Part shown: positions 1 through 54,265 of the stretch, piece after piece
Layout of the letters: each line of letters begins with the position of its first letter
How positions within the stretch are numbered: the stretch's first letter is position 1
Source: an uncultured virus (IMG/VR IMGVR_UViG_3300025137_000019)
Taxonomy: Duplodnaviria; Heunggongvirae; Uroviricota; Caudoviricetes
DNA: 54,265 bases
IMG/VR virus record: IMGVR_UViG_3300025137_000019
Reading direction: 5' to 3' (one strand)
The notes under the pieces: model-generated
Told to the model about the DNA's origin: nothing
What the model saw: only the letters and a program-made list of their open reading frames with translations
Databases searched by the model: none
Program-made: the position numbers and the translations under genes

Positions 1-1665
1 TTTGATCCAATACGGAATCAAGATGTGGTTGATTATTTATCAAATCCAAGTAAGTACCGTGGAGTTCATGGTGTAAATTTTTGGAGCGGTCCAAGTGTTA
101 CCACTAAAGGTATGGGTTTTTATAGAAGGGATCCTGAAGAGATAGCACTTACTAGTGCTCATGAAGCTGCTCACACTATGCAAAAATTAGATCATACATT
201 TCCTAATTGGAAATACCCTTTTGATTGGAGACAAATACTTCAAGGTGATGATAGTAGTTTGAGCAAAAGATTTAAAGATGCATTAGTTAAACCAGGTAAA
301 GATTGGGGTTCACATAAATCTTGGCTAAGCAGACCTGAAGAACTTCATGCTGACCTTACGATGAATAGATTTAAAGCATTTCAACAGTTAAGAAGATCAA
401 AAGATTGGGCTAATCATACTGATGAAGAAATATTAGATGCTATGAAAGATCCTAACATCAGTGATGAATTAATGGAATTTATTTATAGCGTAGGTGCTAA
501 ACCTAATGTTTTATTAAATAACAGACTTGGTTCGCATTTTAAAAGATCAACACCTCTTAAAGAAAGACTTGATCTATTAAAACTTTTACCAGGATTAGCT
601 ACACCATTTGTACTACCTGGTCTTATGGATGATAATAAACCTAAATTACAAGATGGTGGAGAACTTCCTAAACATAATATAAGAGGTATAGTTAAAACTG
701 GTAAAAACCTTGTAAATGAAGTAGCTATAGGTAATACAATGTTTCCAGGATGGAGATCACCAGTAGGTGCGACATTACACCATAATGAATTATTAAAAAA
801 CTTAGGTAGAAAAGGAACATTTAGCCAGTTTAATAATATATCTCAAACAGATTTAAACCCTTTGACTGAAACACTTTTAACAGATTATGCACAAAACTCT
901 GGCCCGTATAAGATGAGGTCTAGCACTGAAGGTACTATAGGTGATGGTACAGTAAATTGGGCAGAACCTAATCCTTCAGCTCCATGGCAAACACCACAGG
1001 TTTTTGATCCAGAAAGAAAAAAATTATTTCAAGAACAAATACAAGATAAACTTAGAGAAATAAATGTTCCAGAAGAAACTCTTTTTACAAGAGTAGTGGA
1101 TCGTAGAGATCCTAATCTTTTAAATATTGACAATGGTGTAATAAGAGTAGGTGATAATCTTAATTCATTTACAGTAGGTCCTGCTAGTAATATAATTTCA
1201 GGTGGGGCTAATACAGATAGGTTTGTTTTAACTGGTAAAAATTTAAAAGGTTATGAGGATAGTTTTTTAAAAAATACATATCCTACAGTAACTTCAGAAC
1301 ATGCAGAAATAGCAAAAAAGAGTTTATTTCCAATTGTTAATCAAGGATTTAATTCAGGTAGTATTGAAGAGGTTAATAGAATAATGAACCAATTAAAAAA
1401 AGAAAGAGAAGCAATATTTACAGGATCAGATCTTAAGATTAAACATAAAGTTAAAAATGATAGAGGTGGTATTGATTACATAGTACGTCCAGTACCTTTA
1501 GGTTATACAACTCCGCAGTATGAAAGATTACTTAAAAATCCATATCTTTATAAAGGTATGGGTATTGGTGTAGGAGGGTTGATGTTAGGCTCTGATGATG
1601 ATAAAAAGAAAATAGGTGGGGTAATTAAGATAAGAAAGAGTAAACTTAACAAGTTTAAACATTAA
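1..1665 (+). CDS. 5'-truncated modular virion/cargo protein: zincin-like HEAAH domain, xxGG motifs, possible ADP-ribosyltransferase-like domain
   Basis: The frame is open from base 1 (no stop before the GTG at 25), so the gene probably begins upstream of the window. HEAAH at 160-174 with downstream EELHAD; LQDGG at 646-660; C-terminal KKIGG. Confidence 0.6.
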   Translation, partial: FDPIRNQDVVDYLSNPSKYRGVHGVNFWSGPSVTTKGMGFYRRDPEEIALTSAHEAAHTMQKLDHTFPNWKYPFDWRQILQGDDSSLSKRFKDALVKPGKDWGSHKSWLSRPEELHADLTMNRFKAFQQLRRSKDWANHTDEEILDAMKDPNISDELMEFIYSVGAKPNVLLNNRLGSHFKRSTPLKERLDLLKLLPGLATPFVLPGLMDDNKPKLQDGGELPKHNIRGIVKTGKNLVNEVAIGNTMFPGWRSPVGATLHHNELLKNLGRKGTFSQFNNISQTDLNPLTETLLTDYAQNSGPYKMRSSTEGTIGDGTVNWAEPNPSAPWQTPQVFDPERKKLFQEQIQDKLREINVPEETLFTRVVDRRDPNLLNIDNGVIRVGDNLNSFTVGPASNIISGGANTDRFVLTGKNLKGYEDSFLKNTYPTVTSEHAEIAKKSLFPIVNQGFNSGSIEEVNRIMNQLKKEREAIFTGSDLKIKHKVKNDRGGIDYIVRPVPLGYTTPQYERLLKNPYLYKGMGIGVGGLMLGSDDDKKKIGGVIKIRKSKLNKFKH

Positions 1666-1690
1666 ATTTAAATTTAGTATATTAATATAT
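1641..1690 (+). promoter_or_regulatory. Palindrome TAAACTT-AAC-AAGTTTA plus TATATTAA element upstream of the gene at 1705
   Basis: Perfect 7-bp inverted repeat at 1641-1657; TATATTAA at 1678. The same layout recurs at 8573. Confidence 0.5.
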
Positions 1691-1704
1691 ATAATAAAGA
1701 TATT

Positions 1705-4700
1705 ATGGATTACATGAATAGCCAGCAAACTAATCAAGGAATGGAAAGGTTTCAATCATTCATAGCTACACGTTTACAAAGTGATGCTAACCCTAAAGAT
1801 GTATACTATGAACTTATTTCAGCAGGCTTAGGTAAAAAAGATGCAGGTCAACTTTTGTCAGCTACAATTGCTACATTAATTGAACAAGGTTTATTTGATC
1901 CTACATACTTTGATGAAGCAGAAGCATATGTTCCAAAAGAAGAAAGAACAGATGTTGTTAATGAAAGTAATATGGCAAATCAAGCTACTCAAGCTGAGCA
2001 GGAAGAATATACTGCTAGTTATGATGAGGAAAATGATGCTGTTGCAAATCAATTTTTTGGTAGTGATGTAGATAAAGAGGAAACTCAGGGTATGGTTGGT
2101 CAGATGAAAAAGGGTGGTATGCTTGATAGAAGTGATTTACCACAAGAGGTTAGACAACAATATCAAGATAAACAACCTGTATCATTTGATAAAATAGAAA
2201 AATATTATAATCCTGTATCAAATATAGAATTTCCTTCTTTATCAGAATATCTACCTAATTATGATACAGTAAGTTGGGATGACATATCTATGCAACAATC
2301 AGATAAGCCACAGAAAAAAGATGGAGGATCTTCTAAAAAAAGATTTGTAAATAATGTAATGAATCTAGTTAGAGCTAAAGAAGGAATGGAGTCTGAAAAT
2401 CAACAGATTGCTAGCGGAGAAAGACAAGATACATTATTAAATGAGGTAGCTGCTATTAAAAAAGATTTTAAATCTGCATTAAAAGGTTCTGCAGATGAAG
2501 CTTTGTCAAAGTCAGTATATGATAATGCGTTAAAATTAGGAGACCCTAAACTAATACAAATGGTTCAGGGTATGAATGGGGAAGAACAGCAAGAACAACC
2601 TCAACAAGGTATGATGAGAGATGGTGGTCTACCTAAGCATAATCTAAAAGGTATTGTTAAGTCAGGACAACAAGGATCTAATGCCTTAAGTAAGTTTTTT
2701 GGCTTTGGTAGTAAAGGTCAAGGAGCATTAAGTATACCTGGTAATCAATACGCATCTGTATTTAATGATGCTATGGGAGGTAATTTAAATTTAAAAACTG
2801 ATTTTAAAAAATTCTCACCAGATGAAATGGCTAAGCTTTCTCAAATTAGCAAAATAATAAATATGGGTCAAGATGTAAGTCTGGCTAATAATAGATCTGT
2901 AAGAAAAATTTTAGAGAATGAAAAAAGATTTCAAAATGTTTCTGATGATGATTTACAAATACTTTTAGGTGCGGATAGAGATGGGTTAAGAAGAAGAATA
3001 GATGCTGGGTTTGATGTTTTTGGTGATAAAAGAAATCAAATATTACAAAGACAAGAACGTGCACTAACACCTGGGAATATACCAGATTGGAAAGTAGGTT
3101 TTGGTGAAGTTAATAAGAGAAATCTTATGAATGATATGTCAGAGTCAGATGCTATGAAGCTTTTTGAAAGTGATCCATATCTATTACAACAGTATAGAAT
3201 GCTTTATGGAAAACCTGGTAAAACAGATGTTCATCCTATGATGCATATGTTATATAAAGACAACTTTCCTAATGCTAGAGCAATGACTGAAACTCTAAAA
3301 GAAGGTGTAAACTTAGCATATGATCAAGCTCCAGTTGGTAGTATACTTACAGGTGCTACAGATTTAAGTACTGATTCTTATCCAATGACTTATGGTATGA
3401 TGAGAAGATTTGCTAATAATTCTGAAAACTTAGGTTTACATAAAGATCCTTTACTTTATGGTTATGCTCCTGTATCAGATCATGGTTATTTAGATTCTTA
3501 TTATTTTGATAAGAAAAAGGTACAAGAGTTTGATGACATAGGTGATATAAAAAGCCCTATGCCAGGAATGTCATTACTTGAAACTCATCAGCAAATGAGA
3601 AAAGATTTAAATCAAAAGTATAAAAATATGAGTTCTGATTATTTATTTAATCAGGTTAATCAAATTGATGAAAGATATGGTGATTCTTGGTTAGAAAAAT
3701 TTGGTGCATTAAGTAACCCTGCTGATGGTAAAACTTATTTTCCTTTAGTTGGAATGGGTAAAACACAAAAGAAAGGTAAGATACTTGAAGAGGGTGGTAT
3801 GGTAGATAATGAACTATACAAGTTTATATCTGGCGGTGATGATCCAATGTATGCACCAGGTGGTGCTACAGTAGGTTCTTATATGGATGTTGATCCAGGT
3901 GGTCCTTTTGATCCTACTGTATATAATCCAGCAGTAAGTAATCTTATTACACCTATAGATACTCCTGAAGTATTAGCGTCATCTATAGAAGAAGGTGGTC
4001 AAGATGATCCAGTTGAAACTAATCCAGTAAAAAGATTTGTAAGAAATAGTACTATTAATTATGTACCTGGTAATACAATACATGTTACACCATGGCAGGC
4101 ACGTAGAATGATGAAAGGTAAAGACCCATTTAAAAGAAGGGGTGTTCTAGGACAGCTAGGTGATATGCTTATACCTGCCAATATAGGAGCAAGATATAAT
4201 TTTGGAAGTACACAGTACCCTGGGGTTAGAACTACATCTACAGGATATAAGTTTGCACCAGATGCAATGATATCTTTAGATGGTAAAGGTAAGGGTAAGC
4301 GTATGCTTTCAAAAATGAAAAATAAAGCATCTGATGTAATTTCTAATGTATCTGATAATATTTCTGATAGTATGTCTGATCGTGATGAGCTTAGAGATAA
4401 GATTAAAAATATTAATGATAGTGATTATAGTATGAAATCTAAAATGGCCCTTAGACAAGGTGAAAGACAAGCATACCGTATTGATAAGAGAGCTGAAAGA
4501 AATCCAGAAGGAAGAGTTGTAAATAGAACAACTAGAGATAGAAGTGGTGGAGCAGGAGAAAGATTAGCAGATAGACTATTTCCTAATAGAGATCTAGACA
4601 TGAAAACTAGATTACAAATTGCTGGTAGTAAAATAGCTAACTCAGGTTTATCTAAGTTTGTTCCTGGAATGGCAGAGGGTGGTTTACCTATGGCAAACAA

Positions 4701-5361
4701 TGGTTATGAACTTACTCAGGGAGTTAACTCTAATCCAGTTGTATTAGGAGATGACATAGCGGGACAAATTAATTCAGATAAATTTAATCCAGAGCCAGCA
4801 TATGCATTTCCAAGTATGAATGAGATGGATCCAACTTTAACAGTTCCAGATAATAGAACGGAAGATGAAAAGTATATGTCTAGTATACAGGTAGACCCTA
4901 ATCAAGTGCAAGATCCTATGACAAATGAAGATCAGAAAAAAATAGCAGAATTTAAGAAAAACATGGTTAAGACAGGAGAGTTTACAAAAGTAACTGACCC
5001 AACAGCTGGTATGTTACTGGGTACTGCTGCTCTTAAGGGTATTGCGGGTAAAATGACTAATTCACAAAATGTAAATGCTGCTCAAGATGCAGCTGCAAAT
5101 AATCAAATGTATAATTCTATGGGTAGTTCTCCTGTTCAAGTTCAAAAATTCTCAGGTAGAGAAGGAACTAATACTGGACTTATAGGTAGTAGAGAAACAG
5201 GTAGTAATACTAGTAGTTTTAATTCTGTTACAAGTCAGTATGGTGGCTTTATGGAAGAGGGTGGTGTTTCAGAAGAATATGATTATATATCTTTAGATGG
5301 TTTATCAGATGATGAGATTCAACAATATCTAGATATGGGTGGTGTAATAGAGTATCAATAA
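1705..5361 (+). CDS. Large low-complexity putative virion cargo protein with many xxGG motifs (1218 aa)
   Basis: Long ORF rich in M/Q/D/G, with MKKGG, KKDGG, MRDGG, LEEGG, MAEGG, QYGG, MEEGG and DMGG. Lies upstream of the giant ejection-protein cluster. Confidence 0.6.
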   Translation: MDYMNSQQTNQGMERFQSFIATRLQSDANPKDVYYELISAGLGKKDAGQLLSATIATLIEQGLFDPTYFDEAEAYVPKEERTDVVNESNMANQATQAEQEEYTASYDEENDAVANQFFGSDVDKEETQGMVGQMKKGGMLDRSDLPQEVRQQYQDKQPVSFDKIEKYYNPVSNIEFPSLSEYLPNYDTVSWDDISMQQSDKPQKKDGGSSKKRFVNNVMNLVRAKEGMESENQQIASGERQDTLLNEVAAIKKDFKSALKGSADEALSKSVYDNALKLGDPKLIQMVQGMNGEEQQEQPQQGMMRDGGLPKHNLKGIVKSGQQGSNALSKFFGFGSKGQGALSIPGNQYASVFNDAMGGNLNLKTDFKKFSPDEMAKLSQISKIINMGQDVSLANNRSVRKILENEKRFQNVSDDDLQILLGADRDGLRRRIDAGFDVFGDKRNQILQRQERALTPGNIPDWKVGFGEVNKRNLMNDMSESDAMKLFESDPYLLQQYRMLYGKPGKTDVHPMMHMLYKDNFPNARAMTETLKEGVNLAYDQAPVGSILTGATDLSTDSYPMTYGMMRRFANNSENLGLHKDPLLYGYAPVSDHGYLDSYYFDKKKVQEFDDIGDIKSPMPGMSLLETHQQMRKDLNQKYKNMSSDYLFNQVNQIDERYGDSWLEKFGALSNPADGKTYFPLVGMGKTQKKGKILEEGGMVDNELYKFISGGDDPMYAPGGATVGSYMDVDPGGPFDPTVYNPAVSNLITPIDTPEVLASSIEEGGQDDPVETNPVKRFVRNSTINYVPGNTIHVTPWQARRMMKGKDPFKRRGVLGQLGDMLIPANIGARYNFGSTQYPGVRTTSTGYKFAPDAMISLDGKGKGKRMLSKMKNKASDVISNVSDNISDSMSDRDELRDKIKNINDSDYSMKSKMALRQGERQAYRIDKRAERNPEGRVVNRTTRDRSGGAGERLADRLFPNRDLDMKTRLQIAGSKIANSGLSKFVPGMAEGGLPMANNGYELTQGVNSNPVVLGDDIAGQINSDKFNPEPAYAFPSMNEMDPTLTVPDNRTEDEKYMSSIQVDPNQVQDPMTNEDQKKIAEFKKNMVKTGEFTKVTDPTAGMLLGTAALKGIAGKMTNSQNVNAAQDAAANNQMYNSMGSSPVQVQKFSGREGTNTGLIGSRETGSNTSSFNSVTSQYGGFMEEGGVSEEYDYISLDGLSDDEIQQYLDMGGVIEYQ

Positions 5362-5371
5362 AATATTATCA

Positions 5372-8300
5372 ATGAAGGTTAAAAGAAGTAAATACAGAGT
5401 AGAGTTACCAGAAGCAAGAACAGGTATGCAGGTAGATTATGGCTTAGATAATGAGGTATCTACCTTTGGTGGTGGAGACTATCAATCTAGTCTTTCAGAA
5501 TCTAGTTTACAACTAAATAAATATTTGACAGCTGTACCTAGAGCAGAAGCTAATTTAGAAGCGGAGGGTGGTGAAACAGTGTATGGAGATATTAATGGTG
5601 ACGGTATTCCAGAACATAAAATAATAAAGGGCCCTAGACATAGTAATGGTGGTGTTCCTTTAAATTTACCAGAGGATACTTTTATCTTTAGTGATACAAG
5701 AGGGATGAAACTTAAAAATCCTGATCTATTACAAGCATTTGGTAAAAAAGGTAATAAGTCATATACACCAGCAACTCTTGCTAAGCAATATGATTTAGAT
5801 AAGTATAGAAAAGTACTTCAAGATCCTGACTCAGATATAGTAGATAGAAAGACTGCTGAAATGATGATCAGAAATTACAACCTTAAATTAGGAGCTTTAG
5901 CATTAACTCAAGAAGCTAAGAAAGGATTTCCGCAAGGTATCCCAGAAGTAGCTAGGCCATATATGGAAGCTAATGGTATACAAGATTCTGATCTTATGGA
6001 TACCCAACTAAAAGGTTTAAATGACCAAATAGAAAATAGAATTGAGTCTGAAGAAAAACAAATGGAGGAAGGTAATCCTGAGATGGAAATGGGAGATCCT
6101 CAAATGGCTCAAGAAATGAATCAAGGAATGCCAGTGGCCACACCTCAACAAGGTCCTGGTATGTTTACAGGTGGTGGTATGCTTGCTGAGGACGGTATGA
6201 TATATGCTCAAGATGGTCAAGCTATGATGATGCAGCAACCACAGCCACAGCAAATGTCTCAGGGTGAGGATCAGCAAATAATGCAATTGATACAAGCATT
6301 TATTCAAATAACAGAAACCTCTGAACAAGAAGTAATGCAGGCTTTGCAGTCAGCTGGAAGTGAAGAAGAAGTTCAAGCTCTCTTACAACAGATGTCACAG
6401 GTTGTTCAAGAATATATGCAAGCAGAAATGCAAGAAGCACCTATGGCTAAATATGGTATGGCTATGGGGGGTTATGATATGCCTTTTGTTCCAGAGATGC
6501 AAGAAATGGTTATGCAAGATGGCGGTGAATCAGAAGAACTAATGCTTGCTAATAATGGGAAAATTGTAATTAAAAAATCAGATCCTGATTATCAAAGAAA
6601 AGTTTCAGATGCAACAAGAGCTGGTAAACAGGTATTTGTAGTTGGAGATGATGGTAAACAACGTCTAAGAAGTACATCAAGACAAAACATGAAGTATGAT
6701 GAAAGCACTATGAGTGGTTATGGCTTTCCTGATAATGATCAAGGACATGCTGCAGCTGCAACATATTATATGCTTGAAAAACAGTTAGAAGATGATGCTG
6801 TGTCAGATGTATTATATAGTGAATACAGTAATGTTGCTGGAGGTGAAGATTTTTATAGAGTAGGTAAGAAAAGAAAAGATGGAACTTATAAGGTTGGTAA
6901 TGCTTATAATAAGGTAAGTAATAATTTAAAGGCTAGAACTAAGGGTGAGATGAAAGCAGATTTTCTTGACATGCAGAAAAGAAATCTTATGCTTCAAGCA
7001 AGTAATGTTCATCCTTCTTTATTTAGTAATGCTGGTAATGGTGTTCAAAGTTGGGATAAAGTAAAAAATACTATAGGTAGTATGAATATAAAAGACCCTC
7101 AAACAGGAGAACCTATAACAAACAAAGCTGAGTTTGAGGCTGCTACACAATATTTAAATGATGAATATGGTGGAAAAATTTATAATGCTGCAAAAAAACT
7201 TGGTGTAACCTTACCTACTGAAGGAGTTACAAGAGCTTCAGAACAGGCTACGTTTCATGCATATAATAAGATGATTCAGAATGCTGGAAATGGTACTTAT
7301 AATGATGATCAACTATTTGCCATTCGTAATTTTATGGGTGAACAGCAGATTGGTACTGGTGATGAAAATAGCATGGAAGGTTTGTATGGGGATAAAAGTG
7401 TTATGATATCTCCTGTGGATGATTATAAAGATCTAACCTTTGATGCTAATGGTAATTATGTTAGTGGTTCTGTATATGGTAATACAACTGCGGGAGAGTT
7501 AACAGGATTGCAGTCTAATGTAGAGTCTTTTGCAGATTGTCAGTGTGATGATGAAAATGAACCATACTATATGGCACCAAGGGCAGATGGCTCATGTTCT
7601 TGTGATGAAGTAGTAGTTGAAGAAAAAGAATGTATATGTAAAGATGCTGATGGTACAGAAAGAAATGTAGGTACTGATCCAAATACAGGTGAGTGTAATC
7701 CATGTAGAGAAGATGTAACTACTACAAATATTGAGGTAGATGAACCTGCACCTTGGTGGTTACAAGATACAATTAAAACTACTGGTGCTTTTGGAGACTT
7801 GATGGGTGTTAAAAAGTATATGCCATGGGCCCCTAAAGCTGATTTAGATGTTCCTAGACCTACTTACTTAGATCCAACCAGAGAGTTAGCAGCAAATGCT
7901 GAACAAGCTAATATACAAACACAAGCTATTGGTCAATTTGCTGGAGCACAAGCTCAGTCAGCTAGAGCATCTAGTGTACAAGGTACAGCTGCTAAACAAG
8001 CGGCAGATACATTATCTAGAGTTAACAATCAAAATGTTAACATAGCAAATGAGTTTGCAACTAATGCTTCTAATATTAGAAATCAAGAACAGTTACAAAA
8101 TCAAGCAACTGATCAAAGACTATATGATCAAACTACTGTTGCTAATCAACAGTTTGATAATGCTAAACTAGCAATGAGAAATAATCTTAGAAACCAGTTT
8201 ACCAATGCAATTACAAATAGATACCAGACAGATGCATTAAACCAATTGTATCCACAGTATAATGTTGATCCATCAGTAGGTGGTAAGATGACATTTGATC

Positions 8301-8575
8301 CATCTAAAGCTAGACAGATAGATGGAAGAGGGGCAAAACCTACAAAATCATATGGTGAATACATGAAAGAGTGTATTGCAGAAGGTGTACCAGCAGATGA
8401 TAAAGCAAACTTAAAAGCATGTGTTAGTCAAAAGATGGCAAGTGCGGGTCTTTCAAGTAGTACGGTTGATAACTCATCAGCTGCAATGCAACAGTATGCT
8501 GGGCAAAAGCAAAGAGATGGTGGACAAATGGGACCAGGTGTTTATGCAAACATGGTGTTCCCTTTTATTTTATAA
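5372..8575 (+). CDS. Putative virion structural/cargo protein (1067 aa) with Q/M-rich region and Cys-rich insert
   Basis: N-terminal EAEGGETV...GPRHSNGGV segment resembling crAss-like virion proteins (recalled, not searched); xxGG motifs; 8-Cys cluster at 7538-7705; Q/N/A-rich helical C-terminus. Confidence 0.6.
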   Translation: MKVKRSKYRVELPEARTGMQVDYGLDNEVSTFGGGDYQSSLSESSLQLNKYLTAVPRAEANLEAEGGETVYGDINGDGIPEHKIIKGPRHSNGGVPLNLPEDTFIFSDTRGMKLKNPDLLQAFGKKGNKSYTPATLAKQYDLDKYRKVLQDPDSDIVDRKTAEMMIRNYNLKLGALALTQEAKKGFPQGIPEVARPYMEANGIQDSDLMDTQLKGLNDQIENRIESEEKQMEEGNPEMEMGDPQMAQEMNQGMPVATPQQGPGMFTGGGMLAEDGMIYAQDGQAMMMQQPQPQQMSQGEDQQIMQLIQAFIQITETSEQEVMQALQSAGSEEEVQALLQQMSQVVQEYMQAEMQEAPMAKYGMAMGGYDMPFVPEMQEMVMQDGGESEELMLANNGKIVIKKSDPDYQRKVSDATRAGKQVFVVGDDGKQRLRSTSRQNMKYDESTMSGYGFPDNDQGHAAAATYYMLEKQLEDDAVSDVLYSEYSNVAGGEDFYRVGKKRKDGTYKVGNAYNKVSNNLKARTKGEMKADFLDMQKRNLMLQASNVHPSLFSNAGNGVQSWDKVKNTIGSMNIKDPQTGEPITNKAEFEAATQYLNDEYGGKIYNAAKKLGVTLPTEGVTRASEQATFHAYNKMIQNAGNGTYNDDQLFAIRNFMGEQQIGTGDENSMEGLYGDKSVMISPVDDYKDLTFDANGNYVSGSVYGNTTAGELTGLQSNVESFADCQCDDENEPYYMAPRADGSCSCDEVVVEEKECICKDADGTERNVGTDPNTGECNPCREDVTTTNIEVDEPAPWWLQDTIKTTGAFGDLMGVKKYMPWAPKADLDVPRPTYLDPTRELAANAEQANIQTQAIGQFAGAQAQSARASSVQGTAAKQAADTLSRVNNQNVNIANEFATNASNIRNQEQLQNQATDQRLYDQTTVANQQFDNAKLAMRNNLRNQFTNAITNRYQTDALNQLYPQYNVDPSVGGKMTFDPSKARQIDGRGAKPTKSYGEYMKECIAEGVPADDKANLKACVSQKMASAGLSSSTVDNSSAAMQQYAGQKQRDGGQMGPGVYANMVFPFIL

Positions 8576-8620
8576 ACTTATATGGTTTATTAAACTTATA
8601 AAATTTTTATAGATTTACAA
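8573..8620 (+). promoter_or_regulatory. Tandem imperfect TAAACTT-ATA-(A/T)(A/G)(A/G)TTT(A/T) palindromes plus TAGATTTA element upstream of the gene at 8637
   Basis: TAAACTTATATGGTTTA at 8573-8589, TAAACTTATAAAATTTT at 8591-8607, TAGATTTA at 8610-8617. Confidence 0.45.
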
Positions 8621-8636
8621 ATAGAGAAAATTAGTT

Positions 8637-11600
8637 ATGGCAACGTATTTACAAGGAGTTACAGATTACATACCAGATTATCAGCCTTTTCAGCCTGATC
8701 TAAACTTTTATGCTAATACCCTACAAGCAAAACAAACTCAATATGATTCAAATTATAAGTCATTAAATAACTTATATAGTACATTATATAATGCACCTGT
8801 TACACATGAGTTAAATAAAGAAAAGAAAGATGTTTTAATTAAGCAAATAGATGATAACTTAAAAAAGGTATCGGGATTAGATTTATCATTAGAACAAAAT
8901 GTACAGCAAGCTACACAGGTGTTTAGACCTTTTTATGAAGATAAGTATCTTATGAAAGATATGGCGTGGACAAAAAATACAATGAATGTATTAGGTAATG
9001 CTAATAGTCTACGTAATTCTGAAAATCCTGATATTTATGAACAGTGGTGGCAAACTGGAATTGATGCTATTAACTATAGAACACAAGAATTTGGTGAATC
9101 ATCTTTAGATGAAACAATGAATTTTCAAAATGTTAGTTATACAAAATATACTAACGCTGTACAGGATTATATGGATATGGCAACTAAGTTAAAAATTTCT
9201 GCTGAACATACAGATTTAACTGCAGATGGTAAATACATAGTTACTCAAAAAAATGGAAGCTTAATTATACCTACACTACAACAGCTATTTAATGCTGAGT
9301 ATGCTAAAAACCCAAGACTTCAAGAAATATATTCTGTTCAAGCTTATGTAGATAGAAAAAATTGGGTTGCTCAACATGAACAAGATTATAATGGTGATAA
9401 GCTTACTACAGAAAAAGAGTACTTACAGCAGAAATATAATTTTATTTCAAACTTAGTAAATAAAGAAAATGTAACTGCTAATGATAACCTAAACACAACA
9501 AAGAATAAGGTTGATGCGGTTGAGAATGATATTGCAAATGGTGATGTAAATATTAAACAACAAAAATATTTAGATGCTCTAGCTAATGGTGCCACAGTAC
9601 AAGAGGCAATAGCAGCTAGCACTAAGAAACTTAATAAAGATTTAAATACAGGTAACAGAACTTCAGTTACAGTGGGTCAACCATCAGGATTAAATCTTGA
9701 GAACTTAAAATTAGCTAGACTAAAGGTAGATGCTGGTGTTGCGTCATTACTTGCAACAAAAGATATAAACAGAGCTGCTAAGGCTTACTCAGATATTGGT
9801 AAAGAATACAAGAGAGATATCAGTAAGATTGGTATGGAAGACATTAGAAATAGAAATGCTAGAAGTAGAATTAGGCTTGCAGCTAGTCTTAAAAAAGAAA
9901 CTGATAGACAAAGTAATTTTGAAAAATACATGACAGATAAAGGTATGTTAATGTATGATATGAAAGGTAATCTAGTGCCTGATCCTAAATTTGATGGTTC
10001 ATTTAAAGAGCAAGACGGAGGTGATCCTGGTCAGTCTACAGACCAAGACGTTGATATTAATAAACTAAATAAGAAGACTTGGAAACAATTTACAGATGAG
10101 TCAACTAGCGGTTGGACAGATCAGTTTATGATAGACATGAAAAACCTAGTTGATAAAAATGAAATTTCTAATGAAGAGATAGCTAGGTTTATGATTCCAG
10201 GTGCATCAAGTGGTATTAATATAACAAGTGGTTTTAGTGATTCAAAAGAAGAATATAGAAATATTTTAAGAGAAGAAGGTACTTTAAATAAAATTGATGA
10301 TAAACAATTTAAAGAAGGCTTACGAGAATATAGAATAAGTCAAGGTATTTTAGATGAGAATGATAATGTAACTGATAAAGGTCGTAAGCTAAAGGAGGAG
10401 ATATATGGTACAGAGAATGCTAAATCAGAATTTAATAAAATATATAAACTCTGGAAAGAAAATAAATCAACTACTGTTAATGGTCAAACATTTACATATA
10501 GAGATCATTTGAATAGAGAGTATGCTCCTAAGATATGGGTTGATGAGTGGGATACATGGTCAAAAAGAAATGCTGGTAATACGGTTGTAGAAAATTATTT
10601 ACAACGTTCTGATAACATTTTAAAAATGGAAACTTATAGAGCAACTTATGATGCTAATGAGGCAGTCTTTGAACAGAATAATGATAAAATAGTAACAGAG
10701 TTAAGGCAAACAGTTAATCAATTAGGGTTAGATGATAAGGTAGCTGAAGAAACTGTAGAGTTATTTAATAATATTGTAAACCTATCAGATATTCAAGGTA
10801 ATGATGCCTTGTCAGATTTTACTGAAGATGAAATGCTGGCGTTGTTTAATAACAAACTAACACAATTTCAATATGCATTTGCAAATCTTGTTGATAGTAA
10901 GGGTGGTAAAATAAAGGGTCAACAGACTATGTCTTCACAGGGTGGGAGTTCATATGATATGGATGGTGTAAAAACTGATAATGCCATGCCAATGCCATAT
11001 TTACCTAAATTTCAAGATGGTACTGATTGGAATGAAACTAAGGGAATTTTACCTGAGCAATGGGCTATGGTAAATCAAATGTTAGATAATGATCCAAGAA
11101 TGAGATCTGCTATGTCTGAACTAGGTCTTAGTGATGATGGTAGTACACCAATAACAAGTCCTGAATATTATAATTTTGATCCTGCTTCAGGCTATGGAGA
11201 TATTAAAAGATTAAGAGATGATATTGTTAAGCAGTACAGAAAAGGTATTAATGTAGAAATATTTGAAACAGATGAGGAAATACAAGATTTTGCACAAACT
11301 GCTTTTACACTTTTAAATGCTAAATATGATGAAATAGTATTTAGACCATCTGGGGATAATGCATTATTGTCATACATACCTACTACAGCTGGAACAGATG
11401 GTAGAGCATCATTAGCTTCAGAAACACAATCTCAATATGTTAATATGCAGGTTCCTGGTAGTGCAGGCTTTAAAGATTATGCAGCTATGGTTAGAGATAT
11501 AAATAACATAAACTTTAATCAAGCAGGTAATTATAGAATTAGTCTTAATGGTAATATGTTACCTGAAGATTTTAGTTCTATGAGTTTAAATAAAAATGAT

Positions 11601-12326
11601 ATGAATCCTGATTTTGCAAGCAGATTGCTTCAAGATGCTTATTTAGCTGGAAGAGAGGGAGCTAAAGGTATGGGTGATTTAAAGATTAGTAATAATCAAG
11701 TATCTATGGAAGATGCGGGTACGGGTTCTATGACAGTTAACTTTTCTAAAAAGTTTTTAGAAGAATATGTTACTAGTATCCCAGAAGGTACAATGGTGAA
11801 TGGTGCTGAGATTGAAGGTGAAAATGCTGGTAAGGCTGAATTTGTAAAACAATATGTTGATCAAATATATCAAAATGGTATTACATTTATTGCACCGAAA
11901 CAACAGTGGACTAACCCTTTCTTTAATAATAATCAGGTAGGTCAAACAGAAGCTATCATGAATGCATTAGGAAGTCTTAATTATAGTCATCCAAATGGTG
12001 CAGGTAGTTATACGTTAGAAAAAATTAATAATGTACCAGGAGTTACTCATAGAGGTGTATTTGAAATTAATTACATAGATCCCCAAACAGGAGAGCTTAA
12101 AACTAAAAGTCAAGAATTACACCCTAACGTTAGAAAAAATGGTGATGCATTAGATCAAACACTAGCACTTATGTTTAATAGTATTAATCAGACATCAGTG
12201 ATAAATAACCAGCTTTTTCAATCATTTGTTAAATCAGATAATACAGAAGCACTTAATAAAGTTAGAAGTAATCAAAAGCTTACATTAACTCCAAAAAGCT
12301 CTGGGTTTAAATATGGTAATAATTAA
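8637..12326 (+). CDS. Giant putative virion/ejection protein 1 (1229 aa)
   Basis: Long ORF, first of four tightly packed giant genes around the virion RNAP; no catalytic motif recognised. Confidence 0.6.
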   Translation: MATYLQGVTDYIPDYQPFQPDLNFYANTLQAKQTQYDSNYKSLNNLYSTLYNAPVTHELNKEKKDVLIKQIDDNLKKVSGLDLSLEQNVQQATQVFRPFYEDKYLMKDMAWTKNTMNVLGNANSLRNSENPDIYEQWWQTGIDAINYRTQEFGESSLDETMNFQNVSYTKYTNAVQDYMDMATKLKISAEHTDLTADGKYIVTQKNGSLIIPTLQQLFNAEYAKNPRLQEIYSVQAYVDRKNWVAQHEQDYNGDKLTTEKEYLQQKYNFISNLVNKENVTANDNLNTTKNKVDAVENDIANGDVNIKQQKYLDALANGATVQEAIAASTKKLNKDLNTGNRTSVTVGQPSGLNLENLKLARLKVDAGVASLLATKDINRAAKAYSDIGKEYKRDISKIGMEDIRNRNARSRIRLAASLKKETDRQSNFEKYMTDKGMLMYDMKGNLVPDPKFDGSFKEQDGGDPGQSTDQDVDINKLNKKTWKQFTDESTSGWTDQFMIDMKNLVDKNEISNEEIARFMIPGASSGINITSGFSDSKEEYRNILREEGTLNKIDDKQFKEGLREYRISQGILDENDNVTDKGRKLKEEIYGTENAKSEFNKIYKLWKENKSTTVNGQTFTYRDHLNREYAPKIWVDEWDTWSKRNAGNTVVENYLQRSDNILKMETYRATYDANEAVFEQNNDKIVTELRQTVNQLGLDDKVAEETVELFNNIVNLSDIQGNDALSDFTEDEMLALFNNKLTQFQYAFANLVDSKGGKIKGQQTMSSQGGSSYDMDGVKTDNAMPMPYLPKFQDGTDWNETKGILPEQWAMVNQMLDNDPRMRSAMSELGLSDDGSTPITSPEYYNFDPASGYGDIKRLRDDIVKQYRKGINVEIFETDEEIQDFAQTAFTLLNAKYDEIVFRPSGDNALLSYIPTTAGTDGRASLASETQSQYVNMQVPGSAGFKDYAAMVRDINNINFNQAGNYRISLNGNMLPEDFSSMSLNKNDMNPDFASRLLQDAYLAGREGAKGMGDLKISNNQVSMEDAGTGSMTVNFSKKFLEEYVTSIPEGTMVNGAEIEGENAGKAEFVKQYVDQIYQNGITFIAPKQQWTNPFFNNNQVGQTEAIMNALGSLNYSHPNGAGSYTLEKINNVPGVTHRGVFEINYIDPQTGELKTKSQELHPNVRKNGDALDQTLALMFNSINQTSVINNQLFQSFVKSDNTEALNKVRSNQKLTLTPKSSGFKYGNN

Positions 12327-12329
12327 AAC

Positions 12330-15300
12330 ATGGCAGAAGAAAACGTAGATAAAGAATTTGATAAGTTTGCAGATAAGACAGACTTTCTAGGACCTGCAAG
12401 AATAGAGATGGAACTTGATGCTCCAGAACTTACACCTATTTTTCCTAATTCTGTTCCAGATGCATTTGAGAATAATACATATAATACTCAAAGAAATACT
12501 GGTGGCATTTCTCCTAATTACCCACCTAGTGCTGTAAAGCAGAATGTAGTAAATACACCTGATTGGGGAGAGTCTTTAATAAATGCCACTGCTGCTAAGA
12601 TAAACTCTTTAGAAGATAAAAATGAGTATGCTAAAATGTACACTTTTGATTCATCTCCTAAAGGTGCATTTAAAGCAAGATATAAAGCTTATGATCAAGA
12701 TATATATAATAAAATTGGATTTAGTCCATTACTAGATAATGAATCTTGGTATAATAATAATACAACTTTCGGAGATGATATATCTAGGACAATGAGAACT
12801 TCAGCATTGCCTATGCTTGGTCTTGGTTTTCTTAGTCCCTTAAATTCATATGGTAATATGCTTCAGGGTAAAAGCCCTTTTGCACAAGATGCAGATGAAG
12901 CTGCTGAGTACGATTATTATAATCAACTATCCTACTCTTCTAAAGGAGGAGTTGGAGGTTTTACAAATAACTTAGTATTATCTGCAGCTTATTCAATGGG
13001 TATACTAGCAGAAGGTGCTGTAGAAGGTGCTCTTATTGGTGGTGCAGTAGGCTTTGTTGAAGGTGGTGTTGGAGCTATTCCTGGAGCTGCTGTAGGTGGT
13101 GCACTTGGTACTTTAAAAAGTTTATACAGACTTCCAGGTAGTATAATTAAGGGTGTTAAAGCTATGGGATCTATGGCTAAAAATTTAAAGGCATTTGGTG
13201 ATGTTACTAAAGCTAGACAGTTATTTGCTGCTTCTGGACGTAATGCAGCTAATTTTCTAAATCCAGCATCTAACCTTACAGCACAATTAAAAGCTACTGA
13301 TAATATATCTGGATTAGCAAAATCAGCAAGAACTGTAGGAGCTCTGTGGCATGATGTAAAAAATATCAACATGGGTATTGCAGAAGGAAGACTTGAGGGT
13401 GGGTTTACTCAAAATCAGACATATGAAGAGTTGTATAATAATTACTATAGTCTATATGGTATAGCTCCTGATGAAGATATGCAAGAGAGTATGATGAATC
13501 AAGCAAAAGCTGCAGGATGGAGGAATTCATTAAACAACTCTATGTTAGTTTTCTATTCTAATAAAATAGCCTTTCCGTCTATAACTCGTGCTGGATTTTT
13601 AAAAGGGTTACCAAAATTAGGAGTTGGTACTGTTGTAGGTAATGTGGGTAAAGAATTTCAAGTTGTATTTAATCCAGCTAAAAAAGCTAGTGAAGCTGTA
13701 TTTACTGCAGAAAAGATTGGTTTTAAGAATGCATTAAAAGGTTTTACTAAACCTAAAGTTTGGGCTAATAATTCAATTAATTATTTTAAGGCTAATCTAG
13801 TAGAAGGTTTTCAAGAGTCTGCTCAAGATATTTTAAATGATGCAACAAAAGAATATTACAAAGAAACATTTTATAATCCAGCTGCTAGAAACATGAGGTA
13901 TACAACTGGAGTTTTAGGAGATGCGTTTAATAAACAAATAAGTGCTCAAGGTGCTGAAACATTTGCTTCTGGATTTTTAATGGGTACAATACTACAATTA
14001 CCTGGTAAAGTTAAGGGTGGTTTAAATTATTCTTATAATAGGTTTTATAAAAATAGAGGTAATTGGGAACAACATGTTAAAGAAAGAGGTAATGATGCTC
14101 AAGATGTAGTGGATAACTTAAATAACATGTATAAAAATGCACATCATTTTTTTGATCCTAGAATAAGTAATTATTCAACTCAGATGCTTGCAGCTAAAAT
14201 GGCTGATAATCCTGAAGAAGTTTCAGAAAAAGAATTAAGAGATACATCATTTACAGCATTTCATGAATCAGTTATGACATCATTAAGTAATGGTACTTAT
14301 GATATGTTTACTCAAAATTTATCAGAGTATAAAAATGCTACGCCCGAAGAACTTGAAGAAGCTTGGAATTTAGAGAAAGGACAAGGGAGAATTGCATTAG
14401 ATAATATAGATAATCAACTTGATACAGCAAAAACAATTTCTAAAAGATTTAGAGAAGCTAGAAATAAAATGAAGAATCAGATTGACTTAGCTCAATTTGA
14501 AGTAGGTAGTCCAGAATATGAAAAAGCTAGAATATATAATGAAGCATATAGAGTAGCTCTTTCTAATTTAGTCTTTTTACAAGGGTCGTTTGATAAAAAC
14601 TTACAGTCTATTAAAGACTTAGGAGATGAGGTTAGTTCTTTAGATGCTATAAAAGATTTAAATTTTTCAAACTTTAGTAACTTAATAGTACCAGAAAGAC
14701 TGAGTCAAGAGATTGCTATGCTAGAAACAGAAATTGAATCTTTAAAATCAAATCCTCAAAGAGAATATCAAGCAAATATACAGACTGAAATTAAAAGAAT
14801 GGAGTCTAAACTATCTGCACTAACTGATTTTCAAAATGGTCAGAATGGTTTGATTGAAGGTTATATGCAAAATGAGTTGCTTAAAGGAGTGATGTCAAAA
14901 ATAATGACTGAAGATTCATCTTTAACACAACAGGATGCTGAAATAAAAGCTATTCAAGAGTTAATGGATCAATATACAGAGGGTAAATCAGAACCGTTTT
15001 CTATATATAAAGATTCCTTTAAAGAACTTCTTTTTTCTTTAGCAGATACTCCAGAGAAAAAAGCAAGATTGCAATCACAGTTAGATGAAAAAGGTGGTAT
15101 AGATACTATGTATAGTAAACTTTTAGATCTTCATATATTAAATAATGAAACAGCAGGTCTAACTAAGTTTATAAATTTATTAAGTAGCCCAAGAGATTTT
15201 TATGAGCATGTAGATAGGAATTTTAGTTGGATGAATGAGCTATATGATAATAAAAAAGAATATGTTAAAGATGTAGTTAATCAAGAGATATCAAATATTG

Positions 15301-18300
15301 AAAGAAATGCTATATTAAATGAATTAGCAAATAAAGGAATATTTGTTGATCTCCAACAATTTTCTGATTGGATAGCAGATACTAACAACCTACCTGATGA
15401 GTTTATTGATATCACTAATGAAAGAGTTATTAATAAAGATAGTGTCTTGTATGAAGAGTACGTTGATTTGTTTATTGCTGCTGCAGATTTAGAAAGTAAA
15501 AAACCAGCTGGAGAAGAGTTAGATGCTAAACAATCTTTAGAGGCAAGAGTAGAAGAATTAAATAGTGAGAGAAATGATAAGATTAATGATCAACTAGAGT
15601 CTTTAGATTCTAAGCTTAAGTCTAACTATGGTAAAACAAGACAAGAAATTCTTGATGAAAAAGCAGAGTTTGATAAAGAATATAAAGAAAAAATAAATCA
15701 AAAAGAATCTAAAGAAGAAGAAAACAAACTTATAGCAAAATCAAGAGAGCAGTTAAAAACAAATAATGTACTTGAGATTCAAGCAATTTATGATTATGCT
15801 ATAGAAGAAGGTTATATTACGGAGGAGCAGTTTGAGAATGCTGTAAATACAATAGCTCAAAATGCTGGTAAACCTTTACAAAGAGTTTTAGAAGCTCGTA
15901 AAAATATTGATGTAAGTGATATAGAAGATGCTGAAGAAGCTAGGCAAATAGGTTCTACTCAAGCATTTAAGAAAGTTATAATTGATAGTATTTTAGAAGA
16001 TAAGGCTGAAGATATTGAAAAAGAAATACAAGACATAGGTGATGTTGATAGGCAACCACCAATGGTCCTAGAGTCTACAAAAGAATATAAAAGTTATGAA
16101 GAGATAGTGGCACAAATAAATGCAAAGTATGATGCTGCTATTGATGAGTTAAAAGGTAAGATTTCTAAAATGGATACTGAAGAATCAGTTGAGCAATTTT
16201 ATACTACATCTACACCATTTGATAATTTTGATCAAACTTCAAAAGATAAAATTACAGAGTTATTTGATGATTACCTTATAACAGATTTAAATGAAAATTT
16301 AGAGATTAAAGAAAATGATCCTGAGCAATATAGAAAATTAAGGGAAAGATGGTTAGAAAGACAATCAGAACTTATTAATGAATTAAATGCTGATGTTGTT
16401 GAGGCTAAGAGACAGAAGTTAGAAGAAATGTCTAAACCACCTGAGCTAAAGTTTTTACCATTTAAAGCTGATTCTAAAACTAAGACAGAAGTCCTGGGTA
16501 ATATATATGATAAGTTACAACGTATTTTAAATGATGGTGAATATGCCAAAGATGCTAAGAAACCTGAAGAAAAAACTCAGCTAACTGAAGAAGATATAGA
16601 AAATATTAACTCAGATTTACAAGCTATTGAAGGTTATATACAATCCCGTGCAGAATTATTTGCACCACAAACTGTTGCTGAAGAAGTTGTAAATAGAATT
16701 TCTGAAACAATAATTAATAGAAGAAATGAAGTTGTAGAAGTTACAGATGAAGAGGGTAATGTTATAGGTAGAAAGTTTGCCAATAGAGAAGATTCTGATC
16801 CATCACCTGAAAGAGTTACCGCAGTTGCTGAGGAAATTAAACAAGACCTAACAGGTGAACCTCAGTTTAAATATGACCCAATAGAAAAAACAGAAGATGG
16901 AGAGCCTGGTGCTATAGAAAGTGTGTATAATACTTATTTTCAAGATCCTGATATTACTAATGAAGAAGCTATTGATTTATTTGTAGCTAGGTTTAGAGAA
17001 ATGGCCTACAGAGAATATAAGAAAGTCTTTGGAAATGAAGCTAAGTTAAGTTCAATTGAGAGTGGTATCAGACAAGATTCTTCATTTAGTAATGTAGAAA
17101 GACTAATTAAAAAATATGTATTCAAACATTACTCAGATGCAGGAACTAATTCTGATGCTTTAATTAGAATGTTTTTAACTCCTAAATCAGAACAAGATGG
17201 TTCTGGATTTATAGATTTTACATATGACTCTGAAGTTGAAATAAAAGGTAATATGATTAAGGTATCAGATACTATGTCTGAAGAAGCCTATAATACTTTA
17301 TTTAACTCAGCATCAGGTATTATATCTAAATTACGTCAGGGAATTATTGATGGTAAATGGCAAATACTATCTGAAAATGTTTTACTGTTTGATGAAAACG
17401 CCAGAGAAAATGGCCTTACAGGAGAGATAGATTTACTTGCTATAGACACTGAAGGTAAAGTTAAGATTATAGATATTAAAACTGGTAACCCTGGTACATG
17501 GAAAATTTATGGTACAGGAGCACAGTATGATAAGGAAGCTTACTTCCGTGGTCAACAAAGTATTTATGCTGATTTATTTTATAATATGTCAGGTATAGAT
17601 GTGGATTCTATTGGTTTATTACCATTAGAAACTATTGTGAATTTAGATGGTTATATTGAATCTGTAAAAAAACCAAATCTAGTTCCTAAAGGTGAGGACA
17701 CTATTGAAATAGAAAAGATTGAGGATATTAGTAAGTATGGTCTTGAGAGAATTAGTCCAAATTTAAAAGAAATTAAAAGGGAAACTGAGAGAGGTGAGAG
17801 TAAAGTAGAAATAGGTATTCCACAAAGTGATCCAACAAAACTTACATTAGAAGAAAATCTTGGTAACATGATTACATATAATGGAAAAACAGGATTATTA
17901 TCTAAGATGGGTAATGGTACATTTGGTGTATTAGTTACATCTAAGGTTGATGATACATTATTAAATCTAACATTAGAATCAGTTCAAAATGAATTAGTTC
18001 TTGAAAAAGCTAGTGAATTTAAAAATGAAGAGTTAATATCTCAATTAGAGGATCAAGTTAAAAAACTACAAAAGAATATTGATGATAAAGGTGAGACCAA
18101 AGAAATGTACTCCATTAAATTTGATATGGAGAATGTTTATGATGGTGGTCTTAACATGATGGAATTAGGTATACAACCAGTTGCTATTATAGAAAGTGTT
18201 GGTCAACAAAGAATGGTTGGTGGTAAAATTATCAATGCTAAGTTTGATAACCCTGCAGAAACAATAGCTACTATAAATGGAATAAAGTATAATGTATTAA

Positions 18301-19670
18301 GAGACACGTCAGGAAACATTACTATATTAAATTATATGTCCAATGAAAAAGAAATCAAGGATGTAGATCAGGAAGCTGGTCAAGTATCAATGGAGATTGG
18401 TAAACTAAGACAAGAAGCTGCTGAACTTGAAGGTATAGAAAAAGACTTTGTATTAAAAAAGATATCTAAAAAACAGGTATATAAAACAGAGCTTGATAGA
18501 AAGAGGCAATCATTAGTTAATAATAATACAAAGGTATTTTTAAGGGGTAGAAATAATGAAGATCTTATATTTGCATTAAATAAATTACCCAACAGTCTTC
18601 AAAAGGTTACAGAAGGTCGTACTAAAGCAGATGAGATAATAGATTTAAAAGAAATAGGAAGGTTATCTTTATCACAAAGTATTTCTGAAGCAATAGATGA
18701 AGTTATGTCAAGAAATTATCCAGATGCAATGGATGTTTTAATTGATAAAGGTTTAGCTGGTGCAGCTGGTCAGAATGGTCAACAAATTATTGATTGGGCT
18801 ACAGAGACAATTAAAGAGTTAGAAGACTTAGGTTTTAGTGTAATTAATAGAGGAGATCTAGTTGATGATATATCTAGACAAATAGATGCTTTAAATTTAT
18901 TACTAGGAGATTTAGAATTAATTAATTTAAATAAAGATGGAAAAATCAGTAAAAGACAAAAAGGAAAAGTTAGAGACTACTTTGAAAGGGAAGAAATACA
19001 GGAAGGGTCTAGTGTATCTACGGATGCAGAGTCTGTCCAACCAGAGACAAAAAGAGTTCTTAGACCATCTGCAACCAAAACAGAACTTAAAAGAAAAATA
19101 GATTCTATTAGAAATAAGTTTGATAAAGAAGACAAAGCTACTTTAGAAAATATAACAAATAATGAGTTCATTGTTAATCTAAATGAAGCTACTAAATCTA
19201 ATATTGAAAACATATATGAAAAGGCCTTATTAGAAGCAGCTAAAGAGACTACTCCTTTAACAGTAGATGATGTAAAGTTGGCATATGAAACTAGGCTTGA
19301 AGAGTTAGAAACTAATATGGACTTAGCCAGTATAGAAAAAGGAATGATCTTAATGGACAAGTTAGATACTCCAAACTATTATATGGTTAAAAAAATCAAT
19401 AAAAATTCAGTAACTTTAGAGAATATCCAAACTCAAGAAAAGATGAATGTATCTGAAACAGATCTTACTGATTATGATAAATCAAATGATGAACAAACTC
19501 CTGTAGTAGAAACAACTGAAGAGCTAGTAGAAAGCTCAGAAGAATCTGTAGCTAATTTAAAAGAATTAGCTAAAAATGAAGAAAAACTATCTCAAGCAAA
19601 AGAAAATGCTAAAAAATCTACTAGAGAAGATAGGATGAATAAATTAAAAGATAACTCATTAAAATGTTAA
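12330..19670 (+). CDS. Giant putative ejection protein 2 (2446 aa): Gly-rich hydrophobic segment, coiled coils, PD-(D/E)XK nuclease-like domain
   Basis: GALIGGAVGFVEGGVGAIPGAAVGGALG near 13000-13115; GEIDLLAIDTEGKVKIIDIKTG...QQSIY near 17420-17570; ends LKC. Confidence 0.65.
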   Translation: MAEENVDKEFDKFADKTDFLGPARIEMELDAPELTPIFPNSVPDAFENNTYNTQRNTGGISPNYPPSAVKQNVVNTPDWGESLINATAAKINSLEDKNEYAKMYTFDSSPKGAFKARYKAYDQDIYNKIGFSPLLDNESWYNNNTTFGDDISRTMRTSALPMLGLGFLSPLNSYGNMLQGKSPFAQDADEAAEYDYYNQLSYSSKGGVGGFTNNLVLSAAYSMGILAEGAVEGALIGGAVGFVEGGVGAIPGAAVGGALGTLKSLYRLPGSIIKGVKAMGSMAKNLKAFGDVTKARQLFAASGRNAANFLNPASNLTAQLKATDNISGLAKSARTVGALWHDVKNINMGIAEGRLEGGFTQNQTYEELYNNYYSLYGIAPDEDMQESMMNQAKAAGWRNSLNNSMLVFYSNKIAFPSITRAGFLKGLPKLGVGTVVGNVGKEFQVVFNPAKKASEAVFTAEKIGFKNALKGFTKPKVWANNSINYFKANLVEGFQESAQDILNDATKEYYKETFYNPAARNMRYTTGVLGDAFNKQISAQGAETFASGFLMGTILQLPGKVKGGLNYSYNRFYKNRGNWEQHVKERGNDAQDVVDNLNNMYKNAHHFFDPRISNYSTQMLAAKMADNPEEVSEKELRDTSFTAFHESVMTSLSNGTYDMFTQNLSEYKNATPEELEEAWNLEKGQGRIALDNIDNQLDTAKTISKRFREARNKMKNQIDLAQFEVGSPEYEKARIYNEAYRVALSNLVFLQGSFDKNLQSIKDLGDEVSSLDAIKDLNFSNFSNLIVPERLSQEIAMLETEIESLKSNPQREYQANIQTEIKRMESKLSALTDFQNGQNGLIEGYMQNELLKGVMSKIMTEDSSLTQQDAEIKAIQELMDQYTEGKSEPFSIYKDSFKELLFSLADTPEKKARLQSQLDEKGGIDTMYSKLLDLHILNNETAGLTKFINLLSSPRDFYEHVDRNFSWMNELYDNKKEYVKDVVNQEISNIERNAILNELANKGIFVDLQQFSDWIADTNNLPDEFIDITNERVINKDSVLYEEYVDLFIAAADLESKKPAGEELDAKQSLEARVEELNSERNDKINDQLESLDSKLKSNYGKTRQEILDEKAEFDKEYKEKINQKESKEEENKLIAKSREQLKTNNVLEIQAIYDYAIEEGYITEEQFENAVNTIAQNAGKPLQRVLEARKNIDVSDIEDAEEARQIGSTQAFKKVIIDSILEDKAEDIEKEIQDIGDVDRQPPMVLESTKEYKSYEEIVAQINAKYDAAIDELKGKISKMDTEESVEQFYTTSTPFDNFDQTSKDKITELFDDYLITDLNENLEIKENDPEQYRKLRERWLERQSELINELNADVVEAKRQKLEEMSKPPELKFLPFKADSKTKTEVLGNIYDKLQRILNDGEYAKDAKKPEEKTQLTEEDIENINSDLQAIEGYIQSRAELFAPQTVAEEVVNRISETIINRRNEVVEVTDEEGNVIGRKFANREDSDPSPERVTAVAEEIKQDLTGEPQFKYDPIEKTEDGEPGAIESVYNTYFQDPDITNEEAIDLFVARFREMAYREYKKVFGNEAKLSSIESGIRQDSSFSNVERLIKKYVFKHYSDAGTNSDALIRMFLTPKSEQDGSGFIDFTYDSEVEIKGNMIKVSDTMSEEAYNTLFNSASGIISKLRQGIIDGKWQILSENVLLFDENARENGLTGEIDLLAIDTEGKVKIIDIKTGNPGTWKIYGTGAQYDKEAYFRGQQSIYADLFYNMSGIDVDSIGLLPLETIVNLDGYIESVKKPNLVPKGEDTIEIEKIEDISKYGLERISPNLKEIKRETERGESKVEIGIPQSDPTKLTLEENLGNMITYNGKTGLLSKMGNGTFGVLVTSKVDDTLLNLTLESVQNELVLEKASEFKNEELISQLEDQVKKLQKNIDDKGETKEMYSIKFDMENVYDGGLNMMELGIQPVAIIESVGQQRMVGGKIINAKFDNPAETIATINGIKYNVLRDTSGNITILNYMSNEKEIKDVDQEAGQVSMEIGKLRQEAAELEGIEKDFVLKKISKKQVYKTELDRKRQSLVNNNTKVFLRGRNNEDLIFALNKLPNSLQKVTEGRTKADEIIDLKEIGRLSLSQSISEAIDEVMSRNYPDAMDVLIDKGLAGAAGQNGQQIIDWATETIKELEDLGFSVINRGDLVDDISRQIDALNLLLGDLELINLNKDGKISKRQKGKVRDYFEREEIQEGSSVSTDAESVQPETKRVLRPSATKTELKRKIDSIRNKFDKEDKATLENITNNEFIVNLNEATKSNIENIYEKALLEAAKETTPLTVDDVKLAYETRLEELETNMDLASIEKGMILMDKLDTPNYYMVKKINKNSVTLENIQTQEKMNVSETDLTDYDKSNDEQTPVVETTEELVESSEESVANLKELAKNEEKLSQAKENAKKSTREDRMNKLKDNSLKC

Positions 19671-19673
19671 AAA

Positions 19674-22600
19674 ATGGCTTGTGCACTAAATCAAGAACAG
19701 GTATTAGATGTTTATGAAATCTTAATTGGTGATATACTTGAACTAGGTGTTGATACACCTTTTCAACTAGACACTGTTGTTAAAGATCTTTATAATGCAA
19801 TTAATGATAAAGAGAAAGCTGTGCTTTATGCTCAAGCAACTCCTGATATATTAAATTTAGTTTTACAAGATGATGAAGCTAATGAAAAGCTAGTAATGTC
19901 TGGTTTTGATTTTACTAATCTAGCTAAAATGAGAGTAGAGTTTAATAACTTAGATAATGTATCTAAATTTGTAGCTCAAAAAAAAAGAACTAAAAAAGAT
20001 GTTGATTCAGATATAGCAGGTATTAGTAAAGGTAATGCTGCTAAGCGTCCTAAAGATTCTGGTGATGAAAAAATCTTATGGTCATATAATGAGAATGAAG
20101 GAGCAAAGGTTGTATTTCCATTAGCAACAACATCTCAAATAGCATACTCTGAAAATCCAGAAGAGGTTTCAGAAGAAAAAAGAAATGAGATTGATCCAGA
20201 AAAGAAACTATTCTATGATGTTATTAAAGACATAGTATATATTTCTAGACAACAAGAAACAGATTCACAAGAAATTATTTACGGTGATACTTCTCTTGCT
20301 TTAGTGGCAAAAAAAGCTAGTGATGTAGACCCAATGCTGCTTACAACTGATGATAGAAACTTTTTAGAAGAAAACCCTGAGTCATCTGGTATTGTATCTA
20401 TTATATCTGACACGGAAGGTAAACCAGTTTTTTTTGATGAGGGTGGTAATGTTACTACTGAAGATAAAGGAAGAATAGTTTATAGCTATTTAAGAAGAGT
20501 TAACCTAGTAAAAGATAAATTACTGTTATCTAATAGAAGCAATAGACATTACAACCTGGTAGAACCAGAGGTTATTGTGTCTAGATTAGTAGAGCAAATG
20601 GAATCTCAACCTAAAGCTAAAAAAGTTTCTAAAAAATGGTTTGATGATAAGGTTAAGGAGATAAGAGATAAGCAAGAAAAAGAAATGAATGATTTGTATA
20701 CTCTTAGAAATCATATCATGGATACAGAACAGTCTGTTATATTACCCATTATAGGTGGTAGTTTTGGTATACCTACAAATAAAGCTAAGACAATGAGTTT
20801 AGCAGAGTCGGGTATTTCTTTACAGGATATAAAACAGTATCAGCAAATTACTACTGAAGGTAAAAATAAAGGTAAGCAGTTTATTATGTTGTCAATGGAA
20901 AGACCAGGTTTAACCGTTGATCAACAAATATTTTTACAAAGAGGTGATATAAACTCTGAATTAGCAGATAAAATTGCAGATGTATTAACTACAAGTGCTA
21001 CACTAAAAGGTAAGCAATTAACACCTGAAGATAGAAAAAACTATTTTGAAATTTTTATTAATAATGCTATTGGTAAAGGTTTTAAAACTAATAGAGATAG
21101 AATTACTGCTAAAGTTAGAGTAAGGGATAATGAAAAATCTTTAGTGGTAACTATAAAAGGAGAAGAGATTCCTCAAGATCAACTTTATACTGAAGAAACT
21201 AGAAATAAGGTTAAAGAGCATCTAATGAATGCTATTGACTTTAAAGGGGTAAGAACTTATCCTGCAAACGTACAGTTTAATAATAAGTATAAAAATGGTG
21301 ACTTTGATGATTATACAATAGACGGAGATAAAATTACAGTAGAGAGTAAAAACTATTTTAATTTTATAAAGCCTTTTATAAAAATAGAATATCAGGATAG
21401 TGATAATGCATATATGAATGGTCTAAACGCATATATGAACTATAGTATTCCAGAAGGGTTTAATCCTGAAGATTCTCAGTTCTATAAAGTTGGTAGACCT
21501 GTTACTAAAGATAAGACAAAGGTTCAAAAACGTTTTGAGAAAAAGAAAAATAAGAAAAAAGATAAAGATTCTTATAAGTCTGTAAAGGAAAAGAAAAGTA
21601 TACGCAACACTAATAAAGTTCAACCAGCTGCTGAGACCAAACCAAAAACTAAAAAAGAAGCTGTAGATAAAGCAGTTGGTAAGGGTGGTCTTTTAGCTGA
21701 TATACTTAACCAACCATCTAGAAATCTTAATGCAACTGTTAAGGCTAAATCTAAAAAGTTAAATAGAGATAAGACAATTAATGCATATTTAAATAATGTA
21801 TTTAGTAATAAAAAAGACCGTGATTCAGCTGAAACTTGGTGGTCTAACTCACCCTTAAGTAAACATATTGAACTAGAAAGAATTACTGAAATTGTAAATT
21901 CAGATGCTTATGCTACCTGGCAAGGATATGGTATTACACTATATGAAGGAGATGGTGGTACTGCTGTTGATTTATACCATGAGGCGTGGCATGGTTTCTC
22001 TCAATTATTTTTAAGTGTATCTGAGAAAACTTCATTATACAATAAGTTAATGGAGAATGATAGGTGGAAGAAAAAATCATTCTTAGAAATTGAAGAGGAT
22101 ATTGCTGAAGATTTTAGAAGATTTGCTAAATCAAAAGGTAAGGTTAAAAGACAAGGAGTTGTCGGTAGAATATTTAATAAGATTTATAATTTCTTAAGAG
22201 ATCTTTTTAAGGGTGTAACTAAAAAAGAAGTTATCACAAGACCTTCAGATATACCCGTTGTTAAAGAATTGTTTGATAAACTATATAGAGCATCAGAAAA
22301 TCCAGAGATTATTTCTAATCTAAAACCTTCTATGAACAATATATTGTTTACAGAACTTAATAGATTAAAAACCATTAATGAAAACTTTACTATTGATGAG
22401 TCTGTAAAAATATCTAGTGCAATGGATAATATTGTTTCTCATCTTATTAAGAACTTTAATAGAGATAATAATACTACCGCTGGAGCACTTAAAATCTTAA
22501 GAGATACAGATCAAAAGATTGCATTATATGATGATGCTTATGCCATGTTAGAGGCTGTAGCTAATCAGTATGAGGGCTTTATTACTCAGATCATAGAAGA

Positions 22601-25600
22601 TAATGAAAATGCTGCTAAACCTGACATAGCTTTATTACAGCAATATCAAGATAAATTTGACTTGATTAAAAAGGCCATGGCTAACTATGGAGATCCTGTA
22701 GAAACATTAGATGGAGATACTGTACAAGCAAATGTTATAAATTATCACTTAGAAAAATCTATTTATAAAGTACTAGGTGATGAGTATATAGAGGTGGAAG
22801 ATCCAAGTGATTTAAAAACAACAACGTTATTTAAAAAAGACCAGGGTAATAATATCTCAGCAAGAGAACTTGCAGGACAAGATACATTAATGCTATTAGC
22901 TAGTATAGTTAAAACAGAAAAAGATGAAGATGGTAATTTGGTAGATTCTTTAGATTATTTTGGTATACCGCAAATACAAAGTATTGATATAACATGGAAT
23001 AGATTAGCTAAAATACTAGAAGGTTCTTTTAATGATCAAGAATTGTATAATAGAATATTAGAAAACGCTGACAACTATCCTGAGCTAGAACAGCTTTCAA
23101 ATCTATTACCTAATCCAGGTGTAGATTATAGAGATTCAGCTGAGTTTGATTTAGAGACTAGTTTTTGGCAAGACTTTAAAAAACCAAGATTACCTTATAT
23201 TCAGTTAAACCTAAATACAGAAGGAGATACAGAAAAGGTATATGAGGCTAGAGTAATGAAGGCCAGTTTTGATACACGCCAGGTTATGAATGACTGGACT
23301 CAAAATTTTAAGATATCAGATAAATCAACTAACCCATATGTAAATGTAGATAAGCTAGGAAGATCTGTTTTAAATACTAAAAAAATTATAAAAGACTTTA
23401 GTATAAATGGTCAATTCAACTATAAAAAAGCTAATAGATTTTTAAAAGCTGTAGGAATACAGTTAGATATGACAAGCACAGCTCTTAAGAATATAGTTAA
23501 TAATAGAACTACACCTTTTAGTAATACTTTTGGAATTGATAGAATGTTCCAAATAGTAAGTCAAGTAGATAAGTTAGAAAAAACATATCCATCTGAAGCC
23601 TATCAATTTAAAATTAATCCTTTAAGATACTTTAGAGAAGGATTACCAAAACAACTTAGATTAAGTGAAGATAATAGTCAAGAAGTTAGTGGTAGAATTA
23701 AAGTCCTAGCAGAACTTCAAAATACATATTCAGATAAATTTTCAAACTTTAGTGTTCAAAGTGCTGAAGGTAATAGAGTATGGGAACATTTTCTTGATAA
23801 TACTATAACTAGAATGGTTACTTCTATTAACTATGCAGAAAACTGGCAAGAGTTAACAGGTCAAGAATTTGCTGATCCTGATCAACTCTTTAAGCACATG
23901 TATTGGATGGGTGAGGATAATAACACAATGACTCAATTTTCTGTATTATTAAAATCTATTTTTCATTTAGATGATTCAAATCCTGAAACTTATGGTAAGA
24001 AAAAAGATATAGGTAATAAATTAAAATTACAAAATGTATCAGGTACACAATTAATAGGTAAAAATACAATTGGATCTGCTACAGCTTCAATGGACGCAAC
24101 TAGTAAGTATCTTCAAGAGTTTCATACAATGTTGTTAAGTGGTGTAGAAGAATTTATGAGACATGCTTCTAAGAATACTGCACAAGGTTTATCTTTAACA
24201 GAAAAAATTCAAACCTATAATGGCAAAAGAGCTAATAATCTTTATGTAGACATTGAAGCATTTATGCCAGGAGCTTTTGGTACAATGAAAGCTAATGATA
24301 TACTGATGGGTTATATTGCAGGAGAAGGTAATAGAATCTTTAGATATAAATCAAACAAGAGTAAGTTTTCACAGTTTAAAGGTTACAATAGAACGGTTAA
24401 AAGAAAGGATGGTAAATCTGTAGACGCAGCAGAAGCATTCACTGCATTTGATGATGTATTATCAGCTGAAACACAAAGAAACTTATATAAAGAAATAGAT
24501 AATTCTATTGATGAAAATATAGGTGATTTTAATTTGATGGATGTTCTTAATGCTAATGAAGAATTAAGAGATAGTGTAGCTAGAGATTTAGATTTATACT
24601 TTGAAAAAGAATCTACAAATAATAATAACCGTTTAAGTAAAGCAAAATACTTAGATCAATCTCTCTTAGATAGAATAGATAGAGAGGGTTATCAATTAAC
24701 ACCTGATCAGCTTCAGGAAGTACTTTCTACTGCATATACGTATAACTCATGGATTCATAAGTTTGAAACAACCATATTAGCCTATGGTGATGTAGTACAA
24801 TATAACCATGCTAAAGAAGAGTTCCATAAACGTAATGCTGGTTTAGGATCGGGTGGTAGAAGTTTCCGCTCAGATTTAAGAGCTCAAGCTTTTATTAATG
24901 ATCAATCATTGTTTAAAAAGTATTATGCAGATAAAAAAGGTTATAGTGTAAAACCATATGACGGGACTCTTACTACTGGAATTCTTAAAGAGTATAAAAG
25001 AGATTCTATTATGTATGATGAGTACTTAAAGAGTTTGGAAGATGCTTATTATAATAAACTTAAAAATCGTACTAAAGCTAAGAAGCTTGCTAAAATTGCA
25101 ATGGGTGAGTATATGGGCATGGAAGTAGGTGATGGTCAAGGACATATTACTTTTGAGTCATATAGAATGCTAAAAAAACTTGAGAATAATTGGACTGATA
25201 ACCAAGAAAGATTATATAGAAAAATATCTTTAGGTGAGTCTATTAATATAGAAGACGTTGTAGAATATTTTCCACCCTATAAGCTTCAGTATTTTGGTAA
25301 CATGCAAACTACAGGACTTCCATTAACATCATTTCATAAATTCTCACTTGCACCAATAGTGCCAGGTGTTGCTAAGGAAAATACACCACTTGCAAAGATT
25401 CATGATAAAATGATGAAGGATCAAGTAGACTATGTAACATTTGAGTCAGGTTCTAAAGTAGGTCATATAGGATCAGGTGATGCATTTTTAAATCAAGATG
25501 GTACATTCAATGAAGATGCAACGTTTACTAAAAACGTAATATTTGCTGAGTATCTAAAAAATCAAACAGAAATAAATCCATCTTATAAGGGTAAATCAAT

Positions 25601-28600
25601 TTTCTCAACTCAAATGAGAAAGCTTATTTTAGAAGGGTTATATACACAGGGTGTCATAGATACTACTGATGAATCCAAGATAACGGAAGTAAAGGTTAAA
25701 AGATACCTAGACCATGTATCAGACTACACAGATCTATTAAAGTATGAGCTCTTAGAAGAAATTGGTTTTAAAGAAACAAGTAATGGAGAATTCGTAGCTA
25801 AAGATGCTAAAAGCAGAGGTAGACTTGCTAACCTAATAAGAACAAACTTAGAAAGAGAAGATGTACTAAGTGATGACTTAATAGAGTTTATAGATGTGTT
25901 TGAAAATGATGGTGAAATGCTACATGATATATCGTTTCATCCAGATGCTTCTAAGATTGAAAAAATATTACTTTCTGTAATTAACAAAAGAATAATAAAA
26001 CCTAAAGTAAAAGGTGAGCCTTTAGTTCAAGTTTCTTCCGCATTATATGAGAACCAACTAAATGTACCTGTCAATCTTAAAAATGCAAGTCAAGAAGATA
26101 TTAAAAAATATGTAGGGACAAATCTATTACCTACATATCATGCTGGTAAAGGTAAGACTAATGCAATGAAGGTAATGGTGGCCATGCAAAGTGATTATTA
26201 TAATTTGTTTAAGCTACCGTATGACTTAACTAAAAGAGAAAAAATAGAGGTTACTAATGAAGATGGTACTGTTAACGTAGAGGAAAGTATAAAAAGACTT
26301 AATGAAAAAATTAAGGATGATGCATGGCTAAACGGTAATGATGGTGCTAATAGAAAAGCAGTAACTATGGTAGGTGTTCGTATTCCTGTACAGGGACTAA
26401 ATTCTATGGAGTTCATGGAAGTCTATGAATTCTTACCCCCAGCTGCAGGTAACATAGTTGTAGTACCAGCAGAGATTGTAGCTAAGTCAGGTGGTGACTT
26501 TGATATTGATAAGCTCACAATATTTATGAGTAACTTAAATAAAAATGGTAGAGTCATAAGACCTCAGTTTTCTAACACAGCTGCTTTAAAGGAAGAAATG
26601 ACTAAAGAAGGTTTTAATCTTAATGAACTTAAGATTCAAAAAGCTGGTATTGAGAATGAAATGATTAATGACATTAGAGAAATCTTAGAAATGCCACATA
26701 ACTATGCAAGTCTTGTAACTCCTAATGGTACATTCTTGTTGAAGCAACTATCTGAAAAATTAGCTAGAGATGTAATGGAGTATGATCCGTTAGAAAATAG
26801 AATGTCTGATGAAAGAGGAGAGTCTATTTCACCTACTAGAATCTTTGAGGCAGGTTATAACTTATACAAGCATGAGTCAAATGCAGTTGGTAAAAGAACA
26901 TTAGGACTTGGTGCAATTGAAAATACATTTAATGTAATCATGAATGCTGCGGGTGCAAAGATGCCATCAGTAATTAATATACCGTTTGAAGGACAAAGAG
27001 ATGTAAGTCTTTATTTAAGACATAATAAGTTTGGTGATACAAATCAAATATCATTATCAGATCAATTTGATATAGATGGTGTAAATAAAGTTGCTGACGT
27101 TATATCACAAATGATGAATGGTTGGGTTGATGTTGAAAAAGATGCATGGGTATTCTTTATACAAGGTAACTATGAAGTAGCACCTCAGCTATTATATTTA
27201 ACAAAAGCAGGCGTACCAATAGAAGAAGCTGTTTATTTTGTTTCTAATCCATTAGTAAGAGAATATGTTGATGAACAACGTATTGCCAGATCTACATTTG
27301 CAGAGGTTTTAGGTAAAAAACCTGCTCAACCAACCTTTACTAAATATCAAGCAGCTAAGAATGTAATTAAAAATAACTTTGACTCAGATGTATTAGGTGC
27401 TAGAACTAAAAATAAAGTAAGACATGAGACTGGTGAAAAAATGATTGAGGACTTGCTTAGTAAAAGAAAAGATAAACACTTTAATTTAAAAGAACTTAAG
27501 AAAGTTGTAGAGTCGGATCCTACAGATATGAAAAAAGATAAGTTAGCACAGGCAATGTTCTTACATTATCTTTCAATAGAAAAACAAGTTGGTGGCCTAA
27601 CCGCATTAAAAATGTCTTCTAATCCTGACACTAGTACAAAGAGTACAATATCTGATGTAGAACAAACAGAAGCTAACTTGGATCAAATTAGAGAAGGTGA
27701 TCATGCTGAGTTACTAGAATCTTTTATGAATGATTCTGTTATTAGTTCCTTCTTTAATGGCCCACTAGCTCTTGCTTTAAGTAGACCTCTATTTAAATTA
27801 AGATTTCATAAGAACATTAGTGATTATTTAATAGTAAAGAGTGAAGCTATAAGAAATGATTTACAGTTTACATTTCCTGGGGGAACAACTGAAACGTTTT
27901 TAAATGTATTTAGAAATGACCTTGTAAGCTTTTTATTTCAAAATTCTCTAAGAAGATATAAACTAGAAGATACTTATATGTCTCATGCTATTAATAAAAG
28001 CATTCCTGTTAAACTTGTATCTAAGTTAGATAGAGGGGCTTTTGTTAAAGATGATATTTTATATGTAGATGAAAAAGAAATTAAAAGAGAATTTAAAACT
28101 AAATCTTGGGAGGTTGATTCTGAAGCGGAAAATAATTATGAGGACAAGAATCTGTATGCTCTAAATCCAAGTACGTTTATGCAGAATGGTGAATCTAACT
28201 ATAATGAATATTTAAAGTTTGTATTAGAGAGAGAAACATTAAGGCCATTATTTAGCTTTGCAGATGTTACAAAGACTCAAGAATTTGCAGAAGAATTAAA
28301 AAAGTCTGAAATAGAATTACCTGAAGAGTCCAATCAAAATCTAGCTAGATATACGTATGAAAGAATACTAGCTAATAAGGCGTTAGATAACACATATAAT
28401 TTCTATCATTTATTTAATAATCCAGAATACTCCATGGGTGTAAGATTATCAGAAATGCTTGTTAAATATCCTGATCTTGCTAGTAAGTTTGAAGTTCTTC
28501 AGAGAATGAGAAATAATACTAATAAAGAAGAGACTGTATTTAATATTGAAATTAATGATAAAGATTATAATAATGATAAGTCTAACCTTTACACTAAAAA

Positions 28601-29576
28601 TCTAGCTGATTTAGCTGACATATCTGTAATAAAATCTAATGATAATGAAGAAAATGCAAGAATTAGTGATTTCTTTAATAAGCTAAAAATGTTTGGCTTC
28701 TTGCAAAGTGGTATTAATAAGGAGAGCGTTAGTATAACTAATGTTTTAGATTATAGACCTTTTGTACAAGTACTTGAAACTGAATCTGATGCTTTTATAA
28801 AAGCTCTTGATACTGATGGTAACAAAATCTTAGATAACTTTTATAAATTATTTTTAGAGCAAAATGCAGCTACTAATAAAGATAAGCGTAGATATAAAGA
28901 TTACCTATCATTATTAAATTATAAGCAACCATCTAAGATTAAAGATATAGCTATACCAACAAGAAGTAGAACTCCTATTCTAGAGGATTCTCTTGATACT
29001 AGTGATTTAAATGTATCACCAGTAAGACAAGGCCTAAAAACAACTACTAAAAATAAAGTATTTACTTATAATGATAGATTTGCAAATAGTAATGTCTACT
29101 ATAACAATCTTATGCTTAACAATCAAGATGTAGTATTTATTCATAATACAACATTAAATGAATTAAAATCAGAATTTACTAAATCATTTGGTGGTCAAAC
29201 AGCGTTGGCTACAAACAGTAGTGGCATGGCTGTAAATTTCCCAACTGGTAATACTAAACCAGATGATGCTATGGAAGGTTTATCAGAAAGTCAAATAAAA
29301 GATATACAAGATTTATATGAAAGAAGAATAGCAGGTATCAAAGAACTAGTTGAAGGAGACACTAATATTGCATTTCCTGAAACAGGTATTGGTACCAGTT
29401 TACCTCAAGAATTATTTGTATATTTAAGTAAGAGGTTGTTTGAAGAATTTCAGTATGTTAATCCAGGATCTACAATGTATGATCAAGTTAATGATCTTAT
29501 AGGTAAGGCTCAAGGAATTACTGATCAAGAAATACTAAGTGCTCTACAATTAGAACAAGACCCTTTTAAATGTTAA
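19674..29576 (+). CDS. Virion-packaged single-subunit (double-psi beta-barrel) DNA-dependent RNA polymerase with zincin-like domain (3300 aa)
   Basis: KSGGDFDIDKL (DFDID at 26496-26510) preceded by RIPVQGLNSM and DGQG, matching the DFDID catalytic motif of crAss-like virion RNAPs such as phi14:2 gp66. YHEAWH...EEDIAE at 21978. Confidence 0.85.
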   Translation: MACALNQEQVLDVYEILIGDILELGVDTPFQLDTVVKDLYNAINDKEKAVLYAQATPDILNLVLQDDEANEKLVMSGFDFTNLAKMRVEFNNLDNVSKFVAQKKRTKKDVDSDIAGISKGNAAKRPKDSGDEKILWSYNENEGAKVVFPLATTSQIAYSENPEEVSEEKRNEIDPEKKLFYDVIKDIVYISRQQETDSQEIIYGDTSLALVAKKASDVDPMLLTTDDRNFLEENPESSGIVSIISDTEGKPVFFDEGGNVTTEDKGRIVYSYLRRVNLVKDKLLLSNRSNRHYNLVEPEVIVSRLVEQMESQPKAKKVSKKWFDDKVKEIRDKQEKEMNDLYTLRNHIMDTEQSVILPIIGGSFGIPTNKAKTMSLAESGISLQDIKQYQQITTEGKNKGKQFIMLSMERPGLTVDQQIFLQRGDINSELADKIADVLTTSATLKGKQLTPEDRKNYFEIFINNAIGKGFKTNRDRITAKVRVRDNEKSLVVTIKGEEIPQDQLYTEETRNKVKEHLMNAIDFKGVRTYPANVQFNNKYKNGDFDDYTIDGDKITVESKNYFNFIKPFIKIEYQDSDNAYMNGLNAYMNYSIPEGFNPEDSQFYKVGRPVTKDKTKVQKRFEKKKNKKKDKDSYKSVKEKKSIRNTNKVQPAAETKPKTKKEAVDKAVGKGGLLADILNQPSRNLNATVKAKSKKLNRDKTINAYLNNVFSNKKDRDSAETWWSNSPLSKHIELERITEIVNSDAYATWQGYGITLYEGDGGTAVDLYHEAWHGFSQLFLSVSEKTSLYNKLMENDRWKKKSFLEIEEDIAEDFRRFAKSKGKVKRQGVVGRIFNKIYNFLRDLFKGVTKKEVITRPSDIPVVKELFDKLYRASENPEIISNLKPSMNNILFTELNRLKTINENFTIDESVKISSAMDNIVSHLIKNFNRDNNTTAGALKILRDTDQKIALYDDAYAMLEAVANQYEGFITQIIEDNENAAKPDIALLQQYQDKFDLIKKAMANYGDPVETLDGDTVQANVINYHLEKSIYKVLGDEYIEVEDPSDLKTTTLFKKDQGNNISARELAGQDTLMLLASIVKTEKDEDGNLVDSLDYFGIPQIQSIDITWNRLAKILEGSFNDQELYNRILENADNYPELEQLSNLLPNPGVDYRDSAEFDLETSFWQDFKKPRLPYIQLNLNTEGDTEKVYEARVMKASFDTRQVMNDWTQNFKISDKSTNPYVNVDKLGRSVLNTKKIIKDFSINGQFNYKKANRFLKAVGIQLDMTSTALKNIVNNRTTPFSNTFGIDRMFQIVSQVDKLEKTYPSEAYQFKINPLRYFREGLPKQLRLSEDNSQEVSGRIKVLAELQNTYSDKFSNFSVQSAEGNRVWEHFLDNTITRMVTSINYAENWQELTGQEFADPDQLFKHMYWMGEDNNTMTQFSVLLKSIFHLDDSNPETYGKKKDIGNKLKLQNVSGTQLIGKNTIGSATASMDATSKYLQEFHTMLLSGVEEFMRHASKNTAQGLSLTEKIQTYNGKRANNLYVDIEAFMPGAFGTMKANDILMGYIAGEGNRIFRYKSNKSKFSQFKGYNRTVKRKDGKSVDAAEAFTAFDDVLSAETQRNLYKEIDNSIDENIGDFNLMDVLNANEELRDSVARDLDLYFEKESTNNNNRLSKAKYLDQSLLDRIDREGYQLTPDQLQEVLSTAYTYNSWIHKFETTILAYGDVVQYNHAKEEFHKRNAGLGSGGRSFRSDLRAQAFINDQSLFKKYYADKKGYSVKPYDGTLTTGILKEYKRDSIMYDEYLKSLEDAYYNKLKNRTKAKKLAKIAMGEYMGMEVGDGQGHITFESYRMLKKLENNWTDNQERLYRKISLGESINIEDVVEYFPPYKLQYFGNMQTTGLPLTSFHKFSLAPIVPGVAKENTPLAKIHDKMMKDQVDYVTFESGSKVGHIGSGDAFLNQDGTFNEDATFTKNVIFAEYLKNQTEINPSYKGKSIFSTQMRKLILEGLYTQGVIDTTDESKITEVKVKRYLDHVSDYTDLLKYELLEEIGFKETSNGEFVAKDAKSRGRLANLIRTNLEREDVLSDDLIEFIDVFENDGEMLHDISFHPDASKIEKILLSVINKRIIKPKVKGEPLVQVSSALYENQLNVPVNLKNASQEDIKKYVGTNLLPTYHAGKGKTNAMKVMVAMQSDYYNLFKLPYDLTKREKIEVTNEDGTVNVEESIKRLNEKIKDDAWLNGNDGANRKAVTMVGVRIPVQGLNSMEFMEVYEFLPPAAGNIVVVPAEIVAKSGGDFDIDKLTIFMSNLNKNGRVIRPQFSNTAALKEEMTKEGFNLNELKIQKAGIENEMINDIREILEMPHNYASLVTPNGTFLLKQLSEKLARDVMEYDPLENRMSDERGESISPTRIFEAGYNLYKHESNAVGKRTLGLGAIENTFNVIMNAAGAKMPSVINIPFEGQRDVSLYLRHNKFGDTNQISLSDQFDIDGVNKVADVISQMMNGWVDVEKDAWVFFIQGNYEVAPQLLYLTKAGVPIEEAVYFVSNPLVREYVDEQRIARSTFAEVLGKKPAQPTFTKYQAAKNVIKNNFDSDVLGARTKNKVRHETGEKMIEDLLSKRKDKHFNLKELKKVVESDPTDMKKDKLAQAMFLHYLSIEKQVGGLTALKMSSNPDTSTKSTISDVEQTEANLDQIREGDHAELLESFMNDSVISSFFNGPLALALSRPLFKLRFHKNISDYLIVKSEAIRNDLQFTFPGGTTETFLNVFRNDLVSFLFQNSLRRYKLEDTYMSHAINKSIPVKLVSKLDRGAFVKDDILYVDEKEIKREFKTKSWEVDSEAENNYEDKNLYALNPSTFMQNGESNYNEYLKFVLERETLRPLFSFADVTKTQEFAEELKKSEIELPEESNQNLARYTYERILANKALDNTYNFYHLFNNPEYSMGVRLSEMLVKYPDLASKFEVLQRMRNNTNKEETVFNIEINDKDYNNDKSNLYTKNLADLADISVIKSNDNEENARISDFFNKLKMFGFLQSGINKESVSITNVLDYRPFVQVLETESDAFIKALDTDGNKILDNFYKLFLEQNAATNKDKRRYKDYLSLLNYKQPSKIKDIAIPTRSRTPILEDSLDTSDLNVSPVRQGLKTTTKNKVFTYNDRFANSNVYYNNLMLNNQDVVFIHNTTLNELKSEFTKSFGGQTALATNSSGMAVNFPTGNTKPDDAMEGLSESQIKDIQDLYERRIAGIKELVEGDTNIAFPETGIGTSLPQELFVYLSKRLFEEFQYVNPGSTMYDQVNDLIGKAQGITDQEILSALQLEQDPFKC

Positions 29577-29579
29577 ACT

Positions 29580-32500
29580 ATGCTTTGTGACGTAAAAATA
29601 AATTCATTAGACTATCTTAAGAAAAAAGGTGTAACTGATGATGTAAGAAAAATTTTAGATAGAGAAGAATTTGATAAGGTTAATGACCAACTTACAGAAC
29701 TTGCTAGAATTAAATATGGTCTAGAAACTCAAGGGGATAAATTGTTTGGAGTAAATATATCTGAGCAGATTGACCCTAGAACATCTAGATATTGGAGAGA
29801 TGATCAATATAAGATTTATAGAGCAATCCCTAATGATACATTATTTGAAAAGTTAGATCAATTATATAAGCAAAGACAGAATACAGAAAGTTTAGATACT
29901 ATAAATTCAGATACACGTTTTTTTAAGTTTGACCCTTTTTTATATAACCAAGGTGTACCTATGGTTGATATTGATATAAATGACTTAAAAAATGCTAGAG
30001 TTAAGGAGAAGGTAGAAATTATAGCAGAAAAGCTAGCTGGTAGTATGAATGTACAATATGCAAATATTACTTCAGAAGCAGCTACTCAATTGCTAAAAAA
30101 TAGACCTATACCTTACAGAGGAGAACCTGGATTTTATTTTGCAGGTACAGTGTATACTGTGGGAGATAATGTTTCTTTATCAACTGTCATGCATGAATTT
30201 TCACATCCACTTCTCCAAGGGTTGAGAAGAGATAATGTAAAATTATTTAGGAGTCTTTATGATCAGTTCATGGCTACAGGAGAAGGTCTTGGTGTTAATG
30301 AATATGTAAAACAAGTATATCCTGAATTAAAAGAAGACTCTGATTTATTTAAAGAAGAAGTTCTTGCTTTTGGTTTACAATTAAAATCGGTAAATAAAAT
30401 AACAAATGAAGTTGAGACAGATGGTTTTAGCTCATTTATTAAAAGATTATTAGCAGGTATTAAAAAAATGCTAAGAAATATGTTCGGATCTAAAGTAAAG
30501 GTATCTAAGCTAGATGTAGATACTTCTTTGGATGAAATGGCAGATATGCTTATTGAAAAGGATTTTGAATTTAAAACTGCAGATGTAACAGAAGAAGATC
30601 TTGTTATGTATGCTAGAATGGTATCTGAAAGAGCTAATGAGTTAGCTAAAGGAACTACTGAAGGAAGTCTACAAGATATATTGGAGAAAACTTACGCTTC
30701 TAACTTAGATATATTAAGAAATGCTAAAAACTTTAGAGGTGATAAAAAAACAAAAAGTATTGTAAGAGAAACCTTATTTGAAAAAGGGACCTCTCAATTG
30801 TTACCTGGTGTTAGATCTTCACTATCAGCTTATGTAGATACTCAAGAGTTAAAAAACTTAGAGGATGATGATCTTATTGAAAATATATTAAACTCTGAAG
30901 AAGCTAAAATTAATGATATTCAAAATAAATCAGTAGCACTTATTAATAGCTTCGACACTATTAATAATATGAGTAAGAATATACTAAAAGATATTAATAA
31001 GATATCTAAAGATCAAACTTTAAATAGCAGACATACAATTGCTATGTTAGCTTTATATAAGAATACATCCCGTGCTTGGATGACATTACTAAAAGATATT
31101 GATAAAGAGATTACTTTAGAAAGTGGGGAGTTTATAGATACTAATAATCCATTTTATGCAACTCTTAATGAAATAGCAAATAATGTTACTAGAATTCAAA
31201 CTGGTGTTGCAGATGTACTAAAGAAAAATAATGTACAGTTTTTCGTAGAGATAACTAGTTATATGAATGAGTTTGTAAATAAAAAACTTAATTCTAATTT
31301 AGGGACCGCTTTAAAAAACGCATTTCCTGACTTACAAGAAAGAGAAAAAATTGTATTAGATATAGCTAATAAAGTTGAGCAGCAATCATTAACTCAAGAA
31401 GATATTCAAGGTCTTGTAGATAAAGGAGCCCCAGCACAGATTCTTAAAGAATTTTTAAAAGAATACAAGGACAATGTAGTTGATGAAGAAAAAATAAAAA
31501 ATGCATTAACTGGTAATGCCCATGATGTATCCTGGTTTAATAGATGGTTAGAAAGCTATAGTTCTTCTAATGATGTTGTAGTAGGTCCATTAGCAATGTT
31601 TATTCAAGATCAAAGAACTGAAGTTGAAAATGAAGTTTGGAAAAAGTCAATGGCTTTTAGAACTAAGCTAAAGGAGTTATTACCTAAAGTAAATTTTTCT
31701 AAGCTTAACACGGCACAGGTAAGAGATCTTGTAGGAGAAAAGGATACTATAATGTTTTTTGATAAAGAAACTGGTGAGCCAGCTGAAAAAGAAATATATA
31801 AATTTGTTAGTGAGTTTGGTAATGGGTATAGATATCAACAAGATATGTTACAGTACAACCTTGCAAAGGCCAAAGATGTTGGAGATCAAAACAAAATTGC
31901 TGAAGCACAACAAGCATTACAGGACTTTAACAATGACTATATGTGGCAAGAATATGTTCCAGAGTACTACTCTAGAAATAATATTTTTAAAGAATCTTCT
32001 GTGGGTAAATTAGCATATAGTGTAAGAAAAGAAAAACTAGCAGCTTTTAATAATCTTCAAAATCAATTTGATAATGAACTTGAAAGAGTTGAGAACTATG
32101 GTTCTATAAAAGCCGCATGGAGAGAGTATCAACAACTATCTTCACTTGAGTATGAAGACGGTACTCCTAAAATAGATGATGTAGAAAATGGTATTTACGA
32201 TAAAAGTATAGCTGAGGTATTAATAGAGTCAAAAAAAGGAACTCAGTTTAGAGAAATGGTTCCTATTGCAGGATCTTTGCAAACATCATATAATGAGTAT
32301 GTAACTTTGCTTGAATCTAGAGGTATAACTAGAGGTAGTGCTGAATTTAAAATGAAGCTTGCAGACTGGCAAAAACAAAACATTAAAATAAAATATACCG
32401 ATGAATATTGGGATTCTAGAAATGCAATTATAACAGAATTATCAGAATTACAATCACAAATAAATGAGACTACTAGTGATGAGTTTGATGTTTCTAATGC

Positions 32501-35500
32501 ATTTAAAAGAATAAATGATTATATATATTCTTATAGAGATGAGTTTAATCAGCCTATTGCTAATGAGATGGGTGAAACAAGACTTAGGGAAATAAAAAAT
32601 CTTCAGCAAAAAATTATTGATACTCAATCATTATTTGATAAAAGAACAGGTCTTAGAAAAGATCAATCAGATGAGTTGTTTAAATTAACTAAGGACGCTA
32701 AAGAAGGTAAGCTTGAATTAGGTAGTGCTAAAATGGATAGATATAAATATCTTATTAGTTTACAAGAAGAAACTGGTATTTCAGCTCAAGATTCAGCTAG
32801 AGTTAAAGAGTTATTAAGTCAACTATTTGATTTGACTGAAGTTCAGTATACAGATTATTATATGGATGCCATAAACTATAGTCTTTCAAAACAAAATCTA
32901 AAAGAAGTTGGCTCAGAAGAAGTTAAAGATTTTATTAATAGTGATGACTTTCAAGAAATATTAGATAATGATCAAGTGTTTAGGGATTGGTTTGTATTAA
33001 ACCATGTTGAAAGAGAAAAATGGAATAATACTACTAAAGCATTAGAAGTTGAATTTGTACCTACAAAAGCAAATACAATGTCTATACCTAAAGATCCAAG
33101 TCATTATGAATCAAGTACTGTTGTAGATATTGAAACAGGACAGGATGTGATATTACCTGGTGTACCTAGCTCAAGACATTCTAGATTTGAAGTTAAAAAT
33201 GAATATAGAACTATACCCTATGGTGAAAGTAGAGAAGACTATGTAGGTAAGTATGTAGATAATAAAGGAAATTTTTTACCAAGAAAGTTTGATCCTAGTA
33301 ATCAATATAGTGCTAAGGATGATAAGTTTATGAGTCAAAAATATAAAGAGTTATCATCTAATACATCATCTCCAGTATTTCAATTACTTGAAGCAATGAC
33401 CGAATATCATTTAGATATGCAAAAGGGTATGACAAACTACGGTAAGTTATATCTTGATATGCCAAGGTATGCTACTAAGAGAGGAGATTACTATCAAGCT
33501 TTTGAGAAAGGTAAATACGGAGAAAGGTTTAAAGAAGTTGGTGCTAATATAAAAGAGTGGATGAAACAATCATTTACTAGATCAGCTGTTGACTTTGAAA
33601 ATGACTATAACTATGATCCTGAAAACAACTTAGTAAATACAGATCTAAATGGAGATGCTGTAACTTATATTCCTGTAACAGGTATATACAATCTTGAATT
33701 AGATATTACAGATATGGATGTTATTTCTGGTTTATTTAAGTATGCATTATCTATTCAGACACAGGGTAAGTTATTAGAGAGTTTACCTTTAGTAGAAAGC
33801 GTATTATCAACTTTACAAGATCCTAACAATCAACCAAAAGAACTTGAGAAGTATTCAAAAAATATGCAAAAAGTAAGAGGGATCTTACAAAAGGCCAATA
33901 AAAAAGGTGCCACTAATAATAGAATGCAACAAGTTAAGTCTTTAGTTGAAAGAGAATACTATGGTAAACAAGTAGAGGGTATAGATGAAACACACCCTAT
34001 GATAGCTAGAACACTACAAACATTACAAGGTATATCTAGTTATGGTTCATTAGCATTAAATATTCCTGCAGATTTAAAAAACCAGTTTTCAGGTTATGTG
34101 CAGACTATTATTGAATCTGTTGGTGCAGATTTTATAACAACAAAAGATTTAGCATTAGCTACTCCGTGGGCATCTAAGGCAATGTTAGAATGGTCAAGAA
34201 GTGATATATATGAAACAGGGCCAGGATCATTGTCTGGACAATTAGTTCAAATATTTGACCCAGCATTTAAAGCTACTGATGAATTTGGTAGAGAAGTTAT
34301 GAGATCTATGGTAAAAGACCTTACTAATATGGAATGGATGTTTATGCATAGAAAGTTTGGTGAGATGGATGTTGCTATGAAGTTGTTTGGTGGTTTTATT
34401 CACGGTCAAAAAATTACTCAAACTCTTAGTGATGGTACAGAAAAAACATTAAGATATGTTGATGCTTGGGAAAAAGATGAAAATGGCATTGCTAGATTAA
34501 AAGAAGGAATTCACCCAGGTTGGAATAATACTTCTGTATTTCATGAGTATATTAAAGGAGAAAGCTTAGCGGAAATAGCTAAAAAATATAACATTAGTGA
34601 AACTGAATTAAAAGCTAAAAATAGAATTAAATCTGAGATTCAGTTAGAAGATGGTCAAGAATTAGTCATAGCTAAATCAGAAAAATTTAAGGCATTTAAA
34701 AATAGATTACAAGGTACATCAAGAAGATTGTTTGGTGTATATGATAGAATGGGTCAACCAGAAGGTAACAAACTATTGATGTATAGAATGTTTATGTTTA
34801 TGAGAAAGTGGTTTACTCCTATGTTTACTAATAGATTTGGTATGGATACTAAAACTGCTACATTAAGAAATGGTGGTGAAAGGTATGATTGGGCCCTTGG
34901 TACATATAACAAAGGTTATTATATAGGTGCATTTCAAACAATGTACAAAGTTTTATCTACAAAAGGTGCAGACTATCAATATTTAACTAAACAAGAAAAG
35001 TCAGATTTTAGAAGATTTGCAAGTGAAGGTCTAGCTACAGTTATGCTAGCTTTAATAGCTTCTATGTTATTGGGCTTTGATCCAGATGATGAGGATAAGT
35101 GGAAAAAAATGAAAAGAAGATCAGGTGCAATTAATGAAGGTAATTATGATACATACGGATTTTTAGCTAATCACGCACTACTTCTTATACTAGGTGTACA
35201 AGCAGAAACAACTGCATTTGTACCCCTGCCATCAATAGGAGGTGTTAATTTAGGAGCAGATGATTACATTAGAATGGTTACTTCAACTTCTTCAGCTTGG
35301 TATAATACAACCACACTTTATACTCAGATTTTAGGTGATGTACTTTCATTTGTAACATTTAATGGTTTACCTGAGTTTAAAAAAGATGCAGGGCCATATT
35401 GGTTTCAACAAAAGGGAACTCCTAAAATTTGGAAAAAATTATTTAAAACAATAGGTTTTACTGGTGGTTCAGGAGATCCTACAAGTATTACTAAAAACTT

Positions 35501-35531
35501 AGCAGCAAGCTCAAGTAGACTAGGACAATAA
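29580..35531 (+). CDS. Giant putative ejection protein (1983 aa) with zincin-like HEFSH domain, LysM domain and C-terminal hydrophobic helices
   Basis: MHEFSHP...KEEVLA at 30192; LysM-like HEYIKGESLAEIAKKYNISETELKAKN...LEDGQELVI at 34542-34670; LATVMLALIASMLLGF near the C-terminus. Confidence 0.7.
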   Translation: MLCDVKINSLDYLKKKGVTDDVRKILDREEFDKVNDQLTELARIKYGLETQGDKLFGVNISEQIDPRTSRYWRDDQYKIYRAIPNDTLFEKLDQLYKQRQNTESLDTINSDTRFFKFDPFLYNQGVPMVDIDINDLKNARVKEKVEIIAEKLAGSMNVQYANITSEAATQLLKNRPIPYRGEPGFYFAGTVYTVGDNVSLSTVMHEFSHPLLQGLRRDNVKLFRSLYDQFMATGEGLGVNEYVKQVYPELKEDSDLFKEEVLAFGLQLKSVNKITNEVETDGFSSFIKRLLAGIKKMLRNMFGSKVKVSKLDVDTSLDEMADMLIEKDFEFKTADVTEEDLVMYARMVSERANELAKGTTEGSLQDILEKTYASNLDILRNAKNFRGDKKTKSIVRETLFEKGTSQLLPGVRSSLSAYVDTQELKNLEDDDLIENILNSEEAKINDIQNKSVALINSFDTINNMSKNILKDINKISKDQTLNSRHTIAMLALYKNTSRAWMTLLKDIDKEITLESGEFIDTNNPFYATLNEIANNVTRIQTGVADVLKKNNVQFFVEITSYMNEFVNKKLNSNLGTALKNAFPDLQEREKIVLDIANKVEQQSLTQEDIQGLVDKGAPAQILKEFLKEYKDNVVDEEKIKNALTGNAHDVSWFNRWLESYSSSNDVVVGPLAMFIQDQRTEVENEVWKKSMAFRTKLKELLPKVNFSKLNTAQVRDLVGEKDTIMFFDKETGEPAEKEIYKFVSEFGNGYRYQQDMLQYNLAKAKDVGDQNKIAEAQQALQDFNNDYMWQEYVPEYYSRNNIFKESSVGKLAYSVRKEKLAAFNNLQNQFDNELERVENYGSIKAAWREYQQLSSLEYEDGTPKIDDVENGIYDKSIAEVLIESKKGTQFREMVPIAGSLQTSYNEYVTLLESRGITRGSAEFKMKLADWQKQNIKIKYTDEYWDSRNAIITELSELQSQINETTSDEFDVSNAFKRINDYIYSYRDEFNQPIANEMGETRLREIKNLQQKIIDTQSLFDKRTGLRKDQSDELFKLTKDAKEGKLELGSAKMDRYKYLISLQEETGISAQDSARVKELLSQLFDLTEVQYTDYYMDAINYSLSKQNLKEVGSEEVKDFINSDDFQEILDNDQVFRDWFVLNHVEREKWNNTTKALEVEFVPTKANTMSIPKDPSHYESSTVVDIETGQDVILPGVPSSRHSRFEVKNEYRTIPYGESREDYVGKYVDNKGNFLPRKFDPSNQYSAKDDKFMSQKYKELSSNTSSPVFQLLEAMTEYHLDMQKGMTNYGKLYLDMPRYATKRGDYYQAFEKGKYGERFKEVGANIKEWMKQSFTRSAVDFENDYNYDPENNLVNTDLNGDAVTYIPVTGIYNLELDITDMDVISGLFKYALSIQTQGKLLESLPLVESVLSTLQDPNNQPKELEKYSKNMQKVRGILQKANKKGATNNRMQQVKSLVEREYYGKQVEGIDETHPMIARTLQTLQGISSYGSLALNIPADLKNQFSGYVQTIIESVGADFITTKDLALATPWASKAMLEWSRSDIYETGPGSLSGQLVQIFDPAFKATDEFGREVMRSMVKDLTNMEWMFMHRKFGEMDVAMKLFGGFIHGQKITQTLSDGTEKTLRYVDAWEKDENGIARLKEGIHPGWNNTSVFHEYIKGESLAEIAKKYNISETELKAKNRIKSEIQLEDGQELVIAKSEKFKAFKNRLQGTSRRLFGVYDRMGQPEGNKLLMYRMFMFMRKWFTPMFTNRFGMDTKTATLRNGGERYDWALGTYNKGYYIGAFQTMYKVLSTKGADYQYLTKQEKSDFRRFASEGLATVMLALIASMLLGFDPDDEDKWKKMKRRSGAINEGNYDTYGFLANHALLLILGVQAETTAFVPLPSIGGVNLGADDYIRMVTSTSSAWYNTTTLYTQILGDVLSFVTFNGLPEFKKDAGPYWFQQKGTPKIWKKLFKTIGFTGGSGDPTSITKNLAASSSRLGQ

Positions 35532-35532
35532 T

Positions 35533-35694
35533 ATGAATTGGACATTAGACATAGGATTACATTGGCCACATGATAGATGTGCAGTTGGTTGGGAATATAT
35601 AGGACCTACAGATACTGAAGACATCTCTACTTTTACATTATATTTATTTATTTGTACAATAAGTCTTAATATTTATAATAAAAGTTTAACTTAA
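35533..35694 (+). CDS. Small protein (53 aa) absent from the ORF track: MNWTLDIGLHWPHDRCAVGWEYIGPTDTEDISTFTLYLFICTISLNIYNKSLT
   Basis: ATG 1 nt after the previous TAA; fills the gap before the terminator; W-rich N-terminus and hydrophobic C-terminal half. Confidence 0.6.
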   Translation: MNWTLDIGLHWPHDRCAVGWEYIGPTDTEDISTFTLYLFICTISLNIYNKSLT

Positions 35695-35728
35695 TATAAG
35701 TTAACTCTATTAAATATTAACGGATTAG

Positions 35729-35768
35729 AAAAAAAAAGGGGATAGCCTAAGCTACCCCCCTCTCTTTT
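35729..35768. terminator. Probable bidirectional intrinsic terminator between the convergent gene blocks
   Basis: A9-GGGGATAGC-CTAA-GCTACCCC-CCTCTCTTTT. The A/C mismatch is a G.U pair on the minus transcript, which also has the long U tract. Confidence 0.75.
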
Positions 35769-35802
35769 GTGTATTAATCAACTTGTATGGACACAAGTAC
35801 TT

Positions 35803-36048
35803 CTAGTCCTCTTTAATTTTATTAAAAACTTCTATTAATTCTTTTACAACATTTATATCTTTTATATCTAAAGCTTCAGATTCTTCTGCAGAAATATAAA
35901 CTGTTCCAGTTAATGTTACATCACCTATTAGTGATATACCACCTCCAAGTTTTTTACGAAAGTAATAATAATCATAACCATTATTACTCTCTTCATCATA
36001 TACCATAATTTTATCAAACTCTAAATCTATTACTTCTTGCTCAGTCAT
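35803..36048 (-). CDS. Hypothetical protein (81 aa)
   Basis: Start overlaps the upstream stop (TAATG); last gene before the terminator. Confidence 0.65.
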   Translation of the reverse strand: MTEQEVIDLEFDKIMVYDEESNNGYDYYYFRKKLGGGISLIGDVTLTGTVYISAEESEALDIKDINVVKELIEVFNKIKED

Positions 36049-37346
36049 TAAAAATCAAAATTTACTTCATCATTATCATCACTAGAATCATCATCTACTG
36101 CTGTAAGATCTAAATCAAAATCTGCATCTTCAGTAAATGAATCTTCTTCAGGCTCTGTAGCTGCTGCTTCTTGTGCCATTTGCTGATCAACAGCTTCTTG
36201 ACCTTTGATTAGCTCTGCAGCTTCCTCATCTGTGACTTCATCACATACTTCAGCTACTGCAGCTTCATCTTCCTTGATACGTTCTGCAATCTGATCTTCA
36301 TCATATACAGGATCCTCATCATCAGTGTCAGATAATTTGTCACCATCAGGTATTCCTGTAATTTCAGGACTATCATCTACTGGTTCTTCCCATTCTCTTT
36401 CATCTCCGCCTTTATGGTCAAGACCTTCTTCAACTCTAGTTTGCTGATCCCAATCTTCTTGTTGTTCAGCTTCAACTTCAGCAATAGAATCTTCTTCATC
36501 TCTCTCATCAATGATCTCTTCAGTTTTCATCTCTTGCATTTCTACATCAGCCTCAACTTCTGCAATCATATCTTCTAGATCTACTTGGTCAGGATCTGCT
36601 TCTTTTACTTCAGGTGTCTCAACTTTAGTAAATTGAACAATAGAGTCAATAAAATAATGAAGAATTCTTTGATCTTCCATCCAAGTCTTTGGGTGTGATT
36701 GTTGTAAAGCAGTAGTTACATAGTTATAAAAGGCCCATAAAGACCATCTTGAGTCTTCATCAAATGTATTATTAGATTTATTTAAAAGATCTCTAACTAT
36801 ACTAGCTTGCTCAGTAGTTAGTATCTCAAAGTCAGCAAATAATACTCCAAGTAACTGAGACATTTTTCTTTTGTCTAATGTTACACCTTTCATTACATCT
36901 TTATCAGTTGCTAATTGGTTATAATACATAAGAGCTGTTGTTACTTGCTCATCAATTGTATTTTCAGTTTCAGTATCAGCATTACCCGTATGCTTTCTAG
37001 TCCAAAGACCCATGTCTTTAGATACCATAAAGTTACCAGTCTTGTTTACATAAGTACCAATACCGCACTTAAATCTAACTTGTTTATTATAACTGTTTGT
37101 CCAAGCAAACATCATTGATAGTTCAGGGTCCTCATTATAATCTAACTTGTATATTCCTGAAGCTATATTTCCATCAGCAGTACATCTATATAACTCATCT
37201 ACTACTTTAAAACCTGCATTTTCCAATGCTGTTTTTGAATAGTCAATAACAAATTTATGACTAATTACGGTATAAGTGTCACCATGTGTTGGTAACGGTA
37301 CATTAATTAAGTGATTTAAATCACATGCTTTTATTTTCTTTGGCAT
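36048..37346 (-). CDS. DUF932/DUF945-like phage protein with long acidic C-terminal tail
   Basis: VPLPTHGDTYTVISH...NSYNKQVRF...RKHTG...SLWAFYNYVT pattern; about 190 C-terminal residues dominated by D/E. Confidence 0.5.
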   Translation of the reverse strand: MPKKIKACDLNHLINVPLPTHGDTYTVISHKFVIDYSKTALENAGFKVVDELYRCTADGNIASGIYKLDYNEDPELSMMFAWTNSYNKQVRFKCGIGTYVNKTGNFMVSKDMGLWTRKHTGNADTETENTIDEQVTTALMYYNQLATDKDVMKGVTLDKRKMSQLLGVLFADFEILTTEQASIVRDLLNKSNNTFDEDSRWSLWAFYNYVTTALQQSHPKTWMEDQRILHYFIDSIVQFTKVETPEVKEADPDQVDLEDMIAEVEADVEMQEMKTEEIIDERDEEDSIAEVEAEQQEDWDQQTRVEEGLDHKGGDEREWEEPVDDSPEITGIPDGDKLSDTDDEDPVYDEDQIAERIKEDEAAVAEVCDEVTDEEAAELIKGQEAVDQQMAQEAAATEPEEDSFTEDADFDLDLTAVDDDSSDDNDEVNFDF

Positions 37347-37347
37347 T

Positions 37348-39285
37348 TTAAAATAATTTTAATTGTTTAATTTTGGGCTCAAGAATTTCTATTTCTTTTT
37401 TAATATTATCTAAATAATATTTATAGTTTATATCATATTCTTCAAATGGTTTTTCTACATATTTATTAAAAATAGTCTGCATCCATTGCCCCGCTTCTAC
37501 TTGTATTTTTCTTCCGTCTTTATTATGTGTTTTTATTATTTTAGACCCTTTGTTAGAAATATAATATCTAATTGTTTTTTGTAAGGGTTCATTTACATAC
37601 TCCGTGTCTATTACTTTAGATTCCATAAACGTCCAGTCACCTTTAATTTTAACACCAGCACAATAATCAAAAATATTTTTGTTACTTTTTAAATACTCTT
37701 CAGGATCAATTCCTTTGACAAAGTAATTATATATTGCTTTGGCCACTATTAAGTGACTTTTATTTTTATGTAAGTGTGTATACTTATGGTTTTGCAAATC
37801 TTCCCATTCAAATCTACCCTTACATTTAGCAGCTTCATTTGTGTAAACACTTATATAGTTATTGACATCCCATATATACATTGCTTTATAGTCAGCAAAC
37901 TCAAGAACTAAATTAGTAAGCTCTTCCCAATCCTTACATATCTTGTCATAAATATCCATGTGATCTTTATGAAATTGAAATGTTGCACCATCTGTATTAG
38001 TTTGTAATAAAACTGAGTCAGGCACTTTAATAAGAATTTGCTCAACTAACATGCTCAATAATAGTTGGCCATTTATAGTTGTTTGCATTGTATACTGTGG
38101 ATCATATAACCAAGAATATTCACTATTGCTATTACCATATGAAGCATTAGCAGCTTCTTTGAATCCTTCAATAATAGATATGTCTCTTTCTGCTTTAGGT
38201 TTTTTCTTTTCAGCAAGTCTTACATCAACAATACCATTTTTATAAACTTGAAAAAACTCAGGTCCCAAATGTGCGGGATACATATCGTTCATACAAGCTA
38301 TACTAGGATATAGAGATGCTACATCTAAGTCTTTAATAATTATATTTTCATCTGCTAAAAATGCACCTGGTTCAATACACTGATGTATACCACCTGCTCC
38401 ATAATGAAACTCAGAACCTTGAAATCTTAGCTTATATTTAAAATCACTTTTAGTATTATAGATTGTTTTATTTTTTAATTTGTTTAGAAAATTCTGAAAG
38501 GGTGCGGTTTCAAATTTGATATAATCAAATAAGATATCACTAATCTTAATTCCTTGTCTATAGGTTCTAAGATCTTTAATATCCCTTGGGTTATTTTCTG
38601 TGGCATCACAATATAGCTGTAACAAAAGTTTACTTCCTAATTTAGTATTAGAGAAGTTATGACAATTAAGTCCATAATTTTCTTTGATGTTACTTCTTAC
38701 AGCAATTAAAGGTTTGGATAAATGTAAAATCTTTTTGGTTGATTCTACATCGTTAATACAATATTGAGTAATCATTTCAATTTCCTCTTCTGTATAAACC
38801 TTATCTGCATGGTGTATTGGCATGTCTTGAAGATTTTCCCAATCCATACTAAATTGTGCCCACTTTAAACTTGTTCTTTTTGCTCTGTTGTCCCAATGAT
38901 TTATTTTAAAAACATCTAGTTGAGGTATACTAAGTTTCCATTCAGGATACTTAGAAAACTCTCTTGCATTAGATATCTCTATTGTTTCTTGAGCAACACT
39001 ATATATTACTTCTACTAGTTCCTCTTGATCCATTCTAGTTAATTGACTTCTATTTTTAATTATAAATTCAATTATCTGTGAATCAAAACTTATCCCATTA
39101 AAAGATATATGTTTTTCATTTAGATTTACATTCCTGTCTAGAAACTTTAGAAGTTCTTCTATATCATTATATAGAGAAGAATGTATTTTAAAGATGTGTG
39201 TTTCTTTTGTGATATAGTCTTGGAAGACTCCAACAAATAAATTTGCCATGGTCTCTAGATCCATCACCCAGTGAGTTCTATTCAT
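37348..39285 (-). CDS. polB: Family B DNA polymerase with N-terminal 3'-5' exonuclease
   Basis: Exo motifs DLE, FNGISFD and YCIND; polymerase motifs DVASLYPS, KEAANASYG and NTDG. Confidence 0.9.
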   Translation of the reverse strand: MNRTHWVMDLETMANLFVGVFQDYITKETHIFKIHSSLYNDIEELLKFLDRNVNLNEKHISFNGISFDSQIIEFIIKNRSQLTRMDQEELVEVIYSVAQETIEISNAREFSKYPEWKLSIPQLDVFKINHWDNRAKRTSLKWAQFSMDWENLQDMPIHHADKVYTEEEIEMITQYCINDVESTKKILHLSKPLIAVRSNIKENYGLNCHNFSNTKLGSKLLLQLYCDATENNPRDIKDLRTYRQGIKISDILFDYIKFETAPFQNFLNKLKNKTIYNTKSDFKYKLRFQGSEFHYGAGGIHQCIEPGAFLADENIIIKDLDVASLYPSIACMNDMYPAHLGPEFFQVYKNGIVDVRLAEKKKPKAERDISIIEGFKEAANASYGNSNSEYSWLYDPQYTMQTTINGQLLLSMLVEQILIKVPDSVLLQTNTDGATFQFHKDHMDIYDKICKDWEELTNLVLEFADYKAMYIWDVNNYISVYTNEAAKCKGRFEWEDLQNHKYTHLHKNKSHLIVAKAIYNYFVKGIDPEEYLKSNKNIFDYCAGVKIKGDWTFMESKVIDTEYVNEPLQKTIRYYISNKGSKIIKTHNKDGRKIQVEAGQWMQTIFNKYVEKPFEEYDINYKYYLDNIKKEIEILEPKIKQLKLF

Positions 39286-39289
39286 ATCA

Positions 39290-39373
39290 TCTGTGTTCAG
39301 TTAAGCTGTTCCCCCATAAATTCATAAGAAAGGTCTGAGACCTTTACTTAATCCCAGACCTATCTAGGATTAA
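39290..39373 (-). promoter_or_regulatory. Structured leader upstream of polB with alternative hairpins
   Basis: Inverted repeats at 39329-39345, 39348-39373 and 39331-39340 paired with 39352-39361. Confidence 0.5.
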
Positions 39374-39751
39374 TTAAGCTTCTACAGCTTCAGCAGTCTT
39401 CTTCATAAAAGACTTCCAATCAAACTTGCTGCTATTTACTGCAAATAATTTAATTAGATCTTCTATTGCCGCTTCATCTTCAACATAAAATTCTTGGAAT
39501 ACTTCCATCTTATGTCTTTCTTGTCTCTGTCCTTTATTACCTGTCAATGGTTGTCCATAATCATCTAACTTAGGTAACATGTGTAATGTTAACTTTTTAG
39601 TTGTTGAGATAATCACAAACACTTTTGAGTCTGGATCAAGGATACATTCCACATATGGGCAATCATTGCTTACGGGAATCATTCTAAAAGTTTGCTTGTC
39701 TTGCCATGTAGACTGTACAAGCATCATTGTGTTTTTTGAATCTTCATTCAT
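39374..39751 (-). CDS. Hypothetical protein (125 aa)
   Basis: ORF tightly packed in the minus-strand operon, overlapping the upstream stop. Confidence 0.65.
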   Translation of the reverse strand: MNEDSKNTMMLVQSTWQDKQTFRMIPVSNDCPYVECILDPDSKVFVIISTTKKLTLHMLPKLDDYGQPLTGNKGQRQERHKMEVFQEFYVEDEAAIEDLIKLFAVNSSKFDWKSFMKKTAEAVEA

Positions 39752-40337
39752 GCTGTTGATTTTTAATTTGTTTTACTATTGATTTTGCTATATTATCTAA
39801 ATCAGCTAACTCCATTTTTAAATTTTCTTTGTCTAAATCAGGCTTGCTACATAACTCACCTACATCTTTAAGAAAATCCACCTCTACATCTAAAATTATA
39901 GAATAATCTTCAAAGTGCTTTTCTGGACTTAGATAACTTTGCATGTAAGCATAGTTACCACTGTGTTTATCAAAAAACTTTAAAATTCTATTTTTTAAAC
40001 TTGAGGTAAATTTACTATATTTTCCATTAATAAAATAGTTCCAATCTTCATTTAAGTCAGAAAAGTCAAAAATAAAAATACCTACATCATTATTATTGCA
40101 GTAATCATATAATCTTGTATGTTTTGTCAGTATGTTTTTTTCAAATGTTTTATACTCAGCATCAGTTCTTATTTTGTATACACATATTAATTTCATATCC
40201 TCAGAAGAATAGTGTCCATCCCAACTAAAATAAGTTTCAATTGGGACAACACTGTTACCTCTTTTTATTCCAAGGAGCGGATATAAAAACACCTTGGATT
40301 TTTGGAAATACCTATCATATAAAGATTTTATTTTCAT
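39744..40337 (-). CDS. Hypothetical protein (197 aa)
   Basis: ORF packed 3 nt after the exonuclease gene. Confidence 0.65.
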   Translation of the reverse strand: MKIKSLYDRYFQKSKVFLYPLLGIKRGNSVVPIETYFSWDGHYSSEDMKLICVYKIRTDAEYKTFEKNILTKHTRLYDYCNNNDVGIFIFDFSDLNEDWNYFINGKYSKFTSSLKNRILKFFDKHSGNYAYMQSYLSPEKHFEDYSIILDVEVDFLKDVGELCSKPDLDKENLKMELADLDNIAKSIVKQIKNQQHE

Positions 40338-40340
40338 ACA

Positions 40341-41384
40341 CTATAATTTTACATTTCCTAAAGCTAATTCATATGGTAAGTTATAATCTTTTTCTTTGTA
40401 ATGATAATCTAATTGTGGTATAATTTCATCTCTAAAGTCTCTAAGCCAATTAGCCATAGTACTAGGAGTAACTTGAAAAGGATATACCTGATTATATTTG
40501 TCTACTACAACAAATGTAAACTGTATTCCCCAGTCATTTTTATCTTCTCTACCATGAATATACTTATAGAACGCTAAATTATAATAAATAGCTGCTTGAA
40601 TCCAATACTTATAATATTCTACTGAATCTGTAAATTCTACTAAAGGCTTCCCTGTTGTTTTTAAATCATTAATAAATACTTGCTTTGCTTCTTTATCAAC
40701 CACAACATTATCTAATATTCCTTTAAAGCCAAAAGGCTGTGTTTCATAAAAGATTGTGCTATCTATTTGAATAAGTTGCTCATTGTGAACTTCTAAATGA
40801 TCTTCTTCTTCTGTAATATCAAGTTGTAATAGACTTCTAACATCTTTATTTTGCTTAAGAGTGTCTACACATTCTTTGCAATAATTAAGTGTCTCGTAAT
40901 CTACTAAGGTTTTACCTTGACTATTTTTAAGGAATTCAAAATAACTGTTGTTATCTTCTGTAAGTACTTTCTTAAGTCTTGACTCGTCTGTTTTTAAGCT
41001 CTGGTGTAAGTTAATCTTTACTAAAAGGTCAAGTATACTTGCCTCATAGTTTTCCAAAGTTAATGAATTATCTTCAGATTCCAAATGAATTTTAAAAATA
41101 TCATCAACTATTACTTTATTATTACCGCTTGGTAATTTTCCAGGAATGATTATAAACTCATTGTTAAACTCATCCTCATTTAAAAGGAGACAGTGTATGA
41201 CTCTACCTTTTACAAGGTGAGAGCCAACACTATCTTCTTTCTGGTTGAGCACGTAGTGCTTATAAAACATTCTTGGAGAGAATAATAGTTTATTTATTCC
41301 ACTATAGCTAAAATAAAATCTTTTACTATAGAAATTTTTTAATTCATCAGAACCAGTCAAATCCACTGTCTTCTGTTTCTCCAT
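40341..41384 (-). CDS. PD-(D/E)XK exonuclease (RecE/exonuclease VIII/RecB-like)
   Basis: FSYSGI, GRVIHCLLL, FKGILDNV, INDLKTT and YWIQAAIY motifs. Confidence 0.8.
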   Translation of the reverse strand: MEKQKTVDLTGSDELKNFYSKRFYFSYSGINKLLFSPRMFYKHYVLNQKEDSVGSHLVKGRVIHCLLLNEDEFNNEFIIIPGKLPSGNNKVIVDDIFKIHLESEDNSLTLENYEASILDLLVKINLHQSLKTDESRLKKVLTEDNNSYFEFLKNSQGKTLVDYETLNYCKECVDTLKQNKDVRSLLQLDITEEEDHLEVHNEQLIQIDSTIFYETQPFGFKGILDNVVVDKEAKQVFINDLKTTGKPLVEFTDSVEYYKYWIQAAIYYNLAFYKYIHGREDKNDWGIQFTFVVVDKYNQVYPFQVTPSTMANWLRDFRDEIIPQLDYHYKEKDYNLPYELALGNVKL

Positions 41385-42750
41385 ATGTTACTTTTTTTAT
41401 AATTTGTGATTTGCCTGCAGGAACAACTTTTGTTTCTACATCTTCGTCCTGGACCAGGGAGGCCGTGGTCTTTAAAACTTCTTTTTCTTTTAATTCATCT
41501 ACAGTATCTTCAGTATCTACATTTTCCTCAGTTAACTCTACTGTATCTTCATTAGACGTTTTCACTTCTCTTAAGGGGACCCCTGTGGGATGATCATCAT
41601 CTGACCATTTTAAGTTATGCTCTTCACTTTTACTTTCACTAAGCTCAACTGATTTAACCTTAATAAAATCACTATTACCATTCTGATCATAAAAATATTC
41701 CTTAAACTCTGATACTACTTTAGCTATATTTTCAGAATCAAGGGCATTATGATCACTTAATACATTAAAAATAGTATCTACATGAGCATAGTAACTACCT
41801 ACTCCCATGTAATTTTTCAAAGATTTAAAGTTTACATGGTTTTTACTTTTACAACTATACATTTGATCATCCCAGTGATAGTGAAATAAAAAACATAAGT
41901 ATAACATACTTTCTTTATAATTACAATTAGCCATAATTTCCATAGCCATCACATGATTATCAGAATCAGAACTATTTAACATGTTTCTTAAGTTTTCATA
42001 AGTTGTTTCATCTATAGTTGTACAATCATCTCCATTAATAACTTCAAGTAACGCGTTTTGCTCAACTATAGTTTTACCTGCTGTTTCTTCTAAAAACTTT
42101 AAATTTCTGTCACTAATTGTCCAATAATAATTAGAACTATTTCTGATACCTTGAAGATACCCTTTATCTACATTTGCATCTACTTCTTCATATGCTTTTA
42201 TAATATCCTCTGGCATATTTTGACCACGGACATGTAGGTATCTTTGTGTTGAATGATTAGTAAGAAAGTATTTAACGTTATCATCTTCAAGATAAGGTTC
42301 TATTATTTGCATAATTGCATCATAATAATAACCATCTAACACAGCTTCTTTTTTTGCATAGTCTAAAAATGCTTTTAACCTAAATTTACAGCATTTATAA
42401 AACCAACTACTTGATACAAGCTTATCACTTGCGTGAGAACTTCCTACAATAACTGTAGCATTTTCTATATCTGTAGTTGTTCGTATTTTATATTTTACAG
42501 CTAAATCTTTTAGCTTAACTCTTGGTACAGTAACACCTGACATAAAATAAATTTTATCTTTCATCTGTGGTGTATACTTCTGAGACTGTAGATCTACTAG
42601 ATTATGAGTATTAAACCCATTATCAGATCTATCAATTATATTTTTTATTTCATTTTCGCTATTATATACATATTCTAAAGAATATTTTTTATACTCATCT
42701 CTTTCCATACTAATATCAAGAGTGATGTATGGTATCTTAGTTATATTCAT
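41347..42750 (-). CDS. Hypothetical protein (467 aa) with BRCT-like segment and HEAT-like helix-pair motif
   Basis: IYFMSGVTVPRVKLKDLAVKYKIRTTTDIENATVIVG; NLRNMLNSSDSDNHVMAMEIM; acidic tail. Confidence 0.5.
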   Translation of the reverse strand: MNITKIPYITLDISMERDEYKKYSLEYVYNSENEIKNIIDRSDNGFNTHNLVDLQSQKYTPQMKDKIYFMSGVTVPRVKLKDLAVKYKIRTTTDIENATVIVGSSHASDKLVSSSWFYKCCKFRLKAFLDYAKKEAVLDGYYYDAIMQIIEPYLEDDNVKYFLTNHSTQRYLHVRGQNMPEDIIKAYEEVDANVDKGYLQGIRNSSNYYWTISDRNLKFLEETAGKTIVEQNALLEVINGDDCTTIDETTYENLRNMLNSSDSDNHVMAMEIMANCNYKESMLYLCFLFHYHWDDQMYSCKSKNHVNFKSLKNYMGVGSYYAHVDTIFNVLSDHNALDSENIAKVVSEFKEYFYDQNGNSDFIKVKSVELSESKSEEHNLKWSDDDHPTGVPLREVKTSNEDTVELTEENVDTEDTVDELKEKEVLKTTASLVQDEDVETKVVPAGKSQIIKKVTYGETEDSGFDWF

Positions 42751-42764
42751 AATTTTTTTAATAT

Positions 42765-42789
42765 AAAAAAGGGAGCATTACACTCCCTT
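42765..42789 (-). terminator. Intrinsic terminator-like hairpin
   Basis: Minus strand AAGGGAG-TGTAATG-CTCCCTT-TTTT. Confidence 0.7.
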
Positions 42790-42847
42790 ATTTGTGAATT
42801 TAATTAAACCTATTGTTTATTAAAAGTGGTAACCTTCTATGTTAGTT

Positions 42848-44020
42848 TTATTTAACAGTCATCTTTACCACGTCTTGATTTAACATCAACTTACTAAACT
42901 TAGGTTTATTACCATTGATTATCTCTTTAACCATATAGTATTTTAAATCATTAGTAAATGATTCACACTCAGTTGATAATGCTATAATTCTATCAATCAT
43001 CTTTTGAGGAATAGAACCTTTACTAGCTTTAACTAAAGCATAATTTACAATTCTAGTACTAATAATACTAGAGATATCTGCTCTAAAATCATCATCTGCA
43101 CCTATAGATGAACTTAAAGAACCTTTAACATAGTCCCAATTCTCATTTTCAAGAATTTGTTGAGGACTTACAATCTTATCTAACTTGTTATTAATAAACA
43201 TGTTAAATAATGCTGCAGGCTCTGAACCAATAGAACCATCACCAATCATCTGAACAAGAGGTAGATTATCTTCAAACTTTGGAATAGAACTAATTGCATT
43301 AAAGAACGTAGTCATACTTCTAGGATTAACACTTTTAGTAACAACTTCAGGATTCATCAACAAAAAGTTAATACACCTACCGTCTATACCAACTGTTTCT
43401 GCCCAACGTGCCCATACATCTACATCAAACTTAACCTCAGTAGTTATAAATCTAGTTCTCTGAGCATCATCAAGAGATGTTACATTATAATCACCGTCAT
43501 CTGGATTAGTAGTCAAGATAACATGCCAGTTTTCAGGAAGAGACCAAGAAATATATTCTTGTCTATCAATTAACTCCATAGTTGCTTGCATAAACCTGTG
43601 ATCAGCACGAGTATAATCATCAAGAACTAAAAATCCACCTGGAGTTCTACCCTGAATCCATTCAGGTGCAGCATGAGACATTCTTTTATCTACAACTTTG
43701 TAGCCTTTCTTCATAGCAGCATCCATTTGGCTTTCATTAATCCAAGTGCTTTTACCTTCTTTATTCTGAATCTTAAACTCTTTAACAGGAAAACCAACAA
43801 GGTCACCTAATTCTTCTATCTGAGATAGATTAATCTTTACAACATCCATATCCATTTCTTTACCAAGCTGGACAATAGCGGAAGTCTTACCAAGGCCCGC
43901 ATCACCTTCAATATTTACAGCAACAGGTATCTTACCTTCATTTTGAATATGCTGATTATTCTTTACCATGTGCTTTAAAAAGCCTTTTAACTCGTCTACA
44001 TTTAATTTTGTGTGCTCCAT
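42848..44020 (-). CDS. MoxR-like AAA+ ATPase
   Basis: Walker A GDAGLGKT, Walker B FLVLDD, sensor-1 LTTNP, RF arginine finger, NPRS sensor-2; adjacent to a vWA gene. Confidence 0.85.
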   Translation of the reverse strand: MEHTKLNVDELKGFLKHMVKNNQHIQNEGKIPVAVNIEGDAGLGKTSAIVQLGKEMDMDVVKINLSQIEELGDLVGFPVKEFKIQNKEGKSTWINESQMDAAMKKGYKVVDKRMSHAAPEWIQGRTPGGFLVLDDYTRADHRFMQATMELIDRQEYISWSLPENWHVILTTNPDDGDYNVTSLDDAQRTRFITTEVKFDVDVWARWAETVGIDGRCINFLLMNPEVVTKSVNPRSMTTFFNAISSIPKFEDNLPLVQMIGDGSIGSEPAALFNMFINNKLDKIVSPQQILENENWDYVKGSLSSSIGADDDFRADISSIISTRIVNYALVKASKGSIPQKMIDRIIALSTECESFTNDLKYYMVKEIINGNKPKFSKLMLNQDVVKMTVK

Positions 44021-44032
44021 CTCTTTTTTTTA

Positions 44033-45265
44033 TTAAATTTCTAATCTTATTTGTTTACCAGGTAGACTATCATTAAAGTCTGATCTCTCCGATAATACCC
44101 ACAAAACTGCTTTTTTGGGCTTTATATCTGTATATGCTTCACCATCTGTAAAATAAACTAAACTTGTATACTTTTTATTAGCATTATAATACTCAAGTAC
44201 AGGATCAAATTCAGTACCTCCTCTACCTGTTACACTATACTCTTTCTCTCCTTTATATGGTTCAATAGATTTAATAGTTGTATCACATTGAATTATAGTA
44301 ATGTCAACACCACACTTATATAAGTGATGCATTTCATTCATAAATTCTTTTAATTCACTATCACTTACTGAACCTGAAGTATCAATAGCTAGTAACATGC
44401 TTTGCCTCATCTTTACTTTTAGGCCAGGATTTTCAGAGTATCTCTTATTCTCCTTTCTTCTAATTTTTCTAGTAAATATCTTTGTAGATATTCCAGTAAA
44501 TCTTCTAATATATGCTTTCCAATTAAATTTAGGTGGTATTATTTCATCTAGAACTAGAACGTTTTCTATCTCACCAGGAACATACCCTCTTTTTTTAATT
44601 GTCTGTTCCTTAGCTTCATTAAGAACTCTTTGAAGTTGTTTTTCAATAAGTTTTTTCTCAGCATCAGGCATGTCTTCAAACTCTTCCCACTCATGATCAG
44701 GAATATCAACTTCCTTATCTCCATCTCTACCACTAGCTTTTCCAATTGTAACTTTACATTGAGATTGCTCCATACCATCAAGCAGCTTGTCCATATTATC
44801 ATCTCCACAACTACCATTCTGCTTCTTATTCTTTTGAGCTTTTAATAGAGCATCATAATAATATCTGGAACCAGCTTTCCTGTCTAGATTAAGATCAGCA
44901 TAATCATTTATATCTATACCACCTTCAGGTAACGAGTGTCCATCTATATACTGATTGATCTCCATGTCCATAGCAATATTGGCCAACTTTTTATCTGAAA
45001 ACATTGAAAAGGTTGTTAAGTGATTAAAAGCTATATGTAATAGCTCATGCTTTAACAGACCTAGTCTATGATCTGAACTTAACTTTTCCCAAAACTCTTC
45101 ATTAATTATTAGCTGAAAATTGATACCATTTTTACATACTGCAGCAGTAGGTATTTTAGTCTTTGTCCATAGTTTATTTAACATTAATAGTAAAAAACCA
45201 TAGTATGGTTCTTTTAACATTAAATCTTTAGACGCTTTACTTAACGTTTCTTTTTTATTTGTCAT
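44033..45265 (-). CDS. Metallopeptidase-like + vWA domain protein (DUF2201-like)
   Basis: HELLH zinc motif; MIDAS-like IDTSGS, GRGGT and FTDG. Confidence 0.85.
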   Translation of the reverse strand: MTNKKETLSKASKDLMLKEPYYGFLLLMLNKLWTKTKIPTAAVCKNGINFQLIINEEFWEKLSSDHRLGLLKHELLHIAFNHLTTFSMFSDKKLANIAMDMEINQYIDGHSLPEGGIDINDYADLNLDRKAGSRYYYDALLKAQKNKKQNGSCGDDNMDKLLDGMEQSQCKVTIGKASGRDGDKEVDIPDHEWEEFEDMPDAEKKLIEKQLQRVLNEAKEQTIKKRGYVPGEIENVLVLDEIIPPKFNWKAYIRRFTGISTKIFTRKIRRKENKRYSENPGLKVKMRQSMLLAIDTSGSVSDSELKEFMNEMHHLYKCGVDITIIQCDTTIKSIEPYKGEKEYSVTGRGGTEFDPVLEYYNANKKYTSLVYFTDGEAYTDIKPKKAVLWVLSERSDFNDSLPGKQIRLEI

Positions 45266-45654
45266 TCTTTTAATTTTATATTTAATATAAACTTATCCAT
45301 AGGGTAACCCATATCTTTTAAAAAATCTTTAATATCACTCATAAAAAATTCTAAAAATAACTCTATAGATTCTTTACTAGCTTTATTATCAGTCATTGCC
45401 ATTAATGTTTGAGATCCTGATTTATAATCTCCCATTATTGGTGACAACTTTTTAAATACTAATGGACAATTGTTACTCCATGCATCAGGATGTGCTTTTC
45501 CATATTTATATAATAATATTAATTCGCCCATACTAGATTTAATATCAACACCTTGCAATCCTGTTAATGCCATTGTGTGGTTCTCTTTATCTGAAGATAC
45601 CAGCATCTTATGTAAATTTTTTACCTCTTCTTTACTAAATTTTAATTTTTCCAT
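45262..45654 (-). CDS. Hypothetical protein (130 aa) with HEAT-like helix-pair motif
   Basis: NLHKMLVSSDKENHTMALTGL; ATGA overlap with the vWA gene. Confidence 0.65.
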   Translation of the reverse strand: MEKLKFSKEEVKNLHKMLVSSDKENHTMALTGLQGVDIKSSMGELILLYKYGKAHPDAWSNNCPLVFKKLSPIMGDYKSGSQTLMAMTDNKASKESIELFLEFFMSDIKDFLKDMGYPMDKFILNIKLKE

Positions 45655-45735
45655 TAATTTTTTATTTTTTATAAATCTAACTCACGTCAAAACCAGCCAA
45701 CTTTAAAAGAAGGCTTTGTCTTTTTTCTTTTATAC

Positions 45736-46197
45736 TTATTTTTGTTTGTAAAATCTACCTAAGATATTAGCATTTAGGTATTCATCTTTTTCTAGAACTT
45801 CATGTTGAAACTGATATTTAGTTTCTTGATATGTTAGTTCTGTTTTAGAATAGCATATTTTTAATATAATTCTATGTATAACTATTCCTTTTTTATGTGC
45901 ACTTTTTAAAACAGCGTTACTACTAAAATAATTTTCATAGTCCAGTTTAGTAACTATTTCATATTTTTTAGTTCTTTTATCCGTTATAGCTGCTAATGCT
46001 TTTTTGCCAAACTTTTTCTTTCTTTTAGAATAAAAGTTTTTCTTTCCAATATACTTTACATGTTTACCATCTATAACTGCCTGCATTTCATATATAAAAC
46101 CAACTGCACCATTAGGTATCATTTTGTCATTAAACTCTTTACCATTACAAAGCCATGAAGTTTTTATTGCATTTTTAATTCTAGTTTTTAAGTGCAT
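45736..46197 (-). CDS. GIY-YIG-like nuclease
   Basis: GFIY...KYIGKK, later E (YQE) and YLN motifs. Start codon uncertain. Confidence 0.65.
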   Translation of the reverse strand: MHLKTRIKNAIKTSWLCNGKEFNDKMIPNGAVGFIYEMQAVIDGKHVKYIGKKNFYSKRKKKFGKKALAAITDKRTKKYEIVTKLDYENYFSSNAVLKSAHKKGIVIHRIILKICYSKTELTYQETKYQFQHEVLEKDEYLNANILGRFYKQK

Positions 46198-47170
46198 CTT
46201 TTAAGGTTTCAAATAATAAACTTCTAACTTTAGCTATACCATGTTCTTTAACAGAATCTGATAAGTCTTTTTCTAAAGGTAGTGATATATATTTTAATCC
46301 ATATTTTTTCTTATATTTTTCAGCTGCTTCCTTACCTGGATCATCAAAATCAAATAAAACTATTACTGTTTCATACTTATCTTTTAGTTCTTTCATTTTT
46401 ATATCATTAATCATAGTATTCTCACTATCAGGAGCAATTGCTTCAATATTTTGAATACTTAATTGATTGAACACCATAAGATCTTTTAATGAAGAAGTAA
46501 TAATTAAATATTTACTTTTATAATTTAATTGATCTGATCCTTGAATATAATTTTTAACCTTAATAAACTTTTTTACAGCAACTTTAGGTTGATAAATTTT
46601 ATACAAATCACCATTTTCTCTAAAATATCCATATAAGTAAGGTTTGGAAAATTTTATCTCTTTTAGACTACCATCTAGATTTTCCTTAGACATTGTAAAG
46701 TGTGATAATGGATGCACTTCATAATTTGATAGAATATTAGAATTAATTTTATAATCAGTCCAGTACCCTTCATCAAAATTATTCCAGTGTCTTATTTCAT
46801 AGTCAGTAACTTTAAATTTATCATGATGCTGAAACTTAATATCAATACTTGTTTTATTATTTAAAATAAACTCTTGATAATCACTTATTATTTTACTAAT
46901 AGCCTGACCCCTAGTGTTTAAATTAAACAGCTTTTGAACCAGTTCAATACAATCTCCTTGATTACCAGAAGAAAAATCTTTGAACTTATAGCTATTTGAA
47001 CTTACATCATAGTATATAAACATTGATGGTACTTTATCTTTTAAATTAAATACTGATAACATTTTAATGTCTTGACCAGTAAGTTTTTCTTCTAGATTTA
47101 AGTAATATTCAAATATCCATTCTTTTTTTACATCTTTTATATTAGAAATTAAATTTTTTGTTGATATCAT
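46181..47170 (-). CDS. DnaG-like (TOPRIM) DNA primase
   Basis: N-terminal PSMFIY...FKDFSSGNQGD resembling a Cys-less primase N-domain; LIITSSLKD, LFDFDDPG and KDLSD TOPRIM motifs. Confidence 0.75.
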   Translation of the reverse strand: MISTKNLISNIKDVKKEWIFEYYLNLEEKLTGQDIKMLSVFNLKDKVPSMFIYYDVSSNSYKFKDFSSGNQGDCIELVQKLFNLNTRGQAISKIISDYQEFILNNKTSIDIKFQHHDKFKVTDYEIRHWNNFDEGYWTDYKINSNILSNYEVHPLSHFTMSKENLDGSLKEIKFSKPYLYGYFRENGDLYKIYQPKVAVKKFIKVKNYIQGSDQLNYKSKYLIITSSLKDLMVFNQLSIQNIEAIAPDSENTMINDIKMKELKDKYETVIVLFDFDDPGKEAAEKYKKKYGLKYISLPLEKDLSDSVKEHGIAKVRSLLFETLKDALKN

Positions 47171-47186
47171 ATAACTAAGTTTAAAT

Positions 47187-47219
47187 AAAAAGGGAGAAAC
47201 ATAACATTCCTCCCTTTTC
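47187..47219 (-). terminator. Intrinsic terminator-like hairpin
   Basis: Minus strand AAAAGGGAGGAA-TGTTATG-TTTCTCCCTTTTT. Confidence 0.7.
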
Positions 47220-47233
47220 TTTATTTGTTAAAC

Positions 47234-47917
47234 TTAGTCTAACTTAAAATCATCATTTTTACTTGATGAAAGAGAGAGATCCTCATCTCCAAATTTTGAT
47301 ACATTATTAACTTCAAGTTTTCTTAAATGAACTTTCTCATCATAAAATAAAACTTTACCACTTTCAACTTCACCATATGCATACTTTCCTTTAGATGCTT
47401 TTGGTAAATGTAAATCATAATTAACATACCCAGATTTACTCATATACTCCTTACCTGCAACACAAAATTCAAGAAACTTATCTTTATAAGGTGCAGTCTC
47501 TATAAATGCATTTACAAAATCTTCAATTGTATCATGAGCATTATCTTGCTCAACAAACCAATCATTAACACCTAAAGATTTTGATAGGTTTTGTAAAAAT
47601 ATTAAAATAGATCTATCTCTTTCTATTTTAATACCACTTTTTGTTTGCCCATTGGCAAATGCATACTGACCTGCTTTTAATCTACCAATTTGACCATCAT
47701 ATTTACCTAGACTTTCATCATTTTTATCTCTAAAGAAACCTTCAAATCCATCAATAGGTTTTGTTTCTACATTCATTACTATATGATATGCACCAGGAAT
47801 AAAGGAATATTCTTCAAGTTTAATATCATTAATTTTTAATGTATGATTGCCAGGAGCAATTGTTTTAGGTAGCCCTGTGCTACCACCGTTTCCTAAGTCA
47901 GTTGTACTTAATCCCAT
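47234..47917 (-). CDS. Putative single-stranded DNA-binding protein
   Basis: Position between AAA_24 ATPase and primase; beta-rich PGNHTLKINDIKL start; acidic/aromatic C-terminus DDFKLD. Inferred from context. Confidence 0.45.
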   Translation of the reverse strand: MGLSTTDLGNGGSTGLPKTIAPGNHTLKINDIKLEEYSFIPGAYHIVMNVETKPIDGFEGFFRDKNDESLGKYDGQIGRLKAGQYAFANGQTKSGIKIERDRSILIFLQNLSKSLGVNDWFVEQDNAHDTIEDFVNAFIETAPYKDKFLEFCVAGKEYMSKSGYVNYDLHLPKASKGKYAYGEVESGKVLFYDEKVHLRKLEVNNVSKFGDEDLSLSSSKNDDFKLD

Positions 47918-47932
47918 TTGTTTTTGTTTTTA

Positions 47933-48658
47933 TTATTTGTTTAAAAAAATTTTATCCCAGTTATTTTCTAGGACATTCTCATTCATTTCAGTCAGAACAA
48001 TTTCTTGATCTCTTAAGTGTTTTGGTCTAGCACCACAAGTTACATCATCTGTATTTTTAAATGATAACATTGCTTTACTACCTTTTCTATACATATATCC
48101 AATTGCATCTGCATTTGCACAGATTAAAGATTTCATTTTACCAGTAAGGTCAATATTAGCTGCCATAACCATTTCTCCATCATCATCAACTACCTTGTCT
48201 TTAATGTGACCTGATAAAATAATTGTGGGTGCTAATGTATCAATAAAATCTAAAACTTGAAAAAATGCCTGACGAATATATAAATATCCTGCACCATTTG
48301 CAAGAGTTGCTAGATTATCTCCCTGATAATTTTTACCCATAGGAGTAGACTTGTAAGTTTTTATTGCTAAAGGCATTATCATACTTTCAAGTGCTGTTAC
48401 TGTATCTATGGTTACATAGTCATAAGGTTTTCCAGCTTCTTTAATAGCTTTACCTGCATCTAATAATGCTTTAAGATCAGGAATATTAACTTTTAAAGCA
48501 TCTACATATCCACTACCATTTTCTAAGTCTAATATTAAATTATTATCTAACATAGAAAACGCAGTTGTTTTACCTGCTTTTGGCTTACTATATATAATCA
48601 ACCTCTTAGGGTTAACTTGTTCAGCTTTTACTTTTTTTGTTGGAAGTACTATACTCAT
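47933..48658 (-). CDS. AAA_24 / Sak4-like P-loop ATPase
   Basis: IYSKPKAGKTT, LDLENG, VTIDTVT, ILSGH and ADAIGY motifs. Confidence 0.8.
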   Translation of the reverse strand: MSIVLPTKKVKAEQVNPKRLIIYSKPKAGKTTAFSMLDNNLILDLENGSGYVDALKVNIPDLKALLDAGKAIKEAGKPYDYVTIDTVTALESMIMPLAIKTYKSTPMGKNYQGDNLATLANGAGYLYIRQAFFQVLDFIDTLAPTIILSGHIKDKVVDDDGEMVMAANIDLTGKMKSLICANADAIGYMYRKGSKAMLSFKNTDDVTCGARPKHLRDQEIVLTEMNENVLENNWDKIFLNK

Positions 48659-49284
48659 TTTCTTAATATTTCATGTTTTATTCCTTCTAATGCTTCTGCT
48701 ATTCTCTCTAAAACCATAAGTAATGGTTCTTGACTCGTTAATTCAACTTTTTCATCTTCTTTCCAAGGAACATAATTAGGATCATCTTCCTCTTTCTTAT
48801 CATCAAAATCAGGAAATATACTTAAAGACTTCTGAAGTTTTGGTAACTCCTCATCTTTTTCTTTTTTCCTTTTCTCATATAATGCATAAGTTATTTCAGA
48901 ACCATCAATAAGAACAGCAGTTAACTCAGAAACTGGTATAACATAACTGCTATAACTATTACCTTGTGAACTGGTACTTTCTTTTAATTCATATTCCTCA
49001 GCATAATATTTGTTATAAGTGAACTTAAATAAAGCTCTATCATCATTCATCGGAACAACATCTTTAATTTGATTATTGTCACCATATACATTATCATAAA
49101 ACTCTACATAAATATCTTCTCCCTTTTCTAACTCCCATTCAAAAAATTGAACTTGTCTACCATACTTACCTTTTTTAAAGAAGGCAGTTTTAATAGTAAA
49201 AAAAGGATCAGCTACTTTAGCACTTTTAAATTTTTCCATGTGTTCTACAAAGAACTCTTTTTCTTTTTCTTTTCTTATATTCAT
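48655..49284 (-). CDS. Hypothetical protein (209 aa)
   Basis: ORF coupled by ATGA overlap to the ATPase gene. Confidence 0.65.
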   Translation of the reverse strand: MNIRKEKEKEFFVEHMEKFKSAKVADPFFTIKTAFFKKGKYGRQVQFFEWELEKGEDIYVEFYDNVYGDNNQIKDVVPMNDDRALFKFTYNKYYAEEYELKESTSSQGNSYSSYVIPVSELTAVLIDGSEITYALYEKRKKEKDEELPKLQKSLSIFPDFDDKKEEDDPNYVPWKEDEKVELTSQEPLLMVLERIAEALEGIKHEILRK

Positions 49285-49288
49285 TTGT

Positions 49289-50293
49289 TTATCTAATTGT
49301 TAATCGTTGTTTCATACCTTGTGGTGGTGCATCTATTTCCACTATTCTCATAGTTGTTCTATCTAATTTAAAAAAGCTTATTTTGGTTAGTCCATTTCTA
49401 GATTTTAAGAAGTGAAATACCAATGTATCAGGATCTTCAATAATAAACTTTTCAGGACCATACTGTCTTATCTTTCTTATAGAGGGTTTATTTATACCAA
49501 TTACTACATCTGCATGCTGTAATAAAGCATCTGAACCATATATATCAGAATCAAGTACGTAATTTCCATAGTTACCATCTTCTGACCTTTTAGGGTCATC
49601 AATATTTCTATTTAACTGACTTAATACTAAAAATGCAACAGGAAACTTTTTCTTTAAAGTTGTCAATGCTTCACCTAATTCTCCTAGCATAGCAAATTTA
49701 TCTTTTTGATACTTACCAACTCTAAATAAAGCTGAGTGATCAATAGTAACTAGCATATTAGGAAACTTATCATCTACCTTATATCTTTCCATTTCATATC
49801 TAATGGTAGCAGCAAACTCATCAATAGTACAAGCATCATAAATTACATTTATACAATCTTTATCCTTTGAAGATTGATAATACTCTACACACTTATTGTA
49901 TATAGATTCATCTACTTTTACACCCGCTTTACTCATTAATGTATTATAATCAGCTCCTGTTTTTAAACTAAACTTTCTTATACCATTTGTTTCATCTACC
50001 ATTTCCATCTGAAACTTTAAAATTCTAAACTCTTCATCTGGATTATGAACTAGTATATCACTAATTAATTGTTCCATAAATAAAGTTTTACCAGTTCCAG
50101 GTCTTGCACCAACTACAGTGATGCTTTTCCATTCTAAACCATCGCAAAATGCATCATTAAACTTAGGCCATGCACTTTGTAAAGATTTTAATTCACCTTT
50201 TCTTCTAGCTTTCATTTTCATGAGAGCTTTAGCTAACGCATCTCTTTCACTTACAGGTTGGAGAGGTCTAGCGTTTGTTGTAATATCATTCAT
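49289..50293 (-). CDS. dnaB: DnaB-like replicative helicase (C-terminal ATPase domain only)
   Basis: GARPGTGKT, FQMEM, TIDH, LSQLNR, GSDALLQHAD and KSRNG motifs. Confidence 0.88.
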   Translation of the reverse strand: MNDITTNARPLQPVSERDALAKALMKMKARRKGELKSLQSAWPKFNDAFCDGLEWKSITVVGARPGTGKTLFMEQLISDILVHNPDEEFRILKFQMEMVDETNGIRKFSLKTGADYNTLMSKAGVKVDESIYNKCVEYYQSSKDKDCINVIYDACTIDEFAATIRYEMERYKVDDKFPNMLVTIDHSALFRVGKYQKDKFAMLGELGEALTTLKKKFPVAFLVLSQLNRNIDDPKRSEDGNYGNYVLDSDIYGSDALLQHADVVIGINKPSIRKIRQYGPEKFIIEDPDTLVFHFLKSRNGLTKISFFKLDRTTMRIVEIDAPPQGMKQRLTIR

Positions 50294-50883
50294 TAATCTA
50301 CTTCGTCTTTAAAATAAACAACATCTACATCAGGATTACTTTGAATTAACTCACAATAATTAGCTAACTCTGATTCCCAGCTTTTATCATTATTGTTTTG
50401 CTTTCTAATAAAATACTGTGATGTTCTCATATATTCATAATTTCTAATTTCAAAATCTTTTACATACTTACCAGTAGCATTAAGAATAGTACTCCAGCTA
50501 TAATCATAAGTTTCAAAAAACCATCTAAAGGGGTTTTCTAAATTCTTATAATTTACTCTTGCATATTTGCCAGATGGTAGTTTTTTATTTGGATATAGTT
50601 GGTTGTAAGCTTTAATATTTGTTATAAAATCTTTACCCATTAGATCAAGAGAAGTTTTCTTTTTACTTTTCTTAAAATAAGAATTTATCTCATCTATAAA
50701 TATAATGCTTTTGCTTGTTAATTCCAAGTTATCTTTTAACCAATCATCTTCTTTTAATCTATTGATTTCTAATGATTTATTTACAAATTTATTAGGAACA
50801 ATTTTATTTTTTACACAGGATAACACATAAAAACTATTAGGTGTTAATTCATTTTTTACTAGCTTACTAAATACTTCTTTCAT
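50293..50883 (-). CDS. Hypothetical protein, possibly replication initiator/helicase loader
   Basis: Likely ATG at 50883 (TGATG overlap with the ung stop); directly upstream of the helicase; YNQLYPNK motif. Function is an inference. Confidence 0.5.
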   Translation of the reverse strand: MKEVFSKLVKNELTPNSFYVLSCVKNKIVPNKFVNKSLEINRLKEDDWLKDNLELTSKSIIFIDEINSYFKKSKKKTSLDLMGKDFITNIKAYNQLYPNKKLPSGKYARVNYKNLENPFRWFFETYDYSWSTILNATGKYVKDFEIRNYEYMRTSQYFIRKQNNNDKSWESELANYCELIQSNPDVDVVYFKDEVD

Positions 50884-51602
50884 CACCAAATAATTTGTTG
50901 TTTTGTGTTATCATATATTATTTTATTTACTTCTTTAAAAAGATTCTTTGAATCCCATTTACCACCTTTATATGCAGCTGATGCAGGATGTGGTACAGTA
51001 ATTTTGTAATTAAATTTATCATTAATTAATTCACCCCAACTTTCAGCTTTTTTACCCATAAAAACATACACTATACCTGTATAATTATCATTCAAGTATG
51101 TTAGTAAATACGCTGTAAAAGTTTTCCAAACATCATAATGAGAACCAATATTACCAATCTCACATGTAAGAGCTGTATTAAGCATTAAAACACCTTGATT
51201 ACTCCATTTTTTTAAATCTAAAGGGTTATATAATAAATCATTAGTTCTAAATGCTGGATACTGTGCTTTTAATTCTTTAAATATATATCTTAATGATGGT
51301 TGTGGCTTTTCTGTTTTAGAACAACTAAATGCAATACCATCAGCTACTCCTAATTGAGGGTAAGGATCTTGCCCTATCATAACTACCTTAAGGTCTTTAT
51401 ATGGACATTCTTCAAATGCTCTAAATATATCTTTAAGTGGTGGTGTGAATCTCTTATCTTGAGATGCAAATGTATGTAATTTTTTAATACTATCTTCAAA
51501 ATCACTACTAAATATATAAGATTTAAAAACCTTATCCCACCCAGTACCGTCTAATTTATTAAACATTTTTTGTTTAATTTCTTCAATGTTAATTTTATTC
51601 AT
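50883..51602 (-). CDS. ung: Uracil-DNA glycosylase, family 1
   Basis: GQDPYP, ADGIAFS, PSLRYIF, QGVLMLNTALT and HPAS motifs. The ATG at 51602 avoids overlap with the divergent gene. Confidence 0.9.
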   Translation of the reverse strand: MNKINIEEIKQKMFNKLDGTGWDKVFKSYIFSSDFEDSIKKLHTFASQDKRFTPPLKDIFRAFEECPYKDLKVVMIGQDPYPQLGVADGIAFSCSKTEKPQPSLRYIFKELKAQYPAFRTNDLLYNPLDLKKWSNQGVLMLNTALTCEIGNIGSHYDVWKTFTAYLLTYLNDNYTGIVYVFMGKKAESWGELINDKFNYKITVPHPASAAYKGGKWDSKNLFKEVNKIIYDNTKQQIIW

Positions 51603-51613
51603 ATAATTATTTA

Positions 51614-51621
51614 TATATTTG
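51614..51621 (+). promoter_or_regulatory. Bacteroidota-type -7 promoter element TAnnTTTG
   Basis: TATATTTG 12 nt before the ATG at 51634; no clear -33 element. Confidence 0.4.
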
Positions 51622-51633
51622 TTAAAAAAAGTC

Positions 51634-51954
51634 ATGGCTATAACTGTAAAAGAAATGAAAGATGATGCAATAGTGCAGATTAAGGTTAATAAGTCTTTTT
51701 ATCTCATGTGTAAAGCAGCATCTTTTTATATTATTCAACAGCTAAATGTTGAAGGTTCTGATCCTTCTCAAAAACTTCAAGAAATAATGACTAAAGAATA
51801 TAAAGATCTTGATGATGTTCAAAGAACTTTTTACACTTTAGCATTACTCTTAGCTGAAATTGAAACACAAACTAAAGAAACCAAACTTTATGATGAGAAA
51901 GAAGTACTAGAACCTGGTGATGAAGGTTATGAAGAACCTATTGAGGAAAATTAA
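51634..51954 (+). CDS. Hypothetical protein (106 aa), lone plus-strand gene
   Basis: ATG at 51634 after an A-rich leader; fills the gap between two minus-strand genes; protein-like composition. Confidence 0.7.
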   Translation: MAITVKEMKDDAIVQIKVNKSFYLMCKAASFYIIQQLNVEGSDPSQKLQEIMTKEYKDLDDVQRTFYTLALLLAEIETQTKETKLYDEKEVLEPGDEGYEEPIEEN

Positions 51955-52306
51955 TATTTAAATCTTCACCTATTTCTATACAGGCTTGTATTGCAAGTGT
52001 TAACTCATCTTTACTACAATCTGCAAATGACTTATAACAGTCTGCACCCTCACATAAACCTGCTTGTTTTTTAACAAGTTCTTTCATCTCTTTAAAAGTA
52101 TAACCACTTTCGTTAGCTAACTCTCTAATACAAGCATGAACTTTTGCAAGTTGTGCTTTACTGTGATCTACATTAGCTAGATCAACATACATTTCTACTT
52201 CCTGACCTTCAGAAAGCTTTTCCATAAATATTTCATATCCTAGTTTATCTTTAGGACTGGCATATGTTAATCTGCCATTTTTCATTTTAAATTTACCTGT
52301 AAACAT
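51938..52306 (-). CDS. NinB/YbcN-like recombination protein
   Basis: HSKAQLAKVHACIRELA...GYTFKEMKELVK...SFADCSKDEL pattern. Confidence 0.55.
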   Translation of the reverse strand: MFTGKFKMKNGRLTYASPKDKLGYEIFMEKLSEGQEVEMYVDLANVDHSKAQLAKVHACIRELANESGYTFKEMKELVKKQAGLCEGADCYKSFADCSKDELTLAIQACIEIGEDLNINFPQ

Positions 52307-52309
52307 ATT

Positions 52310-52723
52310 TTAAAGTTTATTAAAAATAGAGTGGTTAATTATATCTTCATCATACTTAATATCGTTGTAATTAATATTATCTGTAGTAAAGATACCAAAG
52401 TCTTTGATTCTTTTTTCTCTTAAACTTTGAATTGCCAAAAAAAGCATATATAAGTTTTCAGAGTCATCAGATTTCATTTGACTAAACATTCTATTTCTAT
52501 CATTTTTATCTATCATTTTCATTTTAACAAGCAGATTGATTTCTGATGCTAAAATAAAAGGTTTATATGTACCAGATTTAGTACCTTCTGTATACATAAA
52601 CCATAAATATGTTAAGTTACTATGTTGTTTAGAAACTTCATGATGCTCTTTACAGATATCACTTAATAATTTCTTGGTAGTTTTATTAACTATTTCAGAA
52701 TATTTACCTACTGTTCTGTCCAT
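52310..52723 (-). CDS. Hypothetical protein (137 aa)
   Basis: Packed ORF; carries RMFSQMKSDDSENLYMLFLAI. Confidence 0.6.
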   Translation of the reverse strand: MDRTVGKYSEIVNKTTKKLLSDICKEHHEVSKQHSNLTYLWFMYTEGTKSGTYKPFILASEINLLVKMKMIDKNDRNRMFSQMKSDDSENLYMLFLAIQSLREKRIKDFGIFTTDNINYNDIKYDEDIINHSIFNKL

Positions 52724-53034
52724 GATAATACTGCTTCTCTAATGTTTTTACCTAATTCAGCATCATTTGGATACTTCTTTTCCATATCTATTATCTCAAA
52801 TATCACATCAGCTCTTGATCTTAACTTTACAGGTAAAACCATGCTGGTCATAGGACCAATGCTATTACTATCTACACTTTTTACTTGTCTATGTTTATTT
52901 AAATCTTTACTCATAAGTTTATATTTTTTTAGCTTTGACTGCAAAGACTTGCATCCTTTGTAATCCCCATAGGATCCTCCAGATGCAATTCTTGCAAATT
53001 CAAGCATGTCCTTATCGGTCCATTGCTTAATCAT
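52708..53034 (-). CDS. Hypothetical protein (108 aa)
   Basis: Packed ORF starting 1 nt after the upstream stop. Confidence 0.55.
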   Translation of the reverse strand: MIKQWTDKDMLEFARIASGGSYGDYKGCKSLQSKLKKYKLMSKDLNKHRQVKSVDSNSIGPMTSMVLPVKLRSRADVIFEIIDMEKKYPNDAELGKNIREAVLSWTEQ

Positions 53035-53035
53035 A

Positions 53036-53737
53036 TTATGCGTCTAATAATAGTTGTGTTAAATCTGCATTAGCAATAATAGTCTTAGTAAGTTTATTTC
53101 TAAATGCACGGTTAGTATCTAAAGTCAATAACTCATACTCAAGAGTAGCTAAAGCTATATGATCATTTTTATAAGCTTCATTAAAAGCGTTTACTTTTTT
53201 AATTGCTATCTTAAGATCTTTTATTTGGTCTTTTGTTAGTTCTTGATCTACTCTTTTATTAAGTGTACCTTCCCATCCATTTGAATCTTCTACTTCTTTT
53301 ATTAAATGATATGCAAAAGTACTACCACCTCTTGTATCTACTTTATAAGTATAAGTTGAAGTATGTACTTTTTTCTCTTTTACTCTTGTAGGATTCTTTA
53401 CAGTATTTAATTGTATGATATTATAAACATCATATCCATTAAAGTCATAACTAGTTAGTTCGTCCCAAGCATATCTAACACGGCTTCTAAGGTCCTTAGC
53501 ATAATAATGTTCGTATTCTGTAAATTCTTTACCTGTTATTGACAATATAAAATCTTCCATTACTTGTTTTGAGTTCTTTTCATTCTCATCTTTTATAACA
53601 GTCAACTTTTCTATAGCTTCAATAAGCTCATTTTCTTTCTTTTCCAATAATACATTTAATACATCTTCTTTAGTTACTTTTAACTCTAATTGTGCATTAG
53701 TGTTTACATTTACTGATTCTAATTCTGCTTTACTCAT
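53036..53737 (-). CDS. Hypothetical coiled-coil protein (233 aa)
   Basis: Long ORF with heptad-like N- and C-terminal helices. Confidence 0.65.
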   Translation of the reverse strand: MSKAELESVNVNTNAQLELKVTKEDVLNVLLEKKENELIEAIEKLTVIKDENEKNSKQVMEDFILSITGKEFTEYEHYYAKDLRSRVRYAWDELTSYDFNGYDVYNIIQLNTVKNPTRVKEKKVHTSTYTYKVDTRGGSTFAYHLIKEVEDSNGWEGTLNKRVDQELTKDQIKDLKIAIKKVNAFNEAYKNDHIALATLEYELLTLDTNRAFRNKLTKTIIANADLTQLLLDA

Positions 53738-53865
53738 AATTTACTTTTTTTCTTTTTATTTTTACTTTCAGATCCCTCTAGGCAATCTTTACATATCCAT
53801 ACTCCAATTTCTTCCATTTCAGAGGTGTTTTTTACCACATGACATCTATAACAGGGCTTATTCAT
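53734..53865 (-). CDS. Small zinc-finger-like protein (43 aa) absent from the ORF track
   Basis: MNKPCYRCHVVKNTSEMEEIGVWICKDCLEGSESKNKKKKSKL; two CxxC motifs; overlaps the upstream stop and the downstream ATG (ATGA). Confidence 0.7.
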   Translation of the reverse strand: MNKPCYRCHVVKNTSEMEEIGVWICKDCLEGSESKNKKKKSKL

Positions 53866-54250
53866 AATTTAAAGAGTATTCTGCTAATGTTTCTCCTAGC
53901 AATTGATTCTCTTCTTCTAACATACGGATATACTCTTCATCATTATCTAAAGGTATTGCTACCATACGTCCACCATAACTACCATGATATATTATAATCT
54001 TGTGGTCATCCATTATGAATGTACTTAGTTTCCTTTCATAGTAACTTGATGGATCTATATATCTTTCCATTACAAGAGGCTTGGCTTTTGACCAATCATC
54101 TTCATACTTCTCTGATCTTTTGTCGTCCCCACACCCCACTAAGTGGTATAGTAAGCCAAGAGTACATATTGTTAATAAAACAATAAATCTAACTCTTGCA
54201 CCTTTATTAGTTCCTAACCATTTATCAAATTTTTCAAATCTACTCATCAT
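53858..54250 (-). CDS. Membrane protein / possible lipoprotein (130 aa)
   Basis: Basic N-terminus, hydrophobic FIVLLTICTLGLLYH, lipobox-like LVGC. Confidence 0.55.
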   Translation of the reverse strand: MMSRFEKFDKWLGTNKGARVRFIVLLTICTLGLLYHLVGCGDDKRSEKYEDDWSKAKPLVMERYIDPSSYYERKLSTFIMDDHKIIIYHGSYGGRMVAIPLDNDEEYIRMLEEENQLLGETLAEYSLNYE

Positions 54251-54265
54251 CTTTGTTTTGGTTTA

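Follow-up and report, generated by a model that had tools for sequence, protein, structure and literature searches.

Crassviruses outnumber all other phages in the human gut, and the delivery of about 0.7 MDa of their cargo protein through a narrow tail is the question that the sequence rule described here addresses. As far as the available portions of the sources go, a three-protein set has been found in virions by mass spectrometry in both crAss001 (gp47-gp50-gp49; PMC10172136) and phi14:2 (gp078-gp077-gp076; 10.1101/2020.03.07.982082). The accessible text on crAss001 presents gp47, gp49 and gp50 as cargo that must partly unfold to exit, describes a map in which the cargo proteins are without clear density, lists masses of 262.5, 276.9 and 154.5 kDa for the three proteins (about 694 kDa together), and gives reduced versus non-reduced mass spectrometry per protein only; the inter-subunit disulfides reported there lie in the tail barrel, the fibre hubs and the portal-vertex protein gp57 (PMC10172136). 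In some crAss-like phages, the three proteins occur as fused 'polyprotein' forms, of which cleavage into parts is expected, and DFDxD is given, in the accessible part of the same source, as the metal-binding motif of crAss-like polymerases (10.1101/2020.03.07.982082). Within the available text of both sources, the word 'cysteine' is absent, and 'disulfide' is applied in the first to tail and portal proteins alone (PMC10172136) and is absent from the second (10.1101/2020.03.07.982082). A 2026 paper on N4 called the organisation of these cargo proteins unresolved, and we found no description in the literature of terminal-cysteine links in Crassvirales.

In cyanophage A4, the available part of a PNAS 2025 article documents by cryo-EM a disulfide that links Cys1715 of gp27 with Cys5 of gp26 in the pre-ejectosome, and its authors suggest a chain reaction at ejection (PMC12002296). 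In the record of Anabaena phage A-4L, these are the only cysteines of the adjacent 1717- and 1114-aa ejection proteins, located 2 residues from the C-end and at position 5, respectively. In the ejection proteins of Schitoviridae (N4-like), cysteine is suppressed, and passage through the periplasm is the reason proposed in the accessible text (PMC11445570).

Here, we analysed a stretch of 54,265 nucleotides (hereafter, the window) from IMG/VR record IMGVR_UViG_3300025137_000019, an uncultured, crAss-like member of the Caudoviricetes. From its sequence signature and the analogy with A4, we consider, with a probability of roughly 0.7, that the putative injected cargo encoded in this window would be joined head to tail by inter-protein disulfides, in gene order. 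The original prediction of a covalently linked chain of ejected proteins is, as a whole, partly supported.

Cysteines of the giant proteins in the window

The genes of interest are located downstream of the tail genes, with two giant putative cargo genes flanking the polymerase, and adjoin a replication module on the other strand (DNA polymerase, DnaB-like helicase, Toprim, UDG and PD-(D/E)XK). The features of the block are as follows:

8637..12326, plus strand: 1229-aa protein, directly 5' of the chain and outside the cysteine-paired chain; 0 Cys
12330..19670, plus strand: 2446-aa protein, first in the chain and positional counterpart of crAss001 gp47 and phi14:2 gp078
19665..19682, plus strand: junction 1, reading TGT (Cys2446), TAA, AAA, ATG GCT TGT (polymerase Cys3)
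19674..29576, plus strand: virion RNA polymerase homologue, 3300 aa, from tblastn to Crassvirales polymerases and its DFDID motif
26496..26510, plus strand: DFDID (residues 2275-2279), the motif for catalytic metal binding in crAss-like polymerases
29124..29573, plus strand: C-terminal polymerase module that is conserved and ends in DPFKC, from an alignment of 24 sequences
29571..29588, plus strand: junction 2, reading TGT (Cys3300), TAA, ACT, ATG CTT TGT (Cys3 of the 1983-aa protein)
29580..35531, plus strand: 1983-aa protein, last in the chain and positional counterpart of crAss001 gp49 and phi14:2 gp076

On tblastn evidence, the 3300-aa protein is a distant homologue of Crassvirales virion RNA polymerases, with 22-25% identity to those of crAss001, phi14:2 and other members. 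The search with the polymerase matched 87 phage records, crAss001 included, with E-values down to 3e-27, and that with its 800-aa core matched 128 records, phi14:2 included. Among 75 related loci, KSGGDFDIDKLTI or near variants were found in the longest ORF of 67, and DFDxD was absent from the longest ORF in the other 8. No Pfam or PHROGs family matched the polymerase; PHROGs returned 0 families for the seven plus-strand proteins, and a sequence search of the PDB with phmmer returned 0 matches for each of the three chain proteins. The assignment of the 2446-aa protein as the gp47 counterpart was judged by position and size only; its Pfam matches were all sub-threshold (DUF6861, PD-(D/E)XK), and it matched none of five fused giant proteins used as BLAST subjects. 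In the 1983-aa protein, the N-terminal module of some 105 aa is conserved, and an HExxH motif (HEFSH) at residue 205 and a LysM domain at residues 1659-1697 (Pfam, 24.8 bits against a cut-off of 20.9) were identified.

In line with the count originally made, the four giant proteins (1229, 2446, 3300 and 1983 aa; 8,958 residues) contain 4 cysteines, all of them located at the two gene junctions and facing across them. The sole cysteine of the 2446-aa protein is its final residue (...NSLKC; codon 19665-19667), the polymerase has Cys3 and Cys3300 only (MAC... and ...DPFKC; codons 19680-19682 and 29571-29573), the 1983-aa protein has Cys3 only (MLC...; codon 29586-29588), and the 1229-aa protein has none. 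Both outer ends of the chain, as had been stated, were found to be free of cysteine (2446-aa start, MAEENVDK; 1983-aa end, ...SSRLGQ). At the background rate in the window's 16 minus-strand ORFs (46 per 5,062 residues, 0.91%), 81 cysteines would be expected in the 8,958 residues (P of 4 or fewer = 6e-30), and the probability that 4 random cysteines in three proteins hit the four given 3-residue end windows is 5e-13. A chance origin of the terminal cysteine pattern in the window is excluded.

Terminal cysteines across relatives, fusions and fissions

The relatives comprised 75 IMG/VR loci whose polymerase cores show 36-100% identity; they formed 49 clusters at 90% identity. Cysteine was present on both facing ends in 139 of 146 adjacent ORF pairs, and the junction 1 pair occurred in every related locus where that junction is visible. 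Of the 7 pairs without it, one results from a frameshift (L006), five are boundaries that precede the first chain protein, and one follows the last; in all five relatives showing the boundary equivalent to that between the 1229-aa and the first chain protein (L054, L064, L067, L071, L074), neither facing end carried a cysteine, and boundaries outside the chain lacked the pair in 6 cases out of 6. Internal cysteines are nearly absent: the ORFs of the same loci contain 277 terminal versus 22 internal cysteines in 479,433 residues. In 20 named phages (Steigviridae, Intestiviridae, Suoliviridae and Flavobacterium phage Fpv1), both cysteines were present at 25 of 25 split junctions, so that the conservation and co-occurrence anticipated for the terminal pairs were confirmed in both samples. 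Queries with crAss001, ZA and cr118_1 retrieved further loci (50, 19 and 1, respectively), nearly all of which were 87-100% identical to the query; 9 of these 70 were read, and little independent evidence was added. As a separate observation, the polymerase starts of CrAssphage ZA and crAss002 are apparently annotated 21 and 32 codons too early.

The terminal cysteines of the IMG/VR relatives occupy positions 3-7 on the N side and, on the C side, are followed by 0-9 residues, and they are encoded by TGT (239) or TGC (43). Stop-to-start spacing at the junctions spans -10 to +36 nt, with each of the three frame offsets represented (61/40/38). Both junctions of the window do read AAATGTTAAAnnATGnnTTGTG, as first noticed; however, because spacing, frame and cysteine codon vary, this string is no feature in itself and follows from K-C-stop plus M-x-C in A+T-rich codons. 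As judged from these comparisons, selection on the terminal cysteines acts at the protein level, on the residue and not on the DNA.

In crAss001 and DAC15, the gene for the first chain protein lies on the opposite strand and away from where the polymerase begins; its product still ends ...RCNS and ...ECLE, and the polymerase begins MSKRC and MSKTC, respectively. When the first protein and the polymerase are fused, the only remaining cysteines are those at the C-end of the polymerase and the N-end of the next protein, while in fusions of the polymerase with the last protein only the first-protein/polymerase pair remains. The 4401-aa fusion of Fpv1 has one cysteine, at -1; in cr50_1, no cysteine occurs between residues 1137 and 3071, a segment spanning the fused junction, and no cysteine lies close to the point of polymerase/gp49-like fusion in ZA or cr3_1. 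The fused forms examined were two-protein fusions only, and no three-protein fusion was found among them. Read across these arrangements, a facing cysteine pair is gained on gene fission and is missing on fusion. The sequence rule is conserved across the order, and the pairing of C-end to N-end in gene order, as originally proposed, follows by elimination from the fused forms, in which one pair remains.

Extra chain proteins of 242-655 aa were found in six of the relatives (L032, L033, L043, L055, L056, L063), each with Cys3 and a last-residue cysteine and none between. Homology to the C-end of the L034 polymerase, which has two cysteines only, was detected for the C-terminal 120 aa of such a linker in L033 (E 4e-17). 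A similar relationship was not detected for the N-terminal half of this linker, as Smith-Waterman scores of 43 and 48 against the L034 polymerase and the L036 downstream protein fell within the shuffle range (mean 39-40, maximum 59-60). No cysteine was present at the breaks in cr108_1, cr131_1, L126 and L133, and these interruptions are probably introns. Some internal cysteines are kept in the gut families (for example, 7-15 in Intestiviridae polymerase fusions, 26-27 in two Suoliviridae fusions), which indicates that the cysteine-purged background is not universal.

Conserved modules are found on both flanks of junction 2. In the alignment of the polymerase C-end, 16 columns are invariant in the last 70 residues, with C150 invariant in 24 of 24 sequences, and M1 and C3 are likewise invariant in 24 of 24 sequences at the N-end of the 1983-aa protein. 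A co-fold of this junction gave an ipSAE of 0.33 versus 0.02 for the best control, which rates as weak support, with runs agreeing in at least 53% of contacts, a partner pLDDT of at least 58 and a score that comes without a Cys-Cys contact list. Of 157 solved complexes, 116 attained the co-fold mark, as did 2 of 215 mismatched pairs, but at 0.60 or under it covers only 18 of the 157 plus both passing mismatches. The idea of one repeated plug-and-socket module at both junctions was discarded, given hhalign probabilities of 0.4% for the N-terminal and 2.4% for the C-terminal modules, with no homology detected.

Proposed linkage and alternative explanations

We propose that the three chain proteins, of 2446, 3300 (the virion RNA polymerase) and 1983 aa, would be packed in the head and injected as cargo. 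Like other injected phage proteins, they would have been purged of cysteine, except for a single thiol retained 0-10 residues from each end directed at a neighbouring chain protein. Disulfides would connect the cysteine at the C-end of one protein with that at the N-end of its successor. The product would be a linear thread of 7,729 residues that runs head to tail in the order of the genes and from which only stubs of a few residues branch; peptide bond, through gene fusion, and disulfide link would be exchangeable in evolution. That the link is a disulfide we infer from the A4 gp27-gp26 analogy and from these two cysteines being the only ones universally conserved; it would form in the particle. 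It is more speculative that the proteins would be threaded through the tail as one chain, N end first, and separated by reduction in the cytoplasm. As a tentative extension, against which the odds still stand, the polymerase-associated cargo of Crassvirales might in general be one disulfide-stitched thread (three to five proteins elsewhere) that leaves the head N end first, with cytoplasmic reduction freeing and activating the polymerase and the LysM/HExxH protein perhaps staying at the cell wall. Such a 'peptide bond or disulfide' rule would make fission and fusion of ejected proteins neutral, and may extend to other podophages, A4 being a second case without relationship to the first.

Several circumstances were counted against the disulfide reading, among them that the head is filled in the reducing cytoplasm, that the habitat of gut crassviruses is anoxic and that gut families keep some internal cysteines. 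With regard to release, no thioredoxin gene was found in the 91-kb record or among the 23 minus-strand ORFs, so that reduction would depend on the host.

The alternative that survives best shares the bonds, and with them part of the probability given above. Here, the disulfides would be real but would act as staples of the packed pre-ejection assembly in the head, fixing 1:1:1 co-packaging and position, as in the pre-ejectosome of A4, and not serving threading, and they may break or not matter at ejection. According to the available text on A4, a C-terminal helix docks in a cleft of the next protein inside the head, and the bond 'further stabilizes' it (PMC12002296), and the conserved docking modules flanking junction 2, together with the weak co-fold support, would suit such a role. 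However, a staple could sit anywhere on the interface, whereas the cysteines here always lie 0-10 residues from a chain end, and their replaceability by a peptide bond fits a linear thread better; we regard stapling alone as possible, though not as the probable outcome.

It is unlikely that each terminal cysteine is instead partnered elsewhere (with a protein of the head, portal or tail or with a target in the host, or through a covalent modification) or is a free redox-sensing thiol, with junction pairing as a by-product. Many inter-subunit disulfides are described for crAss001 structural proteins in the accessible text (PMC10172136), and in p-crAssphage-like genomes a non-triad protein has a cysteine near its C-end (...KQSCR) without a facing partner. 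Nevertheless, outer chain ends never carried a cysteine at any of the six outside boundaries, fusion deletes both cysteines together without a substitute, each fission creates exactly two, and exactly one facing pair is left in two-protein arrangements, all of which argues against this reading.

Slightly less likely again is the absence of any chemical link, the cysteine being part of a non-covalent end-to-end docking surface or a packaging signal. The conserved modules beside the cysteines and the co-fold result need no bond, but packing alone hardly explains an invariant cysteine amid varying neighbours, in three families and in cysteine-purged proteins, and the solved analogue A4 is bonded according to the available text (PMC12002296).

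Sharing of a metal ion by the two facing thiolates (two-coordinate or with extra ligands), without a disulfide, which the original prediction named as an alternative, appears very unlikely. Acidic residues do lie near the cysteines in this clade (DPFKC with MxC[ED]V); however, only cysteine is kept across clades, the flanks vary (ILKAIC/MLTCPI, NEKICK/MRIDRC, SFSCM/MSCGNIK, ALRCNS/MSKRC) with no third or fourth ligand kept, and the sole solved case of the signature, A4, is a disulfide in the accessible text (PMC12002296).

Finally, a nucleotide-level signal (coupled termination and restart, or stop read-through into one polyprotein) or chance can be dismissed: 17 of 22 bases are common to both window junctions and the three genes share one frame with TAA and one codon between them, but the variable spacing, frame and cysteine codon of the relatives and the opposite-strand first gene of crAss001 and DAC15 rule out a DNA-level motif or a read-through polyprotein. 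A split intein or autoprocessing polyprotein was also rejected, given that no Hint or intein Pfam match was obtained in the three proteins and that the cysteine position varies (3-7 on the N side, 0-9 on the C side), whereas an intein needs its catalytic cysteine as the first residue behind the splice site.

A conserved thiol pair at every junction provides a concrete hypothesis for the order, stoichiometry and release of the cargo, which is bench-testable on two cultured phages, crAss001 (host Bacteroides intestinalis) and phi14:2 (host Cellulophaga baltica). The rule would explain why cargo genes are fused in some lineages and split in others, and it offers a means of recognising, in uncultured phages, which proteins form an ejected set and in which order, and of flagging mis-annotated starts.

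Comparison with known systems

The block resembles A4 gp27-gp26 in that a lone cysteine is found near the upstream C-end and near the downstream N-end of proteins that are otherwise cysteine-free. Unlike the chain of the window, A4, a member of the Saffermanviridae, has one link between two proteins and no RNA polymerase, and in its available portion the A4 paper states no general rule and does not discuss fusion or fission (PMC12002296). BLASTP of A-4L gp26-gp29 against seven window proteins revealed no homology (best E 0.30); the A4 precedent is therefore an analogy, a functional likeness and not family membership.

As in Schitoviridae, a giant, presumably injected polymerase and its partners are nearly cysteine-free. 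In contrast to that family, in which no cysteine is conserved and the polymerase forms one chain of some 3,400-3,500 aa, the window keeps a cysteine at each facing end, with four invariant terminal cysteines. The disulfides of crAss001 indicate that a particle of this kind does carry inter-protein bonds, but these connect structural subunits that stay in the particle and not injected cargo. The fused forms of other crAss-like phages connect the same proteins covalently and in the order found in the window, but by peptide bond. A further correspondence is with the crAss001 and phi14:2 blocks: although the window phage encodes larger proteins and a polymerase only 22-25% identical to theirs, these blocks share with it a homologous polymerase, the same three-protein set and the same terminal-cysteine rule.

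Cysteine content of the giant proteins in the window

The window spans 54 kb out of the 91 kb of a viral record with an estimated completeness of 77%. It carries giant plus-strand genes in series (ORF map), after which comes a minus-strand replication module:

1705-5361, plus strand, giant gene
5372-8575, plus strand, giant gene (1067-aa protein)
8637-12326, plus strand, giant gene (1229-aa protein)
12330-19670, plus strand, first chain protein (2446 aa)
19674-29576, plus strand, virion RNA polymerase homologue (3300 aa)
29580-35531, plus strand, last chain protein (1983 aa)
replication module, minus strand, DNA polymerase (PHROG 1252, E 2e-138)
replication module, minus strand, PD-(D/E)XK nuclease, DnaB-like helicase, Toprim protein, AAA_24 protein and UDG
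replication module, minus strand, DUF2201 metallopeptidase/VWA protein
45736-46197, minus strand, SegE-like GIY-YIG homing endonuclease (E 6e-20), within the replication module

The 3300-aa protein, for which Pfam, PHROGs and PDB sequence searches gave no match, matches virion RNA polymerases from crAss001, phi14:2 and numerous uncultured members of the Crassvirales at 22-25% identity, and harbors a DFDID motif at residue 2275. The window belongs to an environmental, divergent member of the crAss-like phages.

The single Cys of the 2446-aa protein is its final residue, the polymerase has Cys at positions 3 and 3300 and no others, the 1983-aa protein has Cys at residue 3 only, and the 1229-aa protein has none. 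Counting by protein thus confirmed the original prediction of four Cys in the four giant proteins (8,958 residues), and the DNA string common to both junctions also reads as it had stated. At the Cys content of the 16 minus-strand ORFs of the window, which served as the reference set (0.91%), the probability of four or fewer Cys in the four proteins was 6e-30, and that of the observed placement was 5e-13.

Two products of the plus-strand block have other features of note. The 1067-aa protein (5372-8575, plus strand), the sole Cys-bearing product besides the chain proteins, has 10 Cys, eight of which form four close pairs (723/725, 742/744, 754/756 and 775/778) that look like a metal-binding cluster; Pfam and PHROGs searches gave no match. 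Features that hint at cell-wall action occur in the last chain protein: HExxH at residue 205 (VMHEFSHPLL) and, at 1659-1697, a LysM domain (24.8 bits vs a cut-off of 20.9).

Facing cysteines at the junctions of related phages

When IMG/VR was scanned with an 800-residue query from the polymerase core, 116 related stretches were obtained, 80 of which were kept, representing 75 distinct loci (36-100% identity; 49 clusters at 90% identity). Every plus-strand ORF of at least 100 aa was read, ORFs separated by -60 to +120 nt were treated as adjacent, and a facing pair was scored when Cys occurred in the last 11 residues of the upstream ORF and in the first 8 of the downstream one. Conservation and co-occurrence of the terminal Cys, on which the original prediction depended, were borne out: both facing ends carried Cys in 139 of 146 adjacent ORF pairs, including every in-chain junction. 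The remaining seven comprised a frameshift within the first protein (L006) and six boundaries just outside the chain, either where the preceding gene meets the first chain protein (L054, L064, L067, L071, L074) or beyond the last chain protein (L011); these six are negative controls. Four more ORF pairs were left out owing to large gaps, two of them in frameshifted genes whose short N-terminal pieces nonetheless start MAC and MVNC (L018 and L043, respectively), and two involving unrelated small ORFs past the chain (L031, L061). No in-chain junction without a facing Cys pair was observed in the 75 loci, in which ORFs of at least 240 aa (479,433 residues) held 277 terminal vs 22 internal Cys.

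A similar profile was observed in 20 named phages (crAss001, phi14:2, CrAssphage ZA, Fpv1, crAss002, DAC15, IAS virus, cr108_1, cr118_1, cr130_1, cr271_1, cr10_1, cr50_1, cr7_1, cr3_1, cr126_1, cr8_1, cr125_1, cr131_1 and cr11_1). Of these records, 11 have a split between first protein and polymerase (junction 1) and 14 have one between polymerase and last protein (junction 2); both Cys were present at all 25 split junctions. In crAss001 and DAC15, the C-end Cys of the first protein is kept, with this protein encoded on the opposite strand. The downstream gene of cr10_1 is unannotated and its C-side Cys lies 10 residues short of the end, and the polymerase of IAS virus is spread over two ORFs with ambiguous bases. 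The annotated polymerase starts of CrAssphage ZA (L079, 16878) and crAss002 (L081, 15627), located 21 and 32 codons 5′ of an in-frame MSC, respectively, are probably too early; MSC was taken as the start in our counts, since cr3_1, cr271_1, cr11_1 and four ZA relatives (L135 and L147-L149, out of 19 IMG/VR loci) start there.

Judged from the sequences, selection acts on the Cys residue. Terminal Cys codons were TGT (239) and TGC (43), stop-to-start distances at paired junctions ranged from -10 to +36 nt, and the three frame offsets occurred 61, 40 and 38 times. The N-side Cys occupied position 3 (88 junctions), 4 (13), 5 (25), 6 (12) or 7 (1), and the C-side Cys was followed by 0 (59), 1 (58), 2 (11), 3 (4), 4 (3), 5 (3) or 9 (1) residues. 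Flanks varied by clade (DNSKTC/MACSLN, LNDLDC/MKITCA, NLEICE/MAITCA, ILKAIC/MLTCPI).

In the window, the three chain genes (12330-35531, plus strand) share one frame, with TAA plus one codon (AAA, ACT) as spacer each time. This one-frame layout looks incidental because relatives use all three offsets; as the layout is not conserved, read-through was rejected as an explanation of the Cys pattern.

Other features were noted in these genomes. In p-crAssphage-like genomes (L079 5984-8371; L147, L148), the protein two genes 5′ of the chain ends in KQSCR, and crAss002 gp30 (L081 4932-6605) has Cys at 550 of 557; in neither case does the next protein bear a facing Cys, and the counterpart ORF in L149 stops earlier, without Cys. 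The annotated giant late genes of cr130_1, cr7_1, cr125_1 and cr131_1 contain 53-148 in-frame stops under table 11, and therefore a stop codon is translated as an amino acid in these four Suoliviridae; their internal Cys are more numerous (26 in the cr130_1 fusion, 27 in the cr131_1 fusion, 13 in cr7_1, 7 in cr125_1). Thioredoxin genes are annotated near the cargo block of CrAssphage ZA (31325-32604), cr108_1 (33040-33309) and another gut crassvirus (L164, 30030-30299), and their products may help to form or break the proposed links; none was found in the window's viral record.

Fused, additional and interrupted chain genes

First protein and polymerase form a single ORF in Suoliviridae and Fpv1, as do polymerase and last protein in Intestiviridae. 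BLAST confirmed these fusions: cr50_1 residues 1591-1714 matched 2077-2205 of crAss001 gp47 (first protein), the phi14:2 polymerase matched cr50_1 from residue 1888 onward, and gp49, the crAss001 last protein, matched the giants of ZA and cr3_1 in their C-terminal part. No Cys was found at the fused junctions of Fpv1, cr50_1, ZA and cr3_1: the 4401-aa Fpv1 protein has a lone Cys beside its C-end, and the other fusions are Cys-free between residues 1137 and 3071 (cr50_1), between 2241 and 3126 (ZA) and after 2099 (cr3_1). Every fused form retains exactly one facing pair, and therefore the pairing is fixed: the C-end of the first protein goes with the N-end of the polymerase, whose own C-end goes with the N-end of the last protein.

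In six loci, the chain includes an additional protein (655 aa in L032; 242-261 aa in L033, L043, L055, L056 and L063), each time with Cys at position 3 and as last residue and a Cys-free interior. Over its final 120 residues, the L033 linker shares homology (34% identity, E 4e-17) with the C-end of the L034 polymerase, whose only Cys are at 5 and 4015.

Inserted DNA interrupts the polymerase gene in cr108_1 (21797-22088), cr131_1 (21122-21917), L126 and L133. The ORF ends flanking these inserts have no Cys at the break, as expected if splicing occurs at the RNA level, and the inserts are probably self-splicing introns. That of cr131_1 contains a 242-aa Cys-rich ORF.

Nature of the proposed link between facing termini

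The original prediction held that the proteins form a covalent head-to-tail chain. Its sequence component, the terminal-Cys rule, is solid (25/25 split junctions, 139/146 ORF pairs), and we strongly infer that the facing Cys are joined by a disulfide, which fits the restriction of cross-clade conservation to these two residues. A shared metal would likewise link the ends, but such a site needs further ligands. Threading as one chain and subsequent release are a hypothesis.

Alignments revealed conserved modules at both ends of the polymerase (N-terminal 110 and C-terminal 70 residues) and in the N-terminal 105 residues of the 1983-aa protein; the first-protein tail is charged and variable as far as L..NSKxC. 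Modules at one junction are unrelated to those at the other, which would permit specific pairing. Co-folding of junction 2 (residues 1-115 of the last-protein N-end alignment with 40-150 of the polymerase C-end alignment) hinted at docking, with ipSAE values of 0.33, 0.30 and 0.36 (controls 0.02, 0.00 and 0.00), contact agreement between runs of at least 53% and partner pLDDT of at least 58; in the calibration, 116 of 157 solved complexes passed the mark, as did 2 of 215 mismatched pairs, yet only 18 of the 157 and both passing mismatches did so at values up to 0.60.

Searches of titles and abstracts on crAss/Crassvirales cysteine, disulfide, virion RNA polymerase and ejection proteins found no description of terminal Cys in crassvirus cargo. 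The accessible text of the crAss001 atlas (PMC10172136) contains no mention of cysteine and refers to disulfides for structural proteins only, with those between subunits located in the tail and the portal vertex; it places gp47, gp49 and gp50 (the polymerase) in the head cargo zone and states that partial unfolding is needed to pass constrictions <50 Å. Neither cysteine nor disulfide appears in the accessible portion of the phi14:2 preprint (10.1101/2020.03.07.982082). The recombinant phi14:2 polymerase was purified and assayed in DTT, so in vitro assays use reduced, unlinked enzyme. Cys suppression among N4-like ejection proteins is described in the available part of the DEV paper (PMC11445570), and a 2026 N4 paper, in the part available, terms the crassvirus cargo unresolved.

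The closest likeness is with cyanophage A4, in whose pre-ejectosome, according to the accessible text (PMC12002296), a disulfide links Cys1715 of gp27 with Cys5 of gp26 and the C-terminal helix of gp27 sits in a gp26 cleft. In the A-4L record, gp27 and gp26 are adjacent (1717 and 1114 aa) and these are their sole Cys. The A4 proteins have no sequence similarity to those of the window, and A4 is therefore a separate, independent occurrence of this design.
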